Assembly: GCF_016841685.1 (NCBI RefSeq) | Contig: NZ_JAENYR010000010.1 | Span: 3,000 to 66,999, forward strand | Length of the DNA stretch: 64,000 nt | DNA from: Thiohalomonas denitrificans | GTDB taxonomy: Bacteria; Pseudomonadota; Gammaproteobacteria; Thiohalomonadales; Thiohalomonadaceae | Direction: 5' to 3' | Shown: positions 1-64,000 of the stretch, one piece after another | Layout: every line of letters starts with the position of its first letter | Numbering within the stretch: position 1 is the stretch's first letter | The notes under the pieces: generated by a model | Seen by the model: only the letters and a program-made list of their open reading frames with translations | Database searches by the model: none | What the model was told of the DNA's origin: nothing | Translations under genes and position numbers: made by a program

Positions 1-1
1 G

Positions 2-328
2 CACATCGAAGCGCAGTTGGAAGGCTGCGATGCGCTGATGATTGAGTGTAATCATGACTCGGAGATGCTGGCCAACGGGCCATATCCACCCTCACTCAAG
101 GCGCGGGTAGGCGGCGGACATGGGCATCTCAGCAACTCCCAGACGGCGGGCGTCCTGGAACGGCTGAATACCTCGGGGCTCCAGCACGTGGTTGCCGCCC
201 ACCTCAGCGAGAAGAATAATCACCCGGATCTGGCGCGGGCCGCCATCAGCAATGCCCTGGGTTGTGAGCCGGAATGGGTGACGGTGGCCGAGCAGGATGA
301 GGGCTTTGGCTGGCGCGAGATTGTCTGA
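2..328 (+). CDS. MBL-fold metallo-hydrolase (YycJ/PhnP-like), 5' partial
   Basis: Frame is open from the window edge; motifs IECNHD, GHLSN and HLSEKNN are typical of YycJ-like metallo-beta-lactamase folds. Confidence 0.8.
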   Translation, partial: HIEAQLEGCDALMIECNHDSEMLANGPYPPSLKARVGGGHGHLSNSQTAGVLERLNTSGLQHVVAAHLSEKNNHPDLARAAISNALGCEPEWVTVAEQDEGFGWREIV

Positions 329-396
329 ACAGATTATCGAAGTCGCGCTGAATTACTATCGATTGCCCCTGTTGGGGCGAAATCCGGGAAGCCGAT

Positions 397-1110
397 ATGG
401 AAAAGAAGTCTGAACTCTACGCCGGCAAGGCGAAATCGGTGTACAACACCGATGAAGCGGACAAGTTGATCTTGCAGTTCCGCGACGACACCTCGGCGTT
501 CGATGGCGAAAAAATCGAGCAGTTGGCACGCAAGGGCATGGTGACCAACAAGTTCAATGCCTTCATTATGCAGAAGCTCGAAGAAGCAGGCATACCCACC
601 CACTTCGAGCGTTTGCTGTCCGATACCGAGTCGGTGGTCAAGAGGCTGGAGATGCTCCCGGTCGAGTGCGTGGTGCGCAATATTGCAGCCGGTTCCATCG
701 TCCGGCGACTGGGCGTGGAAGAGGGCATCGATCTTGACCCGCCCACGTTCGAATTCTTTCTCAAGGATGATGCCCGGCACGATCCGATGATCAACGAATA
801 TCACATCCGGACCTTCGGCTGGGCTACAGAGGCCGAGATTGAACAGATGAAGGCGCTGACCTTCCGGGTGAACGACGTCTTGAAAGCACTGTTTGGCGAC
901 GCGGGGCTGCTGCTGGTCGACTACAAGCTGGAGTATGGCCGATTCGAAGGTCGGATTATCCTGGGTGATGAGTTCACACCGGACGGCTGCCGTTTGTGGG
1001 ATGCGCAGACCCGCAACAAGCTGGACAAGGATCGCTTCCGCCAGGGCATTGGCGGAGTGGTCGAAGCCTATGAAGAGGTGGCACGCCGCCTCGGGGTCTC
1101 GTTGGACTGA
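397..1110 (+). CDS. purC: Phosphoribosylaminoimidazole-succinocarboxamide synthase
   Basis: [47 protein letters not shown] and DKDRFR motifs; 237 aa. Confidence 0.97.
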
Positions 1111-1279
1111 GTTTCCACTTATCGGTCGCTACGCTGATTTCCCCAAGCTACTCTGTGTTCCCGTGGTTAGACCATTAGCTGCTAACCCCTGAACCTTGAT
1201 TGCCGAACCGCCCACTGCGTCCGCTGGTGGATTGCGCTACAATCCAGGCCGCTCAAGCGAACGGAGATTGTGCAGGCCT

Positions 1280-3172
1280 ATGGCTGCTGACTACACCGCT
1301 GAATCGATTGAGGTCCTTTCGGGCCTGGAACCGGTGCGCAAGCGCCCCGGCATGTACACCCAGACCGAAAGGCCGAATCACCTGGCCCAGGAGGTCATCG
1401 ACAACAGTGTCGATGAAGCGATTGCCGGGTACGCCAAGAGCATCGAGGTGACCCTCTACAACGATAGTTCCCTGGAAGTGAAGGATGACGGCCGCGGCAT
1501 GCCGGTGGACATCCATCCCAAAGAGGGGGTGCCCGGCGTCGAGGTGATCCTCAGCAAACTGCACGCCGGCGGCAAATTCTCTAATAAGAGTTATCAGTTT
1601 TCCGGTGGTCTGCACGGGGTCGGTATTTCGGTAGTCAATGCCCTCTCCAGGCACCTGGATGTTCGGGTGCGGCGCGGCGGCAAGGAATACAAAATCACCT
1701 TCGGCGACGGCAAGAAAAAGTCGGACCTGGAGGTGATTGGTGAGGTGGGCAAGCGCAATACCGGCACCACCCTGCGCTTCTGGCCCGATACCACATTTTT
1801 CGATTCGCCGAAGTTCTCCGTTCCTCGTCTCAAGCATGTGTTGCGCGCCAAGGCGGTGCTCTGTCCGGGATTGCTCATTCGCTTCAAAGAGGAGGCCAGC
1901 GGCGAAGTCACCGAGTGGTTCTATGAAGACGGGCTGCGGGACTATCTGATGGACGCCCTGCAGGGCTGGGAAACCCTGCCGGAAGAGCCGTTTCTTGGTA
2001 GCTTCAGCGGGACCACCGAGGCGGCTGAGTGGGCGGTGGTGTGGCTGCCGGAGGGCGGTGAAGCAACTGCGGAAAGCTATGTCAATCTGGTGCCTACGGC
2101 CCAGGGTGGCACCCACGTCAACGGACTCCGCACCGGACTCACCGAAGCCATTCGCGAATTCTGCGAATTCCGGAATCTATTGCCGCGTGGTGTAAAGATT
2201 GCCCCGGAGGACGTCTGGGACAAGCTCAGCTATATCCTGTCCGTCAAAATGGCGGATCCGCAATTCTCCGGCCAGACCAAGGAGCGCCTCTCTTCACGGG
2301 AGTGCGCCCCGTTTGTCTCGGGTGTGGTGAAGGATGCCTTCTCCCTCTGGCTCAATCAGCACACCGATCTCGGAGAACGCATCGCCGACCAGGTGATCAA
2401 CAGCGCCCAGTCACGGCTGCGGGCCGGGCGCAAGGTCGCCCGCAAGAAAGTCACTCAGGGGCCGGCTCTGCCGGGCAAACTAGCCGACTGTTCGAGCTCC
2501 GATCCGGATCGCACAGAACTGTTTCTGGTGGAGGGTGATTCGGCCGGTGGTTCGGCCAAACAGGCCCGCAACAAGGAGTTTCAGGCCATCATGCCGCTAC
2601 GCGGCAAGATCCTGAATACCTGGGAGGTGGACCCGGCCGAAGTGCTGGCGTCCCAGGAAGTACACGATATCGCCGTTGCCATTGGTGTCGATCCCGGCTC
2701 TGAAAACCTGTCAGGGCTGCGCTACGGCAAGATCTGTGTGCTCGCCGATGCCGACTCCGACGGTGCCCATATTGCCACGCTCCTGTGTGCGCTCTTTTTG
2801 CGCCACTTTCGTCCGCTGGTGGCCGCCGGCAACGTCTACATCGCCATGCCGCCGCTCTATCGGATCGATGTGGGCAAGGAGCTTTTCTACGCCCTGGATG
2901 ACGCCGAGCGTCAGGGCGTGCTGGATCGCATTGCCGCCGAAAAGAAAAAGGGCAAGGTGGCGGTTACCCGCTTCAAGGGACTGGGCGAGATGAATCCCAT
3001 GCAGCTGCGTGAGACCACCCTGGCCCCCGATACCCGACGTCTGGTGCAGCTGACGGTCGAACCCGGTGACGACACCAACCAGCTTATGGATATGCTTCTC
3101 GCCAAGAAGCGCTCACCTGAGCGCAAGTCTTGGCTGGAGCAGAAAGGGGATTTGGCGGAAGTGCTGGCATAA
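1280..3172 (+). CDS. parE: DNA topoisomerase IV subunit B
   Basis: EPVRKRPGMY, EVIDNSVDE, GLHGVGISVVNALS, EGDSAGGSAKQ, PLRGKILN and RFKGLGEM motifs; about 630 aa with no gyrase insert; start taken at ATG 1280 (MAADYTAESIEVL). Confidence 0.96.
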   Translation: MAADYTAESIEVLSGLEPVRKRPGMYTQTERPNHLAQEVIDNSVDEAIAGYAKSIEVTLYNDSSLEVKDDGRGMPVDIHPKEGVPGVEVILSKLHAGGKFSNKSYQFSGGLHGVGISVVNALSRHLDVRVRRGGKEYKITFGDGKKKSDLEVIGEVGKRNTGTTLRFWPDTTFFDSPKFSVPRLKHVLRAKAVLCPGLLIRFKEEASGEVTEWFYEDGLRDYLMDALQGWETLPEEPFLGSFSGTTEAAEWAVVWLPEGGEATAESYVNLVPTAQGGTHVNGLRTGLTEAIREFCEFRNLLPRGVKIAPEDVWDKLSYILSVKMADPQFSGQTKERLSSRECAPFVSGVVKDAFSLWLNQHTDLGERIADQVINSAQSRLRAGRKVARKKVTQGPALPGKLADCSSSDPDRTELFLVEGDSAGGSAKQARNKEFQAIMPLRGKILNTWEVDPAEVLASQEVHDIAVAIGVDPGSENLSGLRYGKICVLADADSDGAHIATLLCALFLRHFRPLVAAGNVYIAMPPLYRIDVGKELFYALDDAERQGVLDRIAAEKKKGKVAVTRFKGLGEMNPMQLRETTLAPDTRRLVQLTVEPGDDTNQLMDMLLAKKRSPERKSWLEQKGDLAEVLA

Positions 3173-3226
3173 TGGTTCGCAATCGAGCCTGGAGGGAAGC
3201 GCGCCAGCTATACTCGGAGTAAATCA

Positions 3227-3517
3227 GGGCAACCGCGTTTTGAAGCGAGTGATGCAAGTGCTTGATATCAGGTCGACGGAACACGACTGCATGGAAGCAG
3301 GAGGTAGAACAACGCACGCCGTCATGGAAGGCGGTGGTAGACAATGCATGGAGCATAGGGTCGGGTGACCCGTTGTCGAGAGATGCTGCCGTCGAGCCTA
3401 CAGGGATGAAGTGATGGCTCCTGCATCATCTTCACTTCCTACATCCCTGTAGGTCGTATCCACGGCAAGCCTGATATCCAGCAGTTGCATCCGCTCGCCA
3501 AGCACCAAGCTTGTGAG
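3227..3517 (+). repeat. Intergenic modular hairpin repeat, family A copy 1
   Basis: Ends GGGCAACCGC... and ...GCACCAAGCTTGTGAG; subterminal inverted repeats gcgagtgatgcaagtgcttgatatcagg / cctgatatccagcagttgcatccgctcgc; homologous segments recur at 18061, 31972, 36994, 53525 and 56359. Confidence 0.85.
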
Positions 3518-3561
3518 TATGTGTTCCCTACGGACTAAATGATTGGCGAAAGGAATCTTCC

Positions 3562-3693
3562 ATGACTATGGTAACGTTGCAGCCCATCGTGGCACTGCTC
3601 GCCGGTAGTTTGATATTGCTGATACCGCGGATGTTGAACTATATCGTTGCTGTATACCTCATCATCGTCGGTATTCTTGGTCTCATTCAGTAG
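3562..3693 (+). CDS. Small membrane protein, DUF3096-like (43 aa; not in the supplied ORF track)
   Basis: Hand translation gives MTMVTLQPIVALLAGSLILLIPRMLNYIVAVYLIIVGILGLIQ*, with AGGA upstream; LQPIVAL...PRxLNYIVAxYL matches my recollection of DUF3096. Confidence 0.8.
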   Translation: MTMVTLQPIVALLAGSLILLIPRMLNYIVAVYLIIVGILGLIQ

Positions 3694-3885
3694 CCGTCTG
3701 GCGAGAGGGCTCTCGGCCCGGGTTTACTCGGTAGGCTCCTGACATCGCCTGTTTCTCTCCGATGTTTTCGGACGGCTTCTTCATTCGGTACTGTTCATTG
3801 GCACTGGTAACTCCGGTGCTTCTTGCCATACTTTTCTGTCTGAAGGGCTGGTAGCACGCAACCCCGGACCGGAAAGCAGAGGCCT

Positions 3886-5715
3886 ATGGCAGGTATCGTG
3901 ATCAGTTACGACCCCAGCGGCCGTAACGGAGAAAATGTCCATACCGTTGCGGCAATGCTGCGTGGAATTGGTCGCCCTGATTGTGAGCCCGCTATTGCTA
4001 TCGAAGGCGAGGTGGTGTTGGCGTCCTGTGGCGGAAAATCGCCACTTTGGGATGCTTCACACAGCTGCTGTGTGCTGTTCGAGGGCGAACTGGTTGGTGA
4101 TGGCCACGATGCACCTGAACTCCGGATCCTGGAGCTCTACCGGGAACGGGGCGAGGGTTTTATAGAGGCCCTGAATGGCACTTTTGCCTCCGTCGTCTGG
4201 GACGCAAAATGCAAGCGACTGATGGTGGGCAATGACCGATTTGGACTCCATCCCCTCTACACGGCCATCGTGAATGGCCGTCATCTCTGGGCCTCTTCCC
4301 CCAAGGCGATGTTGGCCAACCCTGCATTCACGGTCCATCTCAACCCAGTCGGCTTGGCTGACTTTCTTGGGCTCAATCTGTTCCAGGCCGACGACACCCT
4401 GGTTCAGGGCGTGTCTGAAATCACCCCGGGAACCTTCGATGTCTGCGAGCCCCACGGTGTGCGAACGCTCCGCTATTGGGATTTCGTTCTTAGCGAAGAG
4501 GAGAATGGCCGATCCTCCCGGAGTTATGTGGAAGGCGCTGTTGACGTACTTCGAGCCAGTGCCGGCCGCAGGCAGGCGAACGAAGAAACCAGCGGTTTCC
4601 TGTTGAGCGGCGGGACCAGTTCCCGCGTGGCCCTCGGGGCACTTGATCGGGGTCGCCTGGTGGGATTGGCTTTCGGCGCCCCGAACAGTTCCGAGGCGGC
4701 CTTTGCCTGGCAGGTTGCGGAAACCGCCGGGATCCCCTTTCGTTTTCATGCCCTGGGGCCGGAGCGGCTAAAAACTGACGCTCCCGTGGGTATCGAACGC
4801 AGTCCGGAGCCGCTGAGCTGCATCCAGTTCGACGGGCTCGGTGCGTGGGGAACGGTCGATGCCGACTGCAAGGTTATCGTCACCGGGTGTGGTGGCGCCG
4901 CTGTGTTCGGGCAACCCGCCCGCCCGCGAGAGTGGGCAGGCGAGTTTACCGCCGAGCGCCATTTTGAGGCTTTGCGGGTTTTCAGCGATGAGGATTTGTC
5001 GCAACTGCTTCAGCCGGGATGGTACCGACAGATAGAGGGTGCAGCACTCCGTCGGTTTCGGGATGACCTCGCACGCTGCCCATCGCGCCACGGGATCCAC
5101 CGGCTGGACTACTGGGCGCTGCGCCAGTGGACCCGCCGCCTCGATAGCCGGTTGGCCCATCTCTTTCCTGAGGGGACACGGATACGACCCCTGTTTCTGG
5201 ACAACGAAGTGGTTGACTTTGCCCGTGCACTGCCCCCGTCGCTGCGCTGGGGCGAAAAATCCGTCTATCGACGCGCCCTGTTAAAGATCGCTCCCGAACT
5301 GGCCAGCCTGCCGGTGACGACCACAGGCGGTCTGCCGCTCTCCTACGGCCTGCGCAGGCTGCGATACCATCATCGCCTTGCTGCATGGGCCAAGAGATTC
5401 AGTCGTGCATCCGGAGGCATCCTGCTGCCTGCCAGCCGGCCTCTCAGTGCCGCACCCGATTATGCCTCCTGGTTGAGGCGGGATCTCCACGACTGGATGA
5501 CAAAACTGCTGCTGGAGCCACGGACACTCGACCGCGGTCTGTGGCGTCGGGAAGGGCTTCTCGCCCTGATTGCCGATTGTCTGAATGGCGGCGACCGGGC
5601 CCAACCTGCAGCCCGCAAGATCTTTACCCTGATCAGTCTCGAATTGTGGTGCCGCCGCTACTTTGATATCGCCGGAGAAGCGGTTCTGCCAAGCGACCAT
5701 TCCGCGGCCCGCTAG
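3886..5715 (+). CDS. Asparagine synthase-related (AsnB-like) protein with degenerate catalytic motifs
   Basis: Class II GATase-like N-domain (FEGEL, LNGTFA, NDRFGLHPLY) plus synthetase domain (LSGGTSS, PLFLDNEVV, LELWCRRY); starts MAGI rather than MCGI. Confidence 0.75.
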   Translation: MAGIVISYDPSGRNGENVHTVAAMLRGIGRPDCEPAIAIEGEVVLASCGGKSPLWDASHSCCVLFEGELVGDGHDAPELRILELYRERGEGFIEALNGTFASVVWDAKCKRLMVGNDRFGLHPLYTAIVNGRHLWASSPKAMLANPAFTVHLNPVGLADFLGLNLFQADDTLVQGVSEITPGTFDVCEPHGVRTLRYWDFVLSEEENGRSSRSYVEGAVDVLRASAGRRQANEETSGFLLSGGTSSRVALGALDRGRLVGLAFGAPNSSEAAFAWQVAETAGIPFRFHALGPERLKTDAPVGIERSPEPLSCIQFDGLGAWGTVDADCKVIVTGCGGAAVFGQPARPREWAGEFTAERHFEALRVFSDEDLSQLLQPGWYRQIEGAALRRFRDDLARCPSRHGIHRLDYWALRQWTRRLDSRLAHLFPEGTRIRPLFLDNEVVDFARALPPSLRWGEKSVYRRALLKIAPELASLPVTTTGGLPLSYGLRRLRYHHRLAAWAKRFSRASGGILLPASRPLSAAPDYASWLRRDLHDWMTKLLLEPRTLDRGLWRREGLLALIADCLNGGDRAQPAARKIFTLISLELWCRRYFDIAGEAVLPSDHSAAR

Positions 5716-5764
5716 CGGCTTTACTGCCCCTAGGCCATTAACCATTGTCCAATAATCGACAGTC

Positions 5765-6022
5765 TTAAGGCTTGTCCGGCAGGGTAACGTTCAGCTCCAG
5801 CACCTCATAGTCCCCCTCCTGCTCGAGGTGGACCTGGACTTGTTCCTGGTCGACGGGGATGTACTTGCGGATCACTTCCAATACCTCCCGCTGCATGGCC
5901 GGGAGAAACTCATAGCGACTGTTGCGTTCGCCCCGCTGATGGGCGATCACGACCTGCAGCCGCTCTTTGGCCAGCTTGGCACTGCTGGGTTTCGTTTCGC
6001 GAAAGTAGCTGATTAGACTCAT
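5765..6022 (-). CDS. minE: Cell division topological specificity factor MinE
   Basis: SAKLAKERLQVVIAHQR, LPAMQREVLEVIRKY and LELNVTLP motifs. Confidence 0.97.
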   Translation of the reverse strand: MSLISYFRETKPSSAKLAKERLQVVIAHQRGERNSRYEFLPAMQREVLEVIRKYIPVDQEQVQVHLEQEGDYEVLELNVTLPDKP

Positions 6023-6030
6023 TATTCACC

Positions 6031-6840
6031 TCACCCGAATAGCCGTTTCAACAGGCCCTTGGGTACCGCTTCAACGAAGCGAAGCGGCACCTGTTCACCG
6101 AGGAAACGGGCGACGACGTCGGAATAGGCCTGTCCCGCCGGGTCCTTTTCATCAAGGATCACCGGCTGACCGGCATTGGAGGCCTGTAGTACACTCTCCG
6201 ATTCGGGAATCACGCCCAGCAGTCCGATCCCGACCAACTCGACGATATCGTCCACGCTCAGCATGTCGCCGTCGGAAACCCGTGCCGGCGCATAGCGCGT
6301 GATCAAAAGATGCTCCTTGACCGGCTCATCCCCTTGCTCCGCCCGGCGTGATTTGCTCGCAATGATGCCGAGCATCCGATCGGAGTCACGTACCGAGGAG
6401 ACTTCCGGGTTGGTGACCACGACGGCCTCATCAGCATAGTACATGGCCATTTGGGCACCACTTTCGATGCCGGCCGGCGAGTCGCAGACGATGTACTCGA
6501 AATCGGCCGCCTTCAGTTCGTCGATGACCTGGCCGACGCCCTCACGGGTGAGGGCGTCTTTGTCCCGTGTCTGGGAGGCGGGCAGAATGTAGAGCCCCTC
6601 AACACGCCGATCCTTAATCAGTGTTTGATTGAGGTTGGCCTCGCCCTGGACCAGGTTGATGAAGTCGTATACCACGCGCCGTTCGCAACCCATGATCAGA
6701 TCCAGGTTGCGCAGGCCCACGTCGAAGTCGATCACGACCGTCTTGTGACCCCGCAGGGCCAAACCGGTAGCGAACGCGGCACTGGTGGTGGTTTTGCCTA
6801 CACCGCCCTTGCCGGAGGTCATAACGATTACTCTGTTCAA
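6031..6840 (-). CDS. minD: Septum site-determining ATPase MinD
   Basis: TSGKGGVGKTT, DFDVGLRNLD, DSPAGIE and C-terminal amphipathic GLLKRLFG; probable TTG start at 6840 gives 269 aa. Confidence 0.97.
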   Translation of the reverse strand: MNRVIVMTSGKGGVGKTTTSAAFATGLALRGHKTVVIDFDVGLRNLDLIMGCERRVVYDFINLVQGEANLNQTLIKDRRVEGLYILPASQTRDKDALTREGVGQVIDELKAADFEYIVCDSPAGIESGAQMAMYYADEAVVVTNPEVSSVRDSDRMLGIIASKSRRAEQGDEPVKEHLLITRYAPARVSDGDMLSVDDIVELVGIGLLGVIPESESVLQASNAGQPVILDEKDPAGQAYSDVVARFLGEQVPLRFVEAVPKGLLKRLFG

Positions 6841-6980
6841 TGCGCTCTCCCCGTGTTGCTCGCAATAGTGGTCAGTTAGGTCGGGCCTGTCGCCTGACAA
6901 GACGGCCGACACGAATGCTTCCCCGCTCCCCTGGGCCTCCCTTTGCTGGCGTCTACCTTTCGCTGGGCGTACAAGGCATC

Positions 6981-7661
6981 TTACACGGTCTCGATGCGCA
7001 ACTGCTCGCCATCAAGATGGATGTAGGCCGGCCCACCGCGTTGGCCGGCCTCCGGCTCCTCCAAGGTTCGGTAATGTCCTGCCACGGAGACCAGTTCGGC
7101 ATGAAGTACGGCGCAGGAGATGGTGGCCGTATCATCCCCCAGGATTCCCGCCAGCGCACGGCCCCGGAGCGGCGCGTGGACGTAGATAGAACCGCCCGCC
7201 AACACCTCCGCGCCGGCACTGACCGGAGCCAGCAGAATCAGATCGCCGAGGGTATGGATCTGCTGTCCCGAGCGGACCGGCTGGCTGACGACGCGCACCG
7301 GAGTGCGGTCGGATTCCGGTTTGGGAGCCTCTTCAACCGCCCTTTCTCGCTGCCCGCCCAATAGTTTCCAGCCGGCAGTCTGTGCCGCCTCTGCCTGCGT
7401 CGGCCCGGCATTGCTGATTCCGGCCGGGATGATACCGGCTTCGCGCAGCGCGGCATCCAGCGCCACGAAGTCGGGCAGCGCCTCTGTCTCCTGCAGGGGT
7501 GCCAGATCCAGCGCCACCAGCGCTCCCTGAAACATGCCCGGGGCCTGGGTGACGGTCTCTTCCAAAGCCCGGCGGAAGCTTTCGACATCGGTGTCGCACA
7601 GCAGCAGTCGCTGCATCAGCTGCATGCCGGCGCGGAGCTCAAAGGGGCGGGGTTCACTCAT
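6981..7661 (-). CDS. minC: Septum site-determining protein MinC
   Basis: PVRSGQQI, VSAGAEVLAGGSIYVHAPLRGRALAG and AELVSVAG motifs; upstream of minDE. Confidence 0.93.
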   Translation of the reverse strand: MSEPRPFELRAGMQLMQRLLLCDTDVESFRRALEETVTQAPGMFQGALVALDLAPLQETEALPDFVALDAALREAGIIPAGISNAGPTQAEAAQTAGWKLLGGQRERAVEEAPKPESDRTPVRVVSQPVRSGQQIHTLGDLILLAPVSAGAEVLAGGSIYVHAPLRGRALAGILGDDTATISCAVLHAELVSVAGHYRTLEEPEAGQRGGPAYIHLDGEQLRIETV

Positions 7662-8097
7662 AGTTCGCTAATGTCGCTTCGAAACCAATCCGACCATTAT
7701 ACCGGCCCGAGATACCCATGTGGGAACAGCGATTGTATCGCAATCGACGGAGGGCACCATGCAGAATAGCCACAATCGGAGTACCGATTGCTCATGGGAA
7801 AGAGGGGGGCGAGCTGAAGAGAAACCGGAAGGACGGGACACGTGACGCCTCTGGTTTCCGGGGTCAGAGGATACCGTACGATCTCGCCAACCTGATTTAG
7901 CCGGATATCAGCAAGAGCCGTGTAAGCGATAGGGAAGTGATCACCATAACATACCCGGGCGTTTATCCCCTGAATAATGAGAGGCGTGCGGCATGTCTCG
8001 AACGTCGTCAGGCAAGCTATCTTCCGCCTGTGCTAGCTGGAAGTCCCCTGCTGCGATTTGTATGGAAAACAGTCACATAACAGAAGAACCCGACTAG

Positions 8098-8297
8098 GAG
8101 CTTGTCCGAGAATAGCGACCGTCACGAGGGCAAGACGGATTGAGTGGGATTTTTCGGTCATTGGAGACGAATACGACTGCATGGACGCAGTCGTTAGAGC
8201 GACGCATGCCGCCATGGATGGCGGTAGTAGAGAGTGTCTGGAACCTATTCTCGATGATGCCCGAGCCGAGTAGGTCAGCCTATTCTCGGACAGGCTC
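8098..8297. mobile_element. 200-bp MITE with IS5-like ends and CTAG target duplication
   Basis: 18-bp terminal inverted repeats GAGCTTGTCCGAGAATAG / CTATTCTCGGACAGGCTC (17/18 match), flanked by CTAG at 8094-8097 and 8298-8301; no transposase. Confidence 0.75.
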
Positions 8298-8338
8298 CTA
8301 GAGAGGTTTGCCTGTGCTAAAAGCGATCAAAAATTCCT

Positions 8339-8363
8339 GGAACTTTTATGTCTGTAGTGCGTT
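8339..8363 (+). promoter_or_regulatory. Putative autoregulatory ECF-sigma promoter (GGAAC-N16-CGTT)
   Basis: GGAAC at 8339-8343, 16-nt spacer, CGTT at 8360-8363, immediately ahead of the ECF gene; same motif at 10267. Confidence 0.6.
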
Positions 8364-9008
8364 ATGACAATAAATGATTACGGAGTACGGCTAAAGGTGT
8401 CTGTTTTATCGATCGCCCCGATCCTGAGCGGCCTGGGCAGGTCCAAACGGAGGGATTTTCGCGAACTTCGGGACGAAGAGTGCGCCGAAAGGTCGGGGGC
8501 CGGGGATAACGACGCTTTCGCCGAACTCGTGCGACGCTATCAGAACCGCGTCTTTCGTTACCTGAAACGGATGGTTGGTTCCGAGGAGGAGGCCCGTGAC
8601 CTTACCCAGGAGACCTTTTTGCGAGTCTACAAAGCGCTGCCGAAATGGAATGAACAGGCCCTGTTCCGATCCTGGTTGTTTCGAATCGCGAGCAATGCTG
8701 CGATCGATGAATTACGCCGCCGCCAGGACCATCGGCCGCTGTCACTCAATGGCCTCGACGAACCGGTGTCACAACAACCGACCGTTGAACACATCCACTA
8801 CGCTGAAGAACGCTATCTGTTTCTTGAGAAAGCACTCATCCGAATATCAGAGATTTACCGCCAGCCCCTGCTTTTGCGAGAGCTTGAGGGGATGACCTAC
8901 TCGGAGATAGGCAAGTTGTTGGATTTGACCGAAGGTACTGTAAAATCTCGCATTGCCCGCGCACGTGCGAAGCTGTGTGAACTATTCCGAAACTGCGGAT
9001 ATTGTTGA
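8364..9008 (+). CDS. ECF-family RNA polymerase sigma-70 factor
   Basis: Region 2 (GDNDAFAELVRRYQ, DLTQETFLRVY, FRSWLFRIASN) and region 4.2 (TYSEIGKLLDLTEGTVKSRIARAR); true start may be downstream, e.g. GTG 8397. Confidence 0.93.
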   Translation: MTINDYGVRLKVSVLSIAPILSGLGRSKRRDFRELRDEECAERSGAGDNDAFAELVRRYQNRVFRYLKRMVGSEEEARDLTQETFLRVYKALPKWNEQALFRSWLFRIASNAAIDELRRRQDHRPLSLNGLDEPVSQQPTVEHIHYAEERYLFLEKALIRISEIYRQPLLLRELEGMTYSEIGKLLDLTEGTVKSRIARARAKLCELFRNCGYC

Positions 9009-9011
9009 AAG

Positions 9012-9455
9012 ATGGATTTTTGCCCAAAAATAGAGATGCTTTCCGCATACGTCGACGGGGAGCTATCTTCAGCCGCAATGTTCGCGTTGGATGAACACGT
9101 GGCCAACTGCGCCCGCTGTCGGGAGACGGTTTCCGCGATCCACCTGCTTGGTTCGGCAGTTAACGAGGATGGCGCGCCGCCGGTGGATTTGGTACCGGAA
9201 ATCATGGAACGGATTAAATGCGAGCGAGATGTTGTTGAAGTGATGGGGATGGGCTGGCGTCGATGGAGCCCGATTTCCTTGTCTGCGGCAGCCGGGATCA
9301 TGCTGGCGATTGGGGTACTACTCGGCCATGGTGTTTTTTACCATTCGGCATCTTCGACCGATCCACTAGTTGGCAGAATGTGGGCCTTTGATCTGATTCC
9401 GCCTGGCGGAGTGTGCATTCACAACAACGCTTGCTTCGGGGTGCGCGCCAAATGA
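9012..9455 (+). CDS. Zinc-binding anti-sigma factor (zf-HC2) with one TM helix
   Basis: LSAYVDGEL...HVANCARC (HxxxCxxC), hydrophobic segment SLSAAAGIMLAIGVLLG; 3 bp after the sigma stop. Confidence 0.88.
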   Translation: MDFCPKIEMLSAYVDGELSSAAMFALDEHVANCARCRETVSAIHLLGSAVNEDGAPPVDLVPEIMERIKCERDVVEVMGMGWRRWSPISLSAAAGIMLAIGVLLGHGVFYHSASSTDPLVGRMWAFDLIPPGGVCIHNNACFGVRAK

Positions 9456-9934
9456 AACGATATTGCCTGCCAACTCTGCTGATCCTTTCGCTGGCCTTGA
9501 ATGCTGGTGTTCTGGGCATGGGTGGTATCTATCTGGCCGAAAGCTGGCTCGGTCCCAAGCCGGCCCAGGGGCACACCATGCTTGTTCACTATCTTGAGTT
9601 GGACGGAGAGCAGCGCCTGATCTGGCAGGAGAAGGAAAAAGGCTTTATGGACGACCTGACCAGTGCTTGGCAACAGATCCATGGTCATCGCGAAAAAATG
9701 ATACGTGAGATATTTTCCGATTCGCCGGATCAGGAGTTGATCGAAATCCAGCGCGCGGCCATATCTCAAGTCCAGGAGCAGCAGCAAAACTACGTGATTG
9801 CGCAGATGATGGCCGAGAGGGAAATACTCGATGCGCAGCAGCGTCAGAAATTGGCTGATCTTCTGATTCAGCAAAACCCGATAGGTTCCCTCGAAGAAGT
9901 CCTCGCCGACGAGCTCCATCACCCCGACCACTGA
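9452..9934 (+). CDS. Periplasmic Spy/CpxP/CnrX-like helical sensor (heavy-metal sensor family)
   Basis: N-terminal anchor LLILSLALNAGVLG, repeated LDxxQR helices, His-rich tail DELHHPDH; ATGA overlap with the anti-sigma. Confidence 0.75.
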   Translation: MKRYCLPTLLILSLALNAGVLGMGGIYLAESWLGPKPAQGHTMLVHYLELDGEQRLIWQEKEKGFMDDLTSAWQQIHGHREKMIREIFSDSPDQELIEIQRAAISQVQEQQQNYVIAQMMAEREILDAQQRQKLADLLIQQNPIGSLEEVLADELHHPDH

Positions 9935-10172
9935 ACCGGTGCGGTAGGGTGCCGGCCCGGCCGCATCCTTGTACTGTGTTGAATCGAAGCCCCGGACCGT
10001 GACCGTTTGGTAAGTAATATTGATACTGGGCTTCTATTGGCTCGCGTTGAAAAACTCTATCGTCTGCGAATTTCGAATTAAAAACTCCCTCATCTTTTAA
10101 AGCTGGCAAGAAATGGCGGAACTCGGTTCTTGCCTTCGCGTTAAAACTCTTTTTTATGTTTTTATCATTTTA

Positions 10173-10188
10173 TTATATTGAAATATAA
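10173..10188. promoter_or_regulatory. Palindromic operator candidate TTATATT-N2-AATATAA (copy 1)
   Basis: TTATATTGAAATATAA; same arms at 34096-34111. Confidence 0.5.
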
Positions 10189-10266
10189 CTAATTAATCTT
10201 TTTATTTTATGATACTTCCGGGTAGTATTCTATTAGCTGGACAATCACGATTTTTATGAAATAAAA

Positions 10267-10291
10267 GGAACCTTCGCCCTGCATGCTCGTT
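10267..10291 (+). promoter_or_regulatory. Putative ECF-dependent promoter of the porin-cyt c'-sox cluster (GGAAC-N16-CGTT)
   Basis: GGAAC at 10267-10271, 16-nt spacer, CGTT at 10288-10291; about 100 bp upstream of the porin ATG. Confidence 0.6.
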
Positions 10292-10392
10292 TATCATAAA
10301 GATTGCGACATTTATCTAGCGTCTGATAATGACCGAGCACGCGTTTTGTGATTAACACAAGACGTGATTATTGCAAAAGGGGGGGAGGACGG

Positions 10393-11835
10393 ATGTGGAA
10401 TAAAAGTGTGCTCGCTTTGGCGGGTGGAGTGCTGTCCATGTTTTCAGTAAACGCCCATGCGGCGAACTGGATAATGATACAGGGAACTGAGCCACCAAAT
10501 TCTGAACCACGCTTCTTTGGTGCGGCTGCGTTGACCTATTCAAATTACCTGGGGTGTGATCGATTGTCCGGTATGGCCGCGCCGGACGGTACCGCGGATG
10601 GGAACCTGAACGCGGGTCCCGGGCTGAATAACGGCTACTACGTAAACAACTGTCGTGTCGGTCCGGAGCTCGAAAACAGGAATAGCGGGGTCAATTTGAA
10701 TGCCCTCGTTTTGGGATCTCGGGGACCGATCACGGATAAAACCAATTACTTTATTACTACCCAGTTCGGTTCCAATGCGGCGACCTACTTACCGATGAAT
10801 ACCGATCGTGAAAGAATCGGGACTCTTACCGATGCCAGTGTTACGTTTAACCACATCCCACGGGCTCGGCTGAAAGCGGGGCTTTTCAAGAAGCCCGGGC
10901 CGGAAGAGCTTATGCAGTCGCTCAAGAATCACAATTTCATCTACTTGACCGACTTCACGAGACGCGATCAGATCGAGCGCTTCGTCACCGGTAACGCTAA
11001 GGGCACACGACCGATTCCGGATCAGGGGACGCCTGTTACTGAAGCCTACGATGCCGACGTCGGGCGGGACTGGGGCGTTCAGCTTTTTGATGCATTCCGT
11101 ATTGCCGACTGGCAGCACACGTATGCGGTAATGGCCGGAAACGGCAATGGAATTCATCATGACGATAACAATAGTGAAAAGGATTTGAATCTATACTGGT
11201 CATCGGAAAAGGACCTTCCTGGCGGTAAAGGGCCGTATAGGCATGGAGTCAAGTTCTATGGCTATCATCAAAAAGGCATACGCAACTTCATCAAGGACGA
11301 CGGAACTTACAGCGAAAATTTTGATCGCATCAGGTACGGCGTGGGTATGAAAGCGTTGGGAAAGCTCGGCGGATACAAGCAGAGATTCGCGGTTGATCTG
11401 ATGTATGCGGACGGCATGGTACTACAATCCGCCGTGACTAGTTGCACTGACTGTCCGTACGGTGGCCAGATACAGATTGCGGCGGAAGAGGGCAACAAGG
11501 CGCGTGGGACCACGATCGATTACGGGTTCTACCTGAATAAGAAGTGGCAGTTCGACGCACGCTGGTCACGTAATAATCTGCTTTATGAGACTGCGGATAA
11601 CACGAAATGGAGTCCCTCGGATGAACGCGTCATTACCGAGTTTGCCATCGGTACCAATTATCACATCAGCCCCAAGACGCGTGTGACCCTGAACTATGTG
11701 TTTCGGGATTCGGAGGCACCCAATGCCGTGCAACATCCCGACCCGAACATAGCTGCGGTGAAGACTCAGAACGCCGAGAACGCCACATCGACGGTCGGTG
11801 ATGTGCTTGGGCTCCGGATAATGCACTTCTTTTGA
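10393..11835 (+). CDS. Outer-membrane beta-barrel / porin (OprO/P-like, uncharacterised)
   Basis: Signal peptide ending AHA, alternating beta-strand pattern, many Tyr/Phe/Trp/Asn, terminal Phe (MHFF); GGAGG RBS before ATG 10393. Confidence 0.7.
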   Translation: MWNKSVLALAGGVLSMFSVNAHAANWIMIQGTEPPNSEPRFFGAAALTYSNYLGCDRLSGMAAPDGTADGNLNAGPGLNNGYYVNNCRVGPELENRNSGVNLNALVLGSRGPITDKTNYFITTQFGSNAATYLPMNTDRERIGTLTDASVTFNHIPRARLKAGLFKKPGPEELMQSLKNHNFIYLTDFTRRDQIERFVTGNAKGTRPIPDQGTPVTEAYDADVGRDWGVQLFDAFRIADWQHTYAVMAGNGNGIHHDDNNSEKDLNLYWSSEKDLPGGKGPYRHGVKFYGYHQKGIRNFIKDDGTYSENFDRIRYGVGMKALGKLGGYKQRFAVDLMYADGMVLQSAVTSCTDCPYGGQIQIAAEEGNKARGTTIDYGFYLNKKWQFDARWSRNNLLYETADNTKWSPSDERVITEFAIGTNYHISPKTRVTLNYVFRDSEAPNAVQHPDPNIAAVKTQNAENATSTVGDVLGLRIMHFF

Positions 11836-11901
11836 TAGATAACCATGGAGGGACAGTTCGGATGTCTTCTCCGACAGCAGGTGGTTTTAGATTCCCGGTA
11901 C

Positions 11902-12058
11902 GTAACTGCTCGCCCGGTTGATCATGCGGGGCATAGGAGATTCGTCATCCCCGCGCAGGCGAACCGTCATCCCCGCGCAGGCGGGGATCCATTTTGAGCC
12001 ATGCCGCTGCTCTCTGGATTCCCGCCTCCGCGGGAATGACGGGGGAGTGAGCAGTTAC
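11902..12058 (+). mobile_element. 157-bp MITE family B copy 1, carrying a nested REP-like palindrome
   Basis: TIR GTAACTGCTC/GAGCAGTTAC; perfect 8-bp flanking direct repeat CCCGGTAC (11894-11901, 12059-12066); 155/157 identical to 40373-40529. Confidence 0.85.
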
Positions 12059-12203
12059 CCCGGTACAAATAAATGGAAGAGGTGCATCAAGCGATCGCAC
12101 TGCACGATAGGTCACCGGGCGCTCACAAAACAGTAGCCAGGGAGCGTCCGGTTTCGGAGGGATTGTAATTGCTTTCAAATGATGAAAAGAGAAGAGGTAT
12201 GAA

Positions 12204-12695
12204 ATGCGTATAAACGGAAAACTGGTCGGGATTTGTTTGATGGGTGCGGTCGGGGTTGGCGCCATTACGGCCTGGGCAGCCGGTGGAGAGCCAGTACCGA
12301 ATCAACTAAAAGACCCCGACCAGAGGATCGTTCTGCAATTGCCGCCGGATGAGCGTCATATGGTGCTGGAGGAGATGCGGAACTTTGTCGTGGCGATCCA
12401 GGAAATTGCCGATGGATTGGCCCGTGATGATTTCGAACAGGTGGCGACGGCGGCGCGCACCATGGGAAGTGGTGCTGCCAACGAGATACCTCCTCGCGTT
12501 GTGAACAAACTTCCGGAAACGTTCAAGCAGCTCGCTGGCAAGGTTCATACTACTTACGATGCGATCGCGTTGGATGCGGGAAGCATGGCCGATACCCAGT
12601 TGGCGCTGGAACAGCTTGGGGACTTATACGGATATTGTGTGGCGTGCCACGCCACCTATCAGATCGAAAAAATCCCGTTTCCTGATGAAAAATAA
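12204..12695 (+). CDS. Periplasmic class II (c'-type) cytochrome c
   Basis: Signal peptide, all-helical body, single C-terminal CVACH heme motif. Confidence 0.8.
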   Translation: MRINGKLVGICLMGAVGVGAITAWAAGGEPVPNQLKDPDQRIVLQLPPDERHMVLEEMRNFVVAIQEIADGLARDDFEQVATAARTMGSGAANEIPPRVVNKLPETFKQLAGKVHTTYDAIALDAGSMADTQLALEQLGDLYGYCVACHATYQIEKIPFPDEK

Positions 12696-12760
12696 CAAAC
12701 ACCGGAGATGGGCCAGGAATCGGCAGAACTGGTTACTAGCATCATGACAGGAGCAAAAAT

Positions 12761-13237
12761 ATGACGATGAACATAAAGCGCAGGACCTTGCTCAAGGGTT
12801 CTTTTGCGGGCGCTACGATGGCGATTGCCGCTGGTGCTGGATTGTTGAAGCCAAGCCGGGTATTGGCGGTTTGGCCGGAAAAAGTCTTCAAGGCAGAGAA
12901 TGTGGAGGGTTTTCTGCAGGACATCTATGGCAATACCAGCCTTCAGGCTAGTGAAGACATTCAAATCCAGGTGCCGGAGATTGCAGAAAACGGCGCTGTT
13001 GTGCCGGTGACAGTCACTACCGGTATAGCGAATGTACAGAGCATTGGACTTGCGGTCGTCAACAACACGAACCCGCTCGCGGCGGTATTTCATATGTCCG
13101 ACAACGCAGACGGTTATGTGTCCACGCGCCTGAAAATGGCCGGAACTTCTGATGTGCTGGCAACGGTGAAGGTGGGAAATGAAACCTTCTTTGCCCGCAA
13201 GGAGGTCAAGGTCACGATCGGTGGTTGTGGCGGCTGA
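12761..13237 (+). CDS. soxY: Thiosulfate oxidation carrier protein SoxY (copy 1)
   Basis: Tat signal RRTLLK, AENGAVVPV, C-terminal KVTIGGCGG. Confidence 0.97.
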   Translation: MTMNIKRRTLLKGSFAGATMAIAAGAGLLKPSRVLAVWPEKVFKAENVEGFLQDIYGNTSLQASEDIQIQVPEIAENGAVVPVTVTTGIANVQSIGLAVVNNTNPLAAVFHMSDNADGYVSTRLKMAGTSDVLATVKVGNETFFARKEVKVTIGGCGG

Positions 13238-13278
13238 ACGATCAGCCAATCAGAACGCAAGAACAGGAGTAAACAGAA

Positions 13279-13593
13279 ATGGCTGGCAGCATCATGATTC
13301 GAGCCAATAAGAAAGGCGAGCTGACTACGGTCAAGGCCTTGATCAAGCACCCGATGGAGACAGGCCTGCGCAAGGACAAGAAGAGCGGGAAGAAAATCCC
13401 GGCCCACTTTATCCAGGAAGTCAGTTGCAAGCATGCCGGTAAAGAGGTGATGAGTGCACAATGGGGCGCCTCCGTATCGAAGAATCCGTACTTCACCTTT
13501 CGTTTCCGCGGCGCAGATAAGGGCGATCGCGTAACGCTGACCTGGGTTGATAACCAGGGCGGCAGCGAGTCCAAGGAAACCGAGGTCGCCTGA
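13279..13593 (+). CDS. soxZ: Thiosulfate oxidation carrier complex protein SoxZ (copy 1)
   Basis: HPMETGLRKD, PAHFIQ, VSKNPY and WVDNQG motifs. Confidence 0.97.
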   Translation: MAGSIMIRANKKGELTTVKALIKHPMETGLRKDKKSGKKIPAHFIQEVSCKHAGKEVMSAQWGASVSKNPYFTFRFRGADKGDRVTLTWVDNQGGSESKETEVA

Positions 13594-13761
13594 TCGTGAG
13601 TCACTGCGCGGGCCGGGGCAGGCCTGCGCAGTTCACCTTGCCTGCAAGTCACGTTTCCGGGCAGGGCGCGGGTGCTGATCCTTTCTGTCAGTGCAAGCCG
13701 AAGTCTCAGGTCTTTGGTTGACGCGTCGCCCTATCGGCAGGGACTGAGTTTTTTTTCTTGC

Positions 13762-13893
13762 GAGCCGTACCCCCTGCTGCGCAGGCTCGAATCAGTGAAG
13801 AGCTGTAACCACGGGGTACACGGGGACCACGGGGTAAAACAGGTTGTTCGAGTTTTTTCTCCCCGTGCGCCCCGTGTTCCCTGTGGTTCGAAA
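13762..13893. repeat. Composite intergenic repeat (gattcg-gcctgcgcagcagggg module plus ACCACGGGG inverted repeat)
   Basis: Module is the reverse complement of 45452-45486; ACCACGGGGTACACGGGG...CCCCGTGTTCCCTGTGGT inverted pair also seen at 45517-45716. Confidence 0.65.
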
Positions 13894-13984
13894 TTCAAGG
13901 GGTGAATCGCGAAATTATTCACGAGGAATGCAGTCATTCTTGACTCTTCGATAATAGCCATAAAAAACCAGGAGGATGGGGGAT

Positions 13985-14452
13985 ATGTCAATCAGACGCG
14001 TTGTGAGTTTTTTGTTGCCTGTGTGCGTCATGCTGACGGTCAGTGCACAGGTGACGGCGGAACAGAAGGAGAAGGTGGCAAAGCCTTCGGAGTTCCCATG
14101 TTTGAGTTACACGGCACCTTGCGGAAAAATCGGTGTGCGGCCGGTCGTGAAAAAGATGCCGCAAGACCTCTCTTTGGGTGATCCGGAAAGGGGGAAACAA
14201 ATCGCCTTCAAACGGAAAAAGGGCAACTGCCTGGCGTGTCACCGAATGAATGGCGGGTCGCAGTCAGGCACGCGAGGTCCCGATTTGAGCCGCTACGGCT
14301 CGTCGGGCCGAACTGCTGCCGAAATATACGCAATGGTATATGACAACCGCTGGCAGTTTCCGGACACCGTTATGCCGCCATTTGGAACGAATGAGGTCCT
14401 GACCGATCGCGAAATCCGTGATGTTGCTGCTTTCCTGCGGGCATCGCGTTAA
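13985..14452 (+). CDS. soxX: SoxX c-type cytochrome (copy 1)
   Basis: GDPERGK...KGNCLACH...GPDL...MPPFG motifs; extra N-terminal Cys pair CLSYTAPC; start chosen by spacing from GGAGG. Confidence 0.92.
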   Translation: MSIRRVVSFLLPVCVMLTVSAQVTAEQKEKVAKPSEFPCLSYTAPCGKIGVRPVVKKMPQDLSLGDPERGKQIAFKRKKGNCLACHRMNGGSQSGTRGPDLSRYGSSGRTAAEIYAMVYDNRWQFPDTVMPPFGTNEVLTDREIRDVAAFLRASR

Positions 14453-14459
14453 GAGGTGC

Positions 14460-15356
14460 ATGATGAAACCGAAAGCCATGTTCGTTGCACTCGCTGGTAT
14501 CTTTGCTGCCTCCGCCTGGGCCGTTGAAACCGAGGATAGGTATCCGCGTACTCCAATCGTCCCGGAGCAGGGAGTTTGGGGAGATCAGGGGTTCTCCAAT
14601 ACGATTCAATATTGGGGTAGCAAAGAGGCCTTGAATAAAAATGCTTCTCTGCAAGATGACCCGGACAATGTCTGGAAACTGAACCATAAACACAAGGATG
14701 GTGATCGGGTCGATATGCACCCGGGGCACATCGGGGTGGAAGAGGGTCGCGAAATGGTGGACTCGTGGAGCAGCAAGAAACCGGAGTTTCTCAAGTGTTT
14801 GTCGGAGGGTAAAGGATCACTGCAAGGACTTGCTGCAAACTATCCGAAATATGATGAGAAGCTCGATCGGATAATGACGGTCGAGGCCCGCATCGAACAC
14901 TGCTCGCAGACCCATTTGCCGAAGCAGATCAAACAGGGCTCGCCAGCCAATACCACTAGCGCCCTCTACGTGAAATCGCTAAGCGCAGGTAAACCGATTC
15001 AGGTTGACCTTTCGTCGGCTCCTGTAGAGCAGGCGTACCAGCGTGGCGAAAAGCTCTTTTACAAACGTATTGGTCAGCTCAATTTCGCCTGTGCATCCTG
15101 CCATACTCCGGGAAGTGTGATGGGACACAAGTTGCGCGGCGAAGTCCCTACGACCCCATTCGGTGATGTGGCGCACTATCCGACCTATCGGACGCCAGTA
15201 GGGGAGTTGGAGCCGTTGCACCTGCGCTTTGTGCGTTGCCACAAACAGATGCGCGCAAAGCCGCTGCCGCCGGGCGATCCGGCTTATACGGACCTCGAAG
15301 TGTTCTTGTCCGTCTTGTCGAATGATTACCCGATTTCGGTTCCTTCATTGCGGTGA
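14460..15356 (+). CDS. soxA: SoxA monoheme c-type cytochrome (copy 1)
   Basis: RIGQLNFACASCH, HYPTYR, RFVRCHKQMRA (axial Cys); first heme site reduced to a Cys pair (FLKCL/IEHCS). Confidence 0.93.
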   Translation: MMKPKAMFVALAGIFAASAWAVETEDRYPRTPIVPEQGVWGDQGFSNTIQYWGSKEALNKNASLQDDPDNVWKLNHKHKDGDRVDMHPGHIGVEEGREMVDSWSSKKPEFLKCLSEGKGSLQGLAANYPKYDEKLDRIMTVEARIEHCSQTHLPKQIKQGSPANTTSALYVKSLSAGKPIQVDLSSAPVEQAYQRGEKLFYKRIGQLNFACASCHTPGSVMGHKLRGEVPTTPFGDVAHYPTYRTPVGELEPLHLRFVRCHKQMRAKPLPPGDPAYTDLEVFLSVLSNDYPISVPSLR

Positions 15357-15731
15357 AAGAGCTTCCATCCTGAAGTATTTAGGTGAGGCAGGGAAGCTTC
15401 CCGTTTTTGAATGCAGCGGCCGCCGGATGGGCTTCACGTTGTGTCACAATGCGCAAGCCGGCGGTCCGAATGCCGGTGTGCCGCCGTTTTTTCGCCCTAC
15501 TGCCCTATTAGTAGCCAGTGACTGCCGCCGTATTCCCAGCGGCCCGAACTGGAAATCCGCATATTCCTCTGCACCACCATCCGCGCCTGCGCTTCCCGAG
15601 GTTTTCCGGCGAGGAGCGTGGCCCAGTTCTGTAGGCTTTCTTCGGATTGCCGTGGCAAGGCCGGTACCGGTAGGATTAGCAGCCGGCGTTCCGGCGCTCT
15701 CTTTCACTGACAACCAACCGCGGGTTTGCGC

Positions 15732-17987
15732 ATGGCTGAATCGACCGAGATGAATTATGAAGGAGTAGAGCGGCTGCCGCTCAAGGCCTTTACCGAAAAG
15801 GCGTATCTGGACTATTCCATGTACGTCATCATGGACCGGGCTCTGCCGAATATCGGCGACGGCCTCAAACCGGTTCAGCGGCGCATTATCTATGCCATGA
15901 GTGAACTCGGGCTCAGCGCCCTCTCCAAGCACAAGAAGTCGGCGCGCACGGTCGGTGACGTGCTGGGCAAATATCACCCTCACGGCGATTCGGCCTGCTA
16001 CGAAGCCATGGTATTGATGGCGCAGCCTTTCTCCTACCGATACCCCCTGGTAGATGGGCAGGGCAACTGGGGTGCGCCCGACGATCCCAAGTCGTTTGCC
16101 GCCATGCGCTATACCGAGGCGCGCCTGGCGAAGTTCTCCCAGTTGCTGCTGGCCGAGGTGGGGCAGGGCACGGTGGACTGGACACCCAATTTCGATGGCA
16201 CCATGGAGGAGCCGTCGGTGCTCCCGGCACGGGTGCCGCACGTGCTGCTGAACGGGACTACGGGTATTGCCGTCGGCATGGCCACGGATATTCCGCCTCA
16301 CAACCTGCGGGAGGTGACCACAGCCTGCATCCGCTTGCTCGAATCGCCGAAAACGACCGTGGAGGAGCTTTGCGAGCACATTCAGGGCCCCGATTATCCC
16401 ACCGAGGCGGAGATCATCACCCCCCGCAAGGACTTGTTGAAGCTCTATCAGACCGGCGGCGGTTCACTGCGCATGCGCGCCAAATGGGAGCGGGAGGAGA
16501 GTGAGGTGGTGATTACCGCGTTGCCCTTCCAAGTCTCCGGGGCCAAGGTGCTGGAGCAGATCGCACAGCAGATGCAGAACAAAAAACTGCCGATGGTGGA
16601 AGACCTGCGTGACGAGTCGGACCACGAAAACCCGACTCGGCTGGTCATCATGCCGCGATCCAACCGGGTGGACCTGGAGGATTTGATGCGGCATTTGTTC
16701 GCCACTACCGATCTGGAGCGCACCTATCGGGTCAATATGAACGTGATCGGTCTGGATGGGCGCCCGCGGGTCAAGGATCTGCACAGCATGCTGTCCGAGT
16801 GGCTGGAGTTCCGGCTGCGTACGGTGCGGCGGCGTCTGGAGTACCGGCTTGAAAAGGTCGAAAAGCGGCTGCACCTGCTGGAAGGGCTGTTAATCGGGTT
16901 TCTGAATATCGATGAAGTGATTCACATCATCCGTACCGAAGAAGAGCCCAAACCGGTGCTGATGAAGCGTTTCGACCTCAGCGAGGTCCAAGCCGATTTC
17001 ATTCTCGATACCAAGCTGCGTCAGCTTGCCCGCCTGGAGGAGGTGAAGATCCGGGGTGAGCAGGAGGAGTTGGCCACGGAGAAGGCGAAACTCGAAAAGA
17101 CGCTGGGCTCCAGTCAGCGGATGAGGACGCTGGTGCGCAAGGAGCTTACGGCCGATGCCGAAGAGTACGGCGATGACCGCCGCTCGCCCATTGTCGAGCG
17201 CGAGGCGGCTCAGGCCATGGATGAGACGGCGCTGATCCCGGCCGAGCCGGTGACGGTGGTGCTCTCGGCCAAGGGCTGGGTGCGTGCCGCCAAAGGACAC
17301 GAAATCGATCCTGCCGGCCTCAGCTACAAGGCCGGCGACAGCTACCGCGATGCCGCACGGGGCAAGAGCAATCAGCAGGTGACCTTCCTTGACTCCACCG
17401 GACGCAGTTTTTCAATCCCGGCCCACAGTCTGCCTTCTGCGCGTGGACAGGGGGAACCGTTGACCGGGCGGGTGAATCCGTTGGCCGGTGCCGAATTCTG
17501 TGCTGCCATCATGGGAAATCCGGATGACCTGTTCCTGGTCGGCTCGGACGCCGGTTACGGTTTCCAGGTCAGATACGCCGACATGATGGCGGGCACCAAG
17601 AATGGCAAGGCGCTGCTCAAGCTGCCGATGGGGGCGAAGGTCTTGCCGCCCCAGCCGGTCTCTGACCCCGACAGCGACTCGATTGCGGCGATTACCATCG
17701 AGGGGAGACTGCTGGTGTTTCCGCTCTCCGAATTGCCACAGCTTGCCAAGGGCAAGGGCAACAAGTTCATCAGTATTCCGGCGGCGAAGGTGGCGACCCG
17801 CGAAGAGTACGTGGTTGCCCTGGTGGTTCTGCCGACAGGGGCTAACCTGGTGCTGCATGCCGGCAAACGGCATATGACCCTTAAATCTTCGGATCTGGAC
17901 CACTACCGCGGCGAACGGGGCCGGCGCGGCAACAAGCTGCCCCGTGGTCTGCAGCGAGTCGATGCTGCGGAGGTGGAGGTGAAGTAA
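15732..17987 (+). CDS. parC: DNA topoisomerase IV subunit A
   Basis: [35 protein letters not shown] and AAMRYTE motifs; about 750 aa. Confidence 0.97.
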
Positions 17988-18060
17988 AAGGGTGGCCTTG
18001 ATCGGCTTTGGGTCGACCGGCACACAGGACACCCTGGGGGTAGGCAGGGTAAATGCATCG

Positions 18061-18210
18061 TCACAAGCTTGGTGCATGGCGAGCGATGCAAGTGCTTGAC
18101 ATATCAGGTACGCCGTGAATACATCCCTGTAGGCTCGACGGCAGCATCCCTGCTGCCGACGACCTGATATCAAGCGCTTGCTTCACTCGCTTGAAAGTAT
18201 GGGGTTGCAC
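18061..18210 (-). repeat. Family A repeat copy 2 (internally deleted), downstream of parC
   Basis: tcacaagcttggtgc...catccctgtaggctcgacggcagcatccc...cctgatatcaagcgcttgcttcactcgc matches the reverse complement of 3227-3517. Confidence 0.8.
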
Positions 18211-18313
18211 TGTCCGGTTAGGCTGTATGCCTGTCGAGTCCGTCGCTAAAATCGAAGGTGCACAAGAGTGCAGGTCGACTTTCAGCCTTCCCGGCAAAAC
18301 AGAGGAGCGATTC

Positions 18314-18664
18314 ATGGCTATCCAGGTGATCCCCATCCTGAAAGCGCTGGGGCCCGTCATTACCACCGCCGGTAGTCTCTATGCGGAGTGGCAAAAGGGG
18401 CGGGAGCCCGGAGCGCCGGGCGCCACGGAACCGTCCCCGGGTACCGCCTCCGAGCGTCTGCTTCGCCTGGAGGCCTTGAACGCGGAAAATGCCAATCTTA
18501 TCGCTCAGCTTGGAGAACAGCTTCGGGCTGTCGCCCTGCAGGTGGAAAAGGCCGAACGCGCCGCCGAAGTCGAACGCGCCCGACTGGGCTGGCTGGTGAA
18601 TATCGGTCTGGGCCTTGCGCTGGTGGCAGTGGGAGTCAGTCTGTGGGTCCTGCTCGCAGGGTGA
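18314..18664 (+). CDS. Hypothetical coiled-coil protein with C-terminal TM anchor
   Basis: GAGGAG RBS, helical heptads, hydrophobic C-terminus WLVNIGLGLALVAVGVSLWVLLAG. Confidence 0.65.
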   Translation: MAIQVIPILKALGPVITTAGSLYAEWQKGREPGAPGATEPSPGTASERLLRLEALNAENANLIAQLGEQLRAVALQVEKAERAAEVERARLGWLVNIGLGLALVAVGVSLWVLLAG

Positions 18665-18678
18665 TTTCAGGCTCCTGC

Positions 18679-20778
18679 TCAAGTGGCCCGGCGCCGTTGA
18701 ATCGCCAGACCGGGCAGCAGCGCGAAAACGAGCCATAGCATAGTACCTCCGCCGCCCCCGGAAGGCGGATCGAAGCGGATGCTCAGGGTATAAGGCATAT
18801 CGACGGGAGTCTGGCCGACCCGGTTCGTGGGAGTGAACAGAATGACACTGGCATGGTAGAGCCCCGGTGCAGGTGCGGCGATGGTGATTTTCTCGTCACT
18901 CGTGTTTCCCACGCTTCTCAGAGTCTCCTCGTCCATGCAATTGGGCGGCAGGGGCGTGTACCAGTAGCAGAACTGCGGCGCAGGACGGGCGCCATAGCGC
19001 ACCAGGAGGTCGATTTCCGCACCGGAGGCCGTGCTGGCGGTGGTGACCTTCAGGTTTTTTGCTCCATCCGGCACTTCGAAGTGAAAGGTGTGCACCCGGT
19101 CCCAAGGGTTTGACTCCCGGATCCGTTCATCGAGGGTCAGCTCACCCGCCGCGGGTTTGAGGGCACCGAACTCGAGTGCGAAACGGCGGGTCACTCCGTA
19201 ATCGCCGGCAGAAATCAAAAGCTCCAGCGGCAGGTGCTGATGGGCAGTTGCATCATTGGCCATACGAACGGTGAAGGCCAGCTCGGCCCCTGTCCCTTGC
19301 GCGAGTGTGGAAGCCAGAGTGTTGCTGTCCTCGACGACCGTCAGGTCCGGAGCGAGGCTGTGGAGAACACCGGTAACCCCGGCGGCATCGCGCCACTGAT
19401 TGGCAATTACAACCCGCAGCGTAGCGTTCTCCCCCGGGTCCAGTTGGCTATTGCCGTTGCCGGCAGCATCGTCGATGCGCCAGGAAGAGATCACCAGCAC
19501 GGGTTGGGGGAGAACCGTCATCGCCCCGTAGGCGTTCACCCGCCCGTCGGTGGCCAGCCTCCCGTCCGTGATGCGCTCCACCCCCGCCATAAGCCGACCT
19601 TTCATCTCCCGGTAGTCCAGCGGGATTTCACCCTCCGACTCGCGGTAGGCCTTGACCAGAGCCGCCACGGCGGCGGTGTAGGGGGCGGAAAACGAGGTTC
19701 CTTCCGCAAACTGGTAAGTAGCCACCGGATCGCCCTGTTCGTCCCTGGCCCAGCTCGTGGTGTAGATGCTGGAGCCCGGCGCGGCGAGGTCAACGCTTCG
19801 TGGCCCGATTTGGGTGAACACGGAGAGGCCGTCCTGGGGATGACTGGATGCCACTGAAAGAACATTAGGCAGGTCATAACCCGACGGGGCGTTGGGAATG
19901 TCGTCATTGCTGTAGCCGCCGTTGCCGGCGGCGGCGAGGAACAGGATCCCCTCTTTTTGCAGTTGCTCAATGGCATCGAACTCTGCCTGGGAATAGGCAC
20001 CGCCATAGCTGGCGTTGATGATATGAGCGCCGTTGTCCGCCGCGTATTGATAGGCAGCGATTAGTTGAGCCACGCTGTAATTGGTACGCAGTGGCATAAT
20101 TTGCACCCGTTGTGCCGGGCTGGTGATACCGGTGCCGTTACCGCCCCTAGCCCCGGCGGCACCGGCTACCAGGGTGCCGTGCACTTCATCGGGACCGGCG
20201 GTCGGATCTCCATCATCGGCGACAAAATCCCATCCCGGGATGATGTTTTCCTCCAGGTCTTCATGGTTGAGCAGGATGCCGTCGTCGATAACAGCAATGA
20301 CGACGGCGTCCGCATGGGTTTGCAGATCCCACGCCCGCGGCAGGTCCATATCGGCTCCCGGCAAGCCGTCGGTAGGGTCGGTACTCCCCGAAGACAATGA
20401 ATTCCCGGCGTTGAGAAGCCCCCACTGCCTGGCGTCCAGGTCATTGGGAAACACCTCATGCGGCCGGTGTATGAAATTGGGCTCAGCGTATTCGATCGGT
20501 TTCGAGGCCCTTAGCCGGCGGACGGCTGCGCTCACGTCAGCCTTGGCGGGGAGCGTCCACTTTTCGATGCCGAAGCGCTGGAAGGTGCGGGCCCGCTGTC
20601 CACTGACCTGCGCCATGGTCAAGCCTCGGGCGCGCACATCGGTTCCCGTCTTGAACTTGATCAGCAGCTCGCCGGGACGGTAATGGGGCGGTTGTTCGGC
20701 CTTCGACGGGGCCCCGGAGGCCATGCTGACGGAGAGGGCAAACAACAGACCGGCGGCAAGGGTGAGAAGGGTCGTCAT
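18679..20778 (-). CDS. Subtilase (S8) serine protease with prodomain, PPC-like domain and GlyGly-CTERM tail
   Basis: Catalytic triad IAVIDDG / HGTLVAG / GTSFSAP; C-terminal SGGGGGTMLWLVFALLPGLAIQRRRAT. Confidence 0.92.
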   Translation of the reverse strand: MTTLLTLAAGLLFALSVSMASGAPSKAEQPPHYRPGELLIKFKTGTDVRARGLTMAQVSGQRARTFQRFGIEKWTLPAKADVSAAVRRLRASKPIEYAEPNFIHRPHEVFPNDLDARQWGLLNAGNSLSSGSTDPTDGLPGADMDLPRAWDLQTHADAVVIAVIDDGILLNHEDLEENIIPGWDFVADDGDPTAGPDEVHGTLVAGAAGARGGNGTGITSPAQRVQIMPLRTNYSVAQLIAAYQYAADNGAHIINASYGGAYSQAEFDAIEQLQKEGILFLAAAGNGGYSNDDIPNAPSGYDLPNVLSVASSHPQDGLSVFTQIGPRSVDLAAPGSSIYTTSWARDEQGDPVATYQFAEGTSFSAPYTAAVAALVKAYRESEGEIPLDYREMKGRLMAGVERITDGRLATDGRVNAYGAMTVLPQPVLVISSWRIDDAAGNGNSQLDPGENATLRVVIANQWRDAAGVTGVLHSLAPDLTVVEDSNTLASTLAQGTGAELAFTVRMANDATAHQHLPLELLISAGDYGVTRRFALEFGALKPAAGELTLDERIRESNPWDRVHTFHFEVPDGAKNLKVTTASTASGAEIDLLVRYGARPAPQFCYWYTPLPPNCMDEETLRSVGNTSDEKITIAAPAPGLYHASVILFTPTNRVGQTPVDMPYTLSIRFDPPSGGGGGTMLWLVFALLPGLAIQRRRAT

Positions 20779-20795
20779 CTATGTGTTCCCGAAAG

Positions 20796-21131
20796 TCAGC
20801 GCGAGTAGGGACGGTGGCGGATGTTGGGCTCGACGTAGACCACTTCGGGCTGCGCGGTCAACCGGCGCATGGCATCATCCATCGGCGTACCCTCCGGGAG
20901 GCGTATGAGGTAGACGTTGCGAGGCAGTTGTTCGATAACGCTTGCCTCCAGCTCTTCGGCAATGCGCGTGACGTCGGCGATACCGATGTCATCCGTGAAT
21001 CTGACCAATAACTCACCAGCCACGACGGAGGCCGAAGCCTTCTCCGGGGGCTCCGACGGGCGGGCAGTGTCGGCTAGACAGCCGGAGGTGAGGAACGATA
21101 TGAAGAGGCTCAGGGCTATCAGTGACTTCAT
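20796..21131 (-). CDS. Probable lipoprotein consisting of a stand-alone subtilase propeptide (I9/fervidolysin-prodomain-like) domain
   Basis: Lipobox-like FLTSGC; GELLVRF...MRRLTAQPEVVYVEPN aligns with the neighbouring protease's prodomain. Confidence 0.75.
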   Translation of the reverse strand: MKSLIALSLFISFLTSGCLADTARPSEPPEKASASVVAGELLVRFTDDIGIADVTRIAEELEASVIEQLPRNVYLIRLPEGTPMDDAMRRLTAQPEVVYVEPNIRHRPYSR

Positions 21132-21317
21132 ACGGTTTTTTCCTCACTTTCATGAAACCCCTACAAACAGGGTAGGCGCCAAGGCGCAATGGATCGCTCC
21201 AGCTATTTGCCCGGAGTGAACAAAAAACCGATTTGATCCCACTTTGTATCGCTAGTAGCCAAGTCTCAAAGGTGGCTATGTTATCTTGGCCATCTAATTA
21301 AAAAGTACGGGCAGGAT

Positions 21318-21593
21318 ATGAGATGGAGATGGGTTTTGGTGGTGGGCGCTCTGGCTGGCGGCGTTTCAGCCCCGGCGCTCGCCGGTTGTTCGATGCAATT
21401 TGAGATGTGCAGCGCCTGGTGCAGCACGCGCCATGTGGGGTCCGAAGCGCGGAAAGTCGGCTGTAAGACGCGCTGTCTTGCGGATCGCGCGGCCTGTCTC
21501 GCCGAAACGGGCATCGACAAGGCCAAGGAGACAGGCAAACAGGGGGCCGATAGTGCAAAGGGCTTTTGGGAAGGGTTTTGGAGTGACAAATAG
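21318..21593 (+). CDS. Small secreted six-cysteine protein
   Basis: Signal peptide ending ALA; Cx6Cx3C...Cx3Cx6C; 91 aa. Confidence 0.65.
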   Translation: MRWRWVLVVGALAGGVSAPALAGCSMQFEMCSAWCSTRHVGSEARKVGCKTRCLADRAACLAETGIDKAKETGKQGADSAKGFWEGFWSDK

Positions 21594-21640
21594 GGGTGCC
21601 GGTCTCCCGTAAGAGCCGGCACCCCATGAAAAACGCTTGT

Positions 21641-23014
21641 TCAGTCGCTATAGAGTCCCAGGGACTTGAGTTGCGTCGATCCGTTGAGGAATTTCTCCGC
21701 CAGGATGAGAGAGGTGGCCGACCAGGTCTGAAAGTAATTGGAGCGACGTCCGACCAGTCGCCCATGGCGTCCGTCGTAATACTCCGCCCAGAGGTCGACA
21801 GGGAGCCGCTCGGCTGCCTGAGCGTAGGCCCTTTCCGCCAGATCGGGACGCCCCGCTTTCACCGCCGCCCCGACAAACGTCCACAGAAGCGCAGGCCAGT
21901 TTCCACCATTATGATAGGACCACGGTGCGTTTTTGGGATCACTCCCGGTCATCAGGCGCCACTCTTCGCCATCCATGGCCGGATAACTGATCTTGACCGG
22001 CATGGTGCCGACTAAATCGGCCCAGCGCTCCTCATAGAGGAACATGATACGTTGCGCTTCCTCGTCGGTTGAGAGGCCAAACAGAATGGATAACAGGTTA
22101 CCCAGCGCGAAAAATCGGAAATCCATCCGTCCGGGTCCGAGATTGCCCACCAGATAACCCGCACTTTCCGGAAGCCAGTCGGGGACCCAGTCGGGGATGC
22201 TCTCCGGGTGAATGTTCAGGATGTTGACGCTGTCCTGTCCGAACTGTTCGGTCTTGTAGCGGTGGATTTCGTTGAGACGGGGGACGTCCAGCCAGTAGTA
22301 GATGCGGATGTAAGTTCGCAGTGTCCGAAGTCGCTGGTCCACACGCCGCACCAGCCCCTCGTTTCCATCAGCGGTTTCCAGGAGTTGGCGTGCGGCGCAG
22401 AGTGCACCGAAAAAGAGGGCCTGAACCTCCAGCGGATGGCCGTAAACCCCCATGCGGCGGTCGATCATGAAGGAGCCGTCCGGGACCAGGAGGGTAGGGG
22501 CAACCTCCAGGCGATCCCTGAGCAGAAGATCGAGGATCTGGCGCATTCCCCGCTGCACATCCGGCTGGTGAGCGAAATCGGTGTCACCGCTGACCGTCAC
22601 ATAGGTCCTGAGCAGAATCATCCACCACAGCATCGAATCCACTGGCGCCACCCGGCCGATGGCATGGTCCCCGAAGTCGGCAATCAACCGTTCGCCCTGG
22701 TTATCGTTGACGACCTTGAAACTGGCGGGCATGACCCCGGGTGCGGGTTCATGCCCGGCCCAGCGCTCCTGTTGATGGCGAAGCTCGAGCACCGTCTGTA
22801 AAAAGTCATGGACGACTGTGTCGCGGCCATCCAGTAGGTAGACGAGTGCAGACGGCACGAAATCGCGTACGAAGCAATCGGCATAGTGCTCTGCCGGTGC
22901 ATTGGGGTCCCGGGCTGCCATGGTACCGATAACGCGGCCACGATAGCGCATCTCGGATGCTTCGAGGACTGCATAGGCTGCGTCGATGGGGGAGAGGTGG
23001 GGTATCGTAGCCAT
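21641..23014 (-). CDS. Alkaline/neutral invertase (GH100)
   Basis: FVRDFVPSA, ADFGDHAIGRVAPVDSMLWW, MIDRRMGVYGHPLEVQ, GRMDFRFF, YHNGGNWP and AEYYDG motifs; start at ATG 23014. Confidence 0.93.
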   Translation of the reverse strand: MATIPHLSPIDAAYAVLEASEMRYRGRVIGTMAARDPNAPAEHYADCFVRDFVPSALVYLLDGRDTVVHDFLQTVLELRHQQERWAGHEPAPGVMPASFKVVNDNQGERLIADFGDHAIGRVAPVDSMLWWMILLRTYVTVSGDTDFAHQPDVQRGMRQILDLLLRDRLEVAPTLLVPDGSFMIDRRMGVYGHPLEVQALFFGALCAARQLLETADGNEGLVRRVDQRLRTLRTYIRIYYWLDVPRLNEIHRYKTEQFGQDSVNILNIHPESIPDWVPDWLPESAGYLVGNLGPGRMDFRFFALGNLLSILFGLSTDEEAQRIMFLYEERWADLVGTMPVKISYPAMDGEEWRLMTGSDPKNAPWSYHNGGNWPALLWTFVGAAVKAGRPDLAERAYAQAAERLPVDLWAEYYDGRHGRLVGRRSNYFQTWSATSLILAEKFLNGSTQLKSLGLYSD

Positions 23015-23145
23015 AGGCGGAAAAGAGTAGCGGCAGGTAGAGGCTTGATTCAATGTTTTTGTGAGCGTCAGGGACGCTTTCTGAAGATTGTGCCGTTTAC
23101 CTACGGCAGTGTGTGCGTTCTTAAGAATGCACCTGTGCGAAAGCG

Positions 23146-24279
23146 TCAGGTTTCGGCGTCTTCACCTGCGTTTCGCTGTGCCTGTTTTTCGCGCAGCTGC
23201 TGCAAACGTTCCAGTACGCGTTCGGCACGATCCAGGTTGTCCAAGGCGGGACGGTGGGCCGGACGCAGTTCGAGGATGCGCTTCCAGAGCTGAACCGCCC
23301 GCTCGAACTCGCCGCGGCTGTAGTAGGTCACGCCCTCTTCGAAGAGGCGTTCGACCTCGATATCGATTGTGACCTCTAACTGCTTGCGCTCGCTCTCGAC
23401 CTCGGATTGATTGGTGGTGGTTTCTTCCAGTTGCGCGAGAATCTTACCGGCCTTTTGATACTGGCCATTTTCATAGGTGCGCCGATACTCGCTCATGAGG
23501 CTGTCGAAGTACTGGTGGGCGTTTGCTTCTTGGGCTTCAGCGCGCTTCCGTCGACGCTCGCGGGCATTTTGATGTTCGCGCTCACGAGCAGCGTGCCACT
23601 CCTTGAGTCGGGTGTAGGCGGCTTGGACCATTTCATCGTTGGAGAGGGTGGCCGCCAGTGGCAGTGTGCGTTCGGCAACCTCGTATTCGGCGGCTTCCAG
23701 GGCTGCACTGCCGGTTCGGGCCAGATGTTCGGCGGTCTCTTGGATCGACTGGCGGTGTTCCTTCAGTGCATTGCTGGCATCGTGGTCGCGCGGGTCAATA
23801 CGGGCTATCCGTTCGTAAATGGGGAGCGCACGCTCCAGAAAGCGGGCTCGGGCCACCATCAGGTTCAGACGCTGTGTGGCGACCAGGGAGGATTGCTTGC
23901 GATGTAATTCGGCAAGACCATCTTTGAGATAGGTGCTGTCCGGCATTCCTCTCAGGGCCGTGTCATAGGCGTTCAGCGCCCTGGCCCAGTTGCCCTTTTC
24001 CATATCTTTGGCCGCTTGCGCCACGATCTCCTTTTCATACGTCTTAGCCAGCGACTCGACTTTCCGTCGTTTGTCCGCCAGCCGCGAGTATTCCGGGTCT
24101 TTCGGGTCGATTGCGGAGAGGGCATTCAACGCCCGGCCATACTGGCGCTCAACGATCCAAGTATCCAACTGTGTATTCAGATCGTTGCCCGTCAGCCCCT
24201 GCAGGGTACTTAGTGCCGAGCAGCCGCCGAGCAGGGCGGCAATACCCATGGGCAGCAGTATTCGCGATAGTCGATTCAT
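23146..24279 (-). CDS. TPR-containing lipoprotein
   Basis: Lipobox LLGGC, helical repeats, C-terminal TPR (GVTYYSRGEFERAVQLWKRIL). Confidence 0.75.
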   Translation of the reverse strand: MNRLSRILLPMGIAALLGGCSALSTLQGLTGNDLNTQLDTWIVERQYGRALNALSAIDPKDPEYSRLADKRRKVESLAKTYEKEIVAQAAKDMEKGNWARALNAYDTALRGMPDSTYLKDGLAELHRKQSSLVATQRLNLMVARARFLERALPIYERIARIDPRDHDASNALKEHRQSIQETAEHLARTGSAALEAAEYEVAERTLPLAATLSNDEMVQAAYTRLKEWHAAREREHQNARERRRKRAEAQEANAHQYFDSLMSEYRRTYENGQYQKAGKILAQLEETTTNQSEVESERKQLEVTIDIEVERLFEEGVTYYSRGEFERAVQLWKRILELRPAHRPALDNLDRAERVLERLQQLREKQAQRNAGEDAET

Positions 24280-25865
24280 GCGGCTTCGGATGCTAAAGCT
24301 TCGAGAATGCGACGGTTTTCGGCAAGCATTTCTTCACGGAATGGATCATTGATGCCGGTGACGCGCAGGATGGCGACGGGATGCTCCTTGCCGCGCAAGC
24401 TGATGGTACTTTTCTTTTCCGCGAGAATACGTCCGGCAACGCCCTGCATCGCGACCATCTCTCCGGTAATGATGATTTCACCCGGCTCGCCAGCGTGAGA
24501 AAGCCGGGAGGCCATGTTAACTGCATCGCCGACCACAGTGTAATCCATTCGATCCGCCGATCCCATGTTGCCGGCCAGCATTCTTCCGCTATTGATGCCC
24601 ACCCGGAAGTGTATGGCGGGTAAACCCTTTTGCTCTCGACGGCGGTTGAGATCGTCGGTCAGGGCGATGATCATGGATGCACAGGCGGTAGCCCGAAAGG
24701 CGTGATCTTCATGGTGGACCGGGACGCCAAAGACTATCATGGCGCAATCGCCCATGTACTTGTCAATATGGCCGCCGCAGAAGTCCACGGCGCGGGCGAT
24801 TTGAGTGAAATAGGTATTCAGCAAGTGGCTGACTTCTTTAGGGGTCATCTTTTCCGACATGCTGGTGAAGCCGACGATGTCGGCGAATAGTACGCTCGCC
24901 TCGACATGCCTGCCCCCCAATTGGACTTGCTCAACATTTTCGAGTTCTGACAGTACCTGTTTGGCCACATTGGGGGAGACATAACGGGAAAACACCTTTT
25001 CCACCTGCTCCTTGCGCAGCAGGCCCTCGCCCATGCTGTTCATGGCATCCATCAACACACCAATTTCGTCATTGCGGCGACCGGTGAAACGGAAGTCATA
25101 CTTCCCTTCGGATATGGCGCGGCTGGCATTGATTAGTTGGTGGATGGGACGTGTCAATCGTCCACCAAGATAGAACGAAGTTCCCACGCCCAAAAGCACG
25201 ATCAGCAAGGTGGTGGCGCTGACTGCGGTGATGGTATCGGTCTTGGCCCGTTCGAGCAGCGAGCGATCGAAGGCGAGCAGGGCGTAGCCCGCTGTGACAT
25301 CGCGGTAGCGGACCGGCGCCACGAACGCCGTTAAGGCCTGCGGCGACTTCTTACCCGGTATGCTCCAGTCAATGCGCTGCTCGTCTCCGGTTGTGAGTCC
25401 GATCCCTGCTGCTTCAAGACGGTTTGAAAGCGGCACGATTCCGGTATAGGTGATGCGCAATCCTTCGTCAGAATAAATGCCGACACCAAGGACGGTTTTG
25501 TCCTTGATGAGGTTGTTGGCGGCGAGCTGCAGCGTCAGGGTGTCGCCTGCCAGCAGCGGCTCTTCAATGGAATCGGCCACCTGGCCGACAAGAGTGTTGC
25601 CGAAGGTCTGGATTTGCTGCTCGAGAAGGCGAGTCTGGTTGCTCCCTACCAGAAGCCCGAGCAAGGTCATACCACTTGCCACCAGGAGGGTGAACGCCAG
25701 GGCCAGCTTGTAAGCAATGGGAACACGATCGGGGAGACGGTTGTAAACCGCCGTTCCACAGACGTCGCGTTGATCGCGATAGAACACGGCGCACCGACCC
25801 AGCAGTCCATGACCGTTCCGGGACAGGTTATTGGCAATGGTGCTTAGGGACTCGCGCCAGTGCAT
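24276..25865 (-). CDS. Membrane adenylate/guanylate cyclase (2 TM, HAMP, class III cyclase)
   Basis: HAMP (TRPIHQL...DEIGVL), VLFADIVGFT, DKYMGD, RVGINSG, YTVVGDAVNMASRL motifs. Confidence 0.92.
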   Translation of the reverse strand: MHWRESLSTIANNLSRNGHGLLGRCAVFYRDQRDVCGTAVYNRLPDRVPIAYKLALAFTLLVASGMTLLGLLVGSNQTRLLEQQIQTFGNTLVGQVADSIEEPLLAGDTLTLQLAANNLIKDKTVLGVGIYSDEGLRITYTGIVPLSNRLEAAGIGLTTGDEQRIDWSIPGKKSPQALTAFVAPVRYRDVTAGYALLAFDRSLLERAKTDTITAVSATTLLIVLLGVGTSFYLGGRLTRPIHQLINASRAISEGKYDFRFTGRRNDEIGVLMDAMNSMGEGLLRKEQVEKVFSRYVSPNVAKQVLSELENVEQVQLGGRHVEASVLFADIVGFTSMSEKMTPKEVSHLLNTYFTQIARAVDFCGGHIDKYMGDCAMIVFGVPVHHEDHAFRATACASMIIALTDDLNRRREQKGLPAIHFRVGINSGRMLAGNMGSADRMDYTVVGDAVNMASRLSHAGEPGEIIITGEMVAMQGVAGRILAEKKSTISLRGKEHPVAILRVTGINDPFREEMLAENRRILEALASEAA

Positions 25866-25936
25866 GGGCTCCTCGGTTGTGTTCTGTCACCGGCCGATAC
25901 TACCACGACATGCGCTGGTACTGAACGCCGCGCCGA

Positions 25937-27760
25937 TCAGGCATCGGCTTCGCTGACTGCCAGATTTTTACATTCTCTGAAGATGCGGTACTGGCAATTG
26001 CGGCAGATGTCGTGATTCAGGTGCTCGTTTACGATGGACTCAAGTGCTCTGGTCTTGGAGTTGAAAATGTTTTCATCGCCGATGGAAGTTATCAGTCCGG
26101 TACGACGAAGCATGTTGCAGACCTTGTCCTTCACTTCGTAGAGGTAGAGCCTGCCCCCCGCCTGCCGGCGCCGTTCGGCCTCCTTCGCCAACAGCTCGGC
26201 TCCCGCCATATCCACGAAGTTCATGCCTTTGGCGATCAAGAGCAGATGCTCCTCGGGGTCGATGGCCTGAAAGCGCTGTTCGACATAATCGACGGCCCCG
26301 AAGAACAGGGAACCATCGATGCGGATGATCTTGAACTGGGGACACGTCGCCAGGGTGCTATCGGTCGTGAAGGCGCGTTTGGGGTTTGCCGGATCCGGCA
26401 CGCGCGGCAGCACCTGTGGCCGGGAGGTACGCGACAGATAGATGATCAGCGAGAGCATCACGCCAAGCATGATGGCCAGCTCCAACTCCAGAAACAGGGT
26501 CGAGAAGAAGGTAGTCGCCAGAACACCCGTTTCCGAGCCGCTTGCTCGCAGGATATGCCGGATATGGTGAAAATCGATCAGGCCCCAGGCCACCATGAAC
26601 AGAATGCCGGCCATCGCCGCGTTGGGCAGCAGGTAGGCGTAGGGGGCGACGAGGATCACGATCCCCATCAGCATCACGCCGGCGAAGGCGGCGGCCAGCG
26701 GGGTACGGGCGCCGGCATCATAGTTGACCCCGGAACGGTTGAAGGAGCCGGTGGCCACATAAGAGGAGAAGAAGCTGCCCACGATGTTGGACAGGCCCTG
26801 GCCGAGGAACTCCTGGTTGCCGTCCAGGCGCTGTCCCGAGCGCACAGCAAGAGAGCGACCGATGGAGACCGCTTCGGTTAGTGCCAGGAGTGTGGCGGCA
26901 ACCGCCACGGGTGCCAGCTGACGGATGGTTTCGAGGCTCAAATCCGGCGTGGAGAGGGGCGGGAGTGAGGCCGGCAGGGCTCCGACGCTGCTGATACCCG
27001 TTACGTTCTGGCCATAGCGGTTGTTGAGTACGGCCGCCACGACACTGCCAACTGTCAACGCCGCGATCATGTAGGGGAACCTGGGAACGAAACGCTTCAC
27101 CAGGATGCCGGTCACCAAGGTCGCGGTGGCAATGCCGGTGACGTAGGGGTTAACTTCACCCAAACGGTGGAAAAGCTGGATGAAAATCTCGTGGAAATGG
27201 AGCCCCCGCTCCATTTCGAGACCGAAAAAATTCTTGATCTGACTGGTGCCGATCAGGATTGCGGCACCGGCGGTAAAGCCGACCACGACGGAATGCGAGA
27301 TGAAGTTGACCAAAGTTCCCAGGCGCACCATCCCCATGACGAACTGAATGATACCGACCATGAGTGTCAGCGTTATCGCCAGGCGCACAAACTCCGGTGA
27401 AGCCGGTTCGGCGAAGGTGGATAGGGAGGCGAAAAGTACGATCGAAGCGGCTGTAGTCGGCCCCGACACCAGATGCCAGGAGGATCCGAACAGAGCAGCG
27501 ATGATGGCCGGTACCATGGCGGCATAGAGACCATACTCGGGAGGCATCCCGGCGATTGCAGCGAAGGCAACGCCTTGGGGGAGGACGAGAACCGCCCCGG
27601 TCAGCCCGGCAATCCCATCAGCCCGGAGCGTGTGTCGATTCACCATCGGCAGCCAGCGAAGGAACGGAAAAATCCCGTACCAGTAGAGGCTGCACTGCCT
27701 GTCGGAGAGGGCTACGCCTGATTTCATAAGAACTTGCGACGCTCGAAGTGGATAATCCAC
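25937..27760 (-). CDS. SulP-family anion permease with STAS domain
   Basis: PQGVAFAAIAGMPPEYGLY, GSFNRS, LFFGAVD, MNFVDMAG motifs; start may be ATG 27727. Confidence 0.93.
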   Translation of the reverse strand: MDYPLRASQVLMKSGVALSDRQCSLYWYGIFPFLRWLPMVNRHTLRADGIAGLTGAVLVLPQGVAFAAIAGMPPEYGLYAAMVPAIIAALFGSSWHLVSGPTTAASIVLFASLSTFAEPASPEFVRLAITLTLMVGIIQFVMGMVRLGTLVNFISHSVVVGFTAGAAILIGTSQIKNFFGLEMERGLHFHEIFIQLFHRLGEVNPYVTGIATATLVTGILVKRFVPRFPYMIAALTVGSVVAAVLNNRYGQNVTGISSVGALPASLPPLSTPDLSLETIRQLAPVAVAATLLALTEAVSIGRSLAVRSGQRLDGNQEFLGQGLSNIVGSFFSSYVATGSFNRSGVNYDAGARTPLAAAFAGVMLMGIVILVAPYAYLLPNAAMAGILFMVAWGLIDFHHIRHILRASGSETGVLATTFFSTLFLELELAIMLGVMLSLIIYLSRTSRPQVLPRVPDPANPKRAFTTDSTLATCPQFKIIRIDGSLFFGAVDYVEQRFQAIDPEEHLLLIAKGMNFVDMAGAELLAKEAERRRQAGGRLYLYEVKDKVCNMLRRTGLITSIGDENIFNSKTRALESIVNEHLNHDICRNCQYRIFRECKNLAVSEADA

Positions 27761-27916
27761 TATCTTACGGAATAAGCATGTAGCAATTCAAATCGCCGGG
27801 TCGATAATAAATAGTTTATGTTAGTTGAGGCCGGTTCTTCTGGATAACCCGGTGGCGCATGGAAAGTTTCCACGATTAATGATGTCCGGCAGTATTGGAG
27901 GAGACAGGGATAGCAT

Positions 27917-27944
27917 AAAAAAACCCGGCCGTAGCCGGGTTTTT
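27917..27944 (-). terminator. Intrinsic terminator after soxA2
   Basis: AAAAAAACCCGGC-CGTA-GCCGGGTTTTT hairpin with U-tracts on both strands. Confidence 0.8.
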
Positions 27945-27964
27945 GTTCGGGCCGAGGTAGTGGC

Positions 27965-28828
27965 TTACTTACGGGTTCTCGATGCGCTTACGGGAACCCC
28001 ATTGCTCATGTAAGTAAGAAAGTACTCCAGCGCCTTGTACTCATCGCTCTGGGCCGGGAAGGGTTTGGCCCGGACCTGCTTGTTGCAGCCGCCGAAACGT
28101 CTGTGCATGGTTCCGAGGCCGCCCAGATCGTTGCTGTTATCCTTCGCGGCCCATTTCATTCGCCAGACTGGAAAGTGGCTCGGGTGACCGAGCGCGGGGC
28201 TCAATGTATCCGCACGGATACGCATGCCGGGATTGTCGACGTGGCAGTTGGCGCAGGACAGGTTCAACTGACCACGTTTGGAGTAGTAGAACTCCTTGCC
28301 CTTGTTATACCACTCCAGCGCCCGCGGATCGTCCGGCACTTCGACGTTGAGTTTCTTCCCGTCGGAGGTCGAAGCCATATATGCAGAGATGGCCGCCAGC
28401 TTGCCTACCTTCCATTTGAGCGGTGTTTCGCCATTGGCCTCCCGACATTCATTGATCTCCCCTTCCAGCGTTTTTATATCGCCGGATTCGGAGTCGAAAT
28501 AGGGGTAGTTTTGACGAATACCGATACCGCCGTTGGGAAAACAATCGGCGTAGGTCTTGCCGTTCGCGAACTTTTCATTAAAGAACTGTTCGCCCTGGAT
28601 GAGAGCTTCATCATACGGCGGGAAGTCCTCAATGGACTCCCAGGATGAGCGGGCATCCGCGTTGACGGCATATACCCCGTTGGTGTAATCGTCGACCGAT
28701 ACACCCGGGAAGCGTTTCATGTAATGCGCCTGGAAGTCTTTCAGGTCTTCCTCCGGCGATGCCTGAGCGACCAGCGGGCTACCGGCAACGACGGCCAGCG
28801 CCGCGGCCGCGGCTATCAACTTTTTCAT
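27965..28828 (-). CDS. soxA: SoxA monoheme c-type cytochrome (copy 2, type III-like)
   Basis: DDYTNGVYA, KRGQLNLSCANCH, HFPVWR, RRFGGCNKQVRA motifs. Confidence 0.95.
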   Translation of the reverse strand: MKKLIAAAAALAVVAGSPLVAQASPEEDLKDFQAHYMKRFPGVSVDDYTNGVYAVNADARSSWESIEDFPPYDEALIQGEQFFNEKFANGKTYADCFPNGGIGIRQNYPYFDSESGDIKTLEGEINECREANGETPLKWKVGKLAAISAYMASTSDGKKLNVEVPDDPRALEWYNKGKEFYYSKRGQLNLSCANCHVDNPGMRIRADTLSPALGHPSHFPVWRMKWAAKDNSNDLGGLGTMHRRFGGCNKQVRAKPFPAQSDEYKALEYFLTYMSNGVPVSASRTRK

Positions 28829-28899
28829 AGCAGGATCCTCCATCCTCCGAAAACGACATGGGGTATTTTTTGTTTTATTGAACGGGCTATTCGGCCCGA

Positions 28900-29214
28900 T
28901 CAGCGGATCGTGGTCTCGACAGAGTCGGACTCGCCCTTGTTATCCGCCCAACTCAGCGTGACTTTATCGCCCTTTTTGGCGCCTTCGAACTCGAAAGCGA
29001 GGTAGGGGTTGGTCGACACGGCACCACCCCAAAGGCCGGTGAGGACGTTTTCGCCTTCATGCGCGCAGTTCACTTCCTGAATGAAATGGGCGGGGATCTT
29101 TTTGCCCGTTTTCTTGTCCTTGCGCAGGCCGGTCTCCATCGGATGCTTGATGAGTGCCTTTACGTGACAGGTATCGCCCTTCTGTTGGGCCCGGATTTTG
29201 ATGGTCTTGGACAT
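28900..29214 (-). CDS. soxZ: SoxZ (copy 2)
   Basis: HPMETGLRKD, PAHFIQ, VSTNPY and WADNKG motifs. Confidence 0.97.
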   Translation of the reverse strand: MSKTIKIRAQQKGDTCHVKALIKHPMETGLRKDKKTGKKIPAHFIQEVNCAHEGENVLTGLWGGAVSTNPYLAFEFEGAKKGDKVTLSWADNKGESDSVETTIR

Positions 29215-29252
29215 TGCTTTTGTATTCCTCCAGATTTATTTGGCAGGACTGT

Positions 29253-29717
29253 TTAGCCGCCGCAGCCGCCGATGGTGACCTTGACCTCTTTGCGAGCGCT
29301 GTAAGCCTTTCCATCGGCTTTGACGACAGCGATGACATTGGAGGTCTCACCCATCTTGATGCGAGTGGAGATAGACGGCTTGGCGGAGGCGCCCAGCTGA
29401 TAGGAGGCAGCCAGCGGCGTACCGTTCTTCTCGGCGATGATGGTGACGGATTCGACATTGGGCAGATCGGCCGATACGCTGATCGGTACCACTGCGCCGT
29501 TTTCGGCGATGTCCGGTGCCTTAATGTTCACTGCATCGCTCGGCTCGGTCAGGTCGGAATCGTAGAGGCCCTTGAGAGCGTCCTGCACGGTTTCGGCTTC
29601 AAACGCGTTTTTTGGCCAATCGGCCAGTACCTGTCGGGGGCTCAGAAGACCGGCGCTCACAGCGGTTGCAACGGCTCCGCTGGCAAGGGTTCCCTTGAGG
29701 AAAATGCGACGTTTCAT
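29253..29717 (-). CDS. soxY: SoxY (copy 2)
   Basis: Tat signal RRIFLK, APDIAENGAVVP, KVTIGGCGG. Confidence 0.97.
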   Translation of the reverse strand: MKRRIFLKGTLASGAVATAVSAGLLSPRQVLADWPKNAFEAETVQDALKGLYDSDLTEPSDAVNIKAPDIAENGAVVPISVSADLPNVESVTIIAEKNGTPLAASYQLGASAKPSISTRIKMGETSNVIAVVKADGKAYSARKEVKVTIGGCGG

Positions 29718-29753
29718 GTTGACAACAACCTCGTTGATTAATGGATTTACGGG

Positions 29754-30125
29754 TTAAAGCATATAGATATATTCAACTATTTTGTCGATCTCCTGCTCAG
29801 ACAAAATTTCATGCCGGCCGAACGGTGGCATCATGCTGTTCGGATTGTTCTTGTTGGAATCCCAGATCTGGGCGCGCAGCGTGGTTTTATCCGGAAACCG
29901 CTCCTTCATATTGAACAGCGGCGGACCGATATTGCCGGGCATATCGCCGTCGTCGATCTGATGACAAGCAAGACAATTACCCTTCTTTTTATTGAAGGAC
30001 AGCTCTTTTCCCTGTGTGGCAACGCTCGGCTCGGCGGCAACGGTCACCTGCGGCACTATAGAAAAAGTGCCGAGGATTACCGCGACGGCGCTTGCGGAAG
30101 TGATGATTTTTAATGGTTTCCGCAT
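29754..30125 (-). CDS. soxX: SoxX (copy 2)
   Basis: KGNCLACH, GNIGPPL, MMPPFG motifs. Confidence 0.95.
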   Translation of the reverse strand: MRKPLKIITSASAVAVILGTFSIVPQVTVAAEPSVATQGKELSFNKKKGNCLACHQIDDGDMPGNIGPPLFNMKERFPDKTTLRAQIWDSNKNNPNSMMPPFGRHEILSEQEIDKIVEYIYML

Positions 30126-30440
30126 CTTTATCCTCCTCCAATGGTTTTTTATCTGTCCTGTGGGGGGACAGTCCGACTGACATCCTTGAAATCACTACAT
30201 GCCGGTTTGGCAACAAGCAACGTAGGTTTTCATCCTTAAAATAGCACGAGCTAATAGGCGAAATGTAGCTCAGCATGTTCCTTAGGATATACGAAGCAAC
30301 TCAGATGGCAAGCCTTGATTGTGGTCTAACTCATTATTTTTGTTGCTAAAATATATTAGCCGATACTGAAATGCGAACTTCGTTGCCATCGATGGATTGG
30401 CTCGGAAGACCTTGTCTTAGAAAGGAAATAAGCGAGTAGC

Positions 30441-31913
30441 TCAATCCTGGGCTTCGAGTTCAGCCTCCCGTTTGAACTGCTCCAGGCGCGCTCCGATACG
30501 GGATGCGATATAGAAGTTATTTTCCGTGTAGTTCTGGGCAGCAGTCAGCTGATCGATTGCGCTGTGAGTCTCGCCAATGCGGAAATAGTATTCTCCGAGG
30601 GCCAGCCGTGAGGCCGCTTCATGGCCAAGCGCCGCTTCGGCACGGCTGAGATGCTTGTAGGTTTCGGGAGGCGTACCAAGGCCGATGCGAATCGCCCGCT
30701 CGAATCGGTGCCGGGCTTTTTCGGGAGCGTCGGCACGAAGATGTGTCTCACCCAATGCGAGGAGAAGTTCGGGGTTGTCGGGATAGAGTTCGAGTCCGGC
30801 GTCGAGAAGCTGCGAAGCCACCTCGTAGCGCTCCGCCTCTGTTTCCAACCGGGCCAGTTCGGTTCGATAGGCGATGCGTTCGGGTGCCTCTCCCACGAAC
30901 GACATCAGGATCCCTCTGGCAGCCTCGATATCGCCGCTCGCTCTGAGGGCCAGCGCGAGGGCGAAACGGTCGGCCTTTTGGTTGGTCGATCGCCCGGAAT
31001 CCAGACGAGAGCGCAACCGACGGGCGAGTTCAGCCGGATCTTTCGATAAGCGGACCTCAAGTTTGGCCCTGGTGGTCCAGTAGTCGGATTGCGGCCGGCT
31101 CGAAGTATCGGGAAAGGCACGGGCACGCCCTTCGGCATCCGCGATGCGGGCCTGGTTGACCGGGTGGGTTTGGAGAAACTCCGGCGCACCGCTGCCGTAG
31201 TATCGGCTCTTTTCCTCCAGCTTCCGGAAAAATCCGGCCATGCTCTGCGGGTCGTAACCGGCGGCTGCAAGGGTATCGATGCCGAGACGATCCGCCTCTT
31301 TTTCGTGGGCACGGGTAAAATCCAGCTGCATCTGGGCCGCACCGGCGGTGGTGGCTGCGATGGTCGCCTCCGCCAGTTGTGGATTCTGGGCGCCGAGCAA
31401 AATCGCCGCGACCACCGCGGCCGTCATCGGCAGATTCATGCGATTGGCCTTTTCGAAGCCGCGCGCTAGATGGTTCTGTGTGACATGGGCAATTTCATGG
31501 GCCAGAACCGCTGCCACTTCATCCTCGTTTCGAGTAGCGGTTATCAAACCCGCATGGATCCCGATATAGCCGCCCGGCATGGCGAAGGCATTGATGGAGG
31601 GTGCATCCACCAGGAAAAAGGTGAACTCGCGGGGTCCGTATTCGCCGGCCGCCAATAGTCGGTAACCGAGCGATCGCACATAGCCGGCGAGCTCCGGAGT
31701 GTCGATAATTTTCCCCGCCTGGTACAGCTGCCGCCACATCGCCTTTCCGATGCGCTGCTCTCTTTCCGGCGTCAGAACGGAGGCGGAGGCATCGCCCATA
31801 TCCGGCAGTGAGGAGGCCTCCACCATCGGGAGGGTGGGGGAGAGCGAAAGTGCCGTGCTCAGGGCAACAACAGCTGCAAGTCTCTTGTGTCGGGCGAATC
31901 CGGGTAGGTGCAT
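30441..31913 (-). CDS. bepA: M48 metalloprotease/chaperone with TPRs (BepA/YfgC-like)
   Basis: LPDMG, INAFAMPGG, VLAHEIAHV, HEKEADRLG and FLQTHP motifs plus TPR C-terminus. Confidence 0.88.
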   Translation of the reverse strand: MHLPGFARHKRLAAVVALSTALSLSPTLPMVEASSLPDMGDASASVLTPEREQRIGKAMWRQLYQAGKIIDTPELAGYVRSLGYRLLAAGEYGPREFTFFLVDAPSINAFAMPGGYIGIHAGLITATRNEDEVAAVLAHEIAHVTQNHLARGFEKANRMNLPMTAAVVAAILLGAQNPQLAEATIAATTAGAAQMQLDFTRAHEKEADRLGIDTLAAAGYDPQSMAGFFRKLEEKSRYYGSGAPEFLQTHPVNQARIADAEGRARAFPDTSSRPQSDYWTTRAKLEVRLSKDPAELARRLRSRLDSGRSTNQKADRFALALALRASGDIEAARGILMSFVGEAPERIAYRTELARLETEAERYEVASQLLDAGLELYPDNPELLLALGETHLRADAPEKARHRFERAIRIGLGTPPETYKHLSRAEAALGHEAASRLALGEYYFRIGETHSAIDQLTAAQNYTENNFYIASRIGARLEQFKREAELEAQD

Positions 31914-31971
31914 CGGCTCGGTTGTCTGAATACTCGGTTATTGGGTATTTGACGGCACCCCCCCTTCGGCA

Positions 31972-32108
31972 GGTAACCGCCTACTTTCGAGCGAGCGGTG
32001 TCGGTCCTGATATCAGGTCGGCGGCCGCACGACTGCATGCATGCAGAAGGTAGAACAAAGCAGGAGCAGTTGTCGAGGGCGCGGTGGACGTCGAGCACAC
32101 AGGGATGT
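31972..32108 (+). repeat. Family A repeat copy 3 (truncated)
   Basis: ggtaaccgc...gcgagcg...tgatatcaggtcg...cacgactgcatg...ggtagaacaa...gtcgag...acagggatg matches copy 1. Confidence 0.7.
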
Positions 32109-32258
32109 TTACAGCCTACTTGGTGTCAGGGCCACTTCTACTAGTCCAGCACAGATTCTGCAGGGGTAACCAGCTCGCCGACACGGAACCTATGAGTATG
32201 CGTTCTCCCTGCTCTTGCAGGTCGGCTACTTTGAATCCTGGCAAATTGTTTATAAATT

Positions 32259-32276
32259 TATTAGCATTCGCTAATA
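32259..32276. promoter_or_regulatory. 7-4-7 inverted repeat upstream of rhd
   Basis: TATTAGC-ATTC-GCTAATA, 20 bp before the rhodanese ATG. Confidence 0.45.
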
Positions 32277-32296
32277 GAGTCGTAATCGGAGGCTGC

Positions 32297-32617
32297 ATGT
32301 TTAACTTCAAGGAAATCGACGCCCACCAATTGGACCAAATGCTGAATGACGATGGCCTGCAGGTCAAACTGATTGATGTCCGAAGCCCAATGGAGATTGC
32401 TCAGGGAGCTATCCCCGGTGCGGAGCACATCCCCTTGCATCTCCTGCCGGCCCAAATCGATCATATTCCTGAGGATCATCCTGTGGTATTTTATTGTCGT
32501 ACCGGTGCCCGCTCAGGGCAAGCCTGTGCCTATCTGTCCCAGTTGGGACGTGGAAACACTCTTAATCTACGCGGCGGTGTCATGGCCTGGGTGCAGGGTG
32601 GCTTGGCGGTGGCATAA
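32297..32617 (+). CDS. rhd: Single-domain rhodanese (sulfurtransferase)
   Basis: LIDVR, AIPGA and active-site loop FYCRTGARS, LRGGVMAW. Confidence 0.92.
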   Translation: MFNFKEIDAHQLDQMLNDDGLQVKLIDVRSPMEIAQGAIPGAEHIPLHLLPAQIDHIPEDHPVVFYCRTGARSGQACAYLSQLGRGNTLNLRGGVMAWVQGGLAVA

Positions 32618-32927
32618 TCACCAGCCATTGCTCAAGAGCATCGCAAGTGACCGAATTCAAACGTAAAAACTCCCTGTCCCCCGGTATTGATTAGTTATGT
32701 ACCATAAAGGGGTACTTGCTTTCGTTGCGTGCTTATCATATAAGGGAAATATTGAATTCTAACTTAGTTTCCATCCGTAGATGGGTGCGTAGTGAAAGCA
32801 TCCCAGGTGGGGCTGAATCAGGGCCTTTATGGACGGGAACCGGTTAACTACCCGGCCAAGTCTTCTGTTTCCGAGCAGACTTGGCTTTTTTCTTTTTTTT
32901 GTTGTCACCTATATAAGGAGAGAGAAA

Positions 32928-33158
32928 ATGGCGAACTTCGACCAAGAACTCGATGCTTCCGGACTGAATTGCCCGCTGCCCATCCTGCGTGCGAAAAAGA
33001 CGCTCGGTTCCATGGAAACCGGCCAGATCCTGCGTATCGTTGCCACCGATCCGGGTTCCGTAAAAGATTTCGAAGCCTTTTCCAAGCAGACCGGTAACGA
33101 GCTGATGGAGTCCGGTGAAGAGGGCGGCAAGTTCACCTTCCTGATCAAAAAGGCCTGA
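32928..33158 (+). CDS. tusA: Sulfur carrier TusA
   Basis: LDASGLNCPLPILRAKK, ATDPGSVKDF motifs. Confidence 0.96.
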   Translation: MANFDQELDASGLNCPLPILRAKKTLGSMETGQILRIVATDPGSVKDFEAFSKQTGNELMESGEEGGKFTFLIKKA

Positions 33159-33326
33159 ATCGGCCACTTACCGCAAAGCCGATGGACGGGGATGGGAGGC
33201 CGCTGCACCAGGTTCGGCTTTCAGGGAGTCTCATCGGCGCCTTCGCGGTGATCTTTTGAATCATTCCGGGTGCCATGCCCGGGAAAATCTCACACCGGGT
33301 TAATGACAACCAGGGGGGCAGTCTCT

Positions 33327-33797
33327 ATGTCGGACCAGAAAAAACTCGCCATCATCGCTACCAAGGGAACGCTGGACTGGGCATATCCGCCCTTCATCCT
33401 GGCTTCCACGGCAGCCGCACTGGGTTACGAGACCCAGATCTTCTTTACGTTCTACGGCCTCAAACTGCTGGACAAGAAGCTGGATCTTCAGGTTACCTCG
33501 TTAGGCAACCCGGGCATGCCGATGCCCATGCCTATGCCGGTGTTGGTACAGGCACTGCCAGGCATGCAGAGCATGATGACTTCGATGATGAAGCAAAAAA
33601 TGAAGTCCAAGGGCGTTGCCAGCGTTGAGGACCTGCGGGATTTATGTCTGGAGGCCGAGGTTAAAATGGTCGCCTGCCAAATGACCGTGGACCTGTTCGA
33701 GATGGATCCGAAAAACTTTATTGATGGCATTGAGTTTGGTGGCGCGGCGACGTTCTTCGAATTCGCCGGCGAATCGGATATCTGCCTCTACGTTTGA
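33327..33797 (+). CDS. dsrE2: DsrE2-like sulfur carrier
   Basis: TKGTLDWAYPPFILASTAAA, FFTFYGL, ACQMTVDLF motifs; rhd-tusA-dsrE2 context. Confidence 0.92.
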   Translation: MSDQKKLAIIATKGTLDWAYPPFILASTAAALGYETQIFFTFYGLKLLDKKLDLQVTSLGNPGMPMPMPMPVLVQALPGMQSMMTSMMKQKMKSKGVASVEDLRDLCLEAEVKMVACQMTVDLFEMDPKNFIDGIEFGGAATFFEFAGESDICLYV

Positions 33798-33850
33798 CAT
33801 CGTTATGTCATTCGCAGGCAGCCTGTCGGGCCAAGTCCGACCGGCTGCTA

Positions 33851-33877
33851 AAAACCCCGCTCCGGCGGGGTTTTTTT
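33851..33877 (+). terminator. Intrinsic terminator after dsrE2
   Basis: AAAACCCCGC-TCCG-GCGGGGTTTTTTT. Confidence 0.85.
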
Positions 33878-33888
33878 GTGTTTTCGTC

Positions 33889-34021
33889 GTAACTACTCAC
33901 CCCCTCCGTCATTCCCGCGTAGGCGGGAATCCAGAGAACAGAAGCATGGCTCAAAATGGATCCCCGCCTACGCGGGGATGACGGATTTCCTGCGTGCGCG
34001 ATCACCCGGGCGAACAGTTAC
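33889..34021 (-). mobile_element. MITE family B copy 2 (133 bp, lacks the internal duplication)
   Basis: Ends GTAACTACTC...GAACAGTTAC; inner GTCATTCCCGCG.AGGCGGGAATCC palindrome is the reverse complement of copy 1's core. Confidence 0.8.
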
Positions 34022-34095
34022 TTTTTGTTTTCTCTTTTCCCGGCTTTCATCCCTGAGTCAATGCAGGGGTGCCACATTAGTAATCTCGCAATCGC

Positions 34096-34111
34096 TTATA
34101 TTTTAATATAA
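34096..34111. promoter_or_regulatory. Palindromic operator candidate TTATATT-N2-AATATAA (copy 2)
   Basis: TTATATTTTAATATAA; about 30 bp upstream of a sigma70-like -35. Confidence 0.5.
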
Positions 34112-34142
34112 ATATTAGTAGATTCGGATTATGCAAATACGG

Positions 34143-34171
34143 TTGACAGTTTTATGTCGCCTAAATAATGT
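34143..34171 (+). promoter_or_regulatory. Sigma70-like promoter of the FadL-type gene
   Basis: TTGACA (34143-34148), 17 nt, TAATGT (34166-34171). Confidence 0.55.
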
Positions 34172-34377
34172 TACTGGCCAGTGACGGATTGCTTTTAAAG
34201 GTGATTCGTCTATAACAATAAGTAGTTGCCATAAAAAAAACGTACCAGTCGTCCGTGAAAAAGAATTTTTCAAGGAGAGAGCACATGAGCTTCCATTGCG
34301 CAGCGTCCCGCAAATCGATCATCATCACCAAGACCGTCAATAAGTCTAACTGCAAGCCCACCGTGGGGAGTGGCTAC

Positions 34378-35631
34378 ATGAAACCAACCAGGATTGCCTT
34401 GGCCGTCGCTGCCGCCGGCATGATTTCAACCCCTGCTTTTGCCACCAACGGCGATAACCTGATCGGCCTGGGTGCCCAGTCTCGTGCGCTGGGGGGTACC
34501 GGCACCGCCGCTTACTACGGCTCGGAAAATGCATTGTCCAACCCCTCGTTGTTGGCCAAGGCCCAGGGCAGCGAGTTCGCCATCGGCGGCACCCTGTTCA
34601 TGCCGGATGTTAAAGCCGAGACGAATGTTGCTAGCGCGCCTGGAACAAGTGCAAGTCAGACCAGCGACGCCGACACCAACATCATCCCCGAAGTCTCCAT
34701 GTCCCACCGCATCAACAACAACTGGACCTTCGGTATGGGGATGTACGGCACCGCCGGTATGGGTGTCGACTACCGCGATAACGGTGGTGCGCCGGATGGT
34801 ACTGGCCTGTTCAACGCCACGACCAATCTTTCGCTGATGAAGTTTGTCCCGGCCCTGGCCTATAACGACGACCGCTACGGCTTCGGCTTCGCCCCGGTCA
34901 TCCAGTACGGCGCTCTGGATATCAACTATTCAGCTGTGGGCTCACCTTTCGCTGGCACCGGTGTCTCCGATGACATCGGCTTCGGCGCCAACCTGGGTGC
35001 GCACTTCGACGTTAATCCGGGCCTGACCCTGGCGCTGGCCTATCAGTCGGCCATCGACATGGAGTATGAAGACCAGCTCACAAATGCGGCAAACGGTTTC
35101 CAGGTAGGCCCTGGTGACCCTTTTGAAACTATTACCTCTGACAATCTGGAGCAGCCGGCGGAGATCAAGCTCGGTGTGGCCTATGACGTGAACCCCAACT
35201 GGATGCTGACCGCCGATGCCAAGCAGATCCAGTGGGGCTCCGCCAAGGGCTACGAGGACTTCAACTGGGATGACCAGATGGTCTACGGGCTGGGCGCCAA
35301 GTACTCCGGCAACGGCTTCTGGGCCGGCTTCGGCTACAACCACGGCGAAGACCCGATTGAAGTGCTCGATAACTCGAGCTACTCCAATCAGGCCATCAAT
35401 CTGTTCAACAATCATTTCTTCCCGGCCATTACCGAAAGCCACTACACCTTCGGCGGCGGTTACAGCCTGAGCAAGACCACGACGCTGGAGGGCGCGTTCG
35501 TCTATGCGCCGGAGGTCGACAAGACAATCGATACGGGTTTCGTTAGCGGACAAGCTGATCCGGAAGCGACACAGCATGAAGTAAAGCATTCTCAAACGGG
35601 TATTACTGTCTCGCTGCGGATGAACTTCTGA
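34378..35631 (+). CDS. OmpP1/FadL/TodX-family outer-membrane channel
   Basis: Signal peptide ending AFA; GLGAQSRALGG...NPSLL hatch motif; beta-strands; terminal Phe. Confidence 0.88.
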   Translation: MKPTRIALAVAAAGMISTPAFATNGDNLIGLGAQSRALGGTGTAAYYGSENALSNPSLLAKAQGSEFAIGGTLFMPDVKAETNVASAPGTSASQTSDADTNIIPEVSMSHRINNNWTFGMGMYGTAGMGVDYRDNGGAPDGTGLFNATTNLSLMKFVPALAYNDDRYGFGFAPVIQYGALDINYSAVGSPFAGTGVSDDIGFGANLGAHFDVNPGLTLALAYQSAIDMEYEDQLTNAANGFQVGPGDPFETITSDNLEQPAEIKLGVAYDVNPNWMLTADAKQIQWGSAKGYEDFNWDDQMVYGLGAKYSGNGFWAGFGYNHGEDPIEVLDNSSYSNQAINLFNNHFFPAITESHYTFGGGYSLSKTTTLEGAFVYAPEVDKTIDTGFVSGQADPEATQHEVKHSQTGITVSLRMNF

Positions 35632-35731
35632 TCGGGAACGAGTAATCAACAGAGAGACGGCGTAACGGGTAACAGGTCGTCCGGCCTGTTACCCTGTTTT
35701 GGACGAAAACAATCTCAGGCTTGTGATGAAC

Positions 35732-36649
35732 ATGATGAAAAGACTTTTACTCGCCTTTGTTATGGTGGCGTTTGCCGCCACTGCGCAGGCCGCCAGCGAC
35801 CGCCTCAAACCCTTCCTGCTGTCCGAGGTAACCAGCGGTGATGTGGCGCAGGTGCTGTCATCGGTGGAGCAGAAGCTCAGTGAGGCCGGTTTTGACATTG
35901 TTGGCAGTTATTCGCCCTACGAGGGTGCGACGATTCTGGGTGTCACCTCCGATGCACTGCGCAGTGCCGCTGCGCAGTCGGAGTTTGGCGGTTACGCTGT
36001 GGTTCAGCGGGTAGCGCTGACCAGGCTGAATGGCGAGGTGCAGGTCTCCTATACCAATCCGACCTACATGTCCCATGCGTACCGCATGAACAGCGATTTG
36101 GCGGAAGTCACCGCAGCGCTGGAGCAGGCTTTGGGCAATGCCGGGGCTTTCGGTCCGGACGAAGGCCTGACGCCGGAGAAAGTGCGTAAGTACCACTACA
36201 TGTTCGGCATGCCCTATTTTGACGATGCGATTGAGCTGGCCAAACACGACAGTTACGAAGCGGCCGTGGCAGCGGTGGAGAAGAGCCTGAAGGAAACGAA
36301 AGGTACATCCCGGGCGTGGCGGGTGGACGTTCCCGGTAAGGAGGAAACGGTCTTTGGCGTGGGCATGGTCAAAGGCAAAGACGGTAACAAATACGCGGAC
36401 GACCCGTACATCATGAGCGAGATCGATTTCAAGGATCTGCGTTCCACGGCTCACCTTCCCTACGAAGTCCTGGTATCCGGCAACCGGGTGTATACCCTGC
36501 CGGCGGAGTTCCGCATTGCCATCAACTTTCCGGACCTGAAAATGATGGGCTCCAACAGCTTCATGAACATCATGGAGACCCCCGACGCGGTTCAGGAGCT
36601 CCTGACCCTGGGTGCGGGCGGCAAGGTCGAAACGGCAAGCTTCTGGTAA
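35732..36649 (+). CDS. Periplasmic uncharacterised protein, tandem DUF302-like
   Basis: Signal peptide ending AQA; two alpha/beta halves, LPYEVLVSGNRVY resembles the DUF302 motif. Confidence 0.6.
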   Translation: MMKRLLLAFVMVAFAATAQAASDRLKPFLLSEVTSGDVAQVLSSVEQKLSEAGFDIVGSYSPYEGATILGVTSDALRSAAAQSEFGGYAVVQRVALTRLNGEVQVSYTNPTYMSHAYRMNSDLAEVTAALEQALGNAGAFGPDEGLTPEKVRKYHYMFGMPYFDDAIELAKHDSYEAAVAAVEKSLKETKGTSRAWRVDVPGKEETVFGVGMVKGKDGNKYADDPYIMSEIDFKDLRSTAHLPYEVLVSGNRVYTLPAEFRIAINFPDLKMMGSNSFMNIMETPDAVQELLTLGAGGKVETASFW

Positions 36650-36832
36650 ACCGCACAGGCAAAGATGCGTACGCAGGGTGGATTGACGACAGCGTAATCC
36701 GCCGTTGCCCCAAGGATGGTGTCTTCTATACATACCTGTGCGACGAATAACTACCGGGGGGAGAACAAACAGAAGCCCGCCAAGGGCCGTGGACGTCATT
36801 AGAATGGCTCGCGGACTGGAAGTCCGACACTA

Positions 36833-36858
36833 AGGCCCCGCTTGCGGGGCTTTTCTTT
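36833..36858 (+). terminator. Probable intrinsic terminator
   Basis: AAGGCCCCGC-TT-GCGGGGCTTTTCTTTT. Confidence 0.65.
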
Positions 36859-36993
36859 TCGGCTCTTCCGCAGAATCCTCACCTATTTGCGCCTTCGAGA
36901 AGAAGCTTGGCTACCTGCTCAGTTTCAGCGAGGTGCTCATGAAGCATGGGATTACCCGAACCGTCAATCGGCGAAGAGCAGGGTAGACGCATA

Positions 36994-37245
36994 CTCACAT
37001 TTTTGGTGCCGGCGAGCGATATAGGTCTCCTTGATGGCAGGTACGCAGTGAATACGACCTACAGGGATGTAGGAAGTGAAGAGTAAGCAGGAGCTATCAT
37101 CTTTCATCCGTGCACGCTCGACGGCAGCATCCCTCGACAACGGCTCCTCGACAATAAGCTCCATGTATTGTCTACCACCGCCTTCCATGGCAGCGTACCG
37201 GCTATCAAGGACTTAGACCACTCGCTTCAAAATATGCGGTTGCCC
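36994..37245 (-). repeat. Family A repeat copy 4
   Basis: tacgacctacagggatgtaggaagtgaaga and ttgtctaccaccgccttccatg blocks are identical to the reverse complement of copy 1; ends gcggttgccc. Confidence 0.85.
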
Positions 37246-37439
37246 ACGCCGCGACGAGGCTGATTGAGTCCCTGGCGTTTTGGCGAGAGCCTATAATTTG
37301 CTCTGCACCCACAAATTCCCCTGACGAGCCCTTTTTTACGTTCGTGAAAAAAATCCCCCGATCGGGTATTCTGTACGGCTTTTCCGGCCCGGCTCGGGGC
37401 GGTCAACGGTTCTCAATATTGCCGATTCAGGGGTAGCCG

Positions 37440-38696
37440 ATGTTCAGCAGAGACATGCGCATTGCGGGATTTGACGATGAGCTTTGGAGCGCCATGGAGA
37501 AGGAAGTGGTGCGCCAGGAGGAGCATATCGAGCTGATTGCTTCCGAAAACTACACCAGCCCGCGTGTAATGGAGGCCCAGGGGTCGGTCCTGACCAACAA
37601 GTATGCGGAAGGCTACCCCGGCAAGCGCTACTACGGCGGTTGCGAGTATGTGGATGTGGCGGAGCAATTGGCCATCGATCGGGTCAAGCAGCTGTTCGGA
37701 GCCGACTACGCCAACGTCCAGCCTCACTCCGGTTCGCAGGCCAATGCCGCTGTTTACATGGCCCTGTTGCAGCCCGGCGACACCATACTCGGCATGAGCC
37801 TGGATGCCGGGGGCCACCTGACCCACGGCGCCAAGCCGAATTTCTCGGGGAAAATCTACAACGCCATTCAGTATGGTCTCAATGAAGAGAGCGGCGAGAT
37901 CGACTACCAGCAGGTGGAGCGCCTGGCCCTCGAGCACAAGCCAAAGATGATTATCGCCGGCTTCTCGGCTTACTCCCGCGTGGTCGATTGGCAGCGGTTT
38001 CGTGACATCGCCGATGAAGTCGGTGCCTGGCTGATGGTCGACATGGCCCATGTGGCGGGCCTGGTCGCCGCCGGCGTCTATCCGAGCCCGGTATCGCTCG
38101 CCGATGTAACCACCTCCACGACGCACAAAACCCTGCGCGGACCACGCGGCGGCATTATTCTCGCCAGGTCCAATCCGGAAGTCGAAAAAAAACTGAACTC
38201 GCTGGTCTTCCCCGGCACCCAGGGTGGCCCGCTGATGCACGTCATTGCCGGTAAGGCCGTGGCGTTCAAGGAAGCCCTCCAGGATGACTTCAAGACCTAT
38301 CAGCAGCAGGTGGTCAAGAACGCCCGCGCCATGGCCAAGGTCTTCATGGAACGCGGGTTCGATGTGGTCTCGGGCGGCACCGACAATCACCTGTTTCTGG
38401 TCAGCCTCGTCAAGCAGGAGTTGACCGGTAAGGACGCGGATGCCTGGCTGGGGGCAGCCAATATCACGGTGAACAAAAATGCCGTCCCCAATGACCCTCA
38501 GTCGCCCTTTGTCACCTCCGGCATCCGGCTCGGTACACCGGCCTCTACCACCCGCGGCTTTAAAGAAGCCGAATGCAGCGAGCTGGCCGGATGGATGTGC
38601 GATGTCATCGAAGGTCGGGGCCGTGAGGCCGTCATTGCCGAGACCAGGCAAAAGGTCCTGGACCTCTGCAAACGCTTCCCTGTCTACGAGCGATAG
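37440..38696 (+). CDS. glyA: Serine hydroxymethyltransferase
   Basis: [37 protein letters not shown] motifs. Confidence 0.98.
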
Positions 38697-38742
38697 AGAG
38701 CCGGGCCTCTATCCTAGCCACTAGCCACTGGAAACTGTCGTC

Positions 38743-39261
38743 ATGCGCTGTCCGTTCTGTACTGAACCCGACACCAGGGTGATCGATTCGCGACTGGCGA
38801 ATGAAGGGGATTCCGTTCGTCGACGGCGCGAGTGCATGACCTGCGGAGAGCGCTTCACCACCTTTGAAACCGCCGAGTTGGTAATGCCTCGCATTGTCAA
38901 GCAGGATGGTACCCGCGAGCCTTTCAGTGAAGGGAAACTGCGGCTGGGCCTACAGCGCTCCCTGGAGAAGCGGCCGGTGGATACCGAGGCCATCGAGGGG
39001 GCGCTGAACCGGATCAAACATCGCATCCGGGCCACGGGCGAGCGCGAAGTTGCCTCACCCAAAGTGGGAGAATGGGTGATGAACGAGCTGCGGGAAATGG
39101 ATGAGGTGGCTTATGTCCGTTTCGCTTCCGTATACCGCAGTTTTCAGGACGTCAATGCCTTCAGGGAAGAGATTGAGCGTTTGCAGAGCGAACCTTCGTC
39201 GGAAGCGCGCCGTAGTCAGCTCACTCTGCTCGATGGCGAGTCGCCCAAAAAGAAAAAGTAA
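38743..39261 (+). CDS. nrdR: Transcriptional repressor NrdR
   Basis: MRCPFC...[20 protein letters not shown] cone, [10 protein letters not shown]. Confidence 0.97.
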
Positions 39262-40364
39262 TGTCCGAATTTACGATCGACGACTACCGCTACATGGCCC
39301 GGGCGCTAAAGCTTGCCGAACGCGGGCTTTGTACCACCGACCCCAACCCCCGGGTCGGCTGTGTGCTGGTGCGGGATGGCAAAGTAGTTGGTGAAGGGTG
39401 GCATGCGATTGCCGGAGGGCCCCATGCCGAAGTCGTGGCACTCCGGAACGCAGGCGAAGCCGCGCGGGGCGCCACCGCCTATGTGACGCTGGAACCCTGC
39501 AGTCACCATGGAAAGACAGCTCCCTGCAGCGATGCGGTCATCGAAGCGGGCGTATCCCGCCTGGTGGCTGCAATGCAGGACCCGAACCCGAAAGTGGCCG
39601 GCGAAGGGCTTGCAAGACTGCGCGAGCAAGATGTCGAGGTGGCTGTCGGTCTGATGAAGTCACAGGCCGAGGCGCTGAATCCCGGTTTCGTTATGCGTAT
39701 GCGCAGCGGTCGCCCCTTCGTGCGTAGTAAACTGGCGATGAGCCTGGACGGGCGTACCGCCATGGCCTCGGGCGAAAGCCTCTGGATCACCGGTGAGGCC
39801 GCCCGCAGGGATGTTCACCGGCTCCGCGCCCGCAGTTCCGCCATTGTTTCCGGCATCGGAACGGTGCTCTCCGACGATCCTTCCCTGAACGTCCGCCTGG
39901 AAGGGCAGGAGCGGCAGCCGCTGCGGGTCGTACTTGACCCCCGTCTCTCGATGCCGGAGACGGCAAAGATGCTGACTCTGCCCGGGAAAACGCTGGTAGC
40001 AACCGCAGCCAGCCCCGACGATGCGTGGGAGCGCCTGGAGTCCAAAGGGGCCGAAGTGGTCTCACTCCCTGACGGACCCGATCGGATCGATCTCCACGCC
40101 ATGCTTCACCTGCTTGCCGAACGGGAGGTCAATGAGATTCTGCTGGAGACCGGAGCCATTCTGAGCGGTGCGATGCTCAGGGCGGGACTTATCGATGAGT
40201 TGGTCGTTTATATGGCGCCCCGCCTGATGGGGGACAGCGCCCGTGGCCTGTTTAGGTTGCCGGGGCTGGAAGCGATGGCAGACACCCTCGACCTCGAAAT
40301 CGACGATATTCGGGCGGTGGGTCGGGACTGGCGGATCACCGCCCGGCCTATCGCCAAAACTTAA
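39261..40364 (+). CDS. ribD: Riboflavin biosynthesis deaminase/reductase
   Basis: PNPRVG, HAE, TLEPCSH, SLDGRTA motifs. Confidence 0.97.
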   Translation: MSEFTIDDYRYMARALKLAERGLCTTDPNPRVGCVLVRDGKVVGEGWHAIAGGPHAEVVALRNAGEAARGATAYVTLEPCSHHGKTAPCSDAVIEAGVSRLVAAMQDPNPKVAGEGLARLREQDVEVAVGLMKSQAEALNPGFVMRMRSGRPFVRSKLAMSLDGRTAMASGESLWITGEAARRDVHRLRARSSAIVSGIGTVLSDDPSLNVRLEGQERQPLRVVLDPRLSMPETAKMLTLPGKTLVATAASPDDAWERLESKGAEVVSLPDGPDRIDLHAMLHLLAEREVNEILLETGAILSGAMLRAGLIDELVVYMAPRLMGDSARGLFRLPGLEAMADTLDLEIDDIRAVGRDWRITARPIAKT

Positions 40365-40372
40365 CTGTATAG

Positions 40373-40529
40373 GTAACTGTTCGCCCGGTTGATCATGCGC
40401 GGCATAGGAGATTCGTCATCCCCGCGCAGGCGAACCGTCATCCCCGCGCAGGCGGGGATCCATTTTGAGCCATGCCGCTGCTCTCTGGATTCCCGCCTCC
40501 GCGGGAATGACGGGGGAGTGAGCAGTTAC
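40373..40529 (+). mobile_element. MITE family B copy 3 (157 bp)
   Basis: Near-identical to 11902-12058; flanks CTGTATAG / CTTTATAT (6/8). Confidence 0.85.
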
Positions 40530-40618
40530 CTTTATATATCTAAACCTTTGCGTCCTTTGCGGTGGATATCCGGGCGAGCTGAGATTCGACGGCAGGGCCC
40601 GGCGGGAGATAGAGAACG

Positions 40619-41281
40619 ATGTTTACCGGAATTATCGAGGCAATCGGCGAGATCGCTGTGCTTGAACCGAAACAGGATGATGTACGGGCGTATGTCCGTA
40701 CCGGTAAGCTTGACCTCAAAGATGTGCAGCTGGGCGACAGTATCGCCGTGAACGGCGTCTGCCTGACGGCGGTCGAGTTGCCCGGGGACGGCTTCTGGGC
40801 CGACGTTTCAGGAGAGACGCTGTCGAAAACCGGCTTTGCCGATCTCAAGGCGGGCAGTCGGGTGAATCTGGAAAAGGCCCTTACACCCACCACCCGCCTG
40901 GGCGGTCATCTGGTCTCCGGCCATGTGGACGGGGTCGGTGAGATATTGGAGCGTCACTCGGCGGGGCGCTCGGAGCAGTTCAGGATAGACGCACCGGTCG
41001 AGCTGGCGCGCTATGTCGCCAAGAAGGGGTCCATTAGTGTCGACGGCATCAGTCTGACCGTCAATGAGGTGAACGGGACGGTTTTTGAGCTCAACATCGT
41101 TCCGCACACGCTGCAGGAGACCACCATGGGTGAGTTCCGGACGGGGCGTCGCGTTAACCTGGAAGTCGACATCATTGCCCGCTACCTGGAGCGCCTGGTC
41201 CTTGGCGACAAGGCCGCCGAGCCGAATAGCGCGGGAATTTCGGAGGCCTTTCTCGCCGAACACGGTTTTTTGAAGAGATAG
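40619..41281 (+). CDS. ribE: Riboflavin synthase (alpha chain)
   Basis: MFTGIIE, GDSIAVNGVCLT, VNLEKA, GGHLVSGHVD motifs. Confidence 0.97.
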   Translation: MFTGIIEAIGEIAVLEPKQDDVRAYVRTGKLDLKDVQLGDSIAVNGVCLTAVELPGDGFWADVSGETLSKTGFADLKAGSRVNLEKALTPTTRLGGHLVSGHVDGVGEILERHSAGRSEQFRIDAPVELARYVAKKGSISVDGISLTVNEVNGTVFELNIVPHTLQETTMGEFRTGRRVNLEVDIIARYLERLVLGDKAAEPNSAGISEAFLAEHGFLKR

Positions 41282-41293
41282 CGAAACCAAATT

Positions 41294-42403
41294 ATGGCAC
41301 TGAATACCATTGAAGAAATTATCGAGGACATCCGTCTGGGCAAGATGGTTATCCTGATGGATGATGAGGATCGGGAGAACGAGGGGGACCTGATGATGGC
41401 CTCCACGATGGTCCGGCCCGATGACATCAATTTCATGGCCCGCTATGGTCGCGGCCTGATTTGCATGACCCTGACGCGAGAGCGCTGTGAACAGCTTCAT
41501 CTGCCGCTGATGGTGAGCAACACCAACGACAAGCACGGCACCAACTTTACACTCTCTATCGAGGCGGCCAAAGGCGTCACCACCGGCATCTCCGCTTATG
41601 ACCGTGCGCACACGGTTCGCACCGCGGCGGCGCCCGATGCCGGGCCCGACGACATCGTGCAGCCGGGACACATCTTTCCGTTGATGGCCCAGTCTGGTGG
41701 CGTACTGACCCGTGCCGGCCATACCGAAGCGGGTTGTGACATGGCCCGGCTGGCGGGACTCGAACCCTCGTCGGTGATCGTCGAGATCCTCAACGAGGAT
41801 GGCACCATGGCGCGCCGTCCGGATCTGGAAAAGTTTGCCGAAGAGCACGACCTGAAGATCGGAACGGTCGCGGATCTGATCCACTATCGGCTGCATAACG
41901 AACCCAGTGTCGAGCGCGTGGCGGAGTGCATTATGCCCACCGAATGCGGTGAATTTCGGCTCGTCGCCTATCGGGATTTGATTGAACGGGAACTGCACCT
42001 CGCCCTGGTGAAAGGCGAAGTGACGGAGGGTGAGCCGACGCTGGTACGGGTGCATCTGGAACACACCCTGTGCGACATGTTCGGCAACCAGCGCGGCGAC
42101 TGCGGCTGGCCGCTTCGTGACGCCCTGTGTCGCATCGCCAACGAGGGCAGCGGGGTCGTGATTATCCTCCGCCAGCACGAGGACGCCGACACCTTGATTC
42201 GCCACATCCGCGACTATCAGGTGCAGGACGAGGGTGTCACGCTTCCCAAGCAAGACAAGACCGAAGACTTGCGGACCTACGGAATCGGCGCACAGATCCT
42301 GCTGGACCTCAGGGTGAAGGAAATGCGGGTGCTCTCGGCACCGAAAAGGATGCATGCGCTTTCCGGCTTCGGGCTGGAGGTGGTGGAGTACGTCGACGAC
42401 TGA
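41294..42403 (+). CDS. ribB: DHBP synthase fused to a degenerate GTP cyclohydrolase II-like domain (RibBX)
   Basis: [10 protein letters not shown] and RAGHTEA in the N-domain; C-domain [18 protein letters not shown] lacks the canonical Zn cysteines. Confidence 0.92.
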
Positions 42404-42404
42404 C

Positions 42405-42506
42405 GTAGGAGCCCGCCCCGCGGGCGAACAGCGCGATAGCGCTGTTGGAAATTGGGAAATTCGACGGCTGACGCTGTGTTCGCACAGAGAGCTTGGTTCC
42501 TACAGG
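42405..42506. repeat. REP-like GTAGGA...TCCTAC doublet
   Basis: cGTAGGAGcccgccccgcgggcgaa...ttcgc...tTCCTACagg; similar ends at about 43590-43655 and 55372-55394. Confidence 0.5.
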
Positions 42507-42563
42507 TGATTCGAGTTCATTGAGTTTTCAATCAGGCCGATAATCAATTACAGGAAAACAGCC

Positions 42564-43040
42564 ATGGCTGAGATTAAGAGTTTTGAGGGGGAGCTGACCG
42601 TCAGTGGTGCCAAATTCGGTATTGTCGTCAGCCGGTTCAACAGCTTTGTGGTGGAAAGCCTGCTCGACGGTGCGGTGGACACCATCAAACGCCATGGTGG
42701 TGCGGAACAGCACATCGAAGTAGTGCGGGTGCCGGGTGCCTTCGAGATGCCGCTGGCTGCCAAACGCATGGTGGCCGCAGGCCGCTATGATGCGATCATC
42801 GCTCTGGGGGCGGTAATTCGCGGTGGTACGCCTCACTTTGAATACGTGGCTTCGGAATGCACCAAGGGGCTCGCCCAGGTCTCCCTGGATAGCGGAATCC
42901 CCATGGCGTTCGGTGTGTTGACCGTCGACAGTATTGAACAAGCTATCGAACGCGCCGGAACCAAAGCCGGCAACAAGGGAGCCGAGGCCGCCATGTCCGC
43001 CATCGAGATGGTCAATCTGCTCCCTAAACTCGACGCCTGA
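42564..43040 (+). CDS. ribH: 6,7-dimethyl-8-ribityllumazine synthase
   Basis: [31 protein letters not shown] motifs. Confidence 0.98.
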
Positions 43041-43057
43041 GGAGGTCGCAACCCATT

Positions 43058-43498
43058 ATGAGTCGCGCCCGCAGCTGCGCCCGAAAGCGTGCTATTCAGG
43101 CCCTCTATCAGTGGCAGGTAGGGGGACAGGACCTTGCTGACATTGAGTCCCATTTTCTGGCTGAGCAGGACATGGAGGGCTGCGATCTCGGTTATTTCTC
43201 GGAGTTGCTGCATCAAATTCCGGCTCGGTTCGACGAGTTGAACGAGGCGATTGACCCGTGCCTGGACCGGCCGATCAGTCAGATCGATCCCGTGGAGCGC
43301 GCTATCCTCAGCACCGGCGTCTACGAACTGAAGTTTCGTATCGACATTCCGTATCGCGTTGTCATCAACGAGGCGGTGGAGTTGGCCAAGATCTTCGGGG
43401 GTGAACAGGGGCACCGCTATGTGAACGGCATACTCGACAAGGTGTCGCGGACGCTGCGAAAAGCCGAAGTGGAAGCGGCCGGCAAGCGCCGAAGTTGA
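43058..43498 (+). CDS. nusB: Transcription antitermination factor NusB
   Basis: ARKRAIQALYQW, VVINEAVELAK, YVNGILDK motifs. Confidence 0.97.
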   Translation: MSRARSCARKRAIQALYQWQVGGQDLADIESHFLAEQDMEGCDLGYFSELLHQIPARFDELNEAIDPCLDRPISQIDPVERAILSTGVYELKFRIDIPYRVVINEAVELAKIFGGEQGHRYVNGILDKVSRTLRKAEVEAAGKRRS

Positions 43499-43672
43499 TT
43501 CGGTCGGCTTCGCCTGCGCATAGCGATGCTTCGGCAGGGGCTTTGCCGCGAGGCGAGCCTCCTCCCGGGTGATTGCTTCCGCTCTGTCGGTAGGAGAGCC
43601 GCCCCTGACGCGATAATGGCCGTGACGAAAATCGCCGCGAGCACGTCTCCTACAGGGGGTACCCGTATCAAT

Positions 43673-44650
43673 ATGGCGCTTTCGGAATTTCAGCTGATCG
43701 ATCGTGTTTTCGCCGCCCGGGCGTCCGCCCGGGCCGATGTGCCGCTGGGGATCGGTGACGATGCGGCGCTGTTGCGTGTTCCGGCCGACGTGGAATTGGC
43801 CGTTGCTATCGACGGGCTGCACGCCGGCATCCATTTCCCGGAAGACACCGATCCGCGGGCTATCGGTCACAAGGCGCTGGCGGTAAATCTGAGCGATCTG
43901 GCCGCCATGGGGGCCGAACCGGCCTGGGCCACATTGTTCCTCAGCCTTCCGGATCCGGACGAAGCCTTCGCCTGCGAGTTCGCCAATGGATTTTTTACCC
44001 TCGCCGAGCGCTTCGGAGTGGCACTGGTAGGTGGCGATACGGTTCGGGGACCGCTGTGTGCGGTGGTTCAGGCGCACGGTTTTGTCCCTGCGGGGAAGGC
44101 GCTGCGCCGCAGTGGCGCCCGCCCAGGAGACGGGATCTACGTCACCGGCAGCCTCGGGGATGCGGGTGCTGGCCTGGGCCTGGTGCAGAAACGCCTTGAA
44201 ATTGGCGGTTCGGATGGGGATTTCCTGCGCGGTCGGCTGGATTATCCCGAACCGCGACTCAAGGCCGGGCGGGCTCTGCTCGAGGTCGCCAGTGCGGCCA
44301 TCGATATTTCCGACGGAGTGCGGGCTGACCTGGGGCATATCCTGTCGCAAAGCGGTGTCGGTGGTCGTATCGAAATCGGGTCCCTTCCGCGTTCGGAAGT
44401 CCTGCTGCGAAGTTTACCGGAGCCGGCCGGCATCGATCTGGCGCTCAGTGCCGGTGACGATTATGAACTCTGCTTTACCGTATCTCCCGATCGCGAGCCG
44501 CGCCTTCAGGCCCTGGCTGAGGGCATGGAGTGTCCTATTACTCGTATCGGCCGGATTGAACCCGAATCGGGTCTGCGATTGTTCGGTCCCGCTGGAGGCG
44601 TCTATAGGACGTATGAGGGTTCAGGTTATGACCACTTCAAGGGGCACTGA
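43673..44650 (+). CDS. thiL: Thiamine-monophosphate kinase
   Basis: EFQLI, GIGDDAA, AVNLSDLAAMGA, GGDT, DISDG, GDDYEL motifs. Confidence 0.96.
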   Translation: MALSEFQLIDRVFAARASARADVPLGIGDDAALLRVPADVELAVAIDGLHAGIHFPEDTDPRAIGHKALAVNLSDLAAMGAEPAWATLFLSLPDPDEAFACEFANGFFTLAERFGVALVGGDTVRGPLCAVVQAHGFVPAGKALRRSGARPGDGIYVTGSLGDAGAGLGLVQKRLEIGGSDGDFLRGRLDYPEPRLKAGRALLEVASAAIDISDGVRADLGHILSQSGVGGRIEIGSLPRSEVLLRSLPEPAGIDLALSAGDDYELCFTVSPDREPRLQALAEGMECPITRIGRIEPESGLRLFGPAGGVYRTYEGSGYDHFKGH

Positions 44651-44653
44651 TTG

Positions 44654-45160
44654 ATGGACGAGGTGACGGCAATCACCGAGCCGGAAGAGCGCAGCCCCCG
44701 TGAGGTCTGGAGAGACCCGCGCTGCCTGCTCGCCTTCGGGTTCGGCAGCGGACTGGCACCGGCGGCGCCGGGGACAGTGGGAACTCTCGCAGCGATTCCG
44801 CTTTACCTGGTTCTGCAACCGCTCGGAATGGGTGCCTATCTACTGGTTACTGCACTGATTTTCGTCATCGGCATAAGCCTCTGTAACCATGCGGCGAAGG
44901 TGCTGAGGGTACACGATCATCCGGCCATCGTTTGGGATGAATTCGCCGGCTATCTACTGACGATGACGGCAGCACCTGCAGGCTGGCAGTGGCCGCTTAT
45001 CGGTTTCATCCTGTTCCGTTTTTTCGACATCGTCAAACCCTGGCCTATTGGCTGGGTGGATCGTCACGTGAGCGGCGGGTTCGGAATCATGATTGACGAT
45101 ATCCTGGCTGCAGTTCCTGCGTGGTTTCTCTTGCAAGGCGCGGCGCGGATTCTGGGCTGA
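44654..45160 (+). CDS. pgpA: Phosphatidylglycerophosphatase A
   Basis: FGFGSG.APAAPGT, HDHPAIVWDE, FRFFDIVKP, GIMIDD motifs. Confidence 0.95.
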   Translation: MDEVTAITEPEERSPREVWRDPRCLLAFGFGSGLAPAAPGTVGTLAAIPLYLVLQPLGMGAYLLVTALIFVIGISLCNHAAKVLRVHDHPAIVWDEFAGYLLTMTAAPAGWQWPLIGFILFRFFDIVKPWPIGWVDRHVSGGFGIMIDDILAAVPAWFLLQGAARILG

Positions 45161-45720
45161 GCCTCCTGAAGAACTGGCCCCTGTTATTACGAGGAGCCTC
45201 GGCGACGAAGTAGTCTCTACTCCCAATCTCGAGATTGCCGCGTCGCTGGGGCGCCTCCTGATGAACTTGCCCCTTTCCATGCAGCCAGAGGTACGGAACA
45301 GGGCCGATGATGCCATTCCCTCCCCCTGTGGGGGAGGGCCAGGGAGGGGGTGATCTAATAGGCCGTGACCGTTTTCTTTCCCCCTCATCCTGTCCTTCTC
45401 CCTGAGGGAGAAGGACCCTCGTTCGACGCTCCGCAATGACGGCCAAGATTTTCATTGATTCGGGCCTGCGCAGCAGGGGGGTACGGCTTCTGAAGAACTG
45501 ACCTTCCTTGAATTTCTAACCACGGGGAACTCGGGGCGCACAGGGAGAAAAAGATCGGATTACTGTCTTACCGCGTGGTTACCATTCTTTATTGATTCGG
45601 GCCTGTGTAGCAGGGGTACGCTGGCGGTCTAAATCAGGGGCAGGACGAATAAGCACGCCCAAGCAACTTCTACTACCTGTTTGACCCCGTGCACCCCGTG
45701 TCCCCGGTGGTTCAAGCGCG
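45161..45720. repeat. Intergenic nest of several repeat types
   Basis: Contains GATTGCCGCGTCGCT...CGCAATGAC, CCCTCCCCC..GGGGGAGGG, two gattcgggcctg direct repeats and an ACCACGGGG inverted pair. Confidence 0.65.
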
Positions 45721-45819
45721 GTTCTTCCGGCCTGGCTCAGTGATCGCCTTGTTATCGTCCAGGCATGGGGGTAGCTTTGGTTAGTCTGAATACACCTGCA
45801 ATCAGGTAAGGAGATCCCA

Positions 45820-46485
45820 ATGGGCAGGAAGGCTGGTTTCCCACCGCTCGAAGGTACGGTTTTGGCGCTTCTTTTCCTCGCTGCGACTGTCGTTTGGGCC
45901 GGCCCGAATATCGTCGTGCTCGGATTGTTCAACGGCAAGGCGGTGCTCACCATCGACGGCGACCGCCAGGTGCTCTCCGAGGGCGATACCAGTCCTGAAG
46001 GGGTGCGATTGATTCAGGCAGATAGCGAGGGGGCAGTGATTGAGGTGGAAGGCCAGCGCCAACGACTGGCACTCGGGACCCATATCGGCTCGACATTCAG
46101 TGTCGCCAGACAGCGAGAGGTCCGAGTCTGGCCCGATGCCGGCGGCATGTACACGATCGATGGGTCCGTCAACGGTTATTCCATCAACTTCATGGTCGAT
46201 ACCGGTGCCACGTTTGTATCGATGAATTCATCGGAAGCCAAACGGCTGGGGGTCGACTACCTGCGGGATGGTCGTCCCGCCATGCTGGAGACGGCTTCGG
46301 GCCGTGAAACGGCCTATCGGGTGACGCTGGACAGGATATCGGTAGGGGAGATCAAGGTCCGCAATGTGCCTGCGGTCGTGCTGGAGGGTAACCTGCCGAG
46401 CCGAACGCTGCTCGGGATGTCGTTTCTTGATCAGCTGGATATGCAACGAGACGGTAAGGCGCTGGTACTACGTTCGAAATGGTGA
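45820..46485 (+). CDS. Clan AA (retropepsin-like) aspartic protease, TIGR02281-like
   Basis: FMVDTGATFV, LLGMSFL motifs; N-terminal signal/TM. Confidence 0.88.
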   Translation: MGRKAGFPPLEGTVLALLFLAATVVWAGPNIVVLGLFNGKAVLTIDGDRQVLSEGDTSPEGVRLIQADSEGAVIEVEGQRQRLALGTHIGSTFSVARQREVRVWPDAGGMYTIDGSVNGYSINFMVDTGATFVSMNSSEAKRLGVDYLRDGRPAMLETASGRETAYRVTLDRISVGEIKVRNVPAVVLEGNLPSRTLLGMSFLDQLDMQRDGKALVLRSKW

Positions 46486-46579
46486 AGCGAGACCCCGGCG
46501 ACAATCCGTGAAGCCAATCGCCGCGAGGGCGCGCCTCCTGCGTCCGGTGGCGCGCCCTCTGGGAAGGATGACGGGACGT

Positions 46580-47389
46580 CTACCCCTTGAGCCGCTTGTC
46601 TTTCTCGATGAGGGCGTAGGCGGAGTGGTTGTGGATTGATTCGAAATTTTCCGACTCCACCACATACTGGGCGATGCGGTCGTCGGCATTCAGGCGCACG
46701 GCGATATCGCGGACGATGTCTTCCACGAATTTCGGATTGTCGTAGGCGCGCTCCGTCACCATCTTTTCATCCGGCCTCTTGAGCAGACCGTAGAGCTCGC
46801 AGGAGGCCTCGGACTCGACCAGGTCGATGATGTCCTCTATCCACACGAATCCGCGAGTTTCGACGGCAACCGTGACGTGGGAGCGTTGGTTATGGGCGCC
46901 CCGTTCGGAGATTTTCTTGGAGCAGGGACACAGGCTGGTGACCGGGACAATCACCTTCACCTTCAGCTTCGGTTCACCGTTGGCGACCTCGCCGATGAAG
47001 GTGACATCGTAGTCCATGAGGCTTTCAACACCCGAGACCGGCGCCTTCTTGTTCACGAAGTAGGGGAAGACCATCTCGATATGGCCCGCTTCGGCCTCTA
47101 GCAACCCGGTCATCTCCGACAGCATGTCCTTGAAGGACTCCACCGACAGTTCCCGCTCATGCCGATTGATAATCTCTACGAAGCGGGACATGTGCGTGCC
47201 CTTGAAATTATGGGGCAGGTTCACGTACATGTTGAAGTTGGCAATTGTGTGCTGTTCCCCGCCGCTACGGTCGCGGATCCGCACCGGATGGCGAATATCT
47301 TTGATGCCCACTTTGTTGATCGGAATGCGCCGGGTATCCTCGCTGCTCTGGACGTCGGCAATCGGCTGACAGGGTTTATTCATATTCAT
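46580..47389 (-). CDS. folE2: GTP cyclohydrolase IB
   Basis: [30 protein letters not shown] motifs. Confidence 0.96.
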
Positions 47390-47769
47390 CCTTCCTCGGT
47401 ATAGCGGACGCAGGCGCGCTCGGTCTCCCAAAGCGTAATGGCGCAGACCTTTACCCGTTCATCGTTTAACCGCTCCCCGACCTGCCGATAGATATAAGCC
47501 GCCATGTTTTCGGCAGTGGGATTGAGTTCGTCGAACGGTGGAACCTCGTTGAGATAACGGTGATCGAGTTCTTCAGTCACCTCACGGGCTGCCTGCTTGA
47601 TGGTCTTGAAATCGACGACCATACCCAGACGGTCCAGCGAGGGCGCGGCCACTTCCACTTCGACTTTCCAGTTGTGGCCATGTAGGCGCCGACAATCGCC
47701 CGGATACTCCCTCAACGAGTGGGCTGCGGCGAAGTCGGTTACCACCTTGAGCGTATATTGCGCCGTCAT
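47386..47769 (-). CDS. queD: 6-carboxy-5,6,7,8-tetrahydropterin synthase
   Basis: [31 protein letters not shown] motifs. Confidence 0.95.
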
Positions 47770-47793
47770 GCTGTTAAATAGTTGACTTAATCA

Positions 47794-49692
47794 CTAAGAA
47801 TTTACGCGGGTCGCCGGCGTTTGGCAAGCGTTGGTGGCAAGCCGTGCCTGAATTGCGCGGATTATACCATCGCGGTCCAGACCGCAGGCAGCGAGCAACT
47901 CTTCCCGTGTGCCCTGTTCGATAAAGACATCCGGCAATCCGAGTTGCAGCAACGGAGTCGCCACCGCGTGGGCGGCCAGGCATTCGCCAATCGCAGAACC
48001 CGCTCCGCCCATGACCGCATTGTCCTCAAGCGTAATCAGCAGGCCGTGGGAGGCCGCGGCCTCCAGGACCGCCTCCTCATCCAGGGGCTTGATGAAGCGC
48101 ATGTTGTAGACGCTGGCATCGAGCACTTCTGCCGCGGCGATGGCTTCCTGAACCAGGCTGCCGAACGCCAAAATGGCGATCTGCTTGCCCTGCCGGCGCC
48201 GTTCGGCCTTGCCGAGGGGAAGGGCTTCCATGACCTTATTCACGGCGAGGCCCGGTCCGGTGCCGCGCGGATAGCGCACAGCTGCCGGGCCGTTATGCAT
48301 GAACCCGGTATAGAGCATCTGCCGGCATTCGTTTTCGTCGCTGGCTGCCATGATGACCAGATTTGGGATACAGCGCAGAAAGCTGAGATCATAATTCCCG
48401 GAGTGCGTCGGACCGTCCGCACCCACCAGGCCGCCCCGATCGATGGCGAACAGCACCGGCAGGTTCTGCAGGGCGACATCGTGGATTACCTGGTCATAGG
48501 CGCGTTGCAGGAATGTCGAATAGATAGCCACCACCGGCTTGATGCCATCGCAGGCCAAACCCGCCGCCAATGTGACCGCGTGCTGCTCGGCGATGCCCAC
48601 ATCGATATATCGCTCCGGAAATTCCTCGGAGAACTTCACCAGCCCCGACCCTTCCCGCATGGCTGGCGTGATGCCGACCAGGCTGTCGTCTCTGGCGGCC
48701 ATATCGCACAGCCAGTCGCCGAACACCCGGGTGTAGGTGGGGCCTCTTCCGCTCCCCAGCATCTCGCCCGTTTCCGTATCAAAAGCTGAGACCCCGTGAT
48801 AGGCACACGGGTTCTCCTCGGCCGGTGCGAAGCCTTTGCCCTTGCGGGTGACCACGTGAAGGAATTGAGGTCCGGTCAGTGATTTCAGATTGCCGAGGGT
48901 TTTCACCAGGTTCTCGACATCGTGCCCGTCTACCGGGCCGATATAGTTGAAGCCGAGCTCCTCGAACAGCGTCCCCGGAACCACCATACCCTTGGCGTGT
49001 TCCTCGACGCGACGGGCCAGCTCCCACATGGGTGAGGGCATGGTCTGCAGGACCTTTTTGGAACCCTCGCGCATCGTAGAGTAGAACTTGCCGGAGAGCA
49101 TCCGTGCCAGGTAGTTGGAGAGACCGCCGACATTGGGCGAAATCGACATCTCGTTGTCGTTGAGTACTACCAGCAGATTGGCATCGAGGTCACCCGCATG
49201 GTTCAGCGCCTCAAAAGCCATGCCGGCGGTCATGGCCCCGTCGCCAATAACTGCAACCACCCGCCGGTCGGTATGCTGCTGTCGCGCAGCGAGCGCCATC
49301 CCGAGGGCTGCACTGACAGAGGTGCTGGAGTGCCCCACACCAAACGTGTCGTAGGGGCTCTCTTCGCGCTTGGGGAAGCCGGCGAGACCGTTCAGCTGTC
49401 GCAAAGTCGACATCTGCTTGCGGCGTCCTGTCAGGATCTTGTGAGGGTAGCTCTGGTGGCCGACATCCCAGACGATGCGATCGTCGGGAGTATCGAAGAC
49501 GTAGTGCAGGGCAATCGTGAGCTCAACCGCCCCCAATCCTGCCGACAAGTGGCCGCCGGTGCGGCCGATCGAGCCGATCATGAAGTTACGCAACTCCTCC
49601 GCCAACTGCTTGAGCTGCGGGGGAGATAACTCCTTCAGCTGATCGGGGTAGTCAATCTGATCGAGAAGGGAAGCGGCATTGTGATCGGGCAT
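47794..49692 (-). CDS. dxs: 1-deoxy-D-xylulose-5-phosphate synthase
   Basis: [41 protein letters not shown] motifs. Confidence 0.98.
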
Positions 49693-49794
49693 TAGAGGGT
49701 ACTAGTGCGGAAAACCATTAATGATGGTACGGCCCGGGCGGGGTTGCAAGTCGGGATACTCCAGACGCCCGGCGTGTTGGAACCAGACATCGGT

Positions 49795-50679
49795 TCAGTT
49801 GGCCCGTTTGACAATATAGTCGGCCAGAGCTCTCAATGGATCAGCCGAAGGCCCGAATGGTTTCAGGTCATCAAGGGCTCGCCGATGCAGGGCCCGGGTC
49901 TTTTCCCTGGCACCCTCCAGGCCCAACAGTGCCGTGTAGGTCGGTTTCCGGCGTGCGGCGTCGGAGCCCTGGGGTTTGCCTAACGTCTCGGTGTCCGCCA
50001 CCACATCGAGGATATCGTCACGGATCTGAAACGCAAGCCCGATGGCCCGGGCGTAATCGTCAAGCCGCTCCAGGGTTTTCGGCACCACCGTCGACTGGCT
50101 CAGAACGCCCAGCCGGACGCCGGCCCGGATCAGGGCTCCGGTCTTATAGGCATGCATGGTCTCCAGCTGCTCCAGCGTGAGCTGTTGACCCACCGCTTCC
50201 ATATCGATGGCCTGCCCGCCGCACATCCCGCGGGATCCGGCAGCGAAGGCCAGTTCCCGAACCATCGCCATACGCACGGCCGCATTCCCGGCGGTGCACT
50301 CCGCGAGAACTTCAAAGGCCAGCGACTGCAGAGCATCGCCCGCCAGTATGGCCGTGGCCTCGCCGAACGCCTTGTGACAGGTGGGCTTCCCCCGGCGAAG
50401 GTCGTCGTCATCCATGGCCGGCAGGTCATCGTGAACAAGAGAGTAGGCGTGGATCAGTTCGACAGCGGCCGCGGGGGCATCGAGTTCCGACGGCGGCGTC
50501 CCCACGACCTGTCCGGCGGCATACACGAGTACCGCTCGTACCCGTTTGCCGCCGCCGAGGGCCGCATAACGCATCGCTTCGTGAAGATATCCCGGGAGGT
50601 CATCCGGAGACGGCAATGACCTTTCCAGAACTGCCTCGGTCCGCTCCCGATAATCCCCAAGAAGCTGTTCAATAACCAT
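49795..50679 (-). CDS. ispA: Farnesyl diphosphate synthase
   Basis: GGKRVR, SLVHDDLPAMDDDDLRRGKPT, AFQIRDDILD motifs. Confidence 0.96.
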   Translation of the reverse strand: MVIEQLLGDYRERTEAVLERSLPSPDDLPGYLHEAMRYAALGGGKRVRAVLVYAAGQVVGTPPSELDAPAAAVELIHAYSLVHDDLPAMDDDDLRRGKPTCHKAFGEATAILAGDALQSLAFEVLAECTAGNAAVRMAMVRELAFAAGSRGMCGGQAIDMEAVGQQLTLEQLETMHAYKTGALIRAGVRLGVLSQSTVVPKTLERLDDYARAIGLAFQIRDDILDVVADTETLGKPQGSDAARRKPTYTALLGLEGAREKTRALHRRALDDLKPFGPSADPLRALADYIVKRAN

Positions 50680-50685
50680 CAGCGG

Positions 50686-50928
50686 CTACTCGTCACTGCC
50701 TTCGAAAGGCTCCAGCGGTTCACCATCGTTCTTCTCGACCAGTTGCTGCACCTTCTGTTCCGCGTCCTGAAGCGCCTTCTGGCAGGCCCGGGTCAGTTCA
50801 ATGCCTCGCTCGAAGTCTCTTAGAGAATCCTCCAGGGTGAGGTCGCCGTGCTCCATCCGCTCGACCAGCTGCTCCAGCTCCTCGAGCGACTTCTCGAAAT
50901 CGAACCGATCACTGTTGGTCTTTGCCAC
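50686..50928 (-). CDS. xseB: Exodeoxyribonuclease VII small subunit
   Basis: FEKSLEELE...LEDSL..FERG...CQKAL..AEQKV; xseB-ispA-dxs synteny. Confidence 0.95.
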   Translation of the reverse strand: MAKTNSDRFDFEKSLEELEQLVERMEHGDLTLEDSLRDFERGIELTRACQKALQDAEQKVQQLVEKNDGEPLEPFEGSDE

Positions 50929-51004
50929 AGGGCTGCTCCTGGTGGGAATCGTGTGCAGTCGATTATCTCACGGGCGGGGCGCGGCCGGCAGTTCCAACCG
51001 CACC

Positions 51005-51037
51005 AACAAAAAGCCGCCGGACGGGGCCGGCGGCTCG
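51005..51037 (-). terminator. Terminator after tRNA-Glu
   Basis: Minus strand AGCCGCCGG-CCCCGT-CCGGCGGCT-TTTTGTTG. Confidence 0.7.
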
Positions 51038-51041
51038 GATT

Positions 51042-51117
51042 TGGTGCTCCCAAGGGGAATCGAACCCCTGTTACCGACGTGAGAGGCCGGCGTCCTGGAC
51101 CGCTAGACGATGGGAGC
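51042..51117 (-). tRNA. tRNA-Glu(CUC)
   Basis: 76 nt GCTCCCATCGTCTAGCGGTCCAGGACGCCGGCCTCTCACGTCGGTAACAGGGGTTCGATTCCCCTTGGGAGCACCA; anticodon loop CT-CTC-AC; encoded CCA. Confidence 0.96.
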
Positions 51118-51174
51118 AAATTTCGCGTGACGACCCCTTACTGTCGTCCCCGAAGAGCGTGCTATTATACGCGC

Positions 51175-52533
51175 ATGTTTTCTTGGCTCAAGCGTTCTAT
51201 TCAAAAACTCACGGTCCCTACCGCAACAGTGACCGAGGATCCGCAACCGGTAGTCATTCCGCGTTCCGGGCACATCATCTCCCGCTCGAATATCAGCGAG
51301 AATGCTCTGAAGGTGCTCTACCGCCTGCGCAAGGCCGGCTATCAGAGCTTTCTGGTAGGAGGGGGCGTGCGCGATCTGCTGTTGGGCCGGGAGCCCAAGG
51401 ATTTCGACATCGCCACGGATGCCCACCCGGAGGAAGTGAAGGACCTGTTCCGAAACTGCCGGCTTATTGGACGCCGTTTCCGTCTGGCGCACGTCCATTT
51501 CGGGCGCGAAATCATCGAGGTGGCCACCTTCCGTACTTCCCATGACGGCTCGGCCAAGGAGGGGCGGAGCGAGGGCGGCATGATCGTCCGCGACAACGTC
51601 TATGGGAGTGTCGAGGATGATGCCTGGCGGCGCGACTTCACGATAAATGCTCTTTATTATGATATCGCTGATTTCTCGGTGGTGGATTACACCGGTGGCA
51701 TGGCGGATCTGAGGGCCGGCCGCCTGCGGATCATCGGCGACCCGATGGAGCGCTATCGGGAGGACCCGGTACGCATGCTGCGGGCCGTGCGCTTTGCCGC
51801 AAAGCTGGGCTTCCGTATCGACGAAGCGAGCGAAGCGGCGATCATCGCGCTCGGTGCGGCCTTGCGGGACGTTCCGCCGGCGCGCCTGTTCGATGAGGTG
51901 CTGAAGCTCTTCATGAGCGGCTACGGGGTAGAGACCTACGAACTTCTGCGCCACTACCGGCTGTTTGGCGAATTGTTTCCCGACACCGAAGGCGCACTTG
52001 CCCACGAGCAGGAATACTTCCCACACACCCTGATCGCGCGCGCCCTCACCAATACCGATGAGCGCATCGCTGCCGGCCGGCCGGTGACACCCGCCTTTCT
52101 GTTTGCCGCCCTGCTTTGGGATACTGCCAGCGAACGCGCGGCGCATCTGCGGGAAGAGGGACGTTCGCCTATCGAGGCGATACAGATGGCCGGGGATGCG
52201 GCCGTTGCCCATCAGGTCGAGCGGGTAGCGTTTCCCAAGCGCTTTTCGCTCCAGTCGCGAGAGATCTGGGCCATGCAGGAGCGCCTGACCAAGCGTGGGG
52301 GCGGTGCGCCGTTCCGCCTGCTCGGGCATCCCCGTTTTCGGGCTGCCTACGACTTCCTGCTGCTGAGGGCCCAAAGCGGCGAGGATGTGGAAGAGCTCGC
52401 CGATTGGTGGACCCGCTTTCAGGAAGCCGATGAAGAGGAGCGCGGGGAGATGACCCGGGCGTTCCGCACCAAGGGCAAGCGGCGTCGTCGGCGGCGCGGC
52501 AAGCCAAAACAGACCCAGCAGCAACAGTCCTGA
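51175..52533 (+). CDS. pcnB: Poly(A) polymerase I
   Basis: VGGGVRDLLLG..PKDFDIAT, RLIGRRF.LAHV, RRDFTINALYY, EDPVRMLRA, HPRFRAAYDF, basic tail. Confidence 0.96.
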   Translation: MFSWLKRSIQKLTVPTATVTEDPQPVVIPRSGHIISRSNISENALKVLYRLRKAGYQSFLVGGGVRDLLLGREPKDFDIATDAHPEEVKDLFRNCRLIGRRFRLAHVHFGREIIEVATFRTSHDGSAKEGRSEGGMIVRDNVYGSVEDDAWRRDFTINALYYDIADFSVVDYTGGMADLRAGRLRIIGDPMERYREDPVRMLRAVRFAAKLGFRIDEASEAAIIALGAALRDVPPARLFDEVLKLFMSGYGVETYELLRHYRLFGELFPDTEGALAHEQEYFPHTLIARALTNTDERIAAGRPVTPAFLFAALLWDTASERAAHLREEGRSPIEAIQMAGDAAVAHQVERVAFPKRFSLQSREIWAMQERLTKRGGGAPFRLLGHPRFRAAYDFLLLRAQSGEDVEELADWWTRFQEADEEERGEMTRAFRTKGKRRRRRRGKPKQTQQQQS

Positions 52534-52593
52534 TTGTTCACCACGGCGCTTCATGGAACGGTTTCGGGTTCATCTAGCCCGGAGAATTCACGA

Positions 52594-52739
52594 ATTCACC
52601 GCAAAGACGCGAAGAGCGCAAAGAATTCAATCGCTTATCGGCATACATAACCGAAAACAACGGAAACGACAGAACCGCGGCAATAATGCAAGATGCATCG
52701 TATTCAAAGCTTTGCGTCCTTTGCGTCTTTGCGGTGAAT
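52594..52739. repeat. Family C inverted repeat (CACCGCAAAGxCGC...GCGxCTTTGCGGTG)
   Basis: attcaccgcaaagacgcgaagagcgcaaag / ctttgcgtcctttgcgtctttgcggtgaat; also at 62132-62261, with half-units at 40546, 55246 and 63232. Confidence 0.75.
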
Positions 52740-52830
52740 AATCTGGGCTAAACAAATGTACGGCAAATGGCCCCGGGCCCGGCCAGCTGTTGCCGTTTAC
52801 TGCATCGGTGAATCATCCGGATTTGAAGCG

Positions 52831-53361
52831 ATGTCTCGAACCGTTATCGCCTACGTGGGGCTAGGCAGCAATCTCGGCGAGCCGGCGGACCAGGTTGAAC
52901 GTGCTTTTGCCGGCCTCGATGGTATCGAAGGTGCACGCCTGGTAGCGGTATCGCCGCTCTACCGCAGTGCCCCGATGGGGCCGACCGGACAACCGGACTA
53001 TATCAATGCCGTCGCCGCACTGGAGACGAGACTGGAGCCCGAGGCGCTGCTCGACGCCCTGCAGGCCATCGAACAACGACACCAACGGGTGCGTACCGTC
53101 CGTTGGGGTCCGAGAACGCTCGATTTGGATCTGCTGCTCTATGGCGATGAGACAGTCGCCACCGAACGCCTGAGCGTTCCCCATCCGGGACTGCCCGAGC
53201 GCGCCTTCGTGCTCTACCCGCTGACCGATATCGCCCCCGAGCTGCGCCTTCCGGGCGGCACGCCACTCGTGCAACTGCTGCGGCAATGCCCATCGGAGGG
53301 CATCCAGCGGCTGGACCGCCGTAAACACACGGCGGACCCGTGCAGCAACACCCGTAAGTAG
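52831..53361 (+). CDS. folK: 2-amino-4-hydroxy-6-hydroxymethyldihydropteridine diphosphokinase
   Basis: AYVGLGSNLG, YINAV, RWGPRTLDLDLL, PHP...RAFVL motifs. Confidence 0.96.
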   Translation: MSRTVIAYVGLGSNLGEPADQVERAFAGLDGIEGARLVAVSPLYRSAPMGPTGQPDYINAVAALETRLEPEALLDALQAIEQRHQRVRTVRWGPRTLDLDLLLYGDETVATERLSVPHPGLPERAFVLYPLTDIAPELRLPGGTPLVQLLRQCPSEGIQRLDRRKHTADPCSNTRK

Positions 53362-53524
53362 GATGGCGCGTTTTGCTGTTTGGCAGCAGATGCCGCATAC
53401 GGCAATATCTCTCCGCCTGCGTAGGCGGTCCGCCCCCGGGCGCGATGGGTACTGCCGTGCGGGCATTCTCTCTGACGGTGTACTGCTGTTTCGCTGCAGC
53501 GGCTTCCCATTGCAGATAGGGCCG

Positions 53525-53650
53525 GGGCAACCGCATACGGTTCTGGAGCAATGTAAGTCCTTGAAAGCGGGTCGTTTGCCGCATGGAAGCGGCAATCGGG
53601 CCTACAGGGGTGTATTCACGCTGTACCCGCTTTCAAGGACTTGCATCGCT
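53525..53650 (+). repeat. Family A repeat copy 5 (short)
   Basis: gggcaaccgc end; inverted pair atgtaagtccttgaaagcgggt / acccgctttcaaggacttgcat; cctacagggg module. Confidence 0.7.
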
Positions 53651-53760
53651 TTCCCCCTTTCGGAATCTAAGTCGGTGTTCACCCTGGCCAAATGGCCCGG
53701 TTGCGGGACGGTCGAGAAGGCCCGTGCTATTCTGTTGGCCGGGTTTTCCGGAGCGCGGAT

Positions 53761-54420
53761 ATGTCGGGAAGGATGAAAAATACGCATCGGTTTATCGTGG
53801 TCGAGGGGCCCATCGGTGTTGGCAAGACAACGCTGGCCCGGCGCCTGGCTGAGAGCTTCGGCAGCAAACTGTTGCTGGAAGGAGCGGAAGAGAATCCCTT
53901 TCTTGAGCGGTTCTATCGGGATCCGCGCAATGCCGCGCTGCCGACCCAGATGTTCTTTCTGTTTCAGCGCGCTCGTCAAATCCAGGAACTGCGGCAGACA
54001 GACCTCTTCGAGCCCGTTCGGGTGGCGGATTTCATGCTGGAGAAGGACCGGCTGTTCGCCGAACTCATCCTCGATCCGGACGAGCTGCGGCTTTATGAGC
54101 AGGCCTATGAATACCTGACGCTGGACGCACCGCAACCGGATCTGGTGATCTACCTTCAGGCCCCGGTGGGGATCCTCCAGGAGCGTATCGCGCGGCGCTC
54201 ACGGCCCGGGGAACATCAGGTCACGACCGAGTACCTGAGGCAGGTAGTGGAGGCGTATGCAGCGTTTTTCTATCACTATGATGCATCGCCGCTCCTGATC
54301 ATCAATGCCGCCGAGATCGATTGGGTCGATCGGGAAGAGGATTACCACCTGCTTCTCGAGCAGATACAGTGCACCCGATCCGGTCGCCATTTTTTCAATC
54401 CGATGCCAATAATGGTTTAA
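53761..54420 (+). CDS. Deoxynucleoside kinase
   Basis: IVVEGPIGVGKTT P-loop, NPFLERFY, PDLVIYLQA motifs. Confidence 0.93.
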   Translation: MSGRMKNTHRFIVVEGPIGVGKTTLARRLAESFGSKLLLEGAEENPFLERFYRDPRNAALPTQMFFLFQRARQIQELRQTDLFEPVRVADFMLEKDRLFAELILDPDELRLYEQAYEYLTLDAPQPDLVIYLQAPVGILQERIARRSRPGEHQVTTEYLRQVVEAYAAFFYHYDASPLLIINAAEIDWVDREEDYHLLLEQIQCTRSGRHFFNPMPIMV

Positions 54421-54422
54421 CC

Positions 54423-55217
54423 ATGAGCCGAGTGACCGTGAGCCGCCTGCGCCGGATGAAGCAGGCGGGCGAGAAAATTGTTTCGTTGACCGCCTATGAC
54501 GCGAGTTTCGCATGGCTGATCGAGGATGCGGGAGTCGAAGTCATCCTGGTCGGCGATTCCCTGGGAATGGTTTTTCAGGGGTGGGACAGCACCATTCCGG
54601 TTACGCTGGATGACATGGTCTATCACACCCGGGCGGTCAGCCGTGGCACTCGGGAATCCCTGTTGATCGCCGATATGCCTTTTGCCAGCTACGGAAGCAC
54701 CGAGCAGGCCCTGGCGAGCGCAGCGCGGCTCATGCAGGAGGGTGGCGCACAGATGGTCAAGCTGGAGGTCACCGGCGAAATGACCGAAATCGTGCGTTTC
54801 CTTGCCCAGCGCGGTGTACCCGTTTGCGCCCATTTGGGCCTTTTGCCGCAGACCGTACACAAACTCGGGGGCTACAAGGTTCAGGGGCGCGGAGAGGCCG
54901 GCGAGGCCCTCATTCGGGATGCCCTGGCCATGGAGGCCGCCGGGGCGGACCTGATTGTAGCGGAACTGATCCCTGTGGAAGTGGCCAAACGGCTTTCGGA
55001 GAGCGTCTCCATCCCTGTGATTGGTATTGGCGCAGGTGTGGATTGCGACGGCCAGGTACTGGTGCTCTACGACATGTTGGGAATCACGCCGGGCAAGCGG
55101 CCGCGCTTCTCCAAGGATTTTCTGCAGGAAGCCGGCTCGGTTTCGGCGGCCCTGCGCGTCTATGTCGAGTCGGTCAAGGAGCGCCGTTTCCCGGGGCCTG
55201 AACATCGGATTGCCTGA
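54423..55217 (+). CDS. panB: 3-methyl-2-oxobutanoate hydroxymethyltransferase
   Basis: LTAYD, LVGDSLGM, ADMPF, AHLGLLPQ, GIGAG..CDGQVLV motifs. Confidence 0.97.
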   Translation: MSRVTVSRLRRMKQAGEKIVSLTAYDASFAWLIEDAGVEVILVGDSLGMVFQGWDSTIPVTLDDMVYHTRAVSRGTRESLLIADMPFASYGSTEQALASAARLMQEGGAQMVKLEVTGEMTEIVRFLAQRGVPVCAHLGLLPQTVHKLGGYKVQGRGEAGEALIRDALAMEAAGADLIVAELIPVEVAKRLSESVSIPVIGIGAGVDCDGQVLVLYDMLGITPGKRPRFSKDFLQEAGSVSAALRVYVESVKERRFPGPEHRIA

Positions 55218-55420
55218 CGATTCGAAAAACCGGTTTCAAACCGGCAAGGCGCCAAGAGCGCAAAGGGTGACTCGGTCATTGCGGCTTTCGCCCCTTCTAT
55301 CCGGATAATTTCGGCGGCTCGGGGTGCCGGGCAGTGCGGTAGGTCAACCGCAAAGGGTGATTCGGGTTCCATCGCGGCTCTGCCGCTCCTACAGGCTTTC
55401 TCGAGGGTAAAACAGGACTT

Positions 55421-56269
55421 ATGCAGTCGCTGAATGCTATTGCCGACGTTCGATGTCAGGTGGCCGACTGGCACCGGGCGGGCGAGCGCGTTGCGCTGGT
55501 GCCTACCATGGGCAATCTCCATGAAGGTCATCTGGTGCTGGTGGACAGGGCCCGCGAACAGGCGGATCGGGTCGTGGTGAGTGTCTTCGTCAATCCGACC
55601 CAGTTCGTGCAGGGGGAGGATTTCGACAGTTACCCTCGCACTCCCGGGGAGGATGCCGAGTTGCTTCGGGTTCGGCGGGCAGATGTGATGTTTTTGCCGG
55701 AAGAGGCGGAGATTTATCCGCGCGGCCGGGAGGGGAACAGCTTCGTTGAGGTGCCCGGCATCTCGGAACAGTTGTGCGGCGCCTCCCGGCCGGGGCATTT
55801 TCGCGGGGTGGCCACGGTGGTTATGAAGCTGTTCAATATCGTTCAACCGGATGTGGCCATCTTCGGAGAGAAGGATTTTCAGCAGCTTGCGGTGTTGAGA
55901 CGAATGGCCGAGGACCTTTCGATGGCGGTGAAGCTGGTGGGTGTGCCTACCCTCCGGGAAACGGACGGATTGGCGATGAGCTCCCGTAACCGCTACCTTT
56001 CGCCTAACGAGCGGCAGAAGGCGCCGGCACTCTATCGAATGCTGAAGGGACTCGCGGCACGTATCGAATCCGGGGAACGCGATATCATGAGACTGGAAGG
56101 AGAGGGGATGGCCCGCCTGGCCGAGGCCGGTTTTGAGCCGGAATATGTCAGCGTGCGGCGTGCCGACGACCTTCAGCTGCCTCGTGGTGACGAAAACGCC
56201 CTGGTGTTACTGGCAGCAGCCCGGCTCGGTCGGGCGCGATTGATTGACAACCTGAAATTGACTGTCTGA
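55421..56269 (+). CDS. panC: Pantoate-beta-alanine ligase
   Basis: VPTMGNLHEGH, FVNPTQF, RPGHFRGV, FGEKD, GLAMSSRN, RLIDN motifs. Confidence 0.98.
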   Translation: MQSLNAIADVRCQVADWHRAGERVALVPTMGNLHEGHLVLVDRAREQADRVVVSVFVNPTQFVQGEDFDSYPRTPGEDAELLRVRRADVMFLPEEAEIYPRGREGNSFVEVPGISEQLCGASRPGHFRGVATVVMKLFNIVQPDVAIFGEKDFQQLAVLRRMAEDLSMAVKLVGVPTLRETDGLAMSSRNRYLSPNERQKAPALYRMLKGLAARIESGERDIMRLEGEGMARLAEAGFEPEYVSVRRADDLQLPRGDENALVLLAAARLGRARLIDNLKLTV

Positions 56270-56358
56270 TCTGAAATCAGCTACCCAAGGCGCAGTGTAC
56301 GTGACCTTTGTGGAGTGGTGGTTCGACTTGTCCGGCATTGCAGGGCATAAACGCACGC

Positions 56359-56592
56359 CTACATTTTTGGTACCGGTGCGCGAACCAAGGCCTTGATAGC
56401 AGGTACGCTGTGAATACGACCTACAGGGGTGTAGGAGGTGAAGAGTATGCAGGAGCAATCATCTTTTATCCGTGGGCAGCATCCCTCGACAAGTGTGCTC
56501 CTGCATTGTCTAACACCGCCATCCCTGGCGGCGTGCTGCCGACGGCCTGCCATCAAGGACCTGCACCGCTCGTTTCAAAGTTGCGGTTGTCC
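56359..56592 (-). repeat. Family A repeat copy 6 (between panC and panD)
   Basis: acatttttggt...gaatacgacctacagggg tgtaggag gtgaagag...gcggttgtcc closely matches copy 4. Confidence 0.85.
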
Positions 56593-56661
56593 TGTCCGAC
56601 ATTGAACATATGGGCTGAAATCCGCATAATTACGCCCTTCCGTGACGTAGGGAGCTGAACC

Positions 56662-57042
56662 ATGTTTTGTACCATGCTCAAAGCCAAGTTGCATCGGGCC
56701 CGGGTGACTCACTCCGAGCTCGACTACGAGGGCTCCTGCGCGATTGACGGGAAACTGCTGGAATTGTCGGGGATCCGGGAGTATGAGCAGATCGAGATCT
56801 ACAACGTGACCAACGGCGAGCGCTTCACCACGTATGCCATCCGTGCCGAGGACGGCTCGGGGGTCATCTCCGTTAATGGGGCCGCGGCCCACAAGGCATC
56901 ACCCGGGGACGTCACCATTATCTGCGCTTATGTCGCTCTCAACCAGCAGGAGCTGGTGAGCTATAAGCCGAAACTGGTCTATCTGGACGAAGAAAACAGT
57001 GTCACGCACTGCGCCAACACCATCCCTGTCCAGGCCGCCTGA
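56662..57042 (+). CDS. panD: Aspartate 1-decarboxylase
   Basis: [30 protein letters not shown] motifs. Confidence 0.98.
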
Positions 57043-57069
57043 AGGCCCCCGACCCTTTTGCCCGCCTGT

Positions 57070-57324
57070 TCATCCAGAAAAGTACTGCTCTGACGTTATT
57101 CTCAAGTTGCGGTGAGCTTCGCGCATGATTGATTTCGCCCGCGCCGGCAAGCAATCCTCACGCCACAGACAGTTCCATTGCCGGCAGACATCCTCACCGG
57201 GTCGACCGAAGCACTCGGCGTGGCCTTCTTTCCGTTGCAGGATGCGTACCAATTCTATTTTGCGCATGTTATCCGCCACTATCCCGCCCTCCCGGGCCAG
57301 GGCGCGAACCGCTTCCAGTCGCAT
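57070..57324 (-). CDS. Small SAP/Rho-N-like helical protein with Cys-rich tail
   Basis: MRLEAVRALA..GI....RKIELVRILQRKEGHAECF...CRQWNCLWREDC. Confidence 0.65.
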   Translation of the reverse strand: MRLEAVRALAREGGIVADNMRKIELVRILQRKEGHAECFGRPGEDVCRQWNCLWREDCLPARAKSIMREAHRNLRITSEQYFSG

Positions 57325-57434
57325 GCCATGCCTCCCGTTGATGTTCATTGGGTTAACGAGAGACTATAGTCGTGTGCGTCGGAGTTGCCAGCGAGACCGG
57401 CGGAAAGCAGCATCCTTGCTGCTGGTAGCTATCT

Positions 57435-60221
57435 TCAGCCGGTATTGCGCATGCCGGTGGCGATGGCGTTGATGGAACGGAGCAGGGGACCCAGCCAGGC
57501 TTCACGTTCTTCCTCACTCAGCGCTTCATTGCGGTAGCGCTTGAGCATGGTGATCTGGATGTGGTTCAGCGGATCCAGGTAGGGATTGCGACGCGAGAGA
57601 GAGAGTTGGAGCGTGGGTGTCTCGCCAAGCAGCTCTTTCAACTCGGCAACCGCCAGCACCCGTTTGAGGGTGAGGTCATATTCGCCGCGGATCCGCTCGT
57701 AGATATTCCGGGCGGTTTCCGGATGTCGGGCCAGTTCCAGGTATTCGCCGGCGATCCCCATATCCGCCTTGAACAGCGACATCTGGCTGTTGGAGAGCAG
57801 GGCGCGGAAGAATGGCCACTCATGGTACATGTGGCGCAGCTTTCCCATTCTCTCCGGATCATTTCCGAGCCATTTTTCGAGAGCCGTCCCGATGCCAAAC
57901 CAGGCAGGGAGGGTATGCCGGGACTGGGCCCAGCCGAACACCCAGGGAATGGCGCGAATCGAGTCTTTGGAGCGATCCTGCTTGCTTCGATGAGAGGGAC
58001 GGGAGCCGATTTTTAGCAGCCCGATTTCGCTGACGGGTGAGACTTCATAGAAATAGTCCAGGAAACCCTCGGTTCCGTCGGTCAAATCCCGGAAGGCATC
58101 CTCGCCCGCACGGGAGAGTTCGTGCATCACCTGATGGTATTCGGGCGCATCGGGCTCCGGCGGTTCGATAACGCAGCGACTCGCCTTGAACAGACCGGTT
58201 ACACCCATGGTCAATTCATAGACAGCGGTTTCGCTGTTGCTGTACTTGTTCGACAGGACTTCACCCTGTTCGGTGAACTTGATCTGCCCGTGGACGGTGC
58301 CGGCCGGCTGGGCGAGAATGGCCTCGTGAGTGGGACCGCCGCCGCGTCCGACGGTGCCGCCGCGGCCGTGGAACAGGCGGCACTGGACCTTGAACTCACC
58401 AGTGAGCCCGGTGACCTGCTGCTGGGCCTGGTAGAGATTCCAGGCGGAGGCGAGAATGCCGCCATCCTTGCAGGAATCGGAGTAACCCAACATCACTTCC
58501 TGGAGTTCGCCGGAGGCCTTGAGTAGCCCGCGGTAGGCCGGTATGGAAAGCAGACTGCGCATGACCGGCTCGATGTGCTCCAGGTCCTCAATGGTCTCGA
58601 ACAGCGGCGAGATACGGAGATTGCAAAACCATTCGTCTTCGGTTCGGCCCGCCAACCCGGCCAGGCTGGCCAGGAACATCACCTCGAGCACGTGACTGGC
58701 CGCATGGGTCATGGAGATGACGTAGGTACCGAACGCGTTCGGGCTCACCTCTTTTCGCATTTGCGCCATCACCCGGAAGACTTCCAGTGTCTCCATGGTC
58801 TCATCCGCAATGCTCTCGGGTAGCGGTAGCCGGTTTTCCCGGCCGATGAGATCGGCGAGCAGCTCCAGGCGCTCGGTTTCACTCAAACTGGAATAGTCTA
58901 CAGGCTGCATCTGCTTCGACAGCAGGTCGGCGACCGCTTCGGAGTGGCGCGTCGATTCCTGGCGGACGTCCAGATGCATCAGGTAGAAACCGAAGGTTTT
59001 CGCCAGGTGAATGACGTCCTTCAGTTGAGCGTTGGCGACCACCTCGTCGCCGTGACTGAGAAGTGAATCACGGATTTGATTCAGGTCCGCAATGAACTCC
59101 CGTTCGGAAGGGTAGGCATGCTCGGAGACCGGCGCTTCCGCATCCTCCATGCGTGCCTCAACGTTATGGAGATTCTGATAGAGGCGGAAGCGCATGATGT
59201 ACAGCTTGCGGCGGTACGGCTCATACAGAAATCGATCCGATTTGGCGCCGAAGGCAGAGTGTTCCTGTTCGTCCCGAGCCAGACCCTCGAGGAAGGCCTC
59301 GCTGGGCTCGCAGAGTAGTCGCGACTGGGTAAGCACATGCGAAAGCTCCGTGACCAAGCGGACGTATTCCCGCAGGATTTCACGCTGGTGCAGTCGCACG
59401 GCCATAGCCGTGGTTTCGGGCTTGACGTTGGGATTGCCATCGCGGTCGCCGCCGATCCAGGAGCCGAATTGCAGGAAATCGGGCACCCGGATGCCGGAGT
59501 CCGGTCCATAGGTACGGCGAATGGCCTTTTCCATGTTGCGGTAGACTTCCGGCACGGCGGCGAACAGGCTCTCGCGGAAATAAAACAGCCCGTTCTTGAT
59601 TTCGTCGCGTACCTGGGGTTTTTGAGTACGGACTTCGTCCGTCTTCCAGAGGATCTGGATCTCCGCCTGCAGATGGCGGGTAATGTTCAGCCGTTCTTCC
59701 TTGCCCAGGCGCGGGTCGTTCAGCTGTTCGCTAATCACGAAGGCTCGCCGCAGGTTTTCCATGACCGTGCGACGCTTGGCCTCGGTCGGATGAGCGGTGA
59801 ACACCGGGCTGTAGACGAGCCGGTCGAGCACCTTTTGCACCTGTGCCGGTTCGATACCCTGACTGTAAAACTCGCGCAGGACCCGATCAAACGAGCCGGT
59901 CCAGAGAGGTCCCCCGGTCCGCACCTGGCGGCGCCGTTCACGATGCTGAAAGGCCTCTTCAGCGATGTTGACGAGGCTGAAATAGAGGCTGAAGGCGCGC
60001 ACTACGTGTACGGCTGTATCAGCATCCAGCGCTTCGATGAGTCGCGTCAGCTGCTGACGCTTGCGCGCATTATCGGTTTTTCGCAGGCTGATGTAACCGC
60101 GTCGCAGCGTTTCGACGGCCTCGAGTACCTCGCTACCGGCTTGCTCCTGGAGCACCTTACCCAGAAGGTCTCCGAAAAGTCGTACACGGGCGCGTAATTG
60201 CTTGTCGCTCATGCCAGCCAT
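57435..60221 (-). CDS. ppc: Phosphoenolpyruvate carboxylase
   Basis: FTAHPTE, WIGGDRDGNP, QEVMLGYSDSCKDGG, FHGRGGTVGRGGGP, RAIPWVF, GMRNTG motifs. Confidence 0.97.
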   Translation of the reverse strand: MAGMSDKQLRARVRLFGDLLGKVLQEQAGSEVLEAVETLRRGYISLRKTDNARKRQQLTRLIEALDADTAVHVVRAFSLYFSLVNIAEEAFQHRERRRQVRTGGPLWTGSFDRVLREFYSQGIEPAQVQKVLDRLVYSPVFTAHPTEAKRRTVMENLRRAFVISEQLNDPRLGKEERLNITRHLQAEIQILWKTDEVRTQKPQVRDEIKNGLFYFRESLFAAVPEVYRNMEKAIRRTYGPDSGIRVPDFLQFGSWIGGDRDGNPNVKPETTAMAVRLHQREILREYVRLVTELSHVLTQSRLLCEPSEAFLEGLARDEQEHSAFGAKSDRFLYEPYRRKLYIMRFRLYQNLHNVEARMEDAEAPVSEHAYPSEREFIADLNQIRDSLLSHGDEVVANAQLKDVIHLAKTFGFYLMHLDVRQESTRHSEAVADLLSKQMQPVDYSSLSETERLELLADLIGRENRLPLPESIADETMETLEVFRVMAQMRKEVSPNAFGTYVISMTHAASHVLEVMFLASLAGLAGRTEDEWFCNLRISPLFETIEDLEHIEPVMRSLLSIPAYRGLLKASGELQEVMLGYSDSCKDGGILASAWNLYQAQQQVTGLTGEFKVQCRLFHGRGGTVGRGGGPTHEAILAQPAGTVHGQIKFTEQGEVLSNKYSNSETAVYELTMGVTGLFKASRCVIEPPEPDAPEYHQVMHELSRAGEDAFRDLTDGTEGFLDYFYEVSPVSEIGLLKIGSRPSHRSKQDRSKDSIRAIPWVFGWAQSRHTLPAWFGIGTALEKWLGNDPERMGKLRHMYHEWPFFRALLSNSQMSLFKADMGIAGEYLELARHPETARNIYERIRGEYDLTLKRVLAVAELKELLGETPTLQLSLSRRNPYLDPLNHIQITMLKRYRNEALSEEEREAWLGPLLRSINAIATGMRNTG

Positions 60222-60516
60222 TTGCCGTATTCCTCGTGCAAGCGATCGGATGGGGCGCTCAGCCCAAAAGCCGGCCATTATATCGTGAATCCGACAGAAA
60301 TGCCTGTCCGATCCAGGTTTGAATCCGGTTTGACCAGGGCTGCATACTTTGAAGCTCTGACGGTGTAAAGCTTTGTTCAGGCCATTGGCTGTAGGGATGG
60401 GGCCGTCGAAACCGGGATGTCTTCACGGCGCTTGATAGCAAGAACTTACATTTTGGCCGGAATGAAAACAGGTGGGGATGTATTTCCCGGAGTTTTGGTT
60501 CGGGCAGCGGGGTCGA

Positions 60517-62034
60517 TTACCTGTTCGCGCGCTGCAAAGCCGCATTTGATGCGGCACGACGGCCGCTCTTGATACCTTGGCCGCAGCGTTCGGCAGTGGC
60601 GGCTTCGTAGAGGTCCACATAGCGCGCTGCGCTGCGTTCCCAGCTCAGGTCCTGTGCCATCGCCGCGCGCATCATCTGTTCCCACGAATGGCGGTCGCGG
60701 AATAGCCGCAGGGCCCGCTCCAGGGCGGATAGCAGTGCTCCCTTGGTCGCCTGCTCAAAGACGAAGCCGGTAGCGGTCTTCTGCTGCAGTGTCGTTTTAT
60801 CGGCATCGATTACGGTATCGGCAAGTCCGCCGGTACTGCGGACGACCGGCAGCGTCCCGTAGCGCAGACTGTAAATCTGATTGAGGCCACAAGGTTCGAA
60901 ACGGGATGGCATTAAAAAAATGTCCGCCCCCGCCTCGACCCAGTGGGCCAGGGTTTCGTCATAACCGATGTGCACCCCCAATTGCTCGCCATGCCGTTCG
61001 GCAGCCGTCTGCAGGTGAGCTTCCAGCTTTTTATCGCCGGAACCGAGGACGATCAGCTGTACATCCCGCTTCAGAAGCTCGGGAAGCGCATCGACGATGA
61101 GGTCGATTCCTTTTTGGTCCACCAGCCGGCCTACCACTCCGAGCAGCGGAATCTCGGGGCGCTCAGGCAGACCGAATCGCTGCTGCAGGGCCCGCTTGTT
61201 GGCGGCCTTGCCCTCCAGGGCTTCCGGTGTGTAATGGTGAGGGATGAGCGGATCATGGGCGGGGTCCCAGACCTCGTAATCCACTCCATTGAGAATCCCG
61301 GTCAAGTGTTCGGCGCGGTGGCTGAGCAGGCCCTCCAGTCCATAACCGAACTCGGGCTGCTGGATCTCTTTGGCGTAGGTGGGGCTTACCGTGGTGACGC
61401 GGTCGGCATAGGCAATGCCGCCCTTGATAAAGGAGAGATCGCCATAGAACTCCAGTCCTTCGGGCGACCAGAGGTCCTTCGGCAGGTGCAGAGTGTCGAA
61501 TGCCTCGGGAGGAAAGACGCCCTGGTACGCCATGTTGTGAATGGTAAAGACAGTGGCCGGACGGTTGGATTCGCGGGATAGCAGCGCGGAGACCAGCCCG
61601 GTCTGCCAGTCGTTGCAGTGCACCACATCGGCCTTCCAGTTCTGGTTGGCGCGATCGGTGGCCAGCTCGACCACGGCGCGCGCAAAGCTCGCAAAGCGCA
61701 GGGCATTGTCCGGCCAGTCGTTTCCCGCAGGGTCGGTGTAGGGTCCGCCTGCACGGTCGTAGAGACTCGGGGCATCGACCAGCCACAGCGGAACACCGCT
61801 GTCGGGCATCTGCGCCGTCATGATCCGTCCCGGTTCGGGTATTCCCGGCAGCCCGATGCGGGCGACAATCTTCACACTCCCCGCCCGGTCCAGTACCCGG
61901 CGATAGGCCGGCAATACCAGTTTGACATCGTGTCCCAGGCGGTGGAGTGCGGCCGGAAGGCCGGCACTGACATCGCCAAGACCACCGGTTTTGACCAGAG
62001 GATGGACTTCGCTGGTTGCAAAAAGAATTTTCAT
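60517..62034 (-). CDS. glgA: Glycogen synthase
   Basis: KTGGLGDV, HCNDWQ, TIHNMAYQG, MPSRFEPCGL motifs. Confidence 0.96.
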   Translation of the reverse strand: MKILFATSEVHPLVKTGGLGDVSAGLPAALHRLGHDVKLVLPAYRRVLDRAGSVKIVARIGLPGIPEPGRIMTAQMPDSGVPLWLVDAPSLYDRAGGPYTDPAGNDWPDNALRFASFARAVVELATDRANQNWKADVVHCNDWQTGLVSALLSRESNRPATVFTIHNMAYQGVFPPEAFDTLHLPKDLWSPEGLEFYGDLSFIKGGIAYADRVTTVSPTYAKEIQQPEFGYGLEGLLSHRAEHLTGILNGVDYEVWDPAHDPLIPHHYTPEALEGKAANKRALQQRFGLPERPEIPLLGVVGRLVDQKGIDLIVDALPELLKRDVQLIVLGSGDKKLEAHLQTAAERHGEQLGVHIGYDETLAHWVEAGADIFLMPSRFEPCGLNQIYSLRYGTLPVVRSTGGLADTVIDADKTTLQQKTATGFVFEQATKGALLSALERALRLFRDRHSWEQMMRAAMAQDLSWERSAARYVDLYEAATAERCGQGIKSGRRAASNAALQRANR

Positions 62035-62131
62035 GTTGTTGTTCTTGTTACTGGAATTCGGACCTGTCTACTGCCGGCGAGCCCATGCAATCTTCTGTTG
62101 GGCCAGCTACAGTCTAGTAATCTGAAAATTT

Positions 62132-62261
62132 CACCGCAAAGGCGCAACATACGTCAAGCAACGGATTTCGACGGGGGTTGCGCCCGCTGTAATTCCGGTG
62201 TCGCGCGATTATCCCTCGATAACGCCGCTGAATTCTATGCGTTCTTGGCGCCTTTGCGGTG
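62132..62261. repeat. Family C inverted repeat copy
   Basis: Perfect 14-bp arms CACCGCAAAGGCGC / GCGCCTTTGCGGTG between the divergent glgA and gnd. Confidence 0.7.
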
Positions 62262-62315
62262 GGGTATAGGAAATTCGAGCTGATTCGGTCACAAATCTTA
62301 GCAGGGGAGCGGCGC

Positions 62316-63230
62316 ATGCGCATTGCGATCATTGGTTTGGGCAGGATGGGAGCCAATATGGCACGTCGCCTGGCGCGCCGGGACATCAAGGTCATCGGCT
62401 ATAATCGATCACCCGAGGTGGCTCATGAGCTCGCCCGGGAAGAGGAGAATATCAGCGCCGCTGATTCGGTGGCCAAGGCCATCGGTCATCTCTCGCCGCC
62501 GCGCGTCGTCTGGCTAATGCTGCCGGCCGGGGCTCCCACCGAGGATCACCTCCGCCAGGTTGCCGAGCGGTTGGAGCCCGGTGATCTCGTCGTCGATGGA
62601 GCAAACTCGAATTTCCACGACACCCGACGCCGCGGCGAGTGGCTGGGAGAGCGCTCGATCGGCTTTGTTGATGCCGGAACCTCCGGTGGTATCTGGGGCC
62701 TCGAAAACGGCTACTGCATGATGGTAGGCGGTGAAAAACGCTATGTGGAGCTCATCGAGCCGGCCTTGAAGGCGCTGGCGCCTGCGCCCGATCGCGGCTG
62801 GGCCCACGTGGGGCCGGTTGGTGCAGGTCACTACACGAAGATGATTCACAACGGCATTGAATATGGAATGATGCAGGCCCTGGCCGAGGGCTTGGCTCTG
62901 CTGCGCTCCCGGGATGAGTTCGGGATCGACCTGGCGCAGGTTTCCGAGGTGTGGCGCCACGGTTCCGTGGTGCAGAGCTGGTTACTCGACCTGACCGCGG
63001 ATGCGCTTGCCCGGGATCAGTCGCTGGAGGCGATTCAGCCGGTGGTGTCCGACTCCGGCGAGGGGCGCTGGACGGCCATCGAGGCAGTGGAACAGGGTGT
63101 TCCGGCACCGGTTATGACGCTGGCTCTGCAGATGCGCTTCGCCAGCCAGGACCAGGAGGGATATCCGGCCAGGCTGCTGTCGGTGATGCGCAACGCCTTC
63201 GGCGGGCATACCATCACCAAAGCCGAGTAA
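62316..63230 (+). CDS. gnd: 6-phosphogluconate dehydrogenase, short (YqeC-type)
   Basis: IGLGRMG, WLMLPAG, DAGTSGG, GHYTKMIHNGIEYG, MRNAFGGH motifs; about 304 aa. Confidence 0.95.
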   Translation: MRIAIIGLGRMGANMARRLARRDIKVIGYNRSPEVAHELAREEENISAADSVAKAIGHLSPPRVVWLMLPAGAPTEDHLRQVAERLEPGDLVVDGANSNFHDTRRRGEWLGERSIGFVDAGTSGGIWGLENGYCMMVGGEKRYVELIEPALKALAPAPDRGWAHVGPVGAGHYTKMIHNGIEYGMMQALAEGLALLRSRDEFGIDLAQVSEVWRHGSVVQSWLLDLTADALARDQSLEAIQPVVSDSGEGRWTAIEAVEQGVPAPVMTLALQMRFASQDQEGYPARLLSVMRNAFGGHTITKAE

Positions 63231-63281
63231 TCTGCGCTCTCGGCGCTTTGCGGTGGAGTTCTCTATCGAAAGGAGATTTTT

Positions 63282-64000
63282 TTGAACGAACCGTGCACCT
63301 TCGTGATTTTCGGGGCCACCGGCAATCTGGCCCAGAACAAGCTGCTGCCGGCCCTTTACCACCTGGAGGAGGCGGGACACCTTCCGGAGGAAATGGCCAT
63401 CGTCGGGTTTGGTCGACGCGAATGGAGTTCCGACGAGTGGCGCAAAGAGGTAAGCACAATCCTCAAGCCCCGGGCGCGACTGGGACTTCAACCCGGTATC
63501 TTCGAGCGTTTCAGTAGCCGTCTGCACTTTTTCCAGGGCGATCTCTCCGATGCGCAGGCCTACACCAGGTTGCGTAAAGCCCTGTTCGAGGAGATCCACT
63601 GTCCGGACAACCTGGTTTTCTACATGGCGATACGGCCGGCGGAGTTCGGGCTGGTCGCCCAGCACCTGGCGGATGTGGGGCTCAACAAAGAGGAAAATGG
63701 CTGGCGGCGCCTGGTTATCGAAAAGCCGTTTGGCTACGACCTGGAGAGTGCCCAAATCCTCGAAGAGCAACTCCACAAGAACTTTCATGAGGAGCAGCTG
63801 TTTCGTATCGATCACTATCTGGGCAAGGCGATGGTCCAGAACGTACTGGTCTTCCGGTTTGCCAACCTGATGATGGAGCCGCTCTGGAATCGCAATTTCA
63901 TCGATCACGTTCAGATCACGCACTCGGAGGCCCAGGGCATTCAGGGGCGTGCCGATTACTATGATACGTCGGGTGCACTGCGGGACATGCTACAGAGCCA
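63282..64000 (+). CDS. zwf: Glucose-6-phosphate 1-dehydrogenase, 3' partial (not in the supplied track)
   Basis: Hand translation from TTG 63282: [26 protein letters not shown]...IEKPFGYDL...FRIDHYLGK...RFAN...[14 protein letters not shown]. Confidence 0.95.

Follow-up and report, generated by a model that had tools for sequence, protein, structure and literature searches.

The sigmaE-RseA-RseB system of E. coli (ECF02) is autoregulated, has a GGAAC -35 element and includes a single-pass anti-sigma factor with a cytoplasmic sigma-binding domain and a periplasmic third component. The -10 element of RpoE-type promoters is TCTGA or TCAAA.

ECF sigma factors commonly autoregulate and require near-consensus promoters (PMC7776599). 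Within the ECF classification 2.0 (Casas-Pastor et al. 2021), the group ECF281 was defined computationally; downstream of its ECF genes lie a gene for a zinc-finger anti-sigma factor (+1) and one for a PF13801 'heavy-metal resistance' protein (+2), and the label 'heavy-metal stress' derives from the gene neighbourhood alone (PMC7826278). Our literature search found no characterised member of ECF281.

Control of sox expression by ECF sigma factors has an experimental precedent in Arcobacter butzleri, in which sigma2 (AB1044) and sigma7 (AB2301) affected sox as determined using microarrays, RT-PCR and enzyme assays (PMC3445524). The regulation was partly indirect in that study, and the word 'promoter' is absent from its main text (PMC3445524). 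Further, SoxR and sHdrR are described as ArsR-type repressors that sense sulfane sulfur (PMC12423496), and TTHA1953 of Thermus is a CsoR-type sox regulator (PMC10318464).

We analyzed 64,000 nucleotides of Thiohalomonas denitrificans (hereafter the window, meaning the whole stretch), in which genes for an ECF sigma factor, a zinc-finger protein and a PF13801 protein precede a porin gene and sox genes. Compared by gene context, the order of the first three genes in the window and in all relatives was that published for ECF281. In contrast, the porin and soxXAYZ target found here and in three other lineages is absent from the description of the group (PMC7826278). The module resembles the sigmaE system in its GGAAC -35 element, its predicted autoregulation, its predicted single-pass anti-sigma factor with a weak RseA_N match, and a periplasmic third protein encoded in the same operon. 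It differs in that the -10 element is CGTT instead of TCTGA or TCAAA, the anti-sigma factor carries a zinc-finger motif and extends into the periplasm by only ~35 residues, a PF13801 protein of the CpxP/Spy-like type takes the place of RseB, and the sigma factor falls short of the RpoE equivalog model. A. butzleri, unlike the organism studied here, is an epsilonproteobacterium, and its sigma factors are encoded away from the sox cluster. SoxR/sHdrR and TTHA1953 serve the same purpose as that proposed below, namely to turn on the thiosulfate oxidation genes when needed, but these proteins are cytoplasmic one-component repressors, whereas the present system is a sigma/anti-sigma pair with a proposed periplasmic input.

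The sigma factor module and the motif at its borders

The module and the sites around it comprise the following features.

8080..8315, no strand: MITE-like repeat, terminal inverted repeats (I1) of 36 nt, 81% complementary
8339..8363, + strand: predicted ECF promoter for autoregulation of the sigma operon, -35 GGAAC(TTTT), 16-nt spacer, -10 CGTT
8397..9008, + strand: ECF sigma factor gene, 203 aa, GTG start at 8397, GGAG at 8382-8385
9012..9455, + strand: putative anti-sigma factor gene, zf-HC2 (PF13490, 1.2e-9) and RseA_N (7.8e-5)
9452..9934, + strand: gene for a membrane-anchored periplasmic helical protein, third of the module, PF13801 (3.3e-19)
10118..10142, + strand: third exact match to the core GGAAC-N16-CGTT, intergenic, weak by the family matrix
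10267..10291, + strand: predicted ECF promoter with the porin(-sox) operon as target, -35 GGAAC(CTT), 16-nt spacer, -10 CGTT(TA)

The sigma factor matched Sigma70_r2 (PF04542, 1e-21), Sigma70_r4_2 (PF08281, 6.6e-16) and PF07638 (2e-9) of Pfam and scored 114.8 bits against TIGR02937, the cutoff of which is 42.9. Like ECF (group 4) sigma factors it possesses regions 2 and 4 only, within ~200 residues. Its score against the RpoE equivalog TIGR02939 was 101.9 bits, under the cutoff of 236.15. The mechanically called reading frame begins at ATG 8364, which is abutted by CGTT 8360-8363 and therefore falls within or just past the -10 element. The four closest homologues (P0002-P0005) are all 203 residues long with a conserved N-terminus, which fits a start at GTG 8397, and the locus L021, the sigma factor of which is 82% identical, possesses no counterpart of ATG 8364. 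We concluded therefore that the sigma factor starts at GTG 8397, in agreement with the sequence-only reading of this DNA, which had placed the true start downstream of ATG 8364.

The second gene starts 4 nt past the sigma stop codon, and its position is the same in all relatives. The encoded protein carries a cytoplasmic zinc-finger motif, H-x3-C-x2-C (here HVANCARC), which is conserved in the alignment of orthologues and is that of the zinc-binding anti-sigma (ZAS) domain. One membrane helix was predicted from the sequence, followed by a short periplasmic tail of ~35 residues with a conserved PPG..C-x5-C motif. All 19 aligned orthologues share the last Cys of the tail, and 16 have the first. 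This zf-HC2 protein is the putative co-transcribed cognate anti-sigma factor. The start of the third gene overlaps the anti-sigma stop codon (ATGA), and the gene holds this position in every relative checked; PF13801 is Metal_resist, the CpxP/Spy-like LTXXQ family. The MITE-like repeat stops 24 nt upstream of the -35 element of the sigma promoter. Its depth in metagenomes was 750-1200x compared with 25x in its flanks, and we regard it as context outside the regulon.

The earlier reading had noted GGAAC and CGTT separated by 16 nt at 8339 and 10267, with equal spacing and different spacers. Both sites were found (GGAAC 8339-8343 with CGTT 8360-8363, and GGAAC 10267-10271 with CGTT 10288-10291, all on the + strand), but a third exact match at 10118 had been overlooked. 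When both strands of the window were scanned, the core GGAAC-N16-CGTT occurred 3 times, whereas dinucleotide shuffles of the window gave 0.61 +/- 0.69 matches, and 3 matches were reached in none of the 100 shuffles. We then scored the window with a weight matrix of 28 positions trained on 29 sites from other loci and on none from the window. The sites at 10267 (20.7 bits) and 8339 (16.1 bits) ranked first and second in the window, both strands included. Two other candidates, at 6097 on the - strand inside minD (15.5 bits) and at 40184 on the + strand (13.2 bits), were rejected because the best scores in shuffled sequence, which reach 19, span theirs and because nothing in their surroundings supports them.

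The match at 10118 lies 149 nt upstream of the 10267 site, and its nature is uncertain: it is a chance match, a weak promoter or a relic promoter. A third functional promoter at 10118-10142, either in tandem for the porin operon or left over from a lost gene, appears unlikely. The exact core, intergenic and on the same strand as the other two, is kept in L022, a second assembly of the same population, and the corresponding interval in L020 holds a promoter and a gene for a 198-aa CxxCH protein, all of which would suit such a promoter. However, no T-rich extension follows GGAAC and no T precedes CGTT, and the score is 7.3 bits, a strength for which ~8.6 matches per window are expected by chance. 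Further, the -35 element sits within the loop of an 8-bp hairpin (GGCAAGAA/TTCTTGCC), and no open reading frame follows, the next 125 nt being ~20% GC. Folding of 9930-10175 revealed no significant structure (z = -0.48).

Conservation of the two sites in related loci

Orthologous loci were found using an alignment-based scan of genome contigs; a scan with a single sigma sequence returned distant relatives only (<=45% identity), with no orthologous context. In 314 kb from 26 related loci there were 49 exact matches to the core, compared with ~2.3 expected, and 47 of these were situated ahead of either the sigma gene or the gene that comes first after the module. Both positions recur in ~25 relatives in which the identity of the sigma factor is 44-82%. 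The complete module (sigma, zf-HC2 and PF13801), with one site before the sigma gene and another right after the module, was present in ~20 beta- and gammaproteobacterial relatives. A site ahead of the sigma gene was found in L020, L021, L023-L043, L103, L105, L107-L110 and L112-L117. L020, which is syntenic and the closest orthologue, carries sites before the sigma gene, the extra CxxCH gene and the porin gene. A GGAAC-like -35 element and a CGT-like -10 element, 16-17 nt apart, are therefore conserved among orthologues upstream of the sigma factor's own operon. The sequence-only reading had called for a motif search in orthologous clusters and had proposed one autoregulatory and one target promoter; the recurrence of the motif at the two expected positions bears this out comparatively.

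Between lineages the upstream regions could not be aligned except for the -35 element, the -10 element and an A-tract; an A-rich tract precedes the 10267 promoter of the window. This retention of position amid otherwise unalignable flanks, together with the shuffling result and the leading ranks of the two sites in the matrix scan, argues against the view that the two motifs arose by chance and do not act as promoters. A core of nine specified bases is short and ECF-like cores do arise randomly, but the comparative data effectively refute this view, and we give it almost no credence.

Thiobacillus, Hydrogenophilaceae, Sedimenticola, a lineage known from JGI metagenomes and the lineage of the window all have the second site ahead of an orthologous porin gene with sox genes behind it. 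In four lineages of sulfur oxidisers the gene next to the module encodes this conserved OprP-like porin of 480 aa, and soxXAYZ comes after it. The site is retained in Sedimenticola even though the porin-sox and sigma operons are divergently arranged there. Among the porin-sox loci, all 15 with an adjacent module possess the site, 76-206 nt upstream of the porin match, compared with 0 of the 11 without a module. In Rhodocyclaceae, genes for a histidine kinase and a Tll0287-like protein stand upstream of the same porin-sox cluster instead.

GGAAC -35 elements and CGT-type -10 elements are common to many ECF groups, and the motif might accordingly be read mainly by another ECF sigma factor, for example one of the RpoE type, with its adjacency to the sigma gene incidental. 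We consider this very improbable: the site upstream of the porin tracks the adjacent module as described above, the sigma gene is preceded by a site in every relative, the -10 element CGTT(T/G)A is unlike that of RpoE-type promoters, and the sigma factor itself scores far below the RpoE cutoff. The reading that we prefer is that the sigma factor encoded at 8397-9008 has its cognate promoters at 8339-8363 and 10267-10291 and that these operate in the regulatory scheme given below, which we regard as probable. The motif, its statistical excess, its positional conservation and its co-occurrence with the sigma module are observed. Transcription from both sites would depend on this sigma factor, with predicted starts at ~8369-8372 (near 8370) and ~10297-10300 (near 10298); the latter would leave the porin a leader of ~95 nt.

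The porin gene and the sox genes of the window

Downstream of the 10267 site the window contains the following features.

10393..11835, + strand: gene for an outer-membrane beta-barrel porin, 480 aa, signal peptide, ATG 10393 after GGAGGA
11902..12058, no strand: REP-like hairpin repeats (GTCATCCCCGCGCAGGCG...), seen in the sequence and as direct repeat D1
12204..12695, + strand: gene for a periplasmic protein, CxxCH haem motif at the C-terminus, Cytochrom_C_2 (7e-5, under the curated cutoff)
12761-13237, + strand: soxY, TIGR04488 (2e-44, above the curated cutoff)
13279-13593, + strand: soxZ, TIGR04490 (1.6e-42, above the curated cutoff)
13976-14452, + strand: soxX, TIGR04485 (7e-24, above the curated cutoff)
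14418-15356, + strand: soxA, TIGR04484 (1.5e-50, above the curated cutoff)

The porin appears to be related to the anion porins OprP and OprO. It had no Pfam match itself, and several homologues at 40-53% identity carry PF07396 (Porin_O_P). Its AlphaFold model is a beta-barrel (pLDDT 89.7), for which the top Foldseek match in the PDB was OprP (2o4v, E 3e-11, TM 0.47/0.54), with OprO third; a sequence search of the PDB with a profile of five porin orthologues matched nothing. The predicted beta-barrel fold resembles that of OprP and OprO, the phosphate- and pyrophosphate-selective porins of Pseudomonas (PF07396), a family of trimeric, anion-selective barrels of 16 strands, but the identity is 11-12%, the TM scores are 0.47-0.54 and the window porin is without a Pfam match. 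That thiosulfate or another sulfur oxyanion is the substrate is a guess from context. In L020, L103, L105 and L107 the sox cluster begins with a gene whose product shares 53-77% identity with this porin.

SoxY (the protein known for its GGCGG arm), SoxZ, SoxX and SoxA were each assigned by their equivalog models. The protein encoded at 12204, a weak match to cytochrome c', is kept in every porin-sox cluster examined, with orthologues at 55-66% identity in L020, L103, L105 and L107 and further matches in L108-L128. Directly after soxA follows parC, and there was no soxB among the genes annotated in 10393-15356. The window does not encode the His-rich periplasmic protein with which the Thiobacillus operon ends.

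The sequence-only reading had held that the promoter pair directly ties the sigma factor to the sox cluster. The tie itself is supported by the site before the porin-sox genes and its strict association with the module, but 'directly' is too strong in the case of this organism, since between the porin gene and the first gene of the sox cluster lie a REP-like repeat and a gap of 368 nt. The gap contains GC-rich REP-like hairpins, the metagenome depth of which was up to 6600x compared with 25x, and these hairpins could attenuate read-through. Owing to this element, to the gap after the porin and to a further gap of 382 nt between soxZ and soxX, the sox genes may have additional promoters.

Accordingly, both ECF promoters might be real while the 10267 site drives the porin alone and the sox genes (12204-15356) are expressed from promoters of their own, in which case the tie between sigma factor and sox would be indirect or lost here. 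The two gaps and the hairpins favor this possibility, as does the gene order of the window (porin, cytochrome, soxYZ, soxXA), which is rearranged compared with porin-soxXAYZ in other lineages. In contrast, the gaps between porin and sox in other lineages are 10-175 nt on one strand (101 nt in L020), and of the 26 porin loci examined 25 have sox genes after the porin, L127 being the only one with no sox match. Further, a simple terminator scan detected no canonical terminator after the porin gene or after the sigma operon, and no additional weight-matrix site was found upstream of 12204 or 13976. We regard expression of the porin alone as a real but lesser possibility. Under the preferred reading, in which the sigma factor acts on both promoters, transcription would continue from the porin into the sox genes in this genome.

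Proposed regulation and its significance

RNA data from the organism of the window came from three sediment metatranscriptomes, which yielded short contigs of low depth in the sigma operon and the porin gene, and none in 9974-10396. In RNA assemblies of Thiobacillus denitrificans (L112), the contig of the sigma operon ends at 6819-6875 and that of the porin begins at 6928/6929. These ends bracket the predicted start at ~6852; the contigs are assembled, strandless and of low depth, and they fit any start at ~6820-6928. In the raw-read run X37 the sigma operon was covered ~30x, continuous with the upstream gene, and the porin <=2x. Basal expression of the sigma gene in X37 therefore needs no ECF promoter, as transcription continues from the upstream gene. 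The only begin peaks in this run, which is too shallow, were at positions 5566/5567 and 10860 of L112, neither of which is near the starts predicted for this locus at ~4830 and ~6852. The Thiobacillus denitrificans runs X34-X36 contained almost no matching reads.

In the scheme that we propose, the sigma factor would be made together with the membrane-spanning zinc-finger anti-sigma factor and the CpxP/Spy-like periplasmic protein. [quoted passage not shown] A periplasmic signal, received by the Cys-containing tail of the anti-sigma factor, by the PF13801 protein or by both, would then release it. The free sigma factor would act on its own operon, which would constitute positive feedback, and on the promoter ahead of the gene for the OprP-like anion porin. 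In related genomes this porin gene heads a porin-soxXAYZ-cytochrome operon, which would be switched on as a unit.

Our literature search, which covered Thiobacillus and other genera, found no paper on an ECF sigma factor encoded beside sox genes. Little is known of how sox is controlled in sulfur-oxidising Beta- and Gammaproteobacteria, whether obligate or facultative, for example in Thiobacillus and Sedimenticola, and the sox regulators described are cytoplasmic repressors from other phyla or classes. The present locus provides a concrete, cis-linked candidate sox regulator with defined promoter elements, which is testable in two cultured strains, Thiobacillus denitrificans DSM 12475 (L112) and Sedimenticola selenatireducens DSM 17993 (L108), and it would be a first pointer to the physiology of an uncharacterised ECF group, hitherto assigned to metal stress by neighbourhood alone. 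The predicted first gene of the target operon, encoding the OprP-like porin, could provide an outer-membrane entry route for sulfur oxyanions. Further, the same porin-sox cassette appears to be joined to different sensors depending on the lineage, the ECF module in some and a histidine kinase in others. We suggest only tentatively that in sulfur oxidisers the module senses reduced sulfur in the periplasm (thiosulfate, polysulfide or sulfane sulfur) and in response induces the anion porin and SoxXAYZ; the input may pass through the periplasmic tail of the anti-sigma factor with its conserved Cys residues. If this is true, Thiobacillus, Sedimenticola and relatives of the Thiohalomonadaceae would possess in this module an extracytoplasmic regulator dedicated to chemolithotrophic sulfur oxidation.

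Motif matches in the window and the start of the sigma gene

The sequence-only reading held that an identical ECF promoter motif, GGAAC-N16-CGTT, precedes both the sigma gene and the porin-sox operon, and that these hence form a two-promoter regulon. The elements of this segment are as follows.

Features around the candidate promoters
Upstream of the module: minC, minD (other strand) and parE
8339-8343 / 8360-8363, + strand: site 1, GGAAC and CGTT, 16-nt spacer, read from the sequence
8364/8397-9008, + strand: ECF sigma gene (Sigma70_r2, Sigma70_r4_2, TIGR02937)
9012-9455, + strand: anti-sigma gene (zf-HC2)
9452-9934, + strand: CpxP/Spy-like protein gene (PF13801 'Metal_resist')
10267-10271 / 10288-10291, + strand: site 2, GGAAC and CGTT, 16-nt spacer, read from the sequence
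10393-11835, + strand: porin gene, 480 aa, signal peptide, no Pfam match
12204-12695, + strand: CxxCH protein gene, weak cytochrome c' match
3' of the CxxCH gene: soxY, soxZ, soxX and soxA (each scoring above its NCBIfam equivalog cutoff), then parC

The sites at 8339 and 10267 were confirmed on the + strand, with 16-nt spacers whose sequences are unrelated to each other. A pattern search of both strands of the 64 kb detected a third exact core match at 10118-10142 (+). The expected number in the window was 0.61 +/- 0.69, and three or more matches occurred in 0 of 100 dinucleotide-preserving shuffles. All three matches are intergenic and oriented towards downstream genes. When all window positions on both strands were scored with a weight matrix built from 29 sites of related loci, none from the window (extended consensus GGAAC(T/A)TTT...T(T/C)CGTT(T/G)A), the site at 10267 ranked first (20.7 bits) and that at 8339 second (16.1 bits). 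The family matrix gave 15.5 bits to a TGAAC-N16-CGTT sequence at 6097 (-); being inside the coding sequence of minD, with a score no higher than the best ones that shuffled windows can attain, it is probably a chance match.

The match at 10118 possesses the exact core without the extended features of the family consensus, and its score of 7.3 bits is a level that the shuffled window reaches approximately 8.6 times. Its -35 lies within the loop of a local 8-bp hairpin. It is unlikely to be a functional promoter and may be a relic, because in L020, a related locus with a 68% identical sigma and the gene order of the window, the corresponding interval carries a real-looking promoter and a CxxCH gene. 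Between this weak match and the strong site at 10267 lies a stretch of ~125 nt (10140-10265) with ~20% GC, in which no ORF was found and which could be a deletion scar, an UP-like tract or a nucleoid-protein site. Just 3' of the ECF -10 of the latter site, at 10303-10330, we observed a sigma-70-like match (TTGCGA-16-GATAAT), which could be a source of basal porin expression; the scan detected two sigma-70-like sites compared with 4.0 by chance, that is, fewer than expected.

CGTT at 8360-8363 directly abuts ATG 8364, and therefore a transcript from the site at 8339 could not use this ATG as a start codon. The proposal that the true start lies further 3' was supported, and GTG 8397 is favoured. 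The four closest sigma homologues (identities of 82, 68, 61 and 58%) each have 203 aa, the exact length from this GTG, and share a conserved N-terminus (M-S/T-x-L-S-I-A). Further, the locus of the 82% identical homologue (L021) lacks the equivalent of ATG 8364 and retains the GTG and the motif, and a GGAG is positioned 11 nt 5' of GTG 8397.

Conservation of the motif and its association with porin and sox genes

An alignment-based genome scan yielded ~20 beta- and gammaproteobacterial loci with sigma identities of 38-50%, and the sigma/zf-HC2/PF13801 module was present in every locus checked. Among 23 loci examined, GGAAC-N16-CGT was located just 5' of the sigma gene in 19, and 16 possessed a second copy immediately 3' of the PF13801 gene, ~1.45-1.57 kb further downstream. 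In L020 there are three copies of the motif, one each 5' of the sigma gene, of an extra gene for a 198-aa CxxCH protein and of the porin gene. The exact pattern occurred 49 times in 26 loci (314 kb), compared with ~2.3 expected from base composition, and 47 of these matches lay at two positions, before the sigma gene or before the first gene after the module (a count that includes seven sigma-upstream sites and two porin promoters reassigned from the automatic bin 'other').

The predicted structure of the window porin is a confident beta-barrel (pLDDT 89.7); among solved structures, the phosphate porin OprP matched it best and OprO ranked third (TM ~0.5, modest). The name is justified by this model, by the OprP/OprO matches and by PF07396 (Porin_O_P) in some homologues; anion specificity is only suggested. 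The module adjoins a porin orthologue, 53-63% identical to that of the window, in L103 (Thiobacillus), L105 (Sedimenticola-like) and L107 (a JGI metagenome), followed by soxX, soxA, soxY, soxZ and a CxxCH protein gene. All three have the motif 5' of the porin start, at distances of 114, 76 and 127 nt, respectively. The porin-sox and sigma operons diverge in the Sedimenticola type, each with a site of its own.

A genome scan with the porin gave 21 further loci. Both sites were present in all ten that carry the module within 7 kb, including Thiobacillus denitrificans DSM 12475 and S. selenatireducens DSM 17993, and the site was found in none of the 11 without the module (Rhodocyclaceae and others). 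A second matrix, derived solely from loci lacking sox genes, was applied to the 450 nt preceding the porin; its top score there was 18-29 bits in 14 of the 15 loci with the module and 9.6 bits in the other, a spacer-17 case, compared with at most 1.2 bits in all 11 loci without it. Beyond the two hexamer-like elements and the A-tract that precedes the -35, the sequences 5' of the porin could not be aligned between lineages. The proposed tie between the sigma and the sox cluster thus gained comparative support, the site preceding porin-sox in 15 of 15 loci with the module and in 0 of 11 without it.

Neither the ECF module nor the motif was found at the porin-soxXAYZ-cytochrome cassette in L121 and other Rhodocyclaceae loci (L118-L128). 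In L121 (3195-6188), the one of these loci whose upstream genes were examined, those genes encode a HAMP histidine kinase and a Tll0287-like protein, so that the sensor to which the cassette is connected differs between lineages. At another porin locus, L111, the ECF sigma is unrelated and a DUF6448 gene (6500-6946) lies directly upstream of the porin. DUF6448 was also observed in the gene after the second promoter in L024 (7638-8273); these two loci hint at a functional tie of DUF6448 to the sigma regulon.

Transcript data and the setting of the segment

The window originates from a landfill metagenome, and the RNA compared was from sediment metatranscriptomes, in which a few short contigs, 100% identical, lie inside the sigma operon and the porin gene and leave the promoters uncovered. 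In three RNA assemblies of Thiobacillus denitrificans, the sigma-operon contig ends at positions 6819, 6858 and 6875 of L112 (strain DSM 12475), the porin contig starts at 6928/6929 in two assemblies, and the following contig of the third starts at 7052. The predicted porin start (~6852) is in or at the edge of this gap, which is consistent with the prediction but not decisive. In one raw-read run (X37), the sigma operon was covered ~30x, continuous with the upstream gene, and the porin gene at most 2x. These depths fit basal read-through expression of a sigma held inactive and are uninformative on the promoter itself. Thirteen reads of this run match L112 as far as 4781 and then continue into unrelated sequence (TGATGAACGGATGACAGCGC...). 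The break lies 19 nt before the sigma -35 (at 4800) and suggests that the sampled strain differs, or is rearranged, close to the 5' side of the sigma promoter.

In the window, 368 nt separate the porin gene from the next gene, and a further gap of 382 nt precedes soxX. Read-through from the porin into the sox genes would be expected because other lineages have tight operons. The 368-nt gap holds a REP-like repeat extremely abundant in the metagenome (11902-12058; hairpin repeats GTCATCCCCGCGCAGGCG, three copies, both orientations; assembly depth up to 6600x vs 25x). A MITE-like element with 36-nt terminal inverted repeats (8080-8315) ends 24 nt before the sigma -35 and is taken as multi-copy because its metagenome depth is 30-50 times that of its flanks. 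Assembly-graph joints link the two elements (8301->11902; 8279->12042, opposite strands). The window ParC shares 93% identity with its counterpart in an uncultured gammaproteobacterial MAG (L129) and ~80% with those of Thiohalomonadaceae MAGs. Similarity between L129 and the window starts only ~80 nt upstream of parC and soxA is not there; the sigma-porin-sox segment therefore appears variable between close relatives, and looks like a variable island (8339-15356) between minCD and parC.

Known systems, proposed mechanism and possible origin of the regulon

By description, the window module matches the published gene context of ECF281, which has a zinc-finger anti-sigma at +1 and PF13801 at +2 and was assigned to heavy-metal stress from neighbourhood alone (PMC7826278). 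A full-text literature search found no mention of ECF281 in other papers. RpoE identity was ruled out by an equivalog score far below the cutoff, a different -10 and no RseB. For the control of sox genes by ECF sigmas, Arcobacter butzleri offers an experimental precedent, in which the sigmas are unlinked to the sox cluster, regulation is described as partly indirect and the main text does not contain the word 'promoter' (PMC3445524). Other known sox regulators are cytoplasmic repressors (PMC12423496, PMC10318464). Our literature search found no link of an ECF sigma or anti-sigma to sox genes in Thiobacillus or elsewhere, and a large-scale ECF regulon prediction (PMC7776599) does not mention sulfur or sox, although its data may contain the link implicitly.

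The motif observation is confirmed, and comparative evidence strongly supports its interpretation as a pair of putative promoters. In the mechanism that we propose, the ECF sigma would be autoregulated and held by a single-pass zinc-finger anti-sigma, with a membrane-anchored CpxP/Spy-like protein as the third component; once released, the sigma would activate both the operon that encodes it and the porin(-sox) operon. The periplasmic part of the anti-sigma is only ~35 residues (C-terminus, ~9340-9452). Its tail contains a conserved PPG-x-x-C-x5-C, family-wide PPG(G/A)xC-x5-C(Y/F). All 19 sequences have the last Cys, and 16 have the first, which Sedimenticola and L020 lack. Metals or reduced sulfur species as the signal are both compatible with this parts list.

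Systems in which an ECF sigma autoregulates and serves a target promoter nearby are well known; the regulon content, an OprP-like porin with sox genes recurring in four lineages, appears to be undescribed. In relatives other than sulfur oxidisers, the second site is followed by a gene for either a DUF6448 protein or a small periplasmic protein rich in His. The His-rich protein (HHHHDHG...LQLNAGKKWATD) belongs to no Pfam family, and the window does not encode it; it was observed in L103 (14424-14912) and L107 (11098-11502), with matches in L110 and L112-L116. Its gene alone follows the second promoter in five loci of non-sulfur-oxidisers (L037, L039, L041, L043 and L078), and is the last gene of the sox operon in Thiobacillus and L107. 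That the sole target elsewhere ends the sox operon in these two suggests that an older regulon took up the sox genes.

Follow-up and report, generated by a model that had tools for sequence, protein, structure and literature searches.

A candidate mobile Sox sub-system with its own ECF sigma trio, porin and cytochrome in Thiohalomonas denitrificans

A nine-gene locus of Thiohalomonas denitrificans, analysed here within a 64,000-nucleotide stretch of contig NZ_JAENYR010000010.1 (the window), is as a whole probably best explained as a horizontally mobile, self-regulated Sox sub-system. It joins an ECF sigma factor, an anti-sigma factor and a CnrX/NccX/CpxP-family protein (the trio) to a porin, a small cytochrome, SoxYZ and SoxXA, and such a porin-Sox unit with an ECF trio has not been described before as a unit. 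All nine genes of the original prediction are present on the plus strand where it had placed them, with matches to Pfam and NCBIfam family models; the porin was identified from its homologues and an AlphaFold model, and the cytochrome match lies below the Pfam cutoff (Table 1). The predicted reading frames held, while three starts probably move downstream (the ATG at 9455 for the CnrX-like gene, the ATG at 10393 for the porin and about 14460 for soxA), and the first codon of the CnrX-like gene overlaps with the stop codon of the anti-sigma gene. Since the predicted promoter reaches 8363, the start of sigma can be placed only within 8364 to ~8397; a GTG at ~8397, downstream of 8364, is the probable one. 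The genes are not tightly packed, with gaps of ~460, 369 and 383 bp that house promoters and dispersed repeats, and the locus lies on a low-GC island between minCDE and parC.

Table 1. Features of the locus and of the second sox set in the window.
Feature	Position	Strand	Evidence or remark
MITE-like small dispersed repeat	8080-8315	.	inverted-repeat arms 8080-8115 and 8280-8315; just 5' of the sigma promoter; further related copies, among them 3239-3521 and 32028-32062
Predicted ECF-type promoter of the sigma operon	8339-8363	+	GGAAC-N16-CGTT; predicted autoregulation
Sigma gene	8364-9008	+	Sigma70_r2, Sigma70_r4_2, TIGR02937 (ECF); regions 2 and 4 only
Anti-sigma gene	9012-9455	+	zf-HC2
CnrX/NccX/CpxP-family gene	9455-9934 (longer ORF from 9413)	+	PF13801 Metal_resist, E 3e-19
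Distal GGAAC-N16-CGTT	10118-10142	+
Proximal GGAAC-N16-CGTT	10267-10291	+	126 nt upstream of the porin ATG; porin-sox promoter predicted to depend on the ECF sigma
Porin gene	10393-11835 (longer ORF from 10348)	+	OprP/OprO-like structure match
161-nt dispersed repeat	11899-12059	.	inserted between porin and cytochrome genes; copied at 40370-40530 (98% identity) and, inverted and in part, at 33903-33994
Cytochrome gene	12204-12695	+	weak PF01322, 24.2 bits vs cutoff 26.5
SoxY	12761-13237	+	TIGR04488, 151.6 bits vs cutoff 125
SoxZ	13279-13593	+	TIGR04490, 143 vs 76
Repeat-bearing stretch of the 383-bp soxZ-soxX gap	13770-13890	.
SoxX	13976-14452	+	TIGR04485, 84 vs 61; monohaem (CLACH)
SoxA	14460-15356 (longer ORF from 14418)	+	TIGR04484, 171 vs 110; monohaem (CASCH)
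Two terminator-like hairpins	15385-15486	+	3' of soxA
Second sox set, soxX-Y-Z-A	27965-30125	-	12.6 kb away

The porin-Sox-cytochrome module is conserved in sulfur-oxidising bacteria, with about 35 species from the Gamma- and Betaproteobacteria. Of their loci, 27 show the complete order porin-soxX-soxA-soxY-soxZ-cytochrome, with the cytochrome gene last, and some eight more are broken by contig ends. In one of these loci (L001) the intergenic gaps are 9–28 nt, and genes for TusA and a YeeE-type sulfur transporter come after the module. A complete lack of co-occurrence of the trio and sox genes in other genomes had been named beforehand as refuting the original prediction. The opposite was clearly found: besides the window, the trio adjoins the porin-sox module in nine other species-level genomes, including that of the cultured Sedimenticola selenatireducens, and on eight metagenome contigs. 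In about 23 further genomes, many of them from Betaproteobacteria, the module instead adjoins a divergent EnvZ/OmpR-like two-component system. The gene order of the window differs, running porin-cytochrome-soxYZ-soxXA.

The trio and the module are tied together by a promoter motif, GGAAC-N16-CGTT, which we had initially noticed on visual inspection of the window; the test in orthologues was independent. Strict matches to it number three in the 64-kb window, all within the locus and in the correct orientation. The nine orthologous ECF loci together contain 18 matches in 155.6 kb; each locus, the divergently arranged Sedimenticola loci included, has exactly one upstream of sigma and one upstream of the porin, and the same two-motif layout recurs in seven further metagenome loci and in the closest relative (L118). 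In the control sets, the two-component loci gave three matches in 377 kb, none near the porin, and other loci gave one in 629 kb. The ECF loci thus pair the motif at sigma and porin, and the two-component loci lack it upstream of the porin, which makes control of the porin operon by the ECF sigma factor well supported in silico. The distal of the two motifs upstream of the window porin is probably the promoter relic of a cytochrome gene, present in L118 and missing in the window.

How far this control extends in the window itself is less clear-cut. No ECF motif was found in the 369-bp or 383-bp gap, even with one mismatch allowed, and because these gaps also bear repeats, soxYZ and soxXA could have promoters of their own; co-transcription is less certain here than in the orthologues, whose gaps are 9–28 nt. 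On an alternative reading, the reach of the sigma factor would end with its own operon and the porin gene, and rearrangement would have brought in the cytochrome gene, soxYZ and soxXA, which would be expressed from unrecognised promoters of their own. This would suit the order porin-cytochrome-soxYZ, seen in the window and L118 alone, the replacement of soxXA by a different gene in L118, and the affinity of the window SoxZ, which is closer to the second SoxZ of the same window (64% identity) than to module SoxZ proteins (at most 52%). However, the internal gaps showed no terminator-like site on the plus strand, and a gap scan found no sigma-70-like promoter. Furthermore, the window cytochrome (65–72% identity) and SoxXA (53–62%) are clear orthologues of the module genes, and in the other complete ECF loci, about 14 in number, the porin gene is followed immediately by tightly spaced sox genes. 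Metatranscriptome contigs match parts of the sigma, anti-sigma, porin, soxY, soxX and soxA genes with full identity. Another contig starts at the end of soxZ and extends 215 nt into the gap, which argues against separate control. We therefore regard the absence of common control as unlikely, and infer that the rearranged genes are still transcribed together from the porin promoter.

The catalytic part of the module retains the hallmarks of Sox proteins. The window SoxY has a Tat-type signal (RRTLL) and ends in VTIGGCGG, as do all 28 of 28 SoxY proteins of the module; SoxA, SoxX and the cytochrome likewise retain their one haem site each. SoxA and SoxX match the solved SoxAX structures 1H31, 2C1D and 3OA8. 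The cytochrome carries one C-terminal CVACH and is a periplasmic monohaem c-type protein with a predicted four-helix, class II or c-prime-like fold. The earlier label "cytochrome c-prime" goes back to a family match below threshold; the structure model is poor (pLDDT 46).

Neither SoxB nor SoxCD is encoded in the 64 kb, where every ORF of at least 500 aa was scanned, and a separate second sox set lies on the opposite strand. The module requires a SoxB encoded elsewhere. In Ca. Desulfobacillus denitrificans, a module carrier with soxXAYZ plus soxYZAXB, SoxB comes from the canonical cluster (PMC8402940); for Sedimenticola lucinid-symbiont genomes, too, a canonical soxABXYZ operon is reported (PMC11237559). 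The lack of SoxB, the repeat insertions and the low-GC island setting would also be expected of a decaying, redundant Sox copy on an acquired island with no distinct role, and the sole metatranscriptome study that lists the module, carried out on an anammox reactor, reports it as silent (PMC8402940). This reading is very improbable, as all ORFs are intact, catalytic motifs are conserved across 28 genomes and the module comes with a regulator of its own and a conserved promoter. Moreover, the module SoxXA is a separate old lineage and not a recent duplicate, with ~57% identity among modules as against 29–35% to the other SoxXA of the window.

The porin (495 aa) has no Pfam match of its own, and its homologues show a faint match to PF07396 (Porin_O_P). 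Its AlphaFold model (pLDDT 74) finds OprP (2O4V) and OprO (4RJW) as best structural matches (E ~1e-11), with TM-scores to OprP of only 0.47–0.55, and no sequence-level match to the PDB was found. The model suggests an OprP/OprO-like outer-membrane beta-barrel, in which many Arg and Lys residues are invariant. More distant homologues of the porin adjoin other ECF sigma genes and an AhpC/redoxin gene.

In the trio, the anti-sigma factor combines an N-terminal zinc-finger motif (H-x3-C-x2-C) with a single transmembrane helix and a ~35-aa periplasmic tail that bears the conserved motif PPGG-[ILV]-C-x4-5-C. Its presumed sensor partner, the membrane-anchored periplasmic CnrX-like protein, aligns over its full length with NccX (E 1.2e-3) and CnrX. 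It is conceivable that the trio is an ECF281-type metal or envelope-stress regulator, sensing a metal ion or general damage in the periplasm, and the porin-Sox unit one of several captured outputs, serving protection (for example in periplasmic sulfane, persulfide or thiosulfate-metal chemistry) and not energy gain. This would be in keeping with the naming of PF13801 for metal resistance, the likeness to nickel-cobalt sensors, the C-terminal His-x-His tails on many sensors, the genomic context that links ECF281 to heavy-metal stress (PMC7826278) and the redoxin and ECF neighbours of distant porin homologues. Sister clades of the trio with the same anti-sigma tail motif and two-promoter layout drive DUF6448 or other His-rich periplasmic proteins, and one such locus (L106) adjoins HupE/UreJ and DUF3240 genes; these targets are not sox genes, which leaves room for a signal other than a sulfur compound and argues against a sulfur-specific cue. 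Yet the CnrX metal ligands (H42, H46, E63, H119, M123) are not conserved and the sensor alignment contains no invariant His. The genes under control amount to a full and conserved catalytic Sox set plus a cytochrome of their own. This output also stands under an EnvZ/OmpR-like system outside the heavy-metal kinase family, and sulfur-trafficking genes follow it in L001. On balance, a stress regulon seems to us a doubtful account of the locus.

Under the preferred reading, a self-regulated Sox sub-system, the CnrX/CpxP-family protein and the zinc-finger anti-sigma factor with its cysteine-bearing tail would keep the ECF sigma factor inactive until a periplasmic cue, at best guess a reactive or reduced sulfur species and as main alternative a metal ion, frees it. 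Sigma is predicted to read two GGAAC-N16-CGTT promoters, that of its own operon, giving positive feedback, and that of the porin gene, whose transcript would provide the putative anion channel, the small monohaem cytochrome, SoxYZ and the distinct SoxXA lineage. The channel could pass a sulfur oxyanion, most likely thiosulfate, across the outer membrane, and SoxXA would join it oxidatively to the SoxY cysteine, with two electrons flowing to the cytochrome. SoxB from elsewhere in the genome would finish the cycle and, with no SoxCD, the sulfane sulfur would go to S0 or to cytoplasmic oxidation. The earlier reading, of channel, carrier, oxidase and electron sink switched by a periplasmic cue, fits this anatomy.

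To say that ECF control of sox had never been described would be too strong, because in Arcobacter butzleri an ECF sigma factor was shown experimentally to alter sox transcription and sulfur oxidation activity (PMC3445524). The novelty lies in a trio that is linked to the module, dedicated to it and paired with a conserved promoter at its target: the sigma factors of A. butzleri are encoded away from sox and act globally, affecting nap, dct and tct genes as well, perhaps in part indirectly, and no dedicated trio, porin or common promoter lies beside its sox genes. Like canonical Sox systems (SoxXA, SoxYZ and SoxB with or without SoxCD, as in Paracoccus pantotrophus and Allochromatium vinosum), the module has a SoxY with a GGCGG arm, a SoxZ and monohaem SoxA and SoxX that pass NCBIfam equivalog cutoffs. 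It differs in lacking SoxB and SoxCD within the unit, in its own porin and class-II-like cytochrome, in its separate SoxXA lineage and in its regulators: an ECF trio or EnvZ/OmpR-like proteins take the place of ArsR-type SoxR, of sigma-54 TspSR or of a LuxR-type protein paired with a histidine kinase.

By architecture, the trio has the layout of ECF281, with a zinc-finger anti-sigma factor at +1, a PF13801 protein at +2 and an autoregulatory promoter, as predicted here; that group has no characterised member, and its source paper names no sulfur, Sox or porin neighbour (PMC7826278). CnrYXH and NccYXH of Cupriavidus metallidurans, which respond to nickel and cobalt, likewise combine an ECF sigma factor, a small membrane anti-sigma factor with a short periplasmic tail and an anchored helical sensor of the same length. 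The window trio differs from them in its zinc-finger rather than CnrY-type anti-sigma factor, its gene order, its lack of conserved Ni/Co ligand residues and its output of a porin and Sox genes in place of an efflux pump. Finally, OprP and OprO of Pseudomonas aeruginosa, phosphate- and diphosphate-specific porins, share ~12% identity with the window porin, which is 70–80 residues longer, and whereas they belong to the Pho regulon, the window porin belongs to a sulfur operon.

All nine genes of the locus were found as plus-strand open reading frames, as the original prediction of nine co-oriented genes had stated, and profile searches name the sigma factor, the anti-sigma factor, the PF13801 protein and the Sox proteins among them. 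SoxY (TIGR04488, 151.6 bits, cutoff 125), SoxZ (TIGR04490, 143.4 bits, cutoff 76), SoxA (TIGR04484, 171.5 bits, cutoff 110) and SoxX (TIGR04485, 84.3 bits, cutoff 61) all exceed their NCBIfam equivalog cutoffs, and the locus does indeed hold the complete second SoxYZ/SoxAX set that had been proposed. As had also been proposed, neither SoxB nor SoxCD is encoded across the 64-kb window, and no SoxB-like open reading frame was found there or directly 3' of the module in the gene-annotated loci. The different soxXYZA operon expected nearby is present, in the order soxX-Y-Z-A. An Rfam scan of the window returned one tRNA only and no match in the locus.

Features of the locus and its surroundings in window coordinates
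Feature	Position	Strand	Basis or remark
ECF sigma factor		+	Profile searches
zf-HC2 anti-sigma factor		+	Profile searches
PF13801 ('Metal_resist', CpxP/Spy/ZraP/CnrX superfamily) protein	Probable start ATG 9455	+	Profile searches; start overlaps anti-sigma stop codon
495-aa protein (predicted porin)	Probable start ATG 10393	+	Profile search; no Pfam match (E 0.01 or better)
Small protein, single C-terminal CVACH		+	Profile search; sub-threshold cytochrome c-prime match
soxA	Probable start ~14460	+	
GGAAC-N16-CGTT motif	8339 (before sigma); 10118 and 10267 (before porin)		
161-nt MITE-like element with internal palindromes	11899-12059 and 40370-40530 (98% identical); 33903-33994 (inverted partial)		
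Second short-repeat family, intergenic	3239-3521; 8080-8315; 18056-18196; 32008-32062; 37027-37232; 56391-56474		
Other soxXYZA operon	27965-30125	-	
soxXYZA operon with adjoining sulfur-trafficking genes	27965-35631		soxXYZA on minus strand
S8 subtilase	18679-20778	-	
Alkaline/neutral invertase	21641-23053	-	GH100, E 2e-195

The other soxXYZA operon lies beside a gene for a BepA-like M48/TPR peptidase, followed by genes for a rhodanese, TusA, a DsrE-like protein and a FadL/TodX-type channel, the second outer-membrane protein adjoining sulfur-trafficking genes in the window. Elsewhere, an S8 subtilase that has a prodomain and a PPC domain carries a C-terminus of GGGGG, a hydrophobic helix and RRR, resembling a GlyGly-CTERM (rhombosortase) sorting tail. 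The window also encodes an alkaline/neutral invertase, a type of enzyme found mostly in cyanobacteria and plants and unusual for a sulfur-oxidising gammaproteobacterium.

The 495-aa protein is predicted to be an outer-membrane porin. Its profile gave no real matches in the PDB by sequence, and a comparison of folds was therefore required. An AlphaFold model based on a 21-sequence alignment is a large beta-barrel (pLDDT 74, pTM 0.79) whose best Foldseek matches in the PDB are the anion-specific porins OprP (2O4V) and OprO (4RJW), at TM scores of only 0.47-0.55, with general trimeric porins next. The model thus agrees with the outer-membrane channel that had been claimed for the locus. The window porin does not match the PF07396 family profile at E 0.01 or better, and some of its homologues match it faintly. 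Many arginines are invariant in the family alignment, and an arginine ladder in the pore is putative. Distant relatives of the porin (L083 6105-9086 and L038-L080; 30-44% identity) have no sox neighbours and often adjoin a different, divergent ECF sigma gene, together in L083 with an AhpC/redoxin gene. This porin family may be under ECF control more generally.

The identification of the small protein as a cytochrome c' stood only in part, in that it carries a single C-terminal haem motif but its PF01322 match (24.2 bits) falls below the cutoff of 26.5. Its profile matches small cytochromes c, b562 and c-prime in the PDB at E 0.05-0.5, and a single-sequence model gave four long helices with a pLDDT of 46, too poor for a fold search.

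The porin has many homologues in Gamma- and Betaproteobacteria, and through these we retrieved 78 species-level genome loci, onto which the nine window proteins were mapped. The full string porin-soxX-soxA-soxY-soxZ-cytochrome is present in 27 loci, and about eight more are interrupted by contig ends. In one of these genomes (L001) the intergenic gaps within the module are 9-28 nt, and downstream of it lie genes for TusA and a YeeE-type sulfur transporter. The SoxY C-terminus VTIGGCGG is present in all 28 module SoxY proteins. SoxA and SoxX, which match the SoxAX structures in the PDB, each have one CxxCH, and these single haem motifs are retained across modules, as is that of the cytochrome (27/28, the sole exception being truncated by a contig end). 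Module SoxXA proteins are ~57% identical between modules versus 29-35% to the window's second SoxXA, and on these identities module SoxXA represents a lineage of its own. The genome of Ca. Desulfobacillus denitrificans (locus L032) was reported to contain 'soxXAYZ' alongside a canonical soxYZAXB cluster (PMC8402940); thus the module there is an extra set, with SoxB coming from elsewhere. Genomes of Sedimenticola lucinid symbionts were reported to have a canonical soxABXYZ operon and extra soxYZ copies (PMC11237559). Neither paper names the porin or the regulators.

The sigma factor consists of regions 2 and 4 only, with the zf-HC2 anti-sigma factor at +1 and the PF13801 protein at +2. This arrangement matches that described for group ECF281 in the revised ECF classification, a group that is tied to heavy-metal stress by context alone and has no characterised member (PMC7826278). 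At its N-terminus the anti-sigma factor has the zinc-finger motif C...H-x3-C-x2-C; a single transmembrane helix follows, and then a periplasmic tail of only ~35 residues, in which M-A-x-F-D-P-[IV]-P-P-G-G-[ILV]-C-x4-5-C-[YF] is conserved. The PF13801 protein (PF13801 E 3e-19) is membrane-anchored, and its profile aligns full-length with NccX (4CLV, E 1.2e-3) and CnrX (3ZG1, E 0.035). By analogy with CnrYXH, we infer joint signal perception by the periplasmic PF13801 protein and the tail of the anti-sigma factor. The positions aligned with the Ni/Co ligands of CnrX (His42, His46, Glu63, His119 and Met123) are not conserved, and the alignment of PF13801 sensor-like proteins has no invariant His or Met ligand.

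The co-occurrence of the trio with sox genes in other genomes was borne out. The two are adjacent in nine genome loci (L001, L004 and L005 [Sedimenticola, divergent]; L006, L008, L010, L011, L014 and L022), in seven metagenome loci (L084, L086, L089-L092 and L107) and in L118, the closest relative of the window locus. In ~23 betaproteobacterial loci (L003, L018, L020 and ~20 others), a divergently transcribed pair of histidine kinase and response regulator takes the place of the trio, its best match being EnvZ/OmpR, then CpxA. It is usually accompanied by a Tll0287-like protein (PF11845), and a second c-prime-like cytochrome lies before the porin in the same orientation. Because the same module stands under either regulator, it is the output module that is conserved as a unit, and its regulator facing the periplasm has been exchanged.

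The motif GGAAC-N16-CGTT was spotted by eye in the window, where it has just three matches, counting both strands of the 64 kb, one before sigma and two before the porin, and it was therefore tested on the orthologues. The strict motif has 18 matches in the nine ECF-type genome loci (155.6 kb), with one before sigma and one before the porin in each, in the correct orientation and including the divergently arranged Sedimenticola loci. The two-component loci (n=23, 377 kb) have three matches, none near the porin, and the other loci (629 kb) have one; the background is ~0.004 per kb. Seven further sox-linked metagenome loci carry the same motif pair, and the consensus is GGAAC[T/A]TT-N13-[T/C]CGTT. 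An autoregulated ECF promoter that is repeated before a neighbouring operon is the standard mark of a direct ECF target, and on this signature ECF control of the porin operon is well supported in silico.

The cue could be a sulfur species or, alternatively, a metal or envelope stress. A regulator-seeded metagenome scan found sister trio clades that keep the tail motif and the two-promoter layout, in which the second promoter drives a His-rich DUF6448 protein or another His-rich periplasmic protein and not sox genes. These non-sox targets weaken the idea that the family as a whole senses sulfur and keep a metal or envelope-stress cue alive. However, the ligands of CnrX are missing, the EnvZ/OmpR-type kinase of the exchanged regulator lends no support to a metal cue, and the L001 module is followed by sulfur-trafficking genes; on balance, a sulfur species seems a little more probable than a metal. 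A heavy-metal two-component system was also considered for the exchanged regulator and rejected, as kinase and regulator are EnvZ/OmpR- and CpxA-like and not CusS/CzcS-like. In five of the sister loci (L096, L101, L103, L109 and L111) the second promoter of the trio leads into genes for one or two DUF6448 proteins, which are periplasmic, have an HCDGLDGPV motif and His-rich C-termini and, in L109, are followed by a hemerythrin-like protein. The uncharacterised DUF6448 family thereby gains a predicted regulator.

The window locus itself is rearranged, with the order porin-cytochrome-Y-Z-X-A versus porin-X-A-Y-Z-cytochrome in nearly all loci. The 369-bp gap between porin and cytochrome contains one copy of the 161-nt dispersed repeat, the 383-bp gap between soxZ and soxX has another repeat inside, and a repeat copy with 36-nt inverted arms stands immediately before the sigma promoter. 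The 161-nt element translates into a spurious 'PAQAGIH...RLRGNDG' open reading frame. Neither internal gap contains the ECF motif (at most one mismatch, spacer 15-17) or a terminator-like hairpin on the plus strand; two such hairpins follow soxA. Window SoxZ is 64% identical to SoxZ2 of the other soxXYZA operon versus at most 52% to module SoxZ proteins, which suggests SoxZ replacement or conversion during the rearrangement. L118 (porin 76% identical) shares the order porin-cytochrome-soxYZ, with a 365-aa outer-membrane-like protein in place of soxXA and an extra c-prime-like cytochrome between trio and porin; its region 5501-13008 has three copies of the ECF motif, before sigma, the extra cytochrome and the porin. 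Since this cytochrome has its own motif, the distal window motif at 10118 is probably the orphaned promoter of a lost cytochrome gene.

Short metatranscriptome contigs from sediment (Logan) match parts of the sigma, anti-sigma, porin, soxY, soxX and soxA genes with full identity, and one continues past soxZ into the gap; they represent transcripts or DNA of these genes and are too short to show the operon structure. The window organism comes from a landfill metagenome, and no RNA-seq was found for Sedimenticola. In the window it is likely that soxYZ and soxXA share a transcript with the porin, though less securely so than in the orthologues. The GC content is 0.50-0.56 at 8000-15400 versus 0.61-0.62 in the flanks, and the locus lies between minCDE and parC (parE, 1196-3172). 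Because of its low GC and this position, it looks like an acquired island splitting a housekeeping neighbourhood.

We propose that a periplasmic cue would free the sigma factor, which is predicted in silico to transcribe its own operon and the porin operon. The OprP/O-like channel would admit a sulfur oxyanion, most likely thiosulfate, SoxXA would join it to the SoxY cysteine and reduce the small cytochrome, and SoxB of the canonical cluster would release sulfate. As SoxCD is lacking, the sulfane sulfur would end up as S0 or be oxidised in the cytoplasm; a rhodanese-TusA-DsrE set is encoded at 32-34 kb. Apart from the transcription step and the protein identities, this scheme is drawn from established Sox biochemistry. 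A fuller reading, which we consider possible but rather doubtful, is that the sensor, along with the paired cysteines in the anti-sigma tail, detects a periplasmic sulfur species (thiosulfate, polysulfide or protein persulfide), that the porin is specific for sulfur oxyanions, and that the module is a high-affinity Sox scavenging branch. If true, this would be the first dedicated ECF pathway for an inorganic sulfur substrate, and the porin the first known to give a sulfur oxyanion its own route through the outer membrane. The scavenging role of the module would then parallel that of the Pho-regulated OprP in phosphate uptake.

Periplasmic substrate sensing by sulfur oxidisers and the passage of thiosulfate through the outer membrane are poorly understood, and the locus is a compact, conserved and genetically testable unit with a cultured carrier, Sedimenticola selenatireducens (DSM 17993, locus L004). 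In it, a trans-envelope switch with a target promoter recognisable in the sequence is coupled to a predicted outer-membrane anion channel, a distinct SoxXA lineage with its carrier, and a cytochrome. The module also illustrates regulator swapping, since one output is governed by an ECF trio or by a two-component system, depending on the genome. Furthermore, the module accounts for the 'extra soxXAYZ' clusters annotated in genome papers and would supply the first physiological output for ECF281-type trios.

Reported sox regulators include the ArsR-type SoxR and sHdrR, the sigma-54 system TspSR, SulRS, CsoR, and a LuxR-type regulator with a histidine kinase. An Acidithiobacillus-type sox cluster with sigma-54 TspSR was considered and rejected, as no sigma-54 system is present and the nearest relatives are Sedimenticola-like Gammaproteobacteria. 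In the literature we found neither a porin described within a sox operon nor the trio described together with sox genes, and what is new here is a Sox sub-module that is conserved, carries a porin and has its own ECF281-type switch. The original prediction that ECF control of sox genes is undescribed thus holds for the trio but not in general, as an ECF effect on sox was shown experimentally in Arcobacter butzleri (PMC3445524). The sigma factors of A. butzleri are, however, unlinked and have broad regulons, with no porin or dedicated promoter (PMC3445524), whereas the window trio adjoins the sox genes. As to CnrYXH, the PF13801 protein may be a homologue of the CnrX/NccX sensors, with which its profile aligns full-length; the Ni/Co ligands of CnrX are not conserved. 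With ECF281, the window trio shares the sigma/anti-sigma/PF13801 arrangement, a likeness that rests on gene layout.

Follow-up and report, generated by a model that had tools for sequence, protein, structure and literature searches.

A FadL-family channel gene and a gene for a cysteine-free periplasmic protein recurrently linked to Rhd-TusA-DsrE2 sulfur-relay genes: a candidate envelope module for zero-valent sulfur

The locus considered here (positions 32297-36649 of the window, i.e. of the whole 64 kb stretch of DNA from the sulfur-oxidising bacterium Thiohalomonas denitrificans that was analysed) contains five co-oriented genes on the + strand, as had been stated in a preliminary description. 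Four were identified with Pfam and NCBIfam profiles as rhd, tusA, dsrE2 and fadL; the product of the fifth, ORF5, carries a signal peptide and gave no match in a Pfam profile search. The features of the locus are:

32297-32617, + strand: rhd, single-domain rhodanese (Pfam Rhodanese, 69 bits) with active-site loop CRTGARS
32928-33158, + strand: tusA, sulfur carrier (Pfam TusA, 82 bits) with N-terminal CPLP cysteine motif
33327-33797, + strand: dsrE2 (NCBIfam SulfCarrDsrE2, 294.8 bits, cut-off 210; Pfam DrsE_2, 177 bits)
33850-33882, + strand: strong intrinsic terminator after dsrE2, 11-bp stem (33850-33875) with 6 GC pairs, then a T run
33905-33985, no strand assigned: REP-like inverted hairpin pair, arms 93% complementary
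34096-34111, no strand assigned: TTATAT-N4-ATATAA palindrome within the AT-rich stretch that precedes fadL
34143-34171, + strand: promoter-like site, TTGACA (34143-34148), 17-nt spacer, TAATGT
34378-35631, + strand: fadL, FadL/TodX-family outer-membrane channel (Pfam Toluene_X, 79.7 bits, cut-off 29.7)
35667-35694, + strand: hairpin in the fadL-ORF5 gap, with a 12-bp stem and a weak T tail
35732-36649, + strand: ORF5, 305-aa secreted protein of an uncharacterised family, with signal peptide
36832-36853, + strand: terminator after ORF5, 9-bp stem with 6 GC pairs, then a T run

The first three genes match the Rhd-TusA-DsrE2 relay of Allochromatium vinosum (Alvin_2599-2601), reportedly described by Stockdreher et al. 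in 2014, in both protein families and gene order. The catalytic cysteine motifs are present, and DsrE2, the middle segment of which is Met/Pro-rich, passes the NCBIfam equivalog cut-off, in keeping with the family found in the A. vinosum relay. To our knowledge, the latter is purely cytoplasmic or inner-membrane and has been assigned no component in the periplasm or outer membrane, whereas in the window and in many related loci dsrE2 is followed by genes for a FadL channel and ORF5.

The fadL and ORF5 genes form a transcription unit of their own, as originally proposed, and this unit is expressed in situ. The gap of 580 nt between dsrE2 and fadL holds the strong terminator, the REP-like repeat and an AT-rich segment, and the two sides are represented by separate RNA contigs in sediment metatranscriptome X2, one covering tusA-dsrE2 (32598-33992, depth 18) and others covering fadL at a depth of 6-8.5 (34255-35455, with 34255 as the first contig start on the fadL side). 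A further contig (35628-35787) bridges the fadL-ORF5 junction including its hairpin, which is possibly an attenuator or RNA stabiliser; rhd had no coverage in this metatranscriptome. An alternative in-frame ATG for fadL at 34285 is preceded by a strong Shine-Dalgarno sequence. The sigma70-like promoter ascribed to fadL holds in part: its TTGACA is perfect, but its -10 element (TAATGT) is weak and the site fell below the threshold of a consensus scan. The palindrome described as shared is likewise real but thin, with exactly two copies in 64 kb against 0.01 expected by chance, the other one (10173) preceding the porin gene that belongs to the second sox module, and no conservation upstream of fadL in relatives. 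The REP-like pair was rejected as a locus-specific operator on account of dispersed further copies in the window (at about 11973-12037 and 40444-40508); it also shows a depth excess of about 100-fold in a DNA sequencing run.

The fadL product carries a signal peptide (MKPTRIALAVAAAGMISTPAFA), contains no cysteine and shows an SNPS (NPA-like) motif in its N-terminal hatch. Its nearest solved structures are TodX (E 8.5e-21), followed by TbuX and CymD, all of which pass toluene-sized apolar molecules, and by this comparison toluene/cymene channels are its closer relatives, with E. coli FadL more distant. The Pfam family and the hatch with its NPA-like motif are shared with the monoaromatic-hydrocarbon channels TodX (Pseudomonas putida), TbuX (Ralstonia pickettii), CymD and StyE (PF03349; PDB 3BRZ/3BS0, 3BRY, 6Z34, 6Z37), and, as for TodX-type channels, small apolar molecules would be expected to pass through it by lateral diffusion. 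Identity with plasmid-borne relatives is only about 21-26%, however, and the protein belongs to a separate clade. In the phylogenetic tree it groups neither with E. coli FadL nor with StyE/TOL-type hydrocarbon channels but lies apart from both, in a clade (SH-aLRT 98) every member of which neighbours sulfur-relay (dsrE2), ORF5 or DUF302 genes, and the named holders of this clade at ≥59% identity are all sulfur-oxidising chemolithoautotrophs. Unlike the genes for TodX-type channels, fadL neighbours dsrE2, tusA and rhd as well as a gene for a dedicated periplasmic protein, and neither aromatic nor fatty-acid catabolic genes were found near it in the window or in the related loci inspected. We know of no dedicated periplasmic protein associated with hydrocarbon channels of the FadL family.

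ORF5 had been described as a tandem DUF302-like protein. Its AF2 model (pLDDT 90) matches the DUF302 structure 1q9u over 125 columns of the N-terminal half with a TM score of 0.75. The C-terminal half, predicted to be an alpha/beta domain, matched neither DUF302 nor any other PDB entry when modelled alone, and a profile comparison found no similarity between the two halves. The DUF302-like fold is thus confined to the N-terminal half, so that the earlier description is borne out by half and "tandem" is not demonstrated, and the relationship with DUF302 itself, suggested by predicted fold, should be regarded as putative; no member of the ORF5 family matches the Pfam profile of DUF302. The DUF302 family (PF03625; PDB 1Q9U, 1J3M) includes the product of a 191-aa gene located between soxA and soxB in sulfur oxidisers whose sox clusters lack SoxCD (PMC5037610, PMC5248467). 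ORF5 and this family have a VSYTNP/VSYCNP motif in common, and each is periplasmic, occurs with sulfur-oxidation clusters and has no known function. ORF5 differs in being twice as long with its unmatched second domain, and in lacking the two cysteines of short DUF302 lipoproteins. Cysteine is in fact absent throughout the aligned ORF5 family, which excludes persulfide chemistry on this protein, and hence a role as persulfide carrier, and would make the persulfide mass spectrometry suggested earlier uninformative for it. Aromatic residues and methionine make up most of the conserved positions, and no cofactor-binding motifs were detected in ORF5.

FadL, ORF5/DUF302 and DsrE2/Dsr genes are recurrently linked across lineages. 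Among loci gathered by similarity to the window's proteins, the counts of which are for that reason not an unbiased survey of genomes, a FadL-family gene (confirmed with Toluene_X) lies directly upstream of ORF5 in 48 of 80 ORF5-encoding genome loci, its most frequent context, and in 32-34 of the 42 ORF5 loci that leave room for a further gene, that FadL gene is itself immediately preceded by dsrE2, with operon-like gaps of only 50-116 nt in Betaproteobacteria. The flanks are of the type sox-M48...glyA in Thiohalomonadaceae and Sulfurivermis, dsrLJOPN-cobA-two-component system-dsrE2-FadL-ORF5-valS in Burkholderiales, and soeABC-rhd-tusA-dsrE2-FadL-valS in Thiobacillus; a groundwater MAG locus (L084) reads rhd-tusA-dsrE2-lbpA-lipS1-slpl-lipS2-FadL-ORF5'-ORF5, and about 20 Gallionellaceae genomes have ORF5 at the end of the dsr cluster (dsrLJOPN-cysG-ORF5). 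Because flanking genes differ between lineages, the FadL-ORF5-dsrE2 adjacency is not simple inherited synteny; moreover, three FadL lineages in the tree fill the slot between dsrE2 and ORF5, one of those replacing the window's type being sister to StyE/TOL hydrocarbon channels. DUF302 proteins enter the same association. In Thiomicrospira, a DUF302 lipoprotein gene precedes a FadL gene of the window's clade, and in Sulfuricurvum the same clade heads an operon FadL-DUF302 protein-ORF5 homologue, with the DUF302 protein at 30.6 bits (gathering threshold 23) and the ORF5 homologue, a lipoprotein, recognised by hhalign with 99.9% probability (E 1.5e-35). More distant FadL proteins (29-35% identity) are encoded adjacent to or within 3.5 kb of DrsE_2/TusA genes in 17 of 39 metagenome loci, where such FadL genes also stand beside DrsE_2-TusA with DsrMK-like genes; the pairing occurs on Desulfobacterota-like contigs and on sulfur-disproportionator-like ones. 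These arrangements recall the YTD cluster of sulfur disproportionators, which consists of yedE-tusA-dsrE and conserved hypothetical genes (PMC9751629). TusA and DsrE-family carriers, a marker of zero-valent sulfur metabolism, are common to that cluster and the window, although the window's locus has no YedE gene; the sulfur-disproportionator literature searched made no mention of a FadL component.

These conserved neighbourhoods strongly support the earlier proposal insofar as the outer-membrane channel and the periplasmic protein would belong functionally with the cytoplasmic Rhd-TusA-DsrE2 relay, and the fadL/ORF5 module is probably linked to dissimilatory sulfur metabolism. That it is an envelope module coupled to the relay with zero-valent sulfur as its substrate is a more tentative proposal, which we put at slightly below even chances. 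Rhd, TusA and DsrE2 represent the already known cytoplasmic relay of sulfane sulfur feeding Dsr- or sHdr-type oxidation, and the separately transcribed envelope module would be coupled to it. The TodX-like FadL would pass small uncharged hydrophobic sulfur species, most likely cyclo-S8 or neutral sulfanes, across the lipopolysaccharide barrier by lateral diffusion; such a channel suits these species rather than anionic polysulfide, which the preliminary description had included. At the periplasmic face, the cysteine-free ORF5, with its aromatic and Met-rich core, may bind the sulfur species or hand them on non-covalently, and crossing of the inner membrane towards DsrE2 and TusA would follow. 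Uptake of external or stored S0 seems favoured, although a passive channel could equally allow release.

Release is indeed the basis of one unlikely alternative, in which ORF5 would bring periplasmic S0 formed by Sox without SoxCD, by SQR or by FccAB to the channel for sulfur deposition outside the cell or as a relief valve. It draws on the same linkage evidence, passive lateral diffusion is not directional in itself, SoxXYZ(A) is encoded in the window with no soxCD seen in its examined part, and many holders of the module presumably belong to groups forming external or periplasmic sulfur. The genes linked, however, are those of cytoplasmic sulfane-sulfur consumers (DsrE2, TusA, Dsr) and not S0-forming sqr or fcc genes in the loci inspected, and the disproportionator-like contigs, from organisms that must take up S0, carry the same pairing. 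We give similarly low weight to import of a hydrophobic organic cofactor or precursor for the sulfur-oxidation machinery, with octanoate or lipoate for LbpA of the sHdr pathway as leading candidates and a hydrophobic organosulfur compound as another. Fatty-acid channels are established in the FadL family, and the octanoate/lipoate reading is allowed by one locus, that of the groundwater MAG (L084), where FadL-ORF5'-ORF5 directly follows lbpA, two radical-SAM lipoyl synthase-like genes and a lipoate-protein ligase-like gene. Most linked loci have instead soeABC, sox or Dsr-type genes and lack lbpA and lipoate genes, which are also missing near the Sulfuricurvum and Thiomicrospira loci, and the affinity of the window's FadL with toluene/cymene channels rather than E. 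coli FadL also speaks against it.

The module could also be less specific. An ordinary channel for fatty acids, hydrocarbons or membrane lipid turnover, beside an unrelated periplasmic protein and next to dsrE2 by inherited order without function, would account for the generic Pfam family, the terminator-bounded fadL unit and ORF5 relatives outside sulfur contexts, and FadL proteins of sulfur oxidisers have been assigned fatty-acid roles (PMC10487802, PMC4287430). This too appears improbable, given an adjacency kept in at least five flanking contexts across Gammaproteobacteria, Betaproteobacteria and Desulfobacterota-like contigs, the operon-like betaproteobacterial spacing, the mutual replacement of three FadL lineages in one slot, the mostly obligate autotrophy of the holders, and the catabolic genes absent nearby. 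Least probable of all, and by a clear step, is that ORF5 carries no ligand and serves as a periplasmic accessory of DsrMKJOP (a DsrJ/DsrO partner) or of outer-membrane biogenesis (a barrel chaperone or plug). At the end of the Gallionellaceae dsr clusters ORF5 stands after dsrJOPN-cysG without a neighbouring FadL gene; in other lineages it is lipid-anchored or, in bacteria whose metabolism is unknown, forms fusions with DUF3313 lipoprotein domains; and the window's FadL weakly matches NCBIfam BamG, far below cut-off. Yet ORF5 also occurs in sHdr-type and Sox-only organisms, has neither cofactor-binding motifs nor cysteines, and is most commonly paired with FadL. Against the zero-valent sulfur reading itself stand the genomes in which ORF5 is found alone, for example Ca. 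Reidiella and alphaproteobacterial loci with an integrase-like neighbour, as well as the DUF3313 fusions and the FadL lineage that is sister to StyE/TOL channels.

Coupling of the channel and ORF5 to zero-valent sulfur metabolism, as preferred here, has little precedent. We found no published description of a FadL-ORF5-dsrE2 module, the only precedent found for a sulfur role of FadL being speculation about the FadL-family protein CT2230 of Chlorobaculum tepidum, which belongs to a putative regulon repressed by sulfide (bioRxiv 10.1101/172254); it was proposed from the sharing of an operator motif within that single organism, and no linkage to DsrE2 or ORF5 was reported. Other outer-membrane candidates for elemental-sulfur uptake, none confirmed, are OprD-like porins of Sulfurimonas/Sulfurovum and Omp40/Omp44 of Acidithiobacillus (PMC10045233). 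These belong to different protein families and were proposed from expression data rather than from conserved sulfur-relay linkage, and the thiol-based activation model is inapplicable to the cysteine-free FadL and ORF5. Elemental sulfur is insoluble in water, and according to the literature its outer-membrane step is unidentified (PMC10045233, PMC13490349). Because the FadL-ORF5 pairing is found next to sulfur-oxidation genes across several classes and phyla of bacteria, it represents a testable candidate for the route of elemental sulfur across the cell envelope.

All five co-oriented genes of the preliminary description were recovered by six-frame ORF calls and profile scans:

32297-32617, + strand: rhd, Rhodanese (PF00581) 69.4 bits, active-site Cys loop FYCRTGARSG
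32928-33158, + strand: tusA, TusA (PF01206) 81.8 bits, Cys-Pro-x-Pro motif in GLNCPLPIL
33327-33797, + strand: dsrE2, NCBIfam SulfCarrDsrE2 (NF047629) 294.8 bits against a cut-off of 210, equivalog level; Pfam DrsE_2, 177 bits
33850-33875, + strand: strong intrinsic terminator with T run, 3' of dsrE2
34378-35631, + strand: fadL, Toluene_X (PF03349) 79.7 bits against a gathering score of 29.7
35732-36649, + strand: ORF5, 305 aa with a clear signal peptide

The genes rhd, tusA and dsrE2 are adjacent in the relay order of A. vinosum, and relatives with the same cassette bear dsr, soe or lbpA genes. The Toluene_X match is full-length (residues 52-458 of the long fadL ORF, profile positions 3-421 of 421), and a signal sequence cleaved between PAFA and TNGDN and an NPA-type hatch motif (ENALSNPSLL, LTNPALL in Sulfurivermis) can be read from the FadL sequence. 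ORF5 matched no family in Pfam and NCBIfam scans. Identity to Thiohalomonas denitrificans proteins is 87% for ORF5 and 77% for FadL. Upstream, the opposite strand carries a TPR-M48 peptidase gene and soxX-soxY-soxZ; glyA, nrdR and ribD lie downstream. The porin gene at 10348-11835 was ruled out as a second FadL, since it bears no similarity to FadL, and nothing in 31800-37500 reached an Rfam gathering score. A Shine-Dalgarno context, AAGGAGAGAG-N3-ATG, is common to tusA (32915-32930) and an in-frame fadL ATG (34272-34287) that sits 93 nt before the signal peptide and adds 31 residues ahead of it; the public gene call starts at this upstream ATG and gives 448 aa.

The proposal that fadL and ORF5 form a unit of their own was borne out. 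The 580-nt dsrE2-fadL gap holds a REP-like repeat followed by an AT-rich stretch, fadL is separated from ORF5 by a 12-bp hairpin whose T tail is weak, and a second terminator lies 3' of ORF5. Contigs near-identical to the window were present in a sediment metatranscriptome, their depth being a rough guide to expression only:

32598-33992: tusA-dsrE2, depth 18
34255-35455: fadL, depth 4-8.5
35628-35996: fadL-ORF5 junction and ORF5 start, depth about 4
36371-36626: ORF5, depth 4

The terminators and the contig pattern therefore define fadL-ORF5 as a separate transcription unit, and one that is expressed in nature. Read-through from dsrE2 into fadL was rejected: the contig continuation past 33992 is unlike the window even at 82% likeness, and most likely represents an assembly join through the REP repeat. 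The tusA-dsrE2 contig begins within the 3' end of rhd. Because the rhd stretch 32181-32542, like the M48 gene, had no contig coverage in the same metatranscriptome and tusA-dsrE2 reached depth 18, rhd may be transcribed separately.

The sigma70-like promoter claimed for this unit has a perfect TTGACA (34143), but its -10 is poor and a consensus scan did not call it. The shared palindrome TTATAT-N4-ATATAA indeed occurs exactly twice in the 64 kb (0.01 expected), at 34096-34111 before fadL and at 10173-10188 before the porin gene of the second (ECF-)sox module, in both cases preceding an outer-membrane protein gene and nowhere else in the window. It may be an operator shared by these two genes within this genome; as a conserved operator it was ruled out, and its regulatory role is unproven, because relatives lack it ahead of fadL. 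A perfect inverted repeat, TATTAGC-N4-GCTAATA, is found at 32259-32276, 20 nt ahead of the rhd start, with looser copies in the soxX-M48 intergenic region, at 30239 and 30354; allowing <=3 mismatches gives three matches where 0.66 are expected.

Two dispersed intergenic repeats were also noted:

33905-33985, ~11973-12037 and ~40444-40508: REP/BIME-like inverted GC-rich hairpin pair, CCGCGTAGGCGGGAAT and variants, at three intergenic sites
36960-37160, 3352-3524, 18044-18151 and 56340-56492, with a partial copy at 32173-32216: repeat of about 170 nt, copies 75-80% identical

Depth in the DNA run is ~100-fold above the surroundings for the REP-like repeat, which also yields spurious miRNA-like Rfam matches, and in ~15-fold excess for the ~170-nt repeat, which overlaps a 74-aa minus-strand ORF that is probably not a real gene. 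One full and one partial copy of the latter flank the rhd...ORF5 block in inverted orientation. A 155-nt inverted repeat around the whole block was rejected as the sign of a mobile cassette, because its downstream arm is this dispersed repeat with its further copies.

All named organisms among the best 120 FadL homologues (59-77% identity) are chemolithoautotrophs that oxidise sulfur and belong to different orders (Thiohalomonas, Sulfurivermis, Thiomicrospira, Hydrogenovibrio, Thiomicrorhabdus and Thiobacillus). In three Thiomicrospira-type genomes a gene for a 189-190-aa DUF302 lipoprotein precedes the window-type FadL. A metagenome scan added 80 further loci, which were sorted by FadL identity. 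At 59-62%, FadL again follows (rhd-tusA-)dsrE2. At 36-46%, a group that includes Sulfuricurvum (locus L093), 11 low-GC contigs with enough downstream sequence show an operon of FadL, a 316-aa DUF302 protein and an ORF5-like lipoprotein; the Sulfuricurvum DUF302 protein passes the Pfam threshold (30.6 bits against 23), and hhalign identifies the lipoprotein as a true homologue of ORF5 (probability 99.9%, E 1.5e-35, 229 columns). At 29-35%, a DrsE_2 gene (184 bits), often accompanied by TusA, lies near FadL in 17 of 39 loci, either adjoining it or with nothing but NarI/DsrM-like and CCG/DsrK-like genes in between, and a MarR gene is found upstream. The full order MarR-DrsE_2-TusA-NarI/DsrM-like-CCG/DsrK-like-FadL is seen in loci L137, L143, L145, L148, L156 and L157, a compact set that joins sulfur-relay and membrane-redox genes to an outer-membrane channel.

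For 52 FadLs a tree was computed (quick search, SH-aLRT support only), the references being E. coli FadL, StyE, a protein of TOL-plasmid type and a plasmid protein of P. aeruginosa. It placed the window FadL with those of Thiobacillus and Thiomicrospira in an 11-row clade (SH-aLRT 100), which the Sulfuricurvum proteins join in an enclosing 20-row clade (support 98). The sister of the larger clade is the dsrE2-linked metagenomic group, with an SH-aLRT of only 82; E. coli FadL and the P. aeruginosa plasmid protein fall outside these clades. By this placement, therefore, the window FadL does not group with fatty-acid or hydrocarbon transporters, the grouping that the preliminary description had named as speaking against a role in sulfur import. 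Its closest solved structures are TodX, TbuX and CymD rather than E. coli FadL. The FadLs that substitute for the window type in the same slot belong to two further lineages, one of them sister to the StyE/TOL channels. Since three FadL lineages have thus displaced each other, their phylogeny argues that the slot downstream of dsrE2 needs a TodX-like channel as such.

Every locus in this analysis was picked for its resemblance to proteins of the window. On the ORF5 side, a scan of one genome per species gave 80 loci that carry ORF5 at 51-73% identity. In 48 of them the same-strand gene immediately ahead of ORF5 belongs to the FadL family (Toluene_X), 6 being of the window type and 42 of types ~26% identical to it. 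This gene is the siroheme synthase gene cysG in 18/80, an ORF5 paralogue in three and dsrE2 itself in two. The next gene upstream of FadL is dsrE2 in 32 of the 42 loci with sequence available, and in two more of these dsrE2 is masked by over-extended ORF calls; dsrE2-FadL gaps measure 50-116 nt in Burkholderiales and Rhodocyclaceae. In all, ~62 of 82 ORF5 loci adjoin dsrE2 or dsr genes, several of the others being contigs too short to tell.

All 18 cysG loci are from Gallionellaceae (Sideroxydans, Gallionella and relatives), and these loci, with some others, share the order dsrL-dsrJ-dsrO-dsrP-dsrN-cysG-ORF5, in which ORF5 is the final gene of the dsr cluster. To our knowledge, the ORF5 homologue has gone unannotated as part of the dsr cluster in this family. 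Such dsr-cluster ORF5 genes of Sideroxydans, Gallionella and Ferrigenium have no adjoining FadL (loci L021, L031, L032, L036, L037, L040, L044, L046, L054, L057, L062, L064, L066, L069, L071, L072, L075 and L079, at about 3000-10900 in each).

Flanking context differs by lineage: sox...glyA in Thiohalomonadaceae and Sulfurivermis fontis, and dsr...two-component system...valS in a Burkholderiales MAG. Thiobacillus has soeABC-rhd-tusA-dsrE2-FadL-valS without ORF5, and Candidatus Reidiella has ORF5 alone. A groundwater MAG (locus L084) has rhd-tusA-dsrE2-lbpA-lipS-slpl-lipS-FadL-ORF5'-ORF5.

At 50% identity the ORF5 family falls into about 553 clusters, of which 132 lie at E <= 1e-30. The AlphaFold model (pLDDT 90.3, pTM 0.87) consists of two alpha/beta halves with secondary-structure elements in the same order. 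The preliminary description had proposed a tandem DUF302-like protein, and for the N-terminal half the fold agrees: the DUF302 structure 1q9u was matched by Foldseek (E 8e-4, probability 1.00) and superposes with TM 0.75 and rmsd 2.3 over 125 columns. It was the sole match at E <= 0.001, followed by 7tj1 chains at E 0.004-0.006. The C-terminal half modelled alone (pLDDT 82), however, had no PDB match better than E 0.6, and the two halves showed no profile resemblance (hhalign, E 0.17). The model is therefore read as a DUF302-like N-terminal domain joined to a second domain of undetected ancestry, the tandem not being demonstrated. At the sequence level, DUF302 (PF03625) did not match ORF5 at E <= 0.01 nor any of 34 family members at E <= 1 (hmmscan), an ORF5 profile search of PDB sequences was empty, and profile comparison gave only an 8-residue motif with the Thiomicrospira DUF302 lipoproteins and nothing significant with the Sulfuricurvum 316-aa protein; faint precomputed DUF302 matches exist for some homologues.

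Fusions to DUF3313 lipoprotein, PEGA or peptidoglycan-binding domains occur in some relatives, and the Sulfuricurvum homologues have a lipobox, which together point to a family located in the periplasm near a membrane. The ORF5-type domain stands C-terminal to a DUF3313 lipoprotein domain in the collected homologues P0248, P0250, P0254, P0255, P0257, P0258, P0277, P0315, P0327 and P0260, several of which also contain PEGA or TPR segments, except that in one case the fusion is to peptidoglycan-binding domains. The 34-member alignment has no conserved cysteine, and window ORF5 has none at all; invariant positions are mostly Tyr, Phe, Met, Pro and Gly, plus Arg93. A co-varying pair, KCSGD...IMCAP, is present in the homologues of loci L028, L029, L051, L063 and L074, absent from window ORF5, and probably forms a periplasmic disulfide. 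With no conserved cysteine, a thiol-activation model for FadL and ORF5 was rejected. A Met-rich "soft ligand or copper" idea was also dropped, Met content being unremarkable at 2.5% of window FadL and 3.5% of ORF5, with only some clade-B loops rich in Met.

Channels of the FadL family conduct hydrophobic molecules past the lipopolysaccharide layer, with lateral release into the membrane, and Rhd, TusA and DsrE2 carry sulfane sulfur towards Dsr or sHdr. The linkage suggests that the channel would admit, or let out, small neutral sulfur species, most plausibly S8, that ORF5 would bind them non-covalently, since it has no cysteine, and that the Rhd-TusA-DsrE2 relay would take over at the inner membrane. 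Anionic polysulfide, included in the import relay originally proposed, would be a poor fit to a FadL-type channel; the tie of that relay to sulfur genes is supported by neighbourhood, but its substrate and direction we infer. A functional link of fadL/ORF5 to dissimilatory sulfur metabolism thus appears probable, and zero-valent sulfur as the substrate is a tentative assignment, somewhat short of an even chance. Doubtful as a whole is the combined proposal that TodX-like FadLs and ORF5/DUF302-type partners form the envelope route that S0 (cyclo-S8 and neutral sulfanes) takes in Gram-negative bacteria oxidising or disproportionating sulfur, with S8 crossing the lipopolysaccharide through the channel, held in a hydrophobic pocket of the Cys-free partner and received by DsrE2/TusA at the inner membrane.

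Several other roles could be envisaged. The gene context of the groundwater MAG L084 would suit import by channel and ORF5 of octanoate, lipoate or another hydrophobic organosulfur compound, against which stand the many Dsr-type contexts. A generic lipid or hydrocarbon channel, its place kept by inherited gene order, is difficult to reconcile with varied flanking contexts and with the replacement of FadL lineages within the slot. Export of periplasmic S0 would draw on the same linkage evidence as import, from which it differs in direction alone. ORF5 could also be an accessory of DsrMKJOP or of the FadL barrel.

The passage of water-insoluble S0 across outer membrane and periplasm is a standing question of sulfur microbiology, and outer-membrane proteins for S0 or thiosulfate uptake have recently been called unidentified (PMC10045233, PMC13490349). 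The idea of a FadL for sulfur has a precedent, because FadL-family CT2230 of Chlorobaculum tepidum, part of a putative sulfide-repressed regulon, was speculated in a 2017 preprint to move hydrophobic sulfur chains (10.1101/172254). Boden and colleagues drew attention to a DUF302 gene within sox clusters that lack SoxCD (PMC5037610, PMC5248467). In the literature searched we found no mention of FadL together with DsrE2 and no published description of the three-part arrangement of DsrE2/Dsr, FadL and ORF5/DUF302, and two sulfur-disproportionator proteome papers mention neither FadL nor DUF302. The locus and its relatives name two candidates, a FadL/TodX-type channel and the periplasmic ORF5 family, both tied by neighbourhood to DsrE2/TusA, the dsr cluster, soeABC and sHdr accessory genes. 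If the proposed role is true, the substrate range of FadL would extend to an inorganic molecule, the DUF302-like family would be assigned a role, the first function for the DUF302 fold, FadL channels would gain their first dedicated soluble partner, and environmental genomes would offer a genomic marker for S0 use. Even if it were refuted, the outcome would explain a widely conserved, unannotated gene pair of lithoautotrophs.
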